Assembly: GCA_036785375.1 (NCBI GenBank) | Contig: JAWMAR010000009.1 | Coordinates: 9,424,001-9,488,000, forward strand | Direction of reading: 5' to 3' | DNA from: Leucoraja ocellata | Taxonomy: Eukaryota | DNA: 64,000 nt | Shown: one piece after another, positions 1 to 64,000 of the stretch | Layout of the letters: every line of letters begins with the position of its first letter | How positions within the stretch are numbered: the stretch's first letter is position 1 | Translations under genes and position numbers: made by a program | Notes under the pieces: generated by a model | The model's database searches: none | What the model was told of the DNA's origin: nothing | The model's input: the letters and a program-made list of their open reading frames with translations, nothing else

Positions 1-1248
1 GCGATTGAGGAGAAATAAAATAATAGTCAGTTCTTCAATTCTAATTGAGATAGATGAAGAGGGATTTTACCGTGACAACAGTCATATTTGTGACTGATTT
101 CACTTCAGGGCGACAAGAACCTCACAATGAGTTCAAATTTGTACCTGCAAAAAGGCTGCATATGGAATAGTGAAGCAATAAACAAGTTCAATTAGTTTGA
201 AAGGGAAAGGATAGAGATAGGAATGGCAGAGGGTCCTAGGCTGTTTGTACTTTTGAGACTAATGGTGACAGCAGATTGGTAGAGTGAAGATAGTACCCCA
301 TGGAGAGTAAACGGTTAATACGTGAGCATCAGGTTGCAAGTCCTGTGGGCACAAGGAAAAATAGGAGGGAGGGAAACAAAAGATAAATTATATCTCTCAT
401 TATTTTCTTGCTAGTTTCCCATTAGTTTCTTGCTAGTATGCAACGTACCTTTTGTAATATCTATGGTAAGCATGGGCTTGCCTGGTAATACTTAAAAGTT
501 ACATAAGCCATCATAATGTCATTTAAAATCTGAGGTAATAAAATCCTGGATGAACAATTTTTTTTTTTTGCTTGAAATACAATAAAAGCCTATAATTCTT
601 TTGGCATTAGTCTAAAGTTTCCTACCTTTGGAAACCAATTTATTCCAAATTTGTCAGAACACAACACAAGCGTGCTGTATCATTATGATTGATGTTGTTA
701 TTCCTTCCGAAGTTGTATATTTCCACCTCATTCATACTAGCATTGTTCTGCGATTACCTTCAGACTTGGTAACTTCAAGTTTCCCATTGCTGGCTTAGCA
801 AATTTCATTTCGTCAGCTAACGATCAGTTCCCATTTTCTCTCAGTCCTGTGCTCTTTCTTTTCAGTAAGATTCAGTATTTTCTAGGCTGTACCGCATCTG
901 TTTTTCACCCATGTATTCTTATTCAGTGGGGTGGCATCCTCAAACTTTCACACTTCAATATTTGACTTCTTTCTACCTTGCCAAGATCACCAAGTCTTGG
1001 ACCATTTCAGTTTTGCTCTCTGGAAATATTTCTCTTCAAATTAGCACACTATTAATTATCTTGCCTCTGGACAAAACATCCTTCAAATACCATGAGGTGG
1101 TAGGAGAGAATGCATGGGATATTGGGGGAGGTGTATGGAGCATAAGGGAATCTCTGGAGTTAATGTTTTTTTGTTCCTCCAAAGTTGCTGCTTGCGTTTC
1201 TTTTTAACTTGCTACTTTTAATTGTTCTGGATTTGATTTTATTGATAA

Positions 1249-15474
<14,226 letters not shown>

Positions 15475-15683
15475 AGTTGCTATAAATGGAGCTGGGAAAA
15501 GCTACCAATCAGCCATATCAGAAATGTATTCTGGCCTGACACTGCTGAACCTGGAAGCTAGTGAGAAATGGTGAAGGAATGAAGCCCATGGCACTTGAAG
15601 AGTTTACAGATTATAGCATCCCACATACTCATTGCCCTGCCCAACTCTGTCAAAATCAAGATATATGCATTAAACATGATTTT

Positions 15684-15689
15684 AATAAA
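15684..15689 (+). terminator. Candidate proximal NMT1 polyA signal AATAAA (further candidates at 17802 and 21460)
   Basis: First AATAAA, about 210 nt after the NMT1 stop codon. Confidence 0.35.
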
Positions 15690-15920
15690 TGGATTAGAAC
15701 TAGTCAAATTGGAAAAGGCAATGTCAAGAGTGTCCAAAGATTGAAGCAGTGTCTTATATCTCTGAGCTTTGACCAAGATTTATCTCGCCCAAAAAGCCAC
15801 ATCAACAAAAACAGGTTTCTTATTAAACTGTTTAAGAATCTAATTTCTTAATGTATTAATTTGGTAATTATTATCTGTAGATGATTGTCTTTTCATAGAG
15901 TTTTATGGTGACCTCATATA

Positions 15921-17517
15921 CAGTGCTCTCCGTAATGTTTGGGACAAAGACCCGTCATTTATTTATTTGCCTCTGTACTCCACAATTTGAGATTTGTAAT
16001 AGAAAAGAATCACATGTGGTTAAAGTGCACATTGCCAGATTTTAATAAAGGCAATTTTAATAAATTTTGCTTTCACCATGTAGAAATTACAGCAGTGTTT
16101 ATACGTACTTCCCCCCATTTCAGGGCGCCATAATGTTTGGGACACAGCAATTTCATGTAAATGAAAGTATGTTTAGTATTTTGTTGCATATCCCTTGCAT
16201 GCAATGACTGCTTGAAGTCTGCGATTCATGGACATCATCAGTTGCTGGGTGTCTTCTCTGGTGATGGTCTGCCAGGGCAGTATTGCAGCCATCTTTAGCT
16301 TATGCTTGTTTTGGGAGCTAATCCCCTTCAGTTTTCTCTTCAGCATATAAAAGGCTTGGGTTCAGATCAGGTGATTGACTTGGCCACACAATAATTGACC
16401 ATTTTTTAGCTTTGAAAAACTCCATTGTTGATTTTGCATTATGTTTTGGATCATTGTCTTGCTGTAGAATGAACCGCCGGCTGATGAGTTTTGAGGCATT
16501 TGTTTGAACGTGAGCAGATAGAATGTGTTTATACACGTCAGATTTCATTATGCTATTACCATTAGCAGTTGTATCATCAATGAAGATAAGTGAGACAGTC
16601 AGCAGCCATACATGCCCATAATACCCCCACCACTGTGTTTTACAGATGAGGTGGTATGCTTTGGATCTTGGGCAGTTCCTTCTTTCCTTCATACTTTGCT
16701 CTTGCCATCACTCTGATATAATTTAATCTTCGTCTCATCTGTCCACAAGATCTTTTTCCAGAACTGTGGTTGCTCTTTTAAGTACTTCTTGGCGAACTGT
16801 AACCCGGGCATCCTATTTTTGTGGCTTTGCATCTTGCAGTGTAGTTTGTGTTTCTGTTCATGAAGTCTTCTGCGGACAGTGGTCATTGACAAATCCACAC
16901 CTGCCTTCTGAAGAGTGTTTCTGATCTGTCTGACAGGTGTTTGGGATTTTTTCTTTATTATAGAGAGAATTCTTCTCTCATCAGCTGTGGAAGACTTCCT
17001 TGGCCTGCCAGTCCCTTTGCAATTAGTAAGCTCACCAGTGCTCTCTTTCTTCTTAATGATGTCCCAAATAGTTGATTTTGGTAAGCCAAGGTTTGGCTGA
17101 TGTCTCTTAACAGTTTTATTCTTGTTTCTCAGTCTCATAATGGCTTATTTGACTTTCATTGGCACAACTTTGGTCCTCACGTTGATAAAACAGCAATACA
17201 AGTTTCCAAAGGTGATGGAAAGACTGGATGAAAGAATAGGTGCTGAGAGCTCTCTTATACCTGCATTAAGGAGGCAATTAAACACACCTGAGCAATTACA
17301 AACGCCTGTGAAACCATGTGTCCCAAACATGATGGCCCTGAAATGGGGGGAACTATGTATAAACACAGCTGTAATGTATAAAAAATACCCTTTAATAAAA
17401 TCTGACAGTGCACTTTAACCACATGTGATTTTTTTCTATTACAAATCTCAAATTTTGGAGGACAGATGCAAATAAATAAATGATGGGTCTTTGTCCTAAA
17501 CATTATGGAAGGCACTG
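15921..17517 (-). mobile_element. Full-length Tc1-family (IR/DR type, DD34E) transposon with a pseudogenised transposase
   Basis: TA|CAGTG...CACTG|TA; TIRs of about 225 bp with inner direct repeats (ataatgtttgggaca); ORF pieces contain GRPRK, LWTDETKI, QQDNDPKH, WPSQSPDLNP; frameshifts and loss of the catalytic E. Confidence 0.95.
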
Positions 17518-18877
17518 TATTGAGCATGCTTTAAGCAGCATTTCCAATGCAGTGGGACATGCTTACGTATGAGGGTGGGAGTTTTCCAGACTAGAGTTTT
17601 GGGGTTCTCTACAACTGCAGGTTACCAAAAAGTGTTGTCTTCATACACTTTTGTTTGTTTTCTGATCAAATTTGAGGATAGGTTGCCACGTTAAACCTGA
17701 GAAGAGTAGCTTGCTGGGATGAAATGAGTTGAACCTTGTGTTAGGCTTAAGACAAAAACTAAACACACAACAGTTGATGGAAATCATTGTTTAATTTAGG
17801 AAATAAAAAATGTGTTGCAAAATCTAGAAGTTAACAGTACGGTTATGGTGGAGTATTCCTTCCAAAGCGCTTCACTGTGTTTTTGCTTCTCATTCTGCTG
17901 CTCTGTTTATGTTTCCCTCCCTGAACACGATCACTTTGTTTATCTGCCTCTCCTGCTGCGTTTGTACCTTTCTTACAAGTCTTGAAAGTGAAGGTTCTAA
18001 ATTGATCATTTATTTGTAGGATCACAAAAGCTATCTGGACTATCACTGTTTCAGAAGCAAGTAGCTTCCTAAATATGGACTTGGTTCACAATTGGCAAAG
18101 TTTGGTGATCTTGACAACCTGGCCATTGAACAAATGTAGGTATCTTGGTGATATAATATGTTACCAAAATGGATCTTTTTAACATATTTCTGAGAACTGA
18201 ATTACCCCAGTCCTTCTAACTACTGGAACTATATATTTTTGACGGTTTTCCATATTACTCTGATCGTAAATTTTATTCTTAGTTTATGGTAATTCATTTT
18301 CAATGCGTATAATGATCCACAAAACTCAGTGTCTGCGTTTAACACAAGGCCTGCATTCAACATCTGTTCTCACCCAGAAGCGTGATCGATGGTCAGCATG
18401 GACTCAATGGGCCGAAAGGCCTGTTTTAACTAAACTAAACTAAACTTTTTGCTTTAACTCCTAAAAAAAATCTCTAGAGAGCCTTGTGCACCCAAAGGTT
18501 GATTTATTAGTTAATTTATCTATATTACTAAAAGTAAAATCTTGACCATTTCCTGTTTTTCTGTTTCATGATTTTTGAAAAAAACTTGCGGCTGTGATTT
18601 TTGGCCATCTTGCTCAGAGTCACCCTCCACTGCGCAGGACAAGAGGATGTTTCCCATCGATAAAAAATAAAATAGTTCTTAATGTATTAAATGTTGACCT
18701 CTCTGCTGCCCCTGCTGGTGGGAGAGGGGAGGGACTATAAAACCCGGATGTGTTGTACCTCACTCAGTCTCTGCAAGATGGAGGAAGTGGGAGGGTCATG
18801 TCTCTCTGAGCTGTGAATAGCACTGGACACATGTCTACTCAACTGTGAGTGCCTTAATGTGTTTTGAAAATGAATAT

Positions 18878-19060
18878 GTAACTGCTTTGAAATGCTGCAC
18901 TGCAAATGGCTGTTGGTGGTGGTAACTGCTTTGAAATGCTGCACTGCAAATGGCTGTTGGTGGTGGTAACTGCTTTGATATGTTGCACTGCAAATGGCTG
19001 TTGGTGGTGGTAACTGCTTTGATGTGTTGCACTGCAAATGGCTGGTGGTGGTGGTAACTT
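18878..19060. repeat. 44-bp minisatellite, about 4 copies
   Basis: Unit gtaactgctttgaaatgctgcactgcaaatggctgttggtggtg. Confidence 0.9.
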
Positions 19061-19422
19061 GACAACTTCCTGTTTGCACTTTATATTGATTTTAGATAAA
19101 ATGCTACTACTTACGGCTGTGATTTTTGGCCATCTTACTCAGTCCCCCTTTGTTCATCAGGTGCAGAGGATTCTTCCCATCAATTAAAAATAAAAGTGTT
19201 ATTAGTGTTTAAAAAAAATGTTGAGAATGTCAATCATGCCATGAAGGCCACAACCCTTCCGGTGAGAGGGCGGAGGGATTATAAAACCCGGAAGTGTGGG
19301 AGTGGCTCAATCTCTGCAAGATGAGGGAGGGAGAGGTCACGACTCTGAGCTTTGAATCAACTGAACACACTGAATGTCTACTGTACTGTGAATGTGGTGT
19401 TTATGTGTTTTTTTGGTGGTTT

Positions 19423-19630
19423 CACCCTGCTTGAAATGGTATGAAACTGCATTTGAATGTGGTGGCCTTGCACCCTGCATGATATGGTATGAAACTGCAC
19501 TTGAATTTGGTGGCCTTGCACCCTGCATGAAATGGTATGAAACTGCACTTGAATTTGGTGGTCTTGCACCCTGCTTGAAATGGTAGGAAACTGCATTTGA
19601 ATTTGGTGGCCTTGTACCCTGCTTGAAATG
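19423..19630. repeat. 48-bp minisatellite, about 4.3 copies
   Basis: Unit caccctgcttgaaatggtatgaaactgcatttgaatttggtggccttg. Confidence 0.9.
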
Positions 19631-21756
19631 GAATTTCTAGGATTAACCGTGAGTCAGCTACTCGCCCACCAGCCACGAGTGAGCTGCCAGCATTTCAGTC
19701 TTGAGACTGAGCTGTCACCCCAAGAATCCATTTGGCCAACAATGTCCATTCTAGCCCTCTGGAAACCAGTCCTTTCAGCCCACAATACACAGAAAGCCAC
19801 GCCACGCCCCCCCCCCCCCAAATGGGTCCCACTTAGTCTAGTATATTATTATTATTGGTGTGCTATTGGGCTTCTGAAGAAGAGCGTTTATCATAATGGT
19901 AGGTGATACACATTTGGTGCTTCTGCTCACCTTGCACCTTCTCAGATAGTCCCTCGGTGTTGTAAATTAATTGCTTCCACTGTAGCTCCGTGCCCTCTGA
20001 AATGGGTGACAAGACAAGACCAAAGTGGAATTCACAGACTGCCAAAGGTGGGGAAGGAGGTCCATGACATTGAGGTGAGTAACTTGGGTGCGGATGCATT
20101 CCTTTCACGATTCACTCTTGGTTTCTGTCACCTTTCAATGCCTGGGCTTCTCACTTGCTGTGCTGGATACTCCTCATCCAGTTTTAGTGTCATGCGCCAG
20201 GGATGCCCACCAGTCAATGTGGGAAGGTTGCATTTCTTCATAGAGGCTTTGAACACATTTTTCAATCATGTCCTCAGACCAATTTCTTACTACAATGAAA
20301 CTAGGACCTCCAGATTGCCTGTTTGGTGTCAGATATGGTCTGAGTAATGGAACCAACTATGTGTAATTAGGGCCTCAATGCTGGAGGATGTAGGTCTGGA
20401 AGGGAACACATGTTTGTTTATTTACCCTCCACTGAATTTGAAGGATTTTGCATGGACAGCATGGGTCATATCTTTCCAGGGCCTTGGAAATGACTGCTGT
20501 ATGCAGACCAGGCCTCAGAAATGTGCAGGAGAATGGGGGATCACTGCTACCTCGAGGACCATGAGTATTGTGCCAAGTTTTGAGGTCTTGATCTTCAAAC
20601 ACTCTTTTCCTCAGATATCCAAGGCAGCTTGAAGGTGATAACGAATTTTGCCCATGATGTCTGTCTTTGCTGGAAGGCAGCTTCAAATATAAGGCTAGCA
20701 ACCCTCATTATTCAGGGTTTTTTGTTGGAGGGAATGTTTTAGAGAGAAAGCAGATTGGCAGCGAAACATTCATTTATCAAGCAATATGGAAAAGGGTTTC
20801 GGCCCGAAACATTGCCTATTTCCTTCGCTCCATAGATGCCGCTGCACCCGCTGAGTTTCTCCAGCTTTTTTGTGTATATTCATTTATAAATGTTGAATGC
20901 AATGTACATTCCTTCGTATGCTTCAGTGAATGAATCAATAGCTTGAAGCTGGGTGTCTGAACATGCACAAGGGCATCATCTGTGCACTGCAGGTCAATAG
21001 AAACATAGAAAATAGGTGCAGGAGTAGGCCATTCGACCCTTCGAGCCAGCACCGCCATTCAATATAATCATGGCTGATCATCCAAAATCAGTACCCCCCC
21101 GTTCCCGCCTTCTCTCCCAATAGGGTGGAGTTCGAGTGACCTAGGTTTGTTATTTGCCAGATGCCCGTTTATTGCCTGATGAATAGGTGCAGTGAGACCA
21201 GGTTCCTGAGGCAAGATTTCACGTTTAAATCATCGTTTCGAAGAAATGTAAGTGAGCTCTTGGCACCAGCAGAGAGAGCAGGAGAAGAAGCAGTGAAACA
21301 AAATATCACAGATTCTGGGCATCTGGAAACAAACTCACTGAAATTGCTGACAAAAAGCTGGTTACACAGAATTGACAAAGTACTGTATAGAGCTGCCCCT
21401 GTATTAGGCACTGAAGTCTTTCAGCCATTGTGTGTTTTTAAAGCAGACTAGTGCAGTAAAATAAAATAATCACCCACATAGCATAGTCATGACGGAATTG
21501 GTGTAACGTACTGTGGGACTGCAATCCCTCAGTCTGCTTGTTCTTGGGTTAAGATGAAACTCTTCCATGCCAGAGGTGAGGGGTCAGAAATTTCTTAAAC
21601 TGCACATCTGCAATGATACTTCCTTTGATCCCATTACCCCAACCTCATAAACCCCAACCTGCAATACTTGTGATAAATTGATATGATAAAAGCACTATAC
21701 AACAATACATAATTGACAGACTTCAAATATGAACAGGCCAGAAGTCTTAATGATAA

Positions 21757-21762
21757 TTTATT
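21757..21762 (-). terminator. Candidate PLCD3 polyadenylation signal AATAAA
   Basis: tttatt on the + strand, with GU/U-rich sequence downstream on the - strand; implies a 3'UTR of about 3.2 kb. Confidence 0.5.
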
Positions 21763-23254
21763 TTACAAAGAACAGTATTCTGCATTCCAGACTGTCACAC
21801 AGTCTAACACTACTTGCATTATTTACATTAATAGTGCCTTATTTTAAACGGTCAACATTTTTTTCATAATTTCTTCAGCTCTCCCCTTTGTTCGTCATGC
21901 TTCTTTATGTCTCTGTTATGTACAAAGCCGTAGTGATCATCCTCTCAAGTGACATTAAATACGTGACCTTTGCACACAGTTTGTCTTGTCCTCTCCTTAG
22001 TAGAGTTTCCAGTAATATTTGCTGACCCAGAGCCACTTTATCCGCATCCCCAGCTCCATCGGGTCCCATTGAGACCCGCAACTCCTAAGATAGAAGCGAA
22101 AGGCTGGAGTAACTCAGCGAGACAGGCACCCCCAACTCCTGCTCCTTCGTGGTCCCACCAACAGCTCAGCCCAACACATTTGGTCTCAGAAGGCCACAGG
22201 ACAGTTTCCCCCTCCAGCTGAATCCCCTTGTTGTTCCCTGGTGCATCTGCTCAGCGTGTCTGGACAGGGTCAGTAGTCTGCTTCTGATCCTGTCTAGACC
22301 GTTCTAACCCCATGCATCAGAAACAAATGGAGAGCACTCCCCACCACGCCTACTCCACATTCCTTAATAACATTTACCCAACAAAGCCCACCAATTATGC
22401 TTTTGTCTTTTCCAATTGGCCTCTAGCCTCAAAGCTTTGGGGAGAGGGAGTTCCACATTTCTACACCCTTTGGACAAAGAGGAGTTTCCCCGTTATCACT
22501 CTGAATGCCTTGGGTCCATTCTCAACCCAGTCCATTTTGACAACATTCCTACCAAGACTCACTACCACAGCCACATATCCTTGCTCAGAATGCTCCAGAT
22601 TCCATAGGAAATAAATTCTCTGTGTGACTGGCAAAAGGACCAAAAGTGGGATAAGGAAAACATTTCAATGAGTGGCTATGGTCTGGAATGTACTGCCTAG
22701 CAGGACAGCTGAAGTACTGTGGATTCAATCGTGACTAAACGGAATGGGAGATGTACTCAAAAGGAAAGGATTTGCAGGCCTCCGGAGAATGAGCTGGAGA
22801 AAGGGATGGACTAGATTGTTCTTAAAGCTTAAACTGGGCCTCCATTTGAGTTATGCTTAAGGTATAATTCTATTAATGCAGTAAATCACTTAAACATATT
22901 GAACACCACCATTAAATCAGCCGTGAATTTATAAGCAACTAAAAGCGTAGTTTGTGCCACCGGGCTTTCAATTGTTCTGCCTGGTATCACGATGGTTATG
23001 CTTTCCAATGACTGGCCCAGGTGGAGATTTGGCTGGGAGTGGAGGAGCAGGTGTCCTTGAGGCCAATGAGATGGTGAACTCCATGAACAGAGGGATTTCC
23101 AAGGTTCACAAGAGGATGGTCCCAGTTCTTAAGCAGGAATGTCACCATCCACAAAGGTGGATGTAGTGTCTGGTGCTTGTGTTCTGACATAAGCTTCAGG
23201 AAAATAAACATGGTCCTTTGCAGAAATGCCAAAGAGATCTAGATCTAGTTTTCT

Positions 23255-23645
23255 TACATTAAGAAGTGAACTGAGGATTGGTGATCTTACAGAGGTGTAT
23301 AAAATCATGAGGCAATAAATAGAGTGAATGCACAATCTTTTACAAGGACAGGGAAATCAAGAACTAGAGGGTATAGGTTTAAGATGAGGGTGGACAAACA
23401 TAATAGGAATCTGAGGAGAAATGATTTCACACAGAGTAGTTTGTATATGGAACACGCTGCCAGGGATGTAGTTGAGCCAGGTACAATAACAACACTTAAA
23501 ATACATTTTGACAGGTTCATAGGTCGGAAAGATTTAGGGATATGGGGCAAATGCAGATAAATGGGCCGAACTTAGATGAGGTATTTTGGTTGGCATGTAA
23601 GAAATGAGCCGATTGGCCATTTCCATGCTGTATTACTCGGACTTT
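23255..23645 (+). mobile_element. Old CR1 LINE 3' fragment in the presumed PLCD3 3'UTR
   Basis: Translates as KSRTRGYRFK...NDFTQ. Confidence 0.75.
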
Positions 23646-25005
23646 ATGAAAACTGAATAAGATTCACATCTCCAGAGACTTAGAATAAAATTAGGAAATT
23701 ACGAGGAACAAGGCAGGATATGGACTTCTACAGCATAGAAACAGGCCCCTCAACCCAATTCATCCATACTGACCAAGATGTCTACCTGAGTTGGCCCATA
23801 TTCAATTTTAGTTAAGCACATTTTTTAAACAGACGGTATGATGAATTACAGGGGAAGAGAGAATCGAGTGGTCTCCTGGGTATGGTTGCTTGTTGAATCC
23901 CAATCAGTGCTGGAAGGTAATGGCTACGGGATCTGAGATGACATGAAGAGCAGTTCCAGCCAATGGAGACCTTGAGACTTCTGGACAGGAAAGGCTCGAG
24001 GGTGAGCTCCCAGGAGCATTAGCGACGCCATTGCGTGAGTGACCAGATGGAATGAGCAAAGCTGGGTCAGGCTTTTCCAGATATGGAATAGCTAGCTGTT
24101 GGACTGAAAGGGAAGGGCTGAGGCTGGAGGCCTACACATGCTGGAAGAGTGAGGATGCAGTGAGGGCAAAGCCACCAGTGCTATCCCCAATGTAGTGGTG
24201 GATTCCTTGAAACATTCCCATGGACCATTCAGATCAGAAGAATCCCTGCTCTGTGCTGACCTATAAATCCCACATCTATCCAGGCTCGCTTGGCTGCTCG
24301 ATTCTACTTTGGCAAATGTCCCCCAACTAACAGCCAGCCCTAGTGGTCAAACACTTCAGAACCTCCCTGCCCACATTGCTCTCTGTACACCCCTGCTTAT
24401 TCCCATCCAGCGACAGGGGGGCAGGGGTGACAGCTGGCTGGAGTTGAGGGTGAGGATCAGAGAGTTTGTAAGTCAGGTCCCAATGCGCTCACATAGCAAG
24501 GCCCTGAGGTTTGGAACAGAGCGGTCAGTGACTGGGAAGTTCATGGAACCACTGATACTGCAGGGAGCCAGTGGTCGCACCTGGAACAGCTGGGATCCAA
24601 CCTGCAAGAGCAACTTGCAGTAGAAGTTCTCATTAAACATCTGGGGAGACGTGAAGCTCCCTGAAGTATGGGAGTTTGGTTTTACTGTATCTTCGGGATA
24701 GACGATGGAATGGGCAGCACTGCTGGACCAACTTCCAAGCACTGCATTTTGAAAATAGGGAGCGTTTGCAAGGTACGCATCATCCATGCAGACTGAACAA
24801 GGTCCACTCACTGCCCTGCCCACAACGTATCTCTGGTTTAAAGTTTCTCCCCACGTTGCCATGTTACAATAACGACTCTTATCACTGTATACGTTCGAAG
24901 GTCGATTCCAGTCCCCATCGTGTCAACTCGATTCTAGTCCCCATTGACAGCCCTGGGCTGCTGCACCAACTCCCGCACTCGTTCCGGCTGTCAGCTCGCT
25001 CCTCA

Positions 25006-25094
25006 TTACAGGTTCCTAATCCTGACCCGAACAAAGAGGGTGGCGGGTGAGAGGGACGCGGAGTCCCTGGCCAACAGGTGGATGTGGCGATAGC
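25006..25094 (-). CDS. PLCD3: PLCD3 exon 15 (last coding exon)
   Basis: ctgcag|GC TAT CGC...; [29 protein letters not shown] then TAA, followed by TGA. Confidence 0.95.
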
Positions 25095-28000
25095 CTGCAG
25101 AGACAGACAGGACTTGCATTAAAGAGCTGCCAGCAGAGGGGGGTTAGAGAGAGTGGGGGACAATAGTCCGCGGTGCCCAAACAGGGAGTCAACACTTCAC
25201 CCACCTTGTCCATCCCTTCAGCCCGAATCCGACTAAAACACAAATGGATGATGTGGAGCTGGGGGTGGGGGTGGGGGGTGGGGGTGGGGGGGGGGTTCGA
25301 CACAATACGATCGGGGGCAGGGAAATCCAGTCCCGCTAATGTGTAAGAAGGAACTAGCTGCAGATGCTGGTTTAAACCGAAGATAGAGTAAACCAAAAAG
25401 CTGGAGTGACTCAGCGGTACAGGCAGTATCTCTGGAGAGAAGTTTTGAGAGCTGCATCTCTGGGTGAGATCCACCCTTCCACCCTTCTTCAGACGGTACA
25501 GACAAAACTTGGATTAAAGAACCGCCGGCAGAGGAGTATGAAGAAGGGTCTCATAGTTAGCTTTCATAGCGAAAGGATTTGAGTCTAGGAGCAGGGAGGT
25601 TCTACTGCAGTTGTACAGGGTCTTGGTGAGACCACACCTGGAGTATTGCGTACAGTTTTGGTCTCCAAATCTGAGGAAGGACATTATTGCCATAGAGGGA
25701 GTGCAGAGAAGGTTCACCAGACTGATTCCTGGGATGTCAGGACTGTCTTATGAAGAAAGACTGGATAGACTTGGTTTATACTCTCTAGAATTTAGGAGAT
25801 TGAGAGGGGATCTTATAGAAACTTACAAAATTTTTAAGGGGTTGGACAGGCTAGATGCAGAAAGATTGCTCCCGATGTTGGGGAAGTCCAGGACAAGGGG
25901 TCACAGCTTAAGGATAAGGGGGAAATCCTTTAAAACTGAGATGAGAAGAACCTTTTTCACACAGAGAGTGGTGAATCTCTGGAACTCTCTGCCGCAGAGG
26001 GTAGTCGAGGCCAGTTCATTGGCTATATTTAAGAGGGAGTTAGATGTGGCCCTTGTGGCTAAGGGGATCAGAGGGTATGGAGAGAAGGCAGGTACGGGAT
26101 ACTGAGTTGGATGATCAGCCATGATCATATTGAATGGCGGTGCAGGCTCGAAGGGCCGAATGGCCTACTCCTGCACCTAATTTCTATGTTTCTATGTCTC
26201 GACCCCAGATGTCACCCATTTCTTCTCTCCAGCGATGCTGCCTGAGTTACTCCAGCTTTTTGTGTCTATCTCCATTCCTGCTAATGACGAGGAGCCGAGA
26301 GCTGAGACCCGGGTCCTGGCGATGGTCCTGACTGGCAGCAAGGGGTTGGGGCAAAGTGGTGCCACCTGCAGAAGGGGGCAGTCAAGGTCCAGGGTGAGGT
26401 TGGTGGGTGGAAGTGGTGCAGTCTGTAGAACCAGGCAGTTGGTGTAGGGTGGGGTGGCAGTTGAGGTCCAGGGCTAGGGGCGATGTCGGCAGGATCAGGG
26501 TGGGGAATGGGTAGACTAAAGTTCATTCTGCAAGGGTGGGGGGTGAGGGGGGGGGGGGGGGTCAGTGTATGCAGGGTCTCTAGAGTGTTGCTCACCTTCT
26601 TTCACGCTGGTGAAGGGGAGTGTGAACTGCCCGATAAAGTCGTTGCTGGAAGACGAGTCGTAATCTTCGACCAGGAACCGGATCAGCGTCAGCTCGGGAA
26701 CGCTGATGGTAAACCGGAGCAACTCATTCCACACTGGGTTAAAACCTGTAACTCCGCAAAGGACACGGCAATCAGTAACAGCTCCTGTCTCGGGTAAGCG
26801 GATAGCAATAGGAATCCTAAACCTGACCTGCTCCTTCACAAACGCTGGCTGGTTTGAACCTCCGTTCCATTGTCATGTGGGGAGAGGTTTAGGCTGAGCC
26901 TGTTGACTCCGGAGAGATGATCTCACAGAAGCACAACACTGTTCTCACATTGCCACGGTGCAAGGATGTTGCTTCCCTTGCTGAGGTGTTCAGAACCAGG
27001 GGTCTGATACCCAAATTAAGGGATCAGTCAATCAAGACCGGACTCTGCTATCGTAATACCTGAGGGGGCTGGATCCTCAGTGGCTGAGAATATTCAAGAG
27101 GGGGATCAATGAATTGGCTGGGGTTGGAGGTGTGGAGGGAGAAGTTATTCTTGTTGAATAAAGGGGCAACAGGAGGGGGGCGAAAGGTCTATTAATTTTC
27201 CTATTTCTTATGCCTTTATATGTAAGACAAACCAGGCCCCTCAGCACATTTTACCTTCCCCAGAAAGTAAGGGCTTCTAACCACAGCAGGTTCAAAGCAT
27301 GGGGACACCAGAGATAGTATCTGCTAGTCCAGCCAGCCCTCAATGTTAGGATCTTCTGCATCTATCAATCAATCAATCAATCAATCAACCTTTATTGTCA
27401 TCTTGCAAGCAACAGTTGTACAGTGCAAAATGAAAAGACGTTTCCCAGGGAATAGCGGAGCATCGCACATGAAATTTAAAACGTTTCACACATAATAACA
27501 CTAAAAACAATCCAGTCCCTGATGGAACAGTATAAATAAATAGTTAAAAGCAGGTAAAACACAACGTTAAAATACAATAAACCAATCATAAAAATGTCCG
27601 GGGCAGCTGATTTGAGTGGCCAGTGCCAGTTATCAAAGTGGCCAGTGCCAGTTATTAAAGTGCCAGCCGCAGAATCAAGTGACTGTGAATACAGAGTGAC
27701 TGTTTAGCAGCCTCACAGCCTGTGGTAGGAAGCTGTTTAGCAGTCTTGTAGTCCGGGCTTTGATGCTTCGATATCTCTTGCCTGATGGCAGAAGATCCAG
27801 GTGTATGAGGAGGGGGTGCAGTTTGTCCTTAGCAATTCTCTGAGCTTTTTTCAGACAGCGGCTCTGGAACAGTTCTTGTACCGAGGGTAGGGAGACGCCA
27901 ATGATCCTCTCTGCTCCCCTCACTGTCCTCTGCAGAGCCTTCCTATCCGAGCAGTTGCAGGTGGAGTACCACGTATTTATGCAGTACGTGTGTACAGACT

Positions 28001-28912
28001 CCACCGTACCCCTGTAGAAAGTCCTGAGGATGTTGGTGGGGAGTGAGGCCTGTTTTAGTTTCCTCAGGAAGTGCAGTCACTGATGGGCCCGTTTGACGGT
28101 CCCAGTGGTGTTCCTGGGCCAGGTGAGGCTGTCTGTAATCTACTGCTTTGTTCAATGCACAGTCATTCCCAGCTGAACTTTGTCATCATTCTTAGACTAA
28201 GACTAAATGTGACCCTCACACTGTAGCATTACATGTGGGCCAGAATATCCAGCAGCTATAATGGGCAAACTGGGAAAGTTTGTTTACTGAAAGACACTGT
28301 ACTAAGATGCACAGGGTTATTGTGCACTGATGGGCAGAGGCCTTAGGTTTGGCAATTGCACCCCTGCTGGTCATAAACGGTAATGAAAGACGACAGGTGA
28401 GCCACGCCCTTCTCTCCCACTAGTTAATGACAAACATCCCACAGGATCCCAGTAATGAGCTTATAGAAGTGACCCACTAAATTCTTGCCCAAATTTTCAA
28501 CTATGACCCATCAGTTGCTGTAACAAGTTGGTAGAGAACAGGTGACAGCCCCCAACACGTTGTGATCTTCAGACTCTCCCCGACTAACTCACCGGAAAGC
28601 CCATAGAGTCACAACATAGAGATATACAGTGTGGAAGCAAGCCCTTCTGCCCACCATCCTTACCACGTATCAACCAACCATCCAAACAAACCCCGCATTC
28701 AACACACATTGTCATCTTACCATTATTCTCAATGTGCTTTGTCTTTTTTGTGGCGTTATCGTCAGGAACTCCATGGATTTCTACACGCACCAGAGGATCC
28801 ACTATGGAGTTCTTTTTGTCCTTATTCACTTTGGGCAACTGCTGTGCTGTAATAACCTGAATACGAGAGAGTTGTCAGTTTGAATACTTGGGGGTCTGTG
28901 ATGTGGGGGAGG

Positions 28913-28989
<77 letters not shown>

Positions 28990-31900
28990 TAAGAAAGAAA
29001 AACAAGTAAAGAAAAACGATGTTTACTGTACTTTCCCTTTGGATGAGTGGTCCCACGTGTTGTAGTGGAGTGAAGACACTGATTGCAGTGAAAGACCCTG
29101 TTGCTTGTTCTAGAGTTCTGGGGCAATAGACATTTGCCGCTGTGTTATGCCCCTGTCCCACTTAGGAAACCTGAACGGAAACCTCTGGAGACTTTGCGCC
29201 CCACCCAAGGTTTCCATGCGGTTCCCGGAGGTTGCAGGTGGTTGCCGGTAGTGGAAGCAGGTAGGGAGACTGACAAAAACCTCCGGGAACCGCACGGAAA
29301 CCTTGGGTGGGGCACAAAGTCTCCAGAGGTTTCCGTTCAGGTTTCCTAAGTGGGACACAGGGGGCATTAGAGTCTCTAGTACAGAGAGTTGCGCTCTCTC
29401 AAACAGCAGAATATCTAATACTGTGCCGCAGGACAGAACCCACTGCAGCCAACTACAGTAGAAACCACAAACTGTTCTCACTGGGTACCCTCCTGGCTAC
29501 CCACCTTGTCACCCTTCTGTCAAGGTACCCATTAAATTCTCTCCCAGAGATGGACACACAATGCTGGAGTAACTCAGCCGGTCGGGCAGCATCTCTGGAG
29601 AAAATGGATAGGTGACATTTTGGGTCAGGACCCTTCTTCTATTACAAATACTCTCTCAGCCCCGTAATCACGGATCACCAAAATGTCCCGTTTAATTCAC
29701 TCACTGGGTATGACCGTTGCTGGGGATACCCGTACTGATTGCTCTGTAATTGAGTCAGTCTCGATGTTGCAGCCTGGATCACAAGATTACTAGTGCTATC
29801 AGGACGGTTTGAGCCATTGACAATGAAAAAAAAAATCTGAAATATGCTTGAAATGTGAGCCCGGTGTCTGACCTTGGGACAGAAATCGGCACAAATCAAT
29901 GATCGACCTTCTCGGGTTAACTGTGCAAAGACTATCCTTTCATGACTTAAAGTTTGAATCTGAACTGGTCCATGTGGTTTTTATCTGGGATTATAAATCC
30001 TACAGAATGTTCACAACTTTGGTACAAGGAGACCAAGTGAACTAAGCTTACATCGATGAACAGCTGCTTCCTGTCGAGGCCTGAACCTTCGATGGGCCGC
30101 ACGGGATCAAACAGAACGCTCCGGTCCCTCATGAAGCTGGGCTTCAGGATGTAACCGGATCGACCATTCTGGCGAAACTTCCCTTTGTTCAAATCCATCT
30201 CCATTCCAGGCTTCTGGAAGTTCAGGGCCACTGCAGAGTAGAAACGCGTTGTCATTAGGTACGTTCAAAATATATATTTTTGAAAATCCGGTAGAAAACA
30301 TAACATCAAATTGCATCTCTCTAGCCATTCACCTAATTTCCCCCATGGACATAATTATTTCCCTAACATTATTTGCTGTAACACAAGGTTTCTTAGGAAT
30401 GCAACAGTTACGTCATAGCAGTACCTGTCCTCAGCCTCACAAATATCAATTTGGCTCAGATGGTCCTATTCTTTGGAGGAGGTACATGTGAACCTCTATC
30501 CATCACTGAATGCAGTAGATGAGGTTAGAGGAGGTGCATGTTAACCATCTCCTCGAACCTGTATTCAGCCCCATTTACAGTGGCAAAACCAAGCGTAGAC
30601 TGTGCAAGCGTTTTGCCGAACAATCGCACTCGGTGGGCCAAGGTCTGCTGGATCTCCTAGTTGCTAACTATTTTAACTCTCCTTCCCATTCCCAAACTGA
30701 CCCTTCCGTCTTAGACCATCTCCAGAGTGGGACCACGTGCAACCTTGGAAGAAATGCAATTCTCTAATTATTTTTCCCCATTCCAGAAATCACAGGAGGG
30801 ATCTGACTACTGCCTTATTTTGGAAAATGATACTTTATAGGAAGGCGGACAGATTTATATTAAAGTTCTGGTGACTTAATTGGAACAGGGTTGCATGGGA
30901 AGTGATGGAAACACCGAGAGATGATATATTTTGGAGTAGTCAGTCAGAATGCTTCACACTGGTTTAGAATTTGCGGAACGAGTGTTTCCTCGTGCAGCAC
31001 TGATCATCTTGAGACATCAAGTCTTTTGTTTTGAGTGAAAGACCACCAGCAATGACCAGTGGCTCTCAGGAATAAGATGTGCAGGTGCAAGAGAGACTGA
31101 CCCAGTTGACAGCCGCCGTTCCACATCTCCTGAGGGTTGAAGTTGGAAGAACTGACTCGGCAACCCAGCGGGTAGACCTTGGAGAGCTGCAAGGTGTTGT
31201 GAACGACAAAATTGAACCCTAGAAAAAAGAAGAAAACAGTCTTTAGAGGAGTGCGGGAATGATGTAGGTAATATCATTAGACACCGCTGAGACTTGGCGT
31301 GACTTCATCAGATGTCAATGTCTGAGCCCTGTGGCCAAGCCACTCTGCATGGTTACATTTACAAGATGGAATTGTCTGCACAATACCAGCATGTACAAGG
31401 TCTCACCCTTGGACTTGGACGCAATGGTTAACACATCCCACTCATACCTTACACAAACTTCTACCCATTAATTCCTTCAACAGCACATCCCTCAGAAATA
31501 TTAAGTGCATTTCAAATATGATAAACACTTGTTCCATTGAGCAACAAATCATGGGTTCAGGGCAGATATGGACTTGGATGTCCTGGCTGTGGTCGCAGTT
31601 AGACTCCAGACCAACAACAATACAACTAACGTCTCTGAGAGGAATGAGCAGCAGAGTGGAAGGTAATTCAGTACCCTCGTTCTAAGAGAACTAGGGAGTG
31701 GGGGGGTCAATAAATGCTGACAGTTATGCCTGGGAGAGAATAAGGAGCAAGGCTTACCATTTTCAGCAATCAGCCTCTTGGCCTTGGTTTCAGAGAAGGA
31801 GGATGTCTCGTGGGAAACTTGTCTTATCCAGGTCTGGTCAAAGCTCTGGAAATGGGTACTCTGACAGTATATCACCAGGTCCGACAGCTCCCTCGTGAGT

Positions 31901-34900
31901 TTCTGTAACAGTAACAACGTTTCATTTGATCCCAGCCAGGAGCCCACAAAACAAAAAGGAGAATCATCTGTAAAACGGTGCCTCACCAATCCAATAAAGA
32001 ATTTAGGAGAAACACAGAGTGGCGCGATGGTGGAATGCATTGGCAAGCAATAGTCATAACGTTACACAGCATGAAAACAGGCCCTTCAGCCCAACTTGCT
32101 CGTGCTGACCAAGTTACCTAACTGATCTCGTCCCACTTATCTGCACTTGTTCATATCCCTGCAAACATTTCCTATCCTTGTACCTGTCCAAGTGTACTTT
32201 TAATGTCACAATTGTACTTGCCCTCATACTTCCTCTGGCAGCTCACAGAGACTCACACAGAAACAGGCCCTTTCGCCCACCATGTCCATGTGGACCACCA
32301 AGTTCCTATCCGCTCTAATCTCATTTACCAGCACTTGATCCGTAGCCTTTGCAATGGGGATTCTGAAAAGCAGGCCAATGCAATGCCTCCACATTCTCCC
32401 CAACTTCTTCCCCAAAGTATTTCACTTTACCTTCTTGTTTTTCTTTTCATTTTTCGCATTCTCTTCTTCACAGTCGTCTGTTGCTTCCTCCTGCTGCACT
32501 GCCGTGGACCCAGAGCACTTCAGCTTCTTCCCCTTTATTAGAATCTTCCGCTTGAGTTCCTTGCAAACAATCAACATCAAATCATCTTAGTTCTCAAGAT
32601 GACCATTGCTATGGGATTGAGAGGGCTAAAATTACAGGGAGTGGCATTGATACATATGGTTCAGCCCCAACAACAGGCCACTCAGCCCCTCCAACCTGCT
32701 CACCCATTCAATAAGATTAGGGTTGGTCTGGGTTGGAACCTCAAGTCCACTACCTGTCTATCCCCAGTTACCTTTTTGCTCCCCCGTTACCTATCTACCT
32801 CTGCTTTAAAAATGTTTTAATACTTTTTATCGCACTGTCTTTCGAGAAGAGCGTTGCAAAGACGTAACCTGAGGAGAAAAAAATATCATCTCATCTCACT
32901 CCAGAGATGCAGGTGCATGATCTGGACAGAATCTCGGGGCATGATTGAGGTAGCCATGTCTTGGTGAAAATGCTGCCTTTCAGGTGAAACATTAAACGGA
33001 GGCAACGACAGCTTCCGAGTAAAAGTGAAAAAAATCCTTGACAATGGAAAACAGGAGAGTCATCCCTAGAAACCAGGCCAGAGCTCATGTTCACAAGTGA
33101 TAGGAGTAGAATTAGGCCATTCGGCCCATCAAGTCTACTCTGCCATTCTATCATGGCTGATCACTCTTTCTCTCTTAACACCATTCTCCTGCGTTCTCCC
33201 CATAATCACTGACACAATCCCATTTTAATCAGGACACTAACCAGTACATGCTCTTCTCTTACCATAGAAACATAGAAAATAGGTGCCAGAGTAGGCCATT
33301 CGGCTCTTTGAGCCAGCACCGCCATTCAATATGATCATGGCTGATCATCCAAAATCAGTGCCCCGTTCCTGCTTTCTCATCATATCCCTTAATAAATACA
33401 AATACATATAACAAACACTCTGGATTTCTTTGAAAATTGCCTTGAAATCATTAATGCTCATTCCTATTTTACAACAGGAACTTCATTTTAAAATGTCTCA
33501 TCAGTTTTAAAGCACATTAGACCATGTTGCGATCACAAGAGATGTAAGAAAGATACAAAACTCTAGTTGTGTCTGCTTGTTTCTGTGTTGCTGCTCACAG
33601 AAGCAGTTATCAGTGGAACCATTCTCTCCAGAGCAACGCTGATAGCAGTCAATTACTCTCAGCTAACAGCAGTGTCTGGTACAACAATATTGCAACAGTC
33701 ACACTCACTTCCTGGAGCTAAATGAACATTTAAATATAATAAATAATTATTAGTAGAACCCTTGACCTTACTGTGGGTGCCTGTGCCCATACCGTGGTCC
33801 TTCAATACAGCAATAGGAAGTGTAGTGGGAATATATTGCAGTAATATCAGAAGTAGAATCATGGAGTGTTTAACGATGCTGTGGGTTCAATAAAAAGCCA
33901 AAATATTTAAAATGTTCCTTCAGGATAGTAAAACACTGCATAACCGGCCCGGTAGATTTGCTGCCTTACAGCGCCAGAGACCCGGGTTTGATCCTGACTT
34001 TTGGTGCTGGTCAGTACGGAGTTTGTACGTTCTCCCTGTGACCTGCGTGGGTTTTCTCCGGGTGCTCCGGTTTCCTCCCACGCTCTAAAAACGTACAGGT
34101 TTGTAGGTTAATTGGCTTGGTATAATTGTAAATAGTCCCTAGTGCGTGTGTAGGATGGTGTTAATCTGCGGAGATCGCTGGTTGGTGTGGACTTGATGGG
34201 CCGAAGGGCCTGTTTCCGCGCTATATCTCTAAACTAAACTGAAAGGTAAGAGTGTTTTGAAAATATTCTTTCTGTTAATTAATTTACGCCAACATTTACA
34301 GTGCATCATATAACCATATAACAATTACAGCACGGAAAACAGGCCATCTCGGCCCTTCAAGTCCATGCCGAACACTTATTTTCCCCTAGTCCCATCAGAC
34401 CATAACCCTCCATTCCTTTCCCGTCCATATACCTATCCAATTTATTTTTAAATGATAAAATCGAACCTGCCTCCACCACTTCCACTGGAAGCTCATTCCA
34501 AACAGCTACCACTCTCTGAGTAAAGGATGTTCAGAGAGACCACCAGGATCGCACCTGAGTCCTGCACGGCCACAACTGCAGGGAGTGCCCTCGGCTGGGG
34601 AAACTAGAGCAACAGTTGACGTCAGTGTAGTTTATTGGTGAGGTGACAACCTTTCAGGAGGTGAGATTACCCTCCAGTCTGTGGTCTCCAGTCTCCAGTC
34701 TGTGGTCTCCAGTCTCCAGTCTGTGGGGAGTCTGGAGGGTGATCACCTCCTGAAATGTCCAATCCAAACACTCAGCCTCCCCGACAAACTACACTCTTGT
34801 CAACTACCAATGAGCAGCCCTGAGCTACTATCTACCTCATTGGAGACCTTGGGACTATCTTTGATCGGACTTTACTGGACTAAACGTTATTCATGTTATT

Positions 34901-37900
34901 TTCTTTATCGTGGATCTGTACATAAGTTCATAAGTGACAATAGACAATAGACAATAGGTGCAGGAGTAGGCCATTTGGCCCTTCGAGCCAGCACCGCCAT
35001 TCAATGTGATCATGGCTGATCATCCCCAATCAGTACCCCGTTCCTGCCTTCTCCCCATATCCCTTGACTCTGCTATATTTAAGAGCCCTATCTAGCTCTC
35101 TCTTGAAAGCATCCAGAGAACCTGCCTCCACCGCCCTCTGAGGCAGAGAATTCCACAGTGATTGGAGCAGATAGGCCATTCATCCCATCAAGACTACTCC
35201 GCCATTCAATCATGGCTGATCTATCTCTCCCTCCTAATCCCATTCTCCTGCCTTCTCCCCATAACCTCTGACAACCGTACAAATCAAAAATCTATCTATC
35301 TCTGCCTTAAATATATCCACTGATGGCCTCAACAGCCTTCTGTGGCAAAGAATTCCACAGCTGTACACTGGGGATGGCTCCATTGTAATCAAGTATTGTC
35401 TTTCTGCTATGGATAGCACACAACAAAAGCTTTTCCCTGTACCTCGGTACACTTGGCAATAAACTGAACTCAAACACTGCCAGTCAGGAGAGTGCAGGCA
35501 CAGTGGGGCTGGTTGTCTGCTCAAGATGTTTAGGAGATCCCCATGGGTTGTCTGACCAGTTCTGTTCCAAATCCTGCCAGGACTCGGCCAGAACCATGAC
35601 CCAAACCCCAGCACCAGGAGTGGATCAGCTTTACAGGGAGGAAGAAGGTCCAGAGGCAATTCTGGACATGGGGGCAGACTGCGGTTTCTGTGATCGCAGA
35701 CCAATGATCTCATGGGAAGGTCCATTCGTGCTGCACTGTTTGGGCATTCAAATGTAGCTTTGAAGAGTTGAAGAAAGGTACAGAAAGGATTGAAAGAGAT
35801 AAACAGCAACTAAATAATAATAGGAAGTAAATAACACACATAGTAGGAAGGAATTGCAGATGCTGGTTTATATCTAAGATAGGCACAAAATGCTGGAGTA
35901 ACTCAGCAGGTCAGATAGCATCTCTGGAGAAAAGGAAAAAGTGACATTTCAGGTCAAGGCCCTTCAGAATGAGTGCCTTCTACAACATAATCAGACTGAG
36001 AGAATACAAGAAGGTCTAAGGCAGGATTACAATGCATGTAGGTGAAGCTAAGACGTTATTTCAGCAAGGTTGTGTAGCTGTGGATAAAATCAAAGGAGAT
36101 AGCCATGTTATGGCAATTAAGAGCTGCTAAATGGCAAGAATGCGTTCTGACTATACCTGAACACAAAGTGCTTGTAAAAGAGAGGGGCGGGGAAAATGGA
36201 GGAGGGAGGATGCACTCAGTTAAGCTTGGACAGAATCTTTCTGCAATTAAGAAATAATAGATCTAAAAATACAATAAGAGAGACTATTCTAGTGGGAAAT
36301 ATATCATTGGATAAATATGCAGGGAAATTGCAGAGATGTACAAAAACAATAGACAATAGACAATAGGTGCTGGAGTAGGCCATTTGGCCCTTCGAGCCAG
36401 CACCACCATTCAATTTGATCATGGCTGATCATCCCCAATCAGTACCCCGTTCCTGCCTTCTCCCCATATCCCCTGACTCCGCTATTTTTAAGAGTCCTAT
36501 CTAGCTCTCTCTTGAAAGCATCCAGAGAACCTGCGTCCACCACCCTCTGAGGCAGAGAATTCCACAGACTCACCACTCTCTGTGAGAAAAAGTGTTTTCT
36601 CGTCTCCGTTCTAAATGGCTTACTCCTTATTCTTAAACTGTGGCCCCTGGTTCTGGACTTCCCCCCAACATCGGGAACATGTTTCCTGCCTCTAGCGTGT
36701 CCAAGCCCTTAACAATCTTATATGTTTCAATGAGATTCCCTCTCATCCTTCTAAACTCCAGGAGTTGTGATAGTGGAGACTGTGGAGATAGCCTGAGGAC
36801 CTTCTGAGCAAATGCATGCAGGATATGCAGGAAATGGTTGTGAGGGCTCCATCAACCGCACCAGAGGGGGAACCACAGTCCCTAAAGAAGGAGAACATTG
36901 CAGAGGTCCTAGAATGGAAAGCTTCATTGTGAGAACAGAGGTAAGGCGATGGAGAAACTGAAAGGCAGAGATGGCGTCCTTACAGGAGACTGGGTTGGTA
37001 CTGGAATCACTGCACTTTTTAATTACATGTTAATGATTAGGACTGCACATAATTTCTGAAATTGCAGATGGCAAAATCCTGGAGGCGTAGTAAACTGTGA
37101 AGATAGAAATAGACTTCAAGGAGATTTGGATATACTGGTGGAATGGGCGGATGGGTGCCAGATGACATTTAATGCTGACAAACATAAAGGCTAGGGTGAC
37201 AGAGATTAGGCAATGTAAATTGGAGGGCACAGTTGTACAAGGTGTATACGATCAGAGATCTGGGGGTGTGTAGAGTATACAGTATAGTCGGAGCAAGGCA
37301 GATAGATGTGCGAGGATTGGGGAAACTGGAGAAAGTGGTTAAAAAGCAAAAGGGATTCTAGGCAAAGATGTCATGATGAATCTTTATAAAATTCTAGGCA
37401 CGGTACATTAGGGAGGATATTAAGGCTTTGGAGGGGGTGCAGAAGGGATTTACGGAAACTATTGCGGGATTGAGGGATTCGGATTCTGTTGACAGACTGG
37501 AGCTGGGGTTAGAAACATAGAAACATAGAAATTAGGTGCAGGAGTAGGCCATTTGGCCCTTCGAGCCTGCACCGCCATTCAATATGATCATGGCTGATCA
37601 TCCAACTCAGTATCCCGTACCTGCCTTCTCTCCATACCCCCTGATCCCCTTAGCCACAAGGGCCACATCTAACTCCCTCTTAAATATAGCCAATGAACTG
37701 GCCTCAACTACCCTCTGTGGCAGAGAGTTCCAGAGATTCATCACTCCCTGTGTGAAAAAAGTTCTTCTCATCTCGGTTTTAAAGGATTTCCCCCTTATCC
37801 TTAAGCTGTGACCCCTTGTCCTGGACTTCCCTAACATCGGGAACAATCTTCCTGCATCTAGCCTGTCCAACCCCTTAAGAATTTTGTAAGTTTCTATAAG

Positions 37901-40900
37901 ATAAACCAAGTCTATCCAGTCTTTCTTCATAAGACAGTCCTGACATCCCAGGAATCAGTCTGGTGAACCGTCTCTGCACTCCCTCTATGGCAATAATGTC
38001 CTTCCTCAGATTTGGAGACCAAAACTTACGCAATACTCCAGGTGTGGTCTCACCAAGACCCTGTACAACTGCAGTAGAACTTCCCTGCTCCTATACTCAA
38101 ATCCTTTTGCAATGAAAGCTAACATACCATTCGCTTTCTTTACTGCCTGCTGCACCAGTTCTCCTTGGAACCGAAGAGACTGAGAGGAGGGAGGAGATCT
38201 GATAGTAGTTTTGGAAATCATGAGGAATGTAGTAGTCAGAGCAGATAGAGATAAACTGTGCTTACTGGCAAACGAGCAATGGACTGTGAGACACAGACAA
38301 TAGATGAGTGACAAAGGAACCGGAAGTGACACGGTGAGGTTAGAGCCTGCAGTCCACCTCCAGAGGGAGGAGTTGAGGTAGAGGGATGGCACAGTGGCGC
38401 AGCAGTAGAGTTGCTGCCTTACAGCGCCAGAGACCCCGGTTCGATCCTGACTGCGGGTGCTGTCCGCACTCGTGGGTTTTCCCCGGATGCTCGGTAGGGA
38501 TTTAGTGGTCAGTAGGGATTTGGTGGGCCAAAGGGCCTGTGTCCGTGCTGTATCTCTAAACTAAACTAAAGATTCCATGGCAGAATTTAAGAGGGAGCAG
38601 GATAAGGGCAGGAAGTGGCAGAGCTGGATATTTACACATACTCTGTGGGCTGAGTAGCGTGCTTTGGTGATCTTTCTGGCAGTCTGCATTCACTGTGTAT
38701 CTCCCACCACTGATGAGCTCCTGCTTTGGTTGCGAGTTTCTGGATGGAGGTGGTTGGGTCGGGGAGAGGTTGCTTTACCAAGAACAGCCAATCTTTCTGC
38801 AATACCCGCCCGCTGTCTGACGCAAACCACACAGGGGAGATACAACAATTCCGGGCCATGTGCTTACCTCGGGTGAGGGAAGCTCCCCCAGGACTTTATC
38901 ATCGACCGGAGTGGTGACCAACATGTTGCCGAGGATTCCCTTCAAATGCCGGGCCATGACCGCCTGCTGCTCCTTGCCACAGTGATTCTCCAGGGACAGG
39001 ATGACGGGATACGGAGAGACCTGCAGAGAGGTTAAGGGGATAGGCTTCACTCAGCTGCAGCAGCGTCCTGGTAAACAGACTACCGTTTGGCTAAAGCAGG
39101 TAACGGGAGTCACGGTGGCGCAGCGGTAGAGTTGTTACCGGGGGGGTTAAGAGCCAGAAACCCGGGTTCGATTCTGACTATGGGTGCTGTCTTTATGGTG
39201 TTTGCACAGTCTCCCTGTGACAGCGTCGGTTTTCTCCAGATGCTCCGGTTTCCTCCCACATCCCAAAGACGTGCAGGTTTGCAGGTTAATTGGCTTCTGT
39301 AAATTGTCCCTAATGCATAGTCTAGAACTAGAGTCAGTGCGGACTCAATTGGCCCTAGGGCCTATTTCCACACTGTGTTTCTAAACTAATCTAAATGTAC
39401 AATAACTGTGTTAACCATCAGCAGGTAATCATACACAGCAAGTTAACATGTTGCAGTGACCTTCAGTTCCTTCAGGAAGGGATTGCTCCCCAAATCAGCT
39501 CCTCCAGTAGGCCCGGCCTTGCACTGCAACCTAAAGTGGCAATATTTTGATACCTCCACTAGACTGGATTTATTATACTAGATCCATGCCTGATACACAG
39601 CAACAGCATGGAATGTGTCTGTACATCCAGGCAGTTCTGCTATTACTCGATAGTTGCATTTATAAGAAACTTTGAGTTATAGAAGATTGCTTTCTTAAAA
39701 CAACTGTGTCAATGGTGGATTGGGGTTTCAGGACTAGAGAGATTCAGGCTCGCAATAACAACGTTATTTTTCCTGAAGGATTTTCAAAAATGAAGGTCTT
39801 TTTAATAGGTTGCAGGCTAAAATACCAAAGGCTGTATGTCACATTGTTTAATAGAGTATCCTTGCTCAAGTGTCAATAGAAATGAAGACTTGTCAATTTT
39901 ATTGACGATAATGAGGCTAAAGTAGCAGCTGTGTTCTTTAGAGACAATGATGCCTTTGATTACCGTGGGGAGAACATTGAAACACTATTTTTTCGCTGGA
40001 CTTTTTGTTTTTAAAAAAAAACAGCATTTTTTCCATATCAATTTCCAAAGTATCTTTTTCAGTGGTTCTCTGGTTCCCGATCAAAATCATGTTGTAACCG
40101 ATTAGGCCCACATAATACAAATAGTGTTCCTAATCAATTCATCCCAGTATATCCAGTTTATATTATCGAAACACAATGAACTGCAGATGCTGGAATGTTT
40201 GAGCGAAATACAAAGTGCTGGTGTAATTCAGTGGGCCAGGGAGCATCAGTGGAGGGAATGAACAGATGACATTTTGGGCTGCGACCCTTCTTCAGAGTTA
40301 TGAGGACAGACATTGTAGCGGAACAACAGACAGGATTAGAAGCGGGGTCGAGTGTGCCAGGGATTCATTTGCTCTAGGGAAAGTGCACGCTGCTCTAAGA
40401 CATGGTCTCCATTGATTGACCTCAGCTACAGGGATGACCAAGGATGGCCCCATGTCAGAACAGTTGGACCCTCGGACTGCTATCTGGTCTCTGACAGTCA
40501 GTTACTGGGGACATTCAGTGTGGTCTTACCGTGAAGGCGTAATCCCTGATGGTTGTAATGACGTCCTTGAAGAGGATTTTGGAGGTGAGGGTGTATCCAT
40601 GGTAGATGATAGGCTCTCCATTCGGCCCCTCCCAGCAGTCCAACTCCACACAACGACAGCCCCTCAGAAGAGCTCTGGAAAACATTGGATGCCTGTCCGT
40701 TACATGCACTGAATTCACAGAACCACCTTTTGCTGCAATGTAGGTTTTCCGCATGATTGATTGGATGGCATTTCTGGCCTGTTCGAATACCCTGCGAAAC
40801 AAAGCTTTTCACCGTACCTTAGTACACGTGACAATGAACACTGGCATGGGCCAGTTGTGACAAATGGTCTGTTTCACTTGTACACTGTGGTTACCTGATG

Positions 40901-43900
40901 TATGCCTCGGTACTGCTTGGTCCTCCCAACTGGTCCTCCATCAGGTAGGTGTTATGGGAAGTTGAAATGAAGTAGTGGCTGAGTGGCTGGCTCATGTCCT
41001 GGTAGACCTTCTCATGGTCGGGGTTAAAAATGTTCCCTTCAGGAGACAGCATGTACATCATGAAGCCATCGAAGGTCAAGCCCTGGTTCAGTTTGCCTGC
41101 AGATGGGAAACAATTTCCAGGTTACTATGACTGAGGATGGCGTTCCAGTACAGCTGTTGCTGGGTGTGTTAGGAATCCAAATCCATCTTTTCAAGGGATT
41201 GAAACATTGTCAGCATATAATGAAAGTGTGCCCAGACATTGCAGTAACCTGTTCCATTCCTACCAGTCCTTGGTTTGGAAGCCCAAATGTGCAAGGTTCA
41301 GCAATGATGAGACTGGTAGGCTTAAGATTTAGAAGCACGGGGGATCTATGCACTAGGACTTCACCCAGTTTTGCATGCTCCATCCATATCACAACTGTGC
41401 AGTGATTATTGTAACTGTGCATGGTAACAATTCGTCCCTCTGGCCAATTTTCCATCTGATGGCACTCCTTCCCCTCTCCTTCCTCTCTGACTCAAGTCTA
41501 ATGGAAGGCAACTTAGAGCAAACACTCCATCCTTTTCAAACCAAGAATAAAAGACTCCTACCTTGGGCCAGCTCTCTGTCTCCTGTCATTCCTGCCTCCA
41601 CCCTCCCATTATCAAAAACACTTTTCCCAGTTCTTCCTCATTATCAACAGGAAATTGTCATGGAATTAAAATAAATGGACTTAGAAGCATAGAAACATAG
41701 GTGCAGGAATAGACCATTCAGCCCTTCGAGCCAGCACCGCCATCCAATATGATCATGGCTGGTCATCTAAAATCAGTACCCAGTTCCTGCTTTTTCTCCA
41801 TATCCCTTGATTCCTTTAGCCCTAAGACTTAAAGGGACAGGGTCAATGAGCAGTTTAACCTCCCATCTGTACTCAACATCTCAGCCCTACAGGAAAAGAT
41901 GAGCTAACGTGTAAAACAAGTCGAGCAGTGGCCTTCAACATTTGTCATACCGTTATCATAAAGTCCGTACTTCTGCATGATGTTCAAACAATTTTCTTCT
42001 GTAACTATCTCCTTCTGTTCTTTCAAGAAATGTTGCAGCTCGTCAGTGGTCAGCGTTTGTCCCTGGCCTGAGAACTGATGGAAGATTTGCTCCAACTCTG
42101 GACGCTGCATCAGTAACTTGCAGAACTCCTCGATCTCATGCTCTTCCAGTTTATTTGTTTTCGATTTGTCACATTGCTGAAAGAAGGTTTGCCCAGGTTT
42201 ACAGTGAGACATTCCTTGATCATCGTTAATTTTTTGCATATCTTTCATCCATATCTCTCTATATCACCGCCTACATCTCTTGTTTCCCTTTCCCCTGACT
42301 CTCAGTTTGAAGAACAGTCTAGACCTGAAACATCGCCTATAGGGAGGTTGCACGGCAGTCGCGTCACGAATCATGACCCATACTGTTGCCACGGAACGCC
42401 AACTGGAGTACACGCGATGAACTGCAGGTAAGCACTTACTGTTGTTTCCAGCGTAGCGCGCCTGTTAAAAACCACCGAAATGGTCAATTTTTGCGCTGTA
42501 AATAATTATGGAAATCGGGGTAAGCGTGAGAGATATTTATCTTACTTCAGAATTCGAAATGACGGAAGAGAGAAGCGGCAGCTGAGGGACAACAACAGCT
42601 AAAGTGCTTGGCGAACATTGGCCGTGCAGATATCAAGATTGAAAATATTGGCAATTATCGCATTTGCTCACTGCATTTCATCAACAGTGAGGCATTATTT
42701 GTGTTTTTTCTTGATTCCTTTGGTATCTAAAAAGTTTTAGAAGTGATAAATCTGGCTGTAAAATTCTAAAATCGCCCATGGTTCTCGTGGGTTTTTACGT
42801 ACAAATAGAAAATGCTTCTGAAGCAATTTCCCCGATTTCCATAATTATTTACAGCGCAAAAATTGACCATTTTGGCGGTTTTTAACAGGTACGAAAGTAC
42901 ACATTCCGTGTATTAACAGTATATGCAGGATGCTGCCATGTCCTCCACATGGATTGCGTTGACCCCTGCGTCACGCCCTTTGACCCGATGACCATATGTG
43001 CAACCCCCCCCCCCCCCTATTCCTTTTCCGTAGAGACCCTGCCTGACACGCTGAGTTACTCCAGCTTTTTGTGTCTATCGTTGGTTTAAACCAGCATCTG
43101 CAGTTCCTTCCTACACATATATTGTGAATGTTTCATTGGTACAAAGAAGGAGACTGGATAATCAATGATATGCCGTGAATTATTAACGCACACTAAGATA
43201 AAAAAGAAATCAGCCAGGGCTTCACCAACCAGCAGCCCGCCCCCTGATTATGAGTGGGCTACTACCACCTACTACATCCGTCACTGATGCCAGGCTGCCG
43301 TGTTTGTTGAGATGGCAATGTAACAAACAGCACAAGAAAAGCAGGGACTGGAGCATACAGGTGCACGTAGGCGAGTGAACATGCAGCACATCCAAAGTCA
43401 TCAGAAAGCAACGACACGCTGTCACCGCATTAGCAAGATGTTATTAAAAGCTGTTATTTAAAGCTTTTATCTATTCTCTCCCAGGACACCGGGGGTTGCT
43501 GGCTTAGCCGAAGCTTACTGCCCGCCCTCTGTGGCTCTTGAATTAAATGCTTTCATGGGATAAGAATCAACCACATTGCTGTCACATTTAGACCAGGCCG
43601 GCTAAAGGTGGGAGATCTCCGTGTAAAACGCACTTCAATATTTTCAACATTTGTTATTTAATTATTTTCCTGCTATAGTGGGAATTGAATTTATAGACTT
43701 GATCCCTGGACCAACCTGTTTACAAAAAACTGCACAAGAAAATTGTTTTCCTCATTTTTTTTTTTAAAGTGTTTGCGTTGAAGTGAAGCTGTAAATGCAC
43801 AGCCCGTGTCTCAGTGCTTGTGAACGGGAGAAAAATATGCCAGTGACCAGTTACTACAAGGGAGGCCCAGTCCCACAATTACTTTACTGATCCTCACCCC

Positions 43901-46900
43901 CACTTCCCAATGAAACACTATAGCCAGATAACAACCAAAAATGGGTGGAATCCAGCTTCCCGACGTGTCTCTCGGTAGTAGCACGGATTAGACCAGAAAA
44001 CCAGCAACATAAGCCTTGTGTGACTACCTTCCTATACCAGACAGAGGTCAAAGGGACAGGAACTGGCTTTAATCAGCACAAACAGATTAGTTAAACACTC
44101 ATAACATTTGCTCATAAATCCATCCCAGGGGATCGGTCAGTACCAGTAATCTCATCGTCATTTTATGCACAATGCAAAGTATTAAAAAAGCATTAAACAG
44201 AATATCACAAATGCCTGGTTTTCTAGCTCATTTAAAGGGACCCAAGGGCCATGTAGAGGTTGAGAGGTTAATTAGCTGCTAAATTGCCCCTGGTGTGTGG
44301 GTGAGGGGAAGAATCTGGGGGAGAATAAAATAGGATTAGTGATATATTATTACAAATGGGAGGTTGATGGTCGGCAGCATGGACATGGTGGGCCGAAAGG
44401 CCTTTTACTATGTGTATGTCACTGAGAAAATGTATCTGCAATCACATAAAGATAATAAATGTACATGGACTCGAGAAGTAAAGTGAAACCAAAAGATACT
44501 CACACTGGCAATTTAACAAAGAAGTGCATTTATTGAGTATTCAGTTTGAGGATTTACATCTAAAATTTTAATTTATTTAAAAATGGGTGACAGGAGAGTA
44601 ATTTGGAGACCTGAAACGTCGCCCATTCCTTCTCTCCAGAGGTGCTGCCTCACCCGCTGAGTTACTCCAGCATTTTGTGCCTACCTTCGATTTTACCAAC
44701 ATCTGCAGTTCTTTCTTAAACTAATTTGGAGTCCTAGCCCGGAACTAATGGAGCAAAATGACTTCTGAAGAAGGGTCTCGACCCAAACCATCACCCATTC
44801 CTTCTCTACAGTGATGCTGCCTGTCCCGCTGAGCTACTCCAGCATTTTGTGTCTACCTTCAAGATAACTTCAGCCATGTGTCTGTGGAATAATACCCAAG
44901 TGGGAGAAGAATTCACCTGTTCCATCAAAGTGCAAACTTCACTGAGCTTTTAGCCGTATCATAAGAGTTTCTTGATTTCTTGATAAGAGTTTCTTGGCAG
45001 CTTGCAGGCAAGGTACATTATTTACTTTGTAATCACTATTCCCTTGAAACATCAAGGTGTTGCATCCAAATCTACCATAATCCCGGGATAGGTCTCCTGG
45101 AATTCCCGCTGTGGACACGTCTTCCTTCCTTCCCCTGGGATGCACCCATGGATACTCTACTGCAAGGTCCAAGCTGCAAGGTCCAAGCTGCAAGGTCAGA
45201 AAATATACCTGCTGAACCTGCGCTGGGTGCACTGTGAGCCAGGTGCCTGGTTAAAGTGGTAGGCACCAACTCTAACTTGGATGGAGCAGGATGCGGGGTC
45301 TATCCTCTCATCCACCACTCCACCCTTGGGAACAGTCTCTCACCCCTTCCACTTTTGAAGGATATGCCTAGACGCTGGGGTTTACCCATTTCTGGAGCAT
45401 TAGAGGGAATTCCTCCTCCTTTATCCTACCACCTTAGCAAATACTCCCTCTTTGCCAACACTACCAGAAGATGGGAAAGTGCCAGCTCGGGTGTGCTCTG
45501 AACTTTAAGAACTGCTTCCCGGGGTCAAAGGTATGAGGAAAGATTGAATTGAATGACACCGCACCAAAACAGGCCGCTCGGCCCACCCCATCCGATGGCC
45601 CACCACGACCATCGATCGCAAGTTGTCACTAATTCTATGTTATCCCACTTTTGCACCCACTTCCTACACACTAGGGGACATTTCTTAGAATTAACCTACA
45701 AACACACACGTCTTTGGGGTGTGGGAGGAAGCAACCCGCGGGAAACAGGAAGAACATGCAAATTCCACACAGGCAGACATCTGCAGTGATTAGAAAATCT
45801 TGCCAGAAAGCATTTTTGAAGGTTACAGAGCAGTTGACACTCACTAGGACATCTGGACAGAAAGTCCATGCTTATTAGTGACTGGAGTCAGCTCACTCAC
45901 AGACGTGCCAAAAACAATGAGCACAGTAAAGTATAAAACAATGTGTTGGAGGAACAAGGCAGGAGAGAATTTGACTGACATTTTTGGGTCAGGACTTTCT
46001 TCAGACGAATATCAGTCTGAAATTTCATCTGTTCATTTCTCCTAACAGATTATGCCTGATCTACTCAATTCCTCCAGCACGTTGGTTTTACCTCAAGATT
46101 GCAGCATCTGCAGTCAGCAACTAAATGAGTATCAGCGCAAAGCAGTGGTAAAGGGGTCAGCCTGGGCTCAGTGAGATCTTCAAGTGCTGAGTCCAAGGCT
46201 GTCCAAGTCACACCTTTATGCCTATGTCCACTACAGTGCCATCTCTTAAACTTATATATGCTTGCTCCCTTAGGTAAATGTAACCCGTTCCATGCTGACC
46301 AATATTTATCATGCCATAGGAGCAGAATTACACCATTCGGCCCATCAAGTCTGTTCCACTGTTCAGTCATGGCTGATCTATTTTTTTTATCTCAACCCAA
46401 TTCTCTTGCCTTCTCACAGTAACATTTGACACCCTTACTAATCAAGAACATAGAAACATAGAAAATAGGTGCAGGAGTAGGCCATTCGGCCCTTCGAGCC
46501 TGCACCGCCATTCAATATGATCATGGCTGATCATCCAACTCAGTATCCTGTACCTGCCTTCTCTCCATACCCCCTGATCCCTTTAGCCACAAGGGCCACA
46601 TCTTATTCCCTCTTAAATATAGCCAATGAACTGGCCTCAACTACCTTCTGTGACAGAGAATTTCAGAGATTCACCACTCGTTGTGTGAACCTAATCAAGA
46701 ATGCTTTAAAAATACCCAATGGCCTCCACAGTCATCGGTGGCAATGCATTCCACAGATTCACTACCCTCTGGCTAAAGAAATTCCTCCTCATCTCACAAC
46801 ACACAGTACACAATCCAATTTATCTCCAATCTAAAGGTACGCCCTTTTATTCTGAGGCTGTGCCCTCTGGTCCTAGACTCTCCCACTACAGGAATCATCC

Positions 46901-49900
46901 TTTCCACATACACTCTATCTAAGCCTTTCATTGCCAGGTAGGTTTCAATGAGATTCCACCTCATCCTTCTAAACTCTAGCATGTACAAGCCCAGAGTTTA
47001 ATGAATATTGCTTCCAAATACATGCCTGGGCTTCATCTTCTGGATGTTCATGTGGATGTTTGCTGTGCACATACTGACTGCCTTGCTTACTACGTAGGAG
47101 TGAGAAATACATGACTATTTCCAAGTGGTCCTGACACAGCAAAAGCATTGTAGGTGGACAAGTATTTCTTTCTTCCATGCTAACTAAACATATCAGGTAG
47201 ACCCATTAAAATCCTAGCTTATTATTCAAATCCCCCATTCCATCTCATCACCGTTGGTCACCCAATGGTCCAATATGTACCCAAACGTACAGCTAGGTCC
47301 CCCGCCCCCTTCATGGGCTCCAATGTCCCCAGTAACATTAGCAATGGCGTGCTTTCACTTTCAAAAGCCTTACCTGAAAGAGGGAGTTGACGTAATCATC
47401 ATTTACTTTCAGGTTGATCATTTTGAGCATATTTTTCATTTCCTTAAAACTGATCTTGTTGTCGTTGTTTTTATCAGCCTTCTGCAGATGTTGATGGATC
47501 AAGGTAACAGCAGTTAAGGCAATAACTAAACAGGCAGTGCTTATACATGAAACTATTTAGAAATATCACACGCAACATGGTCGCAGATGCAACATCATTG
47601 CATGGCTTGAAGCGCAGGAATGATCTCTGTACATCTGTTGGCATAATGAAACGGCTTGGGGTTAAAGATAAACATTATACAGAAACCCCTTCACAATCTT
47701 GTTGGCCCAAACCCCAGCTTCAGTTCTTGCCTCTCATCCCAGGTCACCGCATTCACTGGTAGAGTATTCCTGTAACTCCATCATCAGGTTTGCCGACGAC
47801 ACCGCTGTTGTAGAGCCGTATTACTGATGGGACGAGTCAGAGTGTAGAAGTGAGATCGACCGATTGACCAAATGGTGCCAGCACAATAACCTGGCTCTCA
47901 ACATCGGCAAAACCAAGGATTGGATTGTGGACTTTGGAAGGGGTAGGATGGAGACCCACAATCCCGTGGAAAGGGTCAAGAACTTCAAATTCCTGGGGGT
48001 GCGTATTTCTGAAGATCTCTCCTGGTCCCAGCACACTGATGTAATTATAAAGAAAGCACATCAGCACCTCTGCTTCCTGAGAAGATTACGGAGAATTGGT
48101 TTGTCAAGGAGGACTCTCTAACTTCTACAGGTGCACAGTAGAAAGCATGCTGACTGGTTGTATCGTGGCTTGGTTCAGTAACTTCAGCATCCAGGAGCGG
48201 AAAAGAATGCAAAAAGTTGTAAACACTGCCCAGGCCATCACCGGCTCTGACCTCCCCACCATCGAGGGGATCTATCGCAGTCGCTGCCTCAAAAAGGCTG
48301 GCAGCATCATCAAGGACCCACATCATCCTGGCCACACAGTCATCTCTCCGTTGCCATCAGGCCTGAATCTGCAACATCCAGGTTCAGGAACAGCTTCTTC
48401 CCCACAGCCATCAGACTATTAAACACAACTTCAAACAAACTCTGAGCTATAACAACCTATTGCACTTTATCTGTTTATTTATGTTTGTGTATATATATAT
48501 TCTATGGTATATGGTCACACTGTTTTGATCTGTTCTGTATATATGCCTAAAATATTCTGTTGTGCTGCAGCAAGCAAGAATTTCATTGTCCTATCAGGGA
48601 CACATGACAATAAACTCTCTTGACGTGACGACCTTTACTGATATGAATTCCATTCCTTTTTGACAAATATTTTAGTCCTTGCCTTTGATAGACGTTGCTG
48701 GTGAAATAAATCATGTTCCATTACAATCCTGATATGTTGACTTACCAAAGTAACGTTTTATTATTAAATATTTGCCAAATGTTTAGAGATATGAAAATCT
48801 ATTTTACATTATGTATATTCATGTGAATAAGGAATTCCACTGCACCTGGTGAATATGGCAATAACCTAATCAGGATCTAAAATCACCAATTTTTAAGCCA
48901 TCTTTGTTGTTTAACTTGTTATGTCATTTCTCAGTTCCCTGAGAATGACTCTCGGATTTCTCTGTTCTATTTTGATGCCCTTCTGATGGTCTGGTTCTGT
49001 TGGAATTAGTCTCTGATGTCCCACTATTATTTCTCCCAAGGCAGCTTCCAAATAACTAACTGACCCAGATATAATTTTTGCACAATTTCAAAAGACACTT
49101 CCATGTCTTTGACTCCACATAATGGAATAGATCGGGTAGAAGCACAGAATCTCTTGCCCAGAGTCGCGGAATCGAGGACCAGGGGACAAGGGTTCAAGGT
49201 GAAGGGGAAAAGATTTTATAGGAATCCAATGGGGTCACTTTTTCACACAGAGGGTGGTGGGTGTATGGAACAAGCTGCCAGAGGAGGTAATTGAGGCTGG
49301 GACTATCCCATCGTTTAAGAAACAGTTAGACAGGTACATGGATAGGACAGGTTTGGACCAAGCGCAGGCAAGTGGGACTCGTGTGGGACTTGGGACATTG
49401 TTGGCCGGTGTGGGCAAGTTGGGCCGAAGGGCCTGTTTCCACAATGTATCACTCTATGACTATAATTTTACATTATGGTCTCTTTGGATGAACAGCAGAT
49501 TACAACAGTCTGTTAATGTTACCTTCTTTAGTCAGGACCTCTGCTTCAAAGCTCCATAATGCAGCTCCAAATGATAACTGGTGCTAACTAGTGGCAGCTG
49601 GCCTAGGCTCTGAACCTAGCATTGAAGGTCGAACATTTGCACAATAGCCGGAACTAGATGGTCAGCACAATTAACACCACTGCCACATCCCAAGGAGCCT
49701 TGCTCATCCAGAGCCTCGGATGGGGTTTGCATGTTCTCCATGTTCACTGTATTTTTACTAATACAAATACAGAATAGTCTGCAGGTGTCTTTGTGGAGCG
49801 AGGAAGCAGAGTCAGGAACATTACTGGGGGATAAATTCAATGCATCAGTAAATCATTCTGCCGGCATCAACCCAGAATAATTATCCCATGTGTTCTTGTT

Positions 49901-52900
49901 AATCACCCTGCACTGAGCGGATATTCAGTGGAGGAGGGGGTGGAGAGCAGGCAGTGTTACATCTGCTCCCTGTGCTTTGTGCCCTCCAATACCTGCTTCT
50001 GTTGAGTTCAGGATGTAATACATAATGTGTGATGGGTGTTATTACCCCAACTCCTTCTGCACAGCAGTTATTTCCCCCCTGTAGCTTTACTCTCTGCTGC
50101 TTCTGGGAGACCTTAAGGGGTAAAATATATTTGTGGGCGACCTGCACTGAGACAGAAACATAGAAGCATAGAAAAAAGGGTGGCCGTTTGGCCCTTCGAG
50201 CCAGCATTGTGATCATGGCTGATCATCCACAATCAGTAACCCGTGCCTGCCTTCTACCCGTATCCCTTGATTCAGCTAGCCCCTAGAGCTCTCTTTTAAA
50301 TTCAGCCCGTGAATTAGCCTCCACTGCCTTCTGTGGCAGAGAATGCCACAAATTCACAACTCTTTGGGTGAAAAAGTATTTTCTCATCTCAGTTTTACAG
50401 TTTTTCATAGACTGTGACCCCCGGTTATTTTTATTTTTTTCATGGCAACTTCACCATCTACGTTATTGGAAACACTTGGGCTATCTTTAATCAGACTTTA
50501 CTGGACTTTATCTTGCATTAAACGTTATTCACTTTATCCTGTATCTGTACACATTGGACGGGTGGAATGGAATCATGTATAGACTTTCAGCCAACTGGTT
50601 TGTACGCAACAGAAGCTTTTCACTATACCTCTGTACTGGGTTGTTGAATTAGTCTATATTGGCTACCAAACCAGACTATAGCTTGACTGTCAGAGTTGAG
50701 CAGCATGTCAGTAACAGAGAGATTAGTGTCACCAGACCCTATTGCATATTCACATTGCCGCTACCCAGTCTAACGCCCAGTCAGGTCTGTTCCCCTTGTG
50801 GTCAAAGGATATTGTTCGATTTTGTCCTGCTGGCTCATGGTTGCTACTCTTCCGGTGAGCTTCTTCAGCCCCCGCACCCAGCACCTCCCTTCCTCCTCTG
50901 AGGCCGCCACCAGGTCCAGGCTGCTCCGGCTGCCCACGAACACGATGGTGAAGCAACGTTTCTGCAAGAAGCTGCCGCCGTGTTTGGTCATCACGTCCGA
51001 CTGGTGACCCTCCTGGATGTCCTGGATGTCCATCACCGAGACTGAAACATGGGGCGGAGAATTAGCAGCCGGACAACGTTTGCAAACCAGCTGGGTCATG
51101 GGACAACTCTGTGGGCTGGGGGGAGGGGGAGGGAAGAGTCTGTGGTGAAAACCAGGGAGGCTCCGGATGGGAGCTGACGGTGGGTATGAGGGTGGAGAGC
51201 TGGTGTGTGAGGTTGAGCCAGCGTTGAGTTAAGCAGCGGCTGCAATTGACATGGGTCAGGAGGGCACCCTTCAAATTACACTGAAGCCTTGGACATTCAG
51301 CCTGACGAATCCTTGCTATCTACACCACATTTGTATCATAGCATGAACAACACCAACGCATGGACATTTGGACACCTCCGGGCACTGGTGCTTAGGATGC
51401 AGCGAGGACCCAAATGAAAAAGAATGGACTGGACTATGGAACATGCGGCGACCTCAGGCTGTGCTTCACAGACTGTCTTCTGAGCAGACAGTGTTGAACG
51501 GTGTACGTCAGTGTTGTAATGGGGGGCAGAAATTCTCTGCCTAATCCTCCCCACCTCTCATTTTCCACATCCTACAAGATACCCTTTCAAACCTATATCT
51601 ATGCCCAGAGCATTCAGTGACCTCTCTTACAAGAGCACCTGCTCTTCTGTTTTGGGACAGAGTATTATTCACCAGTTCGAAGCCCGTTTAAAAGCATTGT
51701 AGTGCCTGAGGGTTTTTTTGAGTTCATAAACTTTATATGACACATTTAGTATATTGTGTCAAAAATAATTCCATAAAACAATTCCTAGCCAGTTACCATA
51801 GAATTAAATGTATTAAATAGTTACTGGAAGTGGGGACCTCCTCCTGAGAACCTCCTAGTCACACACCAGACTTGGAAAGGTATGACTAGTCCTTCAGTGG
51901 GTCTAAATCAGGGAACTCCTTGCCCAGCAACACTGTGGCAACACCTTCCCCAGAGGACTTCACCGGATCACTCCTCAAGGGCAATGAGAATAATGTAGAA
52001 CAATGTACTGTGATATAGTTTGATGGCCCATGAAATGTCAGGAATTGAGGTCAGGTGATAATAGACAATAGATAATAGGTGCAAGAGTCGGCCATTTGGT
52101 CCTTTGAGCCAGCACCGCCATTCAATGTGATCATGGCTGATCATCCTCAATCAGTACCCCGTTCTTGCCTTCTCCCCATATCCCCTGACTCCGCTATTTT
52201 TAAGAGCCCTATCTAGCTCTCTCTTGAAAGCATCCGGAGAACCTGCCTCCACCGCCCTCTGAGGCAGAGAATTCCACAGACTCCCCACTCTCTGTGAGAA
52301 AAAATGTTTTCTCGTCTCCGTTCTAAATGGCTTACTCTTATTCTTAAAGTGTGGCGCCTGGTTCTGGACTCCCCCAACATCGGGAACATGTTTCGTGCCT
52401 CTAGCGCGTCCAAAACCTTAACCAGCTTATATGTTTCAATGGAATGCCCTCTCATCCTTCTAAAATCCAGAGTGTACAAGCCCAGCTGCTCCATTCTCTC
52501 AGCATATGACAGTCCCGCCATCCCGGGAATTAACCTTGTAAACCTACGCTGCACTCCCTCAATAGCAAGAATGTCCTTCCTCAAATTAGCCTTCAATTGC
52601 CTGCATTTATCGGTCGTCAATTCCCTAGCAAAGCCTACATGGTGTCCCTGCAGTCTCCCACTGCACTTAGTGTTCCCACAGCACGACACCCCACTGCACT
52701 GACACCACAATGTTCCCACTACACTAACCACTGTGTTCCCACTGGATTAAGTGTTCCCACTGGTTTAACAGTGTTCCCATCCACTGCACTAACACCACTG
52801 TGTTCCCACTGCACTACACTGTGTTCCCACTGCTCTAACAACAGTGCTCCCACAATGTGAATGGTGCAGTGCTCCCAATGTCTTCACAGTGCCGATACTA

Positions 52901-55900
52901 CGGTGCTTGAAGACGATACTCACACGTAGGTGGCTTATTCCTGGACTCGTACCAGATTGAGAGCCCGTCCTCCTGCAGCTTCATCTGGCGATCCTTCTTC
53001 CACTTACTGGACTTTACTTTTCGCAACTTGCCGCCTCTCAGCATGTACTTCACATCATCATCTTCATGTAACCCTGGGAAAGGCAGTAGGACATAGTTCC
53101 CTCAACAATCACAATAAGATGGAAGGTAGACTTACTTCTCCGGTTTACCCCAGGCGCCATATGCCAGTGAGGTCAGAGAAAGGTTACAGCTAAAGGAGAC
53201 CATTCAGCCCAGTGTGTGCATGCTGGCTCTCTCCCAGAGGAATTCATTAATTGCAACCCACCCCCTTCTCTGCCACCGTGTATATTTCTCCACACCATAT
53301 TTGTATCCAATTCCCTCTTGAAGGTCGCAGTGGTGCAGCGGTAGAGTTGCTGCCTTACAGCGAATGCAGCGCTGGAGACCCAGATTTGATCCTGACTACG
53401 GGTGCTGTCTGTATGGAGTTTGTACGTTCTCCCCGTGACGTGCGTGGGTTTTCTCCGAGATCTTCGGTTTCCTCCCACACTCCAAAGACGTGCAGGTTTG
53501 TAAATTAATTGGTTTGGTAAATATAAACATTGTCCCTGGTGGGTATAGGATAGTGTTAATGTGCGGGATCGCTGGTCGGCACGGACCCGAAAGGGCCTGT
53601 TCCGTGCTGTATCTCTAAACTAAACTAAACTAATGCAACCTCTGGTACTGACCTCTCCTACGCCAAAGACATATTCCTGAGCTTCCAATCTACCTTGTTA
53701 TGGTCCATGCATTTTTTATCTGCACTTTCCCTGAAGCTGTAGCATGATATGCTGCACTCTATTCCTTATCTCTTTTAACCCTCATGTACAGAATGATCCA
53801 CATGGATAGCATACACGACAACATTTTTCACTGCATCTCGGTATACGTGTCAAGACTTGGTAAGGCGTGTGTACGGTGTTGGTTAGCTGCTATAGGAACG
53901 ATGTCATTACACTGGAAAGGGTACAATAAAGATTTACAAACATGTTACGGTTCGGGAGTTTTGAGACATAATGAAAGCTTGGATTGGCTGGTTCAATTTT
54001 CCTGGAAGATAGGAGGTTGAGGAAAGACATAATACAATCTTTTCTCGGGTAAACATGTCAGAAAAACTAGAGGGCTTAGGTTTAAGGTGAGAGGAGAAAG
54101 ATTTAAAAGGGAACCAAGTGATGCCTTTTCACACTGAGGTTGAAGCAGAGGTCGGAACAAGCTGCCTGGGGAAGTACAATTACAACATTTAGAAGGATAG
54201 GAAAGGTTTGGTGGTATATGGGCCAGGCATAGGCAAATTGAATTATTTTAAGCAATTTGGTCAGCATGGATGAGTTGGACAGAAGGGCCTGTTTCTTTGC
54301 TGTATAGCTCTATACTGCATCTTATGAAAAGCCTTCTGAAGACAACTGCATTCTTCCCATCAACTCTTTTCATTATCTAAGTGTATATCGCACACTAAAC
54401 ATGGCAGATGAGCTCATGCAGAGTTAATTATTACTAGCACAAGGTTTAAAGGAAGGTTGACTGGCAGCTGAACATTCCTGATTACAGGGAAGGGCAATGC
54501 TAATTAAAGAAGCTTACACACCCATGAGAGAGGATGATACCTCAGCAAGATCATCAAATGAGGCTGCAACACATATCATAGAGCTGTGCAGCACAGAACA
54601 GGCCCTTCAGCCCACCATGTCCATGCCAAGGTTTTTGCCTATGTACACTAATCCTATTTGCCCACTGGGCCTTAAAATAGCAATGAAACTTCTGGTGGAA
54701 TCTGTAGTCCCGCATTCTCAGGGAGAATCACTAAGACAGTAAGGGTGCAAAGTTTTAACTACCCTAGCAGTTAGACAGGTACATGGATAGTACAGGTTTG
54801 GAGGGATATGGACCAAATGCTGGCAGGTGGGACTAATGTAGCTGGGGCGTTGTCAGCCAGTGTGGGCAAGTTGGGCTGAAGGATCTGTTTCCACACTGTA
54901 TCACCCTTTGCCTCTATGACGAGCATTAATGATCAGTTTAAAGGACCAAGTGAACACAGGACACCCAAACCTCATTCTCTGATGTGTGAAATGATGCATT
55001 TTAGTAAGTTAAACCAGAGTAGGACTTACACAGTAAGATGACATGGTCCAGGAAAATGATTTGATTGGAGACTCTGAGGGGTACAAGTACATAGTTCCAT
55101 GGAAGTATGTACTTGTTGGATGATCAACCATGATCATATTGAATGGCGGTGCAGGCTCGAAGGGCCGAATGGCCTACTCCTGCACCGAGTTTCTATGTTT
55201 CTATGAAGTGGTGACACAGATTAACAGGGTGGTGAAGAATATGTTTGACATGCACCTCATCATCAGTCAAGGCATCGAGTGCATGAGTTAGGACATCATG
55301 TTGCAAGTCCTATTGGTTGTTGAGCAATGTTGGTGAGATCACACTTGGAGTATCGTGTGCAGCGCTGGTCACGCAGTTGTAGGAAAGATGTCATTAAACT
55401 GGAAAATTCCTGATGCAGGGCTTTGATCCAATATCTCAGCCATTCCTTTGCCTCCACAGATGCTGCTTGACCCTCTTCAGCGGTTTGTTTTTTGCTCCGG
55501 AGGATGTGCAATCCTGAATGTAATTTTACGGAATGAAGCTGGGCAGATGGTCAGAGCATCGTGGGGAGTGTAGGTTTGTGACGTGATCATAAACTGGCTT
55601 CTTTTAGAAAAGGATAGAGTGCAGGATCTGAACAGGAACTAACCAACTTATTCAACTGGGGAGTGATTTAGAAGACCAGTAAAATGGTCTTGAAACAATT
55701 TTAAGAAGGGAAATCAAGAAGTTCAGGGTAAATATGTCTGCACAAAGGAAAAGGGGGTAAAGGATGACAGGAGGGTGGGGAAGCAGCCAACTGGGGAAGT
55801 TTATGTGAGACACTGGGAGCAGCATAAAGCCTGGGACAATATCAAAAGTGTAGTTGTCAACAAAGGGAGGGAATGAACAAGATTATCAGCAAATCAAAAC

Positions 55901-58900
55901 AAAGAGCTAAAGATAAGAATAGAAAATGCTAAGAATTTAGCGGGTGGGACAGCAAATGTAGAAAATGAAACAGAGGGAAGTTCATATCAATGGCCTTTTC
56001 TCAAAAATAGGCAAGGTTTGAAAACAGGTATTCAGTTACCAAGAAGAGGAATGGATTGTGGATAAAAGCACTCATAGGGTGGAGTCCAAGAAAAACTGGA
56101 TAAACAGGGTGATGCTGGCTGAGGGAGGCTTGATACTCACAAATGATCTCTCTGGGGAAAGTGTAATTAGAAGGAAAAGAACACAAAAAGAGAATGACAA
56201 ACCAAGGTGCTGGAACTGTGGACAATTCACCATTGAATCCCCAGGGCTTACTGTGTCTGTTGCCGTTCTCAACCTTACTTTACATCTTGCTGGAGTAGGG
56301 TAAAAACCAGAGGGATTGGGATGGAGAATTAAATATGACAGGCTACTGGGAGCTGTGGGAACTCATTGTAGACTAAAGAGAGCCCGTTCTGCAAAGTGAT
56401 AATCTCATTGCATTTGGTTACTTCAATGTAGACTAGAGGAAACTACATGACGAGAACCATCTGCATAGGAAGAAACTTCAGACACTTGTTTATACCAAAG
56501 ATAGACACAAAATGCTGGAGTAACTCAGTGGGTCAGGCAGCATCTCTGGAGAAAAAGAATAGGTGGCGTTTCAGGACGAACCCTTCTTCAGACTGAAAGA
56601 TCTATTTTTGAAACCTATCCCAATGTTTCTCTTTAATGCTACACGGTGTAACGGCTGGAGATATAGATGACAACATTTCTTGTCCAATATTCCTTTGAAC
56701 CTTAACTTGCTCGGATTCCATCTTCTGGCAAGATGTAACTTGGTGGCAATGATTTATCCAGGCTCCATGCTTTCTGGACAATTGCCTTGCTACAATGAAG
56801 CAATTGGTTGTGAAGACTTCAGACTGCAGGAATGAGACAAATGCCTCACCCACACACAATCCATTCTACATAATCCATGATCTTCATCCCCTTCGATCTC
56901 TCATTTTTACCAACAAGAAACCTATAAAACACAGATGTCTTCAAGGCTCCTCTCAGGAAGCAGCAACACCAGTTTACAACTGACCTGCAGACTGATGGCC
57001 CCCACGTTGATTGTGAGGGTTTCGCAGCCAAACCCTATTTACAGCCTCACACACTGCAGCAATTGAACAAGGCTTTCTCCAGGGGTTGAAGCCCACAGAT
57101 GCACAGCCCTGGAAACTGTGCGACTGACAGGCCTGGGAGCAGTCTTGACATCCCACAACGACGTTTAGCAACTACTTGCATATTTACAATGCAGTTATTT
57201 AGGATGCTCGGCACTGCATTTCAGTCTGTGTCTGCCCCTTATCCACTGTGGGTCAGTGATCCAGAGAGCACAATAAGCACAATTCTAATTCCACAATGTA
57301 CTGTGTAAACACTTATGACCTTGTCCGTGATCAGACTCACAGCCACACACAACTCCCACTAACGGCAGAATCACTGAAGGAAGGGGGGCAAGGCATGTGA
57401 CACATCACTTTGTAGCACCCTAACGAAGATGCATTCTAAGTCTTGTACACTCAATCAGCCTCAGGCCTGTGGCCCTTTCCCCCACCACTTCTACTTCTAC
57501 TTCCTATAGGCTCGAGTGGCACTCATCTCCTTAAAGCATCAGTGAGCCCTGCTACAGGTACTGTTATAACTACCAGAGGGCATTCACTGCATTAGCCTGA
57601 GAGGCAAATCAGGCAGGGAAGCCTGCTTCAATACCTATTGCACAACCATTCAACGCCCTGGCTAAACCCCCGGCCTCAAAACGGTTTAAACGCATTGCAT
57701 CAGCGACCACGCTGTGGTTGAACAAGTTCAGCAGCCAAAGTTATTTTTGCAGCTAGAAGATAGACACAAAAATGCTGGAGTCATTCAATGTGTCATGCAG
57801 GGTATGGGCAGGCCTGAAGAATGGTCCTGACCTGAAACGTCACCCATCCTTTTTCTCCCGAGTTGCTGCCTGACCAGTTGAATGACTCCAGCACTTTATG
57901 TCTATCATCGGTATAAACCAGTTCCTTCGTACACTCTTTGTGCAACTATTCGCTCCTACGTAAATCACTGCTAATCCACCTGATTTAGTGCTAACAAGGA
58001 AGTTGGACTTTAGCTTCCTTGTTTTTAATTTCAAACGCTCATAAACATTGCCAAACAACTGCAACTATGCTGAACCCCCCCCCCCCCCCCCAGAAATTCA
58101 ATCTCATTATTTTCTCCATTACTATTTTCTACTTGTATTCACTCTGATAAAATTCATCTCCTTAGTATTTTTTCATTTTCCTTTTCGGCTGCTGAATGTG
58201 ATGCCGACGTCCATTATTGAGGGGGATAGACAGAGTGAATGAACAATGTTTTACCCAGAGTAGGAGAATCAAGAACCAGAGCACATAATGTGTAGGAAGG
58301 AACTGCAGATGCTGGTTTACACTGAAGATCGACGCAACATGCTGGAGTAACTGAGCAGGACAGGCAGCATCTCTGGAGAGATGGAACACGGGACGTTTCG
58401 GGTCCAGACACTTCTTCAGACTTCAGAGACTGAAGAAGGGTCTCAACCCGAAACGTCACCCATTCCTTCTATCCAGAGATGCTGCCTGTCCCACTGAGTT
58501 ACTCCAACATTTTATGTTTATCTACCAGAGGACATAAGTTTAAGGTGAGAGGAGAAAGATTGGAACATGAGGGGGACAACTTTTTCACACAGAGGGTGGT
58601 AGGTATATGGAATGAGCTGCCAATGGAGGTAGTTAGGCAGATGATATAACAGCAATTAAGAGATATATGGACAGGGACATGGATAGAAGATGTTTACAGA
58701 GATGTGGGTGAATTGCGGACAGGTGGGACTAGCGTTAATGGGGTATCTTTGTTGGCATTGGCAAGTTGGGCCAAAGGCACTGCTTCTGTGTTGTCTGACT
58801 CTTTGACTCTGTTAATCTCCTTTGCCTGCATGTGATCCATATCCCCCCACACCTTACTTAGCTACTTGCCTTAATGCCATTATCGCAGCCGCCTGCACCA

Positions 58901-61900
58901 TCCCCTTGCCTACGTGCTCTAGGCACCCACCTCTCACTGGGTGAAAAAACATCCCACACATCTCTTTTAAATGTTGCCCCTCCCACCTTAAAGAGACGTG
59001 CCCTCTCATTCTTGACATTTCCATGCTGGGAATAAGGTTCTGACTGTTCACCCTTTCTATGCCTCTCATAATCTTATATACTTCTATCAGGTCTCCCCTC
59101 AGCCTCTGACGTTCCAGAGAAAACTATCCAAGTCTGGCCAACCTCTCCATATGGGAAACTTCCTCTAACCCAGGCATCATTCTGGTAAACCTCTGCCACA
59201 CCCTTCACATCTATGCTGTAATGGGGAGACCAGAATTACACACAATACTCCTAAATGCAGGCCTGTACAGCTGCAACAGGAGTTCCTGATTTTTATACTC
59301 AGTGCCCTGACCAATGAAGGGAAGCATACCATACATAGAAACATAGAAAATGGGTGCAGGAGTAGGCTATTCGGCCCTTCGAGTCTGCACCGCCGTTCAA
59401 TATGACCACACATCTTCTTTACCAATCTATTTACTTACGTTGCCACTTTCACTGAGCTATAGATTTAGATCCCAAGTCCCCACTCTACTGCTCTGGCCAT
59501 TAACTGTATGCTTTCCGCATATAGTGGATCGGATAGGTTTGGAGGGATATAGACCAAACGCAGGCAGGTGGGACGTGTGTAGATGGTGCGTGTTGGTCGG
59601 CGTGGGCAGATTGGGCAGTGGGGCCTATTTCCATGCTGTATGACTATTCAACCTCCCAAAGTGAAACACCTCACTCTTGCTCGGAATAAACTCCATCTGC
59701 CATTTACTGCCATTACCATTGACATGTCCGTCAACAACCTTCCCTGTTTTCTGTTGTTCCTTATAAGTGTTGTGAGTTGTAAGCTTATTTCTCTTCCTTG
59801 TTACTATCTCTGCCCACTTTGTCTCTTTGTCATCAGCATCACTCCCCTGCGTTCCCTTACTCCACCTCTTGTATTTATACCATCTTTCCACAGTTTCCTC
59901 GCCCTCGCTGGCCTCTCTCTGCAATGCTGCTAATCCTTCCTTTCCACACCTTTGTCCTTCTAATCTGAAATATTAATCTCTCCATCTAGATGGGTTAGGG
60001 CAGTGCAGAGGTGCAGCAGGTAGTGCCACTACCTCACTGATTCGGGGAGCCTGGTTCAACCCTACCTTTGGTGCTATCTATCAGGAGTTTGCATGTTCTC
60101 CGTCTGAGTTTACTCGGAGTGCTTCTGTTTGCTCTCCCAGCTTCTGAAGATGGGCGGGCCAGTAGGTATTAGACTGCCTATGGTGCATGATTGCCCCTGG
60201 TGTATGATTGCTAGAATCTAGGGGGAGTTGAGAATAGGGTTGCCAACTTTCTCACTCCCAAATAAGGGACAAAAGGTCAAAATAAGGGACAAATTCCCGA
60301 CGGCAATTCGTTGACCGACTCGGCTGTGGCTGGGTGAATGATGAGTTGGCCCGGGTCTGGACTGCACACAAAGCCCAGCCGGTGGGTCAGCCGAGGAGTT
60401 TTGGCCCGGGTGATGTCGCACGCAAAGCCCGGCACCCCATCCAACTCAGGAACCGAGGATTGGCTATGAGAAGGAGGGGTGGTGGTGTCGGCGGTAAGCG
60501 AAGATCCAAAGGTCAGACAGCTGGCCGGGCTGCCAACCGACGGGGCCACGGGCGAGGAGCTGCTGCTGCACTCCATGGGCTGCACTACGTCGGGACGGGT
60601 GAGGCGGGGCCGGACGCGGCGCTCCGACCCGACAGCCCCCTCCACCCGAGTAGTAACAGTCAAATACGGGACGTGGGCGGTCCCGTATAGGACAAAACCG
60701 ATTTAGTCCAAGAAACAGAATGTCCCGGCTAATACGGGACAGTTGGCAACTCTAGTTGAGAGGAATGTGGGAAGAATAAATAGGGACACAATACACTATG
60801 ATCTTGAGCAAGAAGGCTGGAAGAACCCTTCTTCAGATCAGTCTAAAGGATCCCGACCCAAAACGTTATCTGTTCATTTCTTCCACAGATGCTGCCTGAC
60901 CCCTGTTTTTGTTATTGTTGCTCGAGAATAAAATGGGTTAGGGGGGGATTAGTGGAAGGCCGGCTGTTACACAGTGAACATAATGCCTGCTTTCCATGCT
61001 GCATCTCTCTATGACTCTATCTTTTTTTTTACAAATCGCATCTGAGTCGCTTCCCGCTGTTCACGAAGAACCCATCCAGCCCTCTCCGGACAGTTCCATC
61101 CTTGCTCTCTCTATCTCTCTCCGCTGGCTGTCTCCCTCACTACCTGCTGGGATTTCCGTCTCAAATCTCTAATGTTAATGTCCTCTCGGCGATAGCCTTT
61201 TTAGAGATGGTACACAAAAATGCTGGAGAAACTCAGCGGGTGCAGCAGCAGCATCTGGGCCCATCTCCTTCGCTCCATAGACGCTGCTGCACCCGCTGAG
61301 TTTCTCCAGCATTTTTGACTACCTTCGATTTTCCAGCATCTGCAGTTCCTTCTTAAAGCATTTTTAAAGATTGTGTGTTTTATTTCTCTTCTCTCCGCAA
61401 CCCTCGCCCTCCAGACAGGGTTGTGAAGACGGGATACTGTGCCCGTGCTGAACCCGAGCCGAGTGGTGACAGACTCACAACACAACTCACAACTCACGAC
61501 TCACAACTCGGCTCACAACACCCGCGGCGGCGGAGCTGAATAACCGTCACCTTGTTCCTGCGCCGTTGTTTTCGGGTCGGCTTTTAGGTTTACTGTTTTT
61601 TAAGAAGGAACTGCAGATGCTGGAAGATCGAAGGTAGACAAAAGTGCTGGAGAAACTTAGCGAGTGCAGTAGCATCTATGGAGCGAGGGAAATAGGCAAC
61701 GTTTCGGAACGAAACGTTGCCTATTTCCTTCGCTCCATAGATGCTGCTGCACCTGCTGAGTTTCTCCAGCACCGTTTGTCCCCCTACACCGCGGAACAGC
61801 GAGAAGCTTTTTGCATTACACGCTTTCCGATCAAATCAGATGATACCATAAACACAATCAAAACCAAACTCAAAAACATGGGAAGACACAGAGTGCTGGA

Positions 61901-62526
61901 GTAACTCAGCGGGTCAGGCAGCATCTCTGGAGAGATTCAGACTCTAAGAAGAAGGGTCCCGACCCGAAACAAACATTACCTATCCATGTTCTCCACAGAT
62001 GCTGCCTGACCCGCTGAGTTACTCCAGCACTGTGTGTCTTTTTTTTTTTGCAAACCAGCATCTGCAATTAGTTCCTTCCTTGTATCCATATTCATGCACA
62101 ATGGGCCGTTCTTTGAATGTGGGGTGAAGCAGGCAGGGGTAGAGGGTAGGGGTAGAGGTAGAATGTGGGGTGAAGCAGGCAGGGGGTAGAGGGTAGAGGG
62201 TGCCCGGCCCTGGATAAGTCAAGGCGGTGACCCGAGGGCAGGCACGATGCCCGGGACAAGCGAACTGGCATCGCCCGCTGCCACCGCTCCTCCAGCCTCC
62301 ACGCCCCCTGAAGCTGCCGGCTCTCCACCCCGACCCGTGACTGCAAATCCCCCTTTCCTCAAGGGGGAGATCCCTCACTGGGACTGGGGGGTCTCGCCCA
62401 CACGCGGAGGTTCAGTGCTGAATGCTCGCCATCCTCACCAACTTTCTGGAAGGCTTTCAGAGCGAGTTTCTTGCCGTCTCCGTCCTGTGGCGAAGGCTTC
62501 AAGCTTCCGGACCTGCTGCCGATCAT
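25006..62526 (-). CDS. PLCD3: Phospholipase C delta 3, complete 15-exon CDS (PH, EF-hand, X/Y catalytic and C2 domains), 755 aa
   Basis: Fifteen exons join with consistent phases (total 2268 nt). Motifs include [38 protein letters not shown] and GYRHIHLL. The exon-1 end [12 protein letters not shown] parallels human PLCD3 KRPGLRALKKMG; YPLG and ASLSPATLF are delta3-like; the gene is tail-to-tail with NMT1. Confidence 0.93.
25553..26195 (+). mobile_element. Young CR1 LINE 3' fragment
   Basis: Open ORF 25611-26105 ([15 protein letters not shown]...TRGHSL..FFTQRVV..WNSLP); (TTTCTATG)n tail; apparent TSD GTCTC. Confidence 0.92.
26596..26745 (-). CDS. PLCD3: PLCD3 exon 14 (C2 domain)
   Basis: ttacag|GT TTT AAC...GAA G|gtgagc; [43 protein letters not shown]. 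Confidence 0.95.
27364..28132 (-). mobile_element. Rex1/Babar-type LINE 3' fragment, near-identical to 4398-4877
   Basis: ORF 27675-28004; same 3'UTR and (ATTG)n tail. Confidence 0.82.
28721..28856 (-). CDS. PLCD3: PLCD3 exon 13 (C2 domain)
   Basis: attcag|GTT ATT...AAT G|gtaaga; [33 protein letters not shown]. Confidence 0.95.
28917..28984. repeat. (GA)n microsatellite, about 34 units
   Basis: Uninterrupted GA run. Confidence 0.97.
29148..29366. mobile_element. PIF/Harbinger-like MITE with ~80-bp TIRs
   Basis: tgcccctgtcccacttaggaaacc... / ...ggtttcctaagtgggacacagggggca; TTA TSD on both sides. Confidence 0.85.
30052..30230 (-). CDS. PLCD3: PLCD3 exon 12
   Basis: ctgcag|TG GCC CTG...ATC GAT|gtaagc; [30 protein letters not shown]. 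Confidence 0.95.
30560..30750 (+). mobile_element. Penelope GIY-YIG fragment
   Basis: Translates as [41 protein letters not shown]. Confidence 0.72.
31102..31218 (-). CDS. PLCD3: PLCD3 exon 11 (Y box)
   Basis: ttctag|GG TTC...CTG G|gtcagt; [36 protein letters not shown]. Confidence 0.94.
31758..31902 (-). CDS. PLCD3: PLCD3 exon 10 (Y box)
   Basis: ttacag|AAA CTC...AAT G|gtaagc; [15 protein letters not shown]...[12 protein letters not shown]. Confidence 0.92.
32431..32559 (-). CDS. PLCD3: PLCD3 exon 9 (end of X box and X-Y linker)
   Basis: tgcaag|GAA CTC AAG...AAG AAG|gtaaag; [43 protein letters not shown]. Confidence 0.9.
33950..34243 (+). mobile_element. HE1-like V-SINE
   Basis: tRNA-derived head, V-domain, CR1-like 3' end gggccgaagggcctgtttcc, (TAAAC)n tail. 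Confidence 0.85.
34652..34756. repeat. Small inverted-repeat element with an internal tandem (ctccagtctgtggt) expansion
   Basis: tttcaggaggtga..accctccag / ctggagggt..tcacctcctgaaa flank 7- to 21-bp tandem units. Confidence 0.6.
36345..36760 (-). mobile_element. CR1 LINE 3' fragment, (CTATTGT)n-tail subfamily; siblings at ~34935-35157 and 52061-52583
   Basis: caatagacaatagacaatagg tail; shared 3' sequence with the sibling copies. Confidence 0.85.
37511..38155 (-). mobile_element. Young CR1 3' fragment nested in an older + strand CR1 relic
   Basis: Near-identical to the reverse complement of 25553-26195; the older element continues on both sides (~37060-37510 and 38156 onward). Confidence 0.88.
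38387..38570 (+). mobile_element. HE1-like V-SINE with an internal deletion
   Basis: ggcacagtggcgcagcagtagag...ggttcgatcc head; (TAAAC)n tail. Confidence 0.8.
38868..39020 (-). CDS. PLCD3: PLCD3 exon 8 (X box)
   Basis: ctgcag|GTC...GAG|gtaagc; [14 protein letters not shown]...LPSPE. Confidence 0.95.
39107..39392 (+). mobile_element. HE1-like V-SINE
   Basis: A/B boxes (tggcgcagcgg; gggttcgattc) and V-domain. Confidence 0.82.
40530..40674 (-). CDS. PLCD3: PLCD3 exon 7 (X box)
   Basis: ttccag|A GCT...ACG|gtaaga; [38 protein letters not shown]. Confidence 0.96.
40895..41096 (-). CDS. PLCD3: PLCD3 exon 6 (start of X box)
   Basis: ctgcag|GC AAA...ATC AG|gtaacc; contains [21 protein letters not shown]. 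Confidence 0.95.
41951..42176 (-). CDS. PLCD3: PLCD3 exon 5 (EF-hands)
   Basis: tttcag|CAA TGT GAC...AAC G|gtatga; [28 protein letters not shown]... Confidence 0.94.
42341..43017. mobile_element. Unclassified non-autonomous DNA transposon inserted in a Penelope terminal repeat
   Basis: Termini agggaggttgcac / gtgcaacc(c)nct; internal ~60-bp inverted repeat 42461-42520 vs 42830-42889; host repeat resumes after the element. Confidence 0.65.
47374..47503 (-). CDS. PLCD3: PLCD3 exon 4 (EF-hand)
   Basis: ctgttac|C TTG ATC...TTT CAG|gtaagg; [43 protein letters not shown]. Confidence 0.92.
47504..50812 (-). other. U12-type (minor spliceosome) AT-AC intron, 3309 bp
   Basis: Donor ATATCCTTT (50812-50804); branch site gCCTTAAC (47519-47513); terminal AC (47505-47504); the join is in frame (CA|C = His). 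Confidence 0.93.
47765..48625 (+). mobile_element. Rex1/Babar-type LINE 3' fragment inside the U12 intron
   Basis: FADDTA..., [57 protein letters not shown]. Confidence 0.85.
50813..51041 (-). CDS. PLCD3: PLCD3 exon 3 (PH domain); ends at a U12 donor
   Basis: tttcag|TC TCG GTG...GAA CA|atatccttt; [14 protein letters not shown]...[32 protein letters not shown]. Confidence 0.93.
52061..52583 (-). mobile_element. CR1 LINE 3' fragment
   Basis: Translates as [21 protein letters not shown]...ESRTR. Confidence 0.87.
52640..52860. repeat. Degenerate tandem repeat (tgttcccactgcactaacaccac-like)
   Basis: About 8 recurrences of tgttcccac. Confidence 0.75.
52924..53073 (-). CDS. PLCD3: PLCD3 exon 2 (PH domain)
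   Basis: tcccag|GG TTA...ACG T|gtgagt; [49 protein letters not shown]. Confidence 0.93.
53322..53633 (+). mobile_element. Near-complete HE1-like V-SINE
   Basis: tRNA head, V-domain, (TAAAC)3 tail. Confidence 0.87.
58290..58525. repeat. Head-to-head pair of Penelope terminal repeats (hairpin), each with a hammerhead-like core, inserted in a CR1 relic
   Basis: Minus-strand core 58392-58419 and plus-strand core 58430-58457; the CR1 relic is split at accagag. Confidence 0.75.
60235..60754. mobile_element. Non-autonomous hAT element with a GC-rich interior, nested in a V-SINE
   Basis: TIRs TAGGGTTGCCAAC / GTTGGCAACTCTA; 8-bp TSD GTTGAGAA/GTTGAGAG; subterminal aaata(a/c)gggac repeats. Confidence 0.85.
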
Positions 62527-62900
62527 GGTGCTCCTTCCCTGGGCCCGGACTTTGCCCCGACACCGCCCCCGTGTCCGTGTCCGTGTCCGTGTCTGTGTCA
62601 GCCCTCGCCCTCGCCGCCTGTGGTCTCCGCTCCAGCACTCTCTGCCCGCCCGGAGCAGCGCCGAATGAAACGCTTCCTTCTCCCACCCTCCACTTATAAA
62701 GCGGCAGCCTCGGCTCACTCAGCTCGCAGCCTCTATATAAGGAGAGGGCTGCGCGCAAATGAGGAGAGATTGACTGAGAATGAGAAGAAAGCGTTTTCAT
62801 TAAAAAAAAATCAATCGTTTTCTCGCTCTCCCCACCCCGCTCTATTCCAGGCTACGCCTCAAAGCTCCCATTCACACCGCCCTGTGGCTTTCTTCAGACA
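62200..62900 (-). promoter_or_regulatory. CpG-rich PLCD3 promoter/first-exon region with TATA-like boxes
   Basis: CpG density is high compared with the flanks. The minus strand has CCTTATATAG (~62742-62733) and TTTATAAG (~62700-62693) upstream of the ATG, and (ACACGG)n in the presumed 5'UTR. Confidence 0.6.
62439..62526 (-). CDS. PLCD3: PLCD3 exon 1 (start codon)
   Basis: Good Kozak context agcaccATG; [30 protein letters not shown]|gtgagg; phase 1 matches exon 2; lies in a CpG-rich island. Confidence 0.85.
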
Positions 62901-63647
62901 GTCACCGAGTGATACAGCGTGGAACTTGCCCACACCGGCCAACAATGTCCCAGCTACACTACTCCCACCTGCCCGCGTTTGGTCCATATCCCTCCAAACC
63001 TGTCCTATCCATGTTCCTGTCTTACTGTTTCTTAAACTTTGTAATAGTCCCTACCTCAACTACCTCCTCTGGCAACTTGGTCCATACACCCACCACGCTC
63101 TGTGTGAAAAAGTTACCCCTCAGATTCATATTAAATCTTTTCCCCTTTATCTTAAATCTATGTCCTCTGGTAATGGATTCACCGACTCTGGGCAAGAAAC
63201 TCTGTGCATCTACCCGATCTATTCCATTTCATGATTGTGTACACCCCGATAAGATCACCTCCATCGCCCTAGGCGGTGAGCCTCCTAGTCCTCTCCCACT
63301 TCCAGGGCGATGAACCTTTGGGAATCTCTAACCCCGGAGAGCTGTAGATTCCCCATGGCTTATAAAATTGTGAGGGGCACCGATAAGATAAATAGAATAT
63401 TTACCTCGGGCAGCGGAGTCCAGAGCCAGAGAGTGTAAAGATAAAAGGGTGAACATAGAAAGGATCTGAGGGGTATGTTTTTTGCAGCAATGTTGTTATC
63501 TGGATGGAGCTACCGGAGAAAATGATTGGGACAGGGATTATTACAATATTTAAAAGGCATTTGGTCAGGAAAGGGGTAGAGAGATACAGGTGCATTGCAG
63601 GCAGATGTGATTACTAGGCATCGCGGTTGGCATAGACTTGGTAAGCA

Positions 63648-64000
63648 GAAAACATAGAAACATAGAACATAGAAACTAGGTGCAGGAGTAGGCCATTCGG
63701 CCCTTCGAGCCTGCACTGCCATTCAATATGATCATGGCTGATCATCCAACTCAGTATCCCGTACCTGCCTTTTCTCCATACCCCCTGATCCCCTTAGCCA
63801 CAAGGGCCACATCTAACTCCTTCTTAAATATAGCCAATGAACTGGCCTCAACTACCCTCTGTGGCAGAGAGTTCCAGAGATTCACCACTCTCTGCGTGAA
63901 AAAAGTTCTTCTCATCTCGGTTTTAAAGGATTTCCCCTTTATCCTTAAGCTGTGACCCCTTGTCCTGGACTTCCCTAACATCGGGAACAATCTTCCTGCC
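63648..64000 (-). mobile_element. Young CR1 3' fragment, running off the window end
   Basis: Same subfamily as 25553-26195; (CATAGAAA)n tail on the + strand. Confidence 0.9.

Follow-up and report, generated by a model that had tools for sequence, protein, structure and literature searches.

The 64,000-nt window of Leucoraja ocellata DNA analysed here raises the question of whether the PH and EF-hand exons of a phospholipase C (PLC) gene are separated by an AT-AC intron that the minor spliceosome removes, as an earlier note had proposed, and whether such an intron is new or ancestral. Protein comparison identifies the gene as PLCD3, the vertebrate PLC-delta3 (hereafter copy A): the named entries among the best 120 of 4,064 protein matches are PLCD3, PLCD3-like or generic PLC, and 753 of 755 residues are identical to the little-skate RefSeq protein XP_055513073.1. 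A domain search placed the PH, EF, X, Y and C2 domains in one intact frame, and the absence of any internal stop across 755 codons rules out a pseudogene. The product of exon 3 matches the rat PLC-delta1 PH structure 1mai (E 2.6e-12). Exons encoding NMT and NMT_C lie on the plus strand (1249-1473 and 13023-13202) and belong to a tail-to-tail neighbour, an N-myristoyltransferase gene, in the same order as human NMT1-PLCD3. The gene model and the homologous proteins agree in placing intron 3 at the PH/EF-hand exon junction of PLCD3, as the earlier note had it.

Table 1. Features of PLCD3 copy A and of its intron 3, in window coordinates
Feature	Position	Strand	Remarks
PLCD3 copy A coding span	25006..62526	-	15 exons, 755 aa; introns: 13 GT-AG, 1 AT-AC
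Exon 3, second half of PH domain and linker	50813..51041	-	229 nt
Intron 3	47504..50812	-	3,309 nt, phase 2, AT-AC ends
U12-type 5' splice site ATATCCTTT	50804..50812	-	matches RTATCCTTT, abuts exon end exactly
In-frame TAG	50770..50772	-	41 nt into intron 3; retained frame ends at 169 aa
High-copy interspersed repeats in intron 3	~47840-48714, 49090-49464, 50090-50714		3 blocks, from read depth
U12-type branch site CCTTAAC	47513..47519	-	9 nt between site and intron end
3' splice site AC of intron 3	47504..47505	-	sequence, X1 contig, gene model
Exon 4, first EF hand	47374..47503	-	130 nt

The signals described in the earlier note, namely a U12-type donor, a CCTTAAC close to the 3' end and a terminal AC, are all present in intron 3 (Table 1). 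Exon 3 ends at base 50813 of the minus strand, and the intron opens with ATATCCTTTG from 50812. The branch A is predicted at 47514 or 47515 (-11/-12 from the 3' end), and CCTTAAC fits the U12 branch-site pattern, a CCTTRAY some 10-20 nt short of the 3' end. Once the intron is removed, a His codon is re-formed and the reading frame continues; the other 13 introns of the gene are all GT-AG. Each U12 motif alone occurs at chance level in the 64-kb window (RTATCCTTT, one match versus 1.52 expected; CCTTRAY, 34 versus 43). Their placement is not chance: a fraction of 4.7e-5 of positions carry RTATCCTT and 0.0037 have a CCTTRAY 7-20 nt upstream, yet donor and branch site both stand exactly at exon ends set by protein homology.

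The intron ends were also examined through the proteins that alternative joins would give. Seventy-five in-frame, stop-free joins were enumerated, and 21 of them are GT-AG, which overturns the earlier statement that no GT-AG join is in frame, though none yields the homologue sequence. The AT-AC join was the best of the 75 against shark and skate homologues; GT-AG, GC-AG and other AT-AC joins for intron 3 scored lower and were rejected. A 119-aa segment present in seven of seven reference proteins is produced by none of the 21 in-frame GT-AG joins. The H-W/L-I junction occurs without an indel in 35 of 39 vertebrate PLCD3 proteins, the other four having been missed by the search pattern.

The junction itself, which the earlier note had proposed to look for in spliced reads, was recovered in a single contig of one public run from a related organism (X1), labelled 'RNA? 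(probably DNA)'. Contig record 1 of this run joins 50813 to 47503 exactly, at a position that cannot be shifted: letters 434-563 correspond to 47374-47503 and letters 564-792 to 50813-51041. The contig differs from exons 3 and 4 at 9 of 359 letters, and both of its outer ends fall on exon borders. Reads were mapped to 47340-51080, that is, to intron 3 and its flanking exons. No junction read was present among the joints listed for the raw RNA runs X23 and X24 (a further 170 joints lie beyond these), and neither run gives a usable retention estimate because the repeats of intron 3 swamp the joint table. Read depth over exon 4 is about 2-3 in X24 and nil in X23. Exon 3 of a second PLCD3 copy, copy B, is 84% identical to that of copy A, and where X23 and X6 cover exon 3 but not exon 4, the reads may stem from copy B. 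Among the listed public sequencing runs that match the locus, none is on record as RNA, and these runs are silent on expression.

Genes for U11, U12 and U6atac were found in the skate genome above the Rfam cut-off. On paper, the skate U11 pairs with positions +3 to +9 of the intron 3 donor, U6atac with +4 to +9, and U12 with CCTTAAC with one A bulged. At the same codon, a U12-type intron also interrupts four other PLC loci of the skate genome, one of them AT-AC (G000:C9:8604269-8604988, 720 nt) and three GT-AG (two on C18 and one on C23). What the sequences show directly is the splice signals, the junction, an unbroken frame, the three snRNA genes and these same-codon introns; the view of the earlier note that the intron is probably ancestral rather than new holds. 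Intron 3 is, with very high confidence, an AT-AC intron of an intact PLCD3 gene, cut at 50812/47504, probably excised by the minor spliceosome and probably passed down from a common ancestor of PLC-beta, -delta, -eta and -zeta.

Under established splicing biology, U11 would bind the donor ATATCCTTT and U12 the CCTTAAC, with an A bulged 11-12 nt upstream of the terminal AC. U11 would then give way to U6atac, and two splicing steps would link the PH exon with the first EF-hand exon across the split His codon. The usual product would be the full enzyme. The stop at 50772-50770 and the 169-aa retained product given in the earlier note are arithmetically correct. Transcripts that keep the intron would most likely stay in the nucleus and be degraded there or, given a stop 41 nt into the intron and 11 junctions beyond it, undergo nonsense-mediated decay.

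A different fate for the retained transcript was considered, in which slow splicing or intronic polyadenylation gives rise to a 169-aa PH-only protein, stable enough to compete for PIP2 or IP3. We regard such a regulated switch as improbable, and the earlier suggestions of a PIP2/IP3 sponge and of a rate-limiting role are unsupported: the tables of Olthof 2019 (PMC6717393) on intron retention and alternative splicing do not contain PLCD3, and in that study 467 of 722 mouse minor introns are without retention. The literature describes retained minor introns as exosome targets, and the earliest hexamers in intron 3 that resemble poly(A) signals (+322 and +378) lie inside the high-copy repeat block nearest the donor. 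Two great white shark RefSeq models of 163 and 164 aa run into the donor and stop, as does a partial catshark draft model of 130 aa, but these are equally explained as gene models broken at the AT-AC intron, which fits the warning of the earlier note about gene finders. No full-length copy A of the great white shark is among the best 120 of the 4,064 matches, and the catshark draft has a full-length newer model (P0018 versus P0036). The junction is thus a place where some shark gene models break.

The choice of spliceosome is subject to two further alternatives. Removal by the major spliceosome at nearby GT-AG or GC-AG sites, with the U12 motifs vestigial, could draw on the 21 GT-AG and further GC-AG joins in frame, one of which (GC-AG, 50834/47526) preserves the length of the 119-aa segment. 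However, all of these score below the AT-AC join (530 versus no more than 492 with GT-AG and 488 with GC-AG ends in the sawshark homologue alignment), their donors match poorly to GTAAG/GTGAG, the type of most other introns in the gene, and the contig of run X1 is joined at the AT-AC ends; this alternative is very unlikely. AT-AC ends by themselves do not decide the spliceosome, according to PMC2831892, and U2-type introns of voltage-gated sodium-channel genes share such ends with intron 3. The same source gives G at +5 for those introns, whereas the donor of intron 3 reads C at both +5 and +6 and its U12 branch site is spaced canonically from the 3' end, which makes a U2-type AT-AC intron the remotest of the readings considered.

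Sharks and rays have two PLCD3 copies, and the window gene is the more derived one; both facts had been overlooked in the earlier reading. Both copies keep the same minor intron, with different donor and branch sequences, and the pair is a natural system for asking whether minor-intron strength sets expression. A PLCD3 duplication with partial gene conversion between the copies is probable. It is unlikely, taken as a whole, that the copies swap sequence by exon, with an exon 3 tract ending short of the minor-intron donor, and that the derived copy combines a retuned active site with an AT-AC switch between enzyme and PH-only PIP2/IP3 decoy. The contig of copy B also carries ACBP and HEXIM genes, about 3.6-3.7 Mb away from it; either copy could hold the ancestral place. 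No paper on PLCD3 duplication or gene conversion in cartilaginous fish was found in the literature covered, which lay mostly outside subscription journals. Residues H311, N312, E341, D343, H356 and E390, which we take to belong to the active site of rat PLC-delta1, were compared together with K438, K440, S522, R549 and Y551. The latter five are reported as active-site residues of that enzyme (PMC12195575). In the alignment of copy A with 1djg, all are identical except R549, so that Lys stands at the position of the substrate-binding Arg549. This change, conserved in one copy, may hint at an altered substrate preference.

Minor introns are already known in the PLC family. An AT-type minor intron with donor CCA/ATATCCTGC is catalogued for PLCD3 of human and mouse (MIDB; Olthof 2019, PMC6717393 supplement). 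The same supplement lists minor introns in PLCD1, PLCD4, PLCB1-4, PLCH1-2 and PLCZ1, one per PI-PLC gene in human and mouse. PMC6865273 calls the PI-PLC family minor-intron rich (60% of genes), and its supplements contained no PLC term. No paper treating the PLCD3 or PLC minor intron in its main text was found among those listed, the catalogue entry appearing in a supplement. Judging by its CCA flank and by the residues D-H in human PLCD3, the human intron likely lies at the same codon. Skate intron 3 is thus real but ordinary, an already known kind of intron, and it extends the catalogued PLCD3 minor intron to cartilaginous fish. If the human and skate positions are the same, the AT-AC state can be dated to the jawed-vertebrate ancestor.

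Like its human and mouse counterparts, the skate intron belongs to an orthologous gene and begins with an AT-type U12 donor preceded by a CA flank, and the junction residues D/E/H-H-W/L-I align without gaps. It is longer (3,309 nt versus 447 in human, at chr17:45120455-45120901, and 517 in mouse) because of repeat insertions, and its signals ATATCCTTT and CCTTAAC are nearer consensus than the catalogued ATATCCTGC and CCTGAGC. Unlike the human and mouse introns, it lies in one of two chondrichthyan copies, with Leu replacing Trp after the junction. The skate RefSeq PLCD3-like proteins XP_055513073.1, XP_032891061.1 and XP_078281096.1 already encode the junction and show nothing different there. 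The likeness extends to the PI-PLC family through the four further skate loci, while the subtype differs by paralog, being AT in PLCD3, PLCH1/2 and PLCZ1 and GT in PLCD1, PLCD4 and PLCB1-4.

Intron 3 of the skate PLCD3 gene in the window (minus strand; here copy A) is a genuine minor intron. A spliced model of the gene, built with the little-skate protein XP_055513073.1 as guide, comprises 15 exons between 62526 and 25006 and 755 codons with no internal stops; 753 of the 755 residues are identical to those of the guide, and the Pfam domains PH, EF, X, Y and C2 are all present. The PH exon matches the PH domain of rat PLC-delta1 (1mai; E 2.6e-12) and also occurs unchanged within a thorny-skate protein that bears the name PLCD3. 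Thirteen introns are GT-AG and one, intron 3, is AT-AC; it is 3,309 nt long and of phase 2, and its removal rebuilds a His codon in an open reading frame. In rat PLC-delta1 the junction corresponds to His143 (numbered by the offset of chain 1djg), a position just after the PH domain, where the first EF helix begins. It is present without gaps in 35 of the 39 vertebrate PLCD3 proteins inspected, the other four having been missed by the search pattern. Human NMT1 faces human PLCD3 just as the N-myristoyltransferase exons of the window face copy A.

Features of the window (strand in brackets) and related loci in the same genome (G000; C9, C18 and C23 are its contigs)
Feature	Position	Strand	Remarks
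N-myristoyltransferase exons	1249-1473 and 13023-13202	(+)	tail to tail with PLCD3 copy A
Exon 3 end	50813	(-)	intron opens with ATATCCTTTG at 50812
Branch site CCTTAAC	47519-47513	(-)	followed by nine bases, then AC
3' splice site AC	47505-47504	(-)	end of intron 3
Exon 4 start	47503	(-)	directly after the AC of the intron
Arg549-equivalent residue	exon 11, 31218-31102	(-)	Lys in copy A
PLCD3 copy B	G000:C9:8587132-8641831	(+)	intact, 15 exons, 760 aa
Copy B intron 3	C9		AT-AC, 720 nt, same codon as copy A
Other PLC-delta gene, near-identical inverted copies	C18:1998498 and C18:2097923	(+) and (-)	100 kb apart
PLC gene (locus L018)	G000:C23 near 3877125		same-codon U12-type intron, GT-AG ends, 1,824 nt

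The earlier note had placed an AT-AC donor, a CCTTAAC branch site and a terminal AC at 50812/47504, and positions, frame and homology all confirm this. Neither motif is rare by itself: RTATCCTTT occurs once in the 64 kb against 1.52 expected and CCTTRAY 34 times against 43. The signals of intron 3 are informative by their placement: RTATCCTT is found at 4.7e-5 of positions, 0.0037 of positions have a CCTTRAY at 7-20 nt upstream, and both signals coincide with exon ends set by protein homology. Intron 3 alone among the 14 introns has a U12 donor. The only other intron with a branch-like motif is intron 7, where CCTTAAC stands shortly before the AG (39037-39031, minus strand) behind an ordinary GTAAGA donor and is probably due to chance.

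For a donor range of 50940-50701 and an acceptor range of 47700-47401, the full set of GT-AG, GC-AG and AT-AC pairs was enumerated and contains 75 joins that are in frame and stop-free. Twenty-one of these are GT-AG, so the statement in the earlier note that no such join is in frame was literally wrong; none of the 21 produces a 119-aa segment that is present in seven of seven reference proteins. With each of the three references shown, the AT-AC join scores highest (530, 431 and 612), versus 492, 397 and 574 for the top GT-AG join, which inserts 20 extra residues.

Spliced sequence joining 50813 to 47503, proposed earlier as a check, was found in one assembled contig. Four of the 24 sequencing runs listed were aligned to 47340-51080, and none of the runs covering the stretch is recorded as RNA; the contigs in question (X1, from a related organism) are labelled 'RNA? 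(probably DNA)'. One X1 record of 1,146 letters carries 47374-47503 at letters 434-563 with one difference and 50813-51041 at letters 564-792 with eight. The inner ends of the two segments are the proposed splice sites, unable to slide, and the outer ends are exon borders; by length alone, the remaining 433 and 354 letters are consistent with exons 5-6 (428 nt) and with exons 1-2 (238 nt) plus a leader, respectively. This record, one contig of one run, is a spliced form, either mRNA or a copy of one. For the raw RNA runs, no junction is among the joints displayed; their exon depth is low (exon 4, about 2-3 in X24 and none in X23) and intron repeats fill their tables.

If intron 3 were retained, translation would meet a stop 41 nt into the intron and the frame would end at 169 aa. 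The earlier note had the stop and the length right, but the PIP2/IP3-binding sponge that it derived from them is unsupported: PLCD3 is missing from the retention and alternative-splicing tables of the Olthof 2019 minor-intron catalogue (PMC6717393; eight supplementary tables queried for PLC terms), in which 467 of 722 mouse minor introns are without retention. A genuine short PH-only product would fit with the shark equivalent still scoring as a whole PH domain, with ATTAAA at +322 and AATAAA at +378 of the intron, and with two great white shark RefSeq models that end at this point. However, the hexamers sit inside a repeat block, and the short models have the look expected of a prediction broken at AT-AC; in the catshark a draft model breaks alike, but a newer one is full length. 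Moreover, minor introns that stay in transcripts are reported to show about 2-fold nuclear enrichment and to be targeted by the exosome (PMC4066798). Such a product is thus very improbable. The copy A models concerned are P0006 and P0019 of the great white shark (163 and 164 aa) and P0018 of the catshark (130 aa, partial). All three run into the AT-AC donor and then stop, as expected from the earlier remark that gene finders would mis-model this junction, and their final residues indicate that the donor begins in the same way in sharks; they are probably models broken here. In two Mobula species, 560-aa RefSeq isoforms (P0029 and P0031) lack exons 3-5; this in-frame skip of 585 nt avoids the minor intron and costs the protein half of its PH domain and most of its EF hands.

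A second PLCD3 gene, copy B, lies about 870 kb from copy A on the opposite strand and is identical to XP_032891099.1 at 752 of 760 residues. Its AT-AC intron 3 has the donor ATATCTTTT, with T at +6, and the branch site TTTCCTTAC. Six nameless proteins of 759-761 aa, called on contigs of 2.7-2.9 kb, belong to the copy B cluster, and the one examined contains the spliced junction. Both copies were found in each of the 10 shark and ray species used for trees. These trees had 29 rows (A and B from the 10 species and this genome, one chimaera and six bony vertebrates), further homologue matches being omitted. Because the partitions were picked after viewing the data, the trees illustrate but do not test exon-wise grouping. 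In the partition made of the end of exon 3 and exons 4, 5, 10 and 11, all A rows fall into a single clade (0.999), adjoined by the chimaera (0.988), and the B rows make up a second clade (0.977). In the partition made of the start of exon 3, exons 6-8 and exons 13-15, the two copies of a species pair as sisters in seven of 10 species, Narcine and the skates being the exceptions. In the DNA of this genome the copies differ at 63 of 215 fourfold sites, very unevenly by exon (chi-square 48.3, 14 degrees of freedom; none of 20,000 permutations as uneven), with low values in exons 3 (1/24), 7 (2/20) and 8 (0/21) and high values in exons 2 (8/13), 5 (7/12) and 11 (9/13). An identical run of 147 nt spans exons 7-8, similarity extends 26-47 nt into some intron flanks, and in exon 3 the similar tract stops before the final 20 codons and the donor. 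Selection on silent sites may explain this uneven divergence, but the simplest reading is gene conversion, and the pattern suggests that exon-wise conversion between the copies is likely. A literature search, with most subscription journals outside its reach, found nothing on two chondrichthyan PLCD3 copies; the pair is a lead worth pursuing.

The copies also differ at the equivalent of rat PLC-delta1 Arg549, which according to PMC12195575 contacts the 4'/5' phosphates. Of 20 copy-A proteins, 19 have Lys there (one was not matched by the pattern), as does the one chimaera protein, versus Arg in all 14 copy-B proteins and in 86 of 92 bony-vertebrate matches, the other six not being matched by the pattern and none having Lys.

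Two U11, two U12 and 46 U6atac matches pass the Rfam cut-offs in this genome. All 46 U6atac candidates scored are above the cut-off and are spread across many contigs; U6atac-like copies are thus numerous. On paper, the top U11 can base-pair with the donor at +3 to +9 and U6atac at +4 to +9; U12 can pair with the branch site, leaving one A bulged at -11 or -12. The top U11 gene (L023:1501-1511) has the 5' end AAAAGGGTTT, which permits pairing with the A at donor +3; human U11 carries C at the corresponding position. The U11/U12 particle reads donor and branch site jointly, and U6atac then displaces U11 at the donor. Here the particle would bind both signals of intron 3 and U6atac would take over the donor from U11; we infer that the minor rather than the major spliceosome excises the intron.

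A U12-type intron interrupts the same codon in four further PLC loci of this genome: copy B, the C18 pair, whose introns are GT-AG (6,995 and 8,003 nt) and which has either arisen by recent duplication or been duplicated in the assembly, and the C23 gene, which we take to be PLC-eta-like. For PLCD3 of human and mouse, supplement file 1 of PMC6717393 records a minor intron whose donor reads CCA|ATATCCTGC; the same catalogue lists GT donors for PLCD1, PLCD4 and PLCB1-4 and AT donors for PLCH1, PLCH2 and PLCZ1. The GT-AG ends of the C23 gene, against AT in human and mouse PLCH1/2, could reflect a subtype switch. Human PLCD3 has Asp-His at this junction, and the CCA flank is compatible with these two codons, so the catalogued intron is likely to lie at the same position as that of copy A. 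A review gives minor introns in 60% of phospholipase C family genes (PMC6865273). The catalogue entries and the four same-codon loci therefore support the view of the earlier note that the PLCD3 minor intron is ancestral; it is old, catalogued and already known. The skate intron differs from its human and mouse counterparts in length (3,309 nt versus 447 and 517 nt; PMC6717393), and from U2-type AT-AC introns, described with G at +5 (PMC2831892), in that the copy A donor has C at this position.
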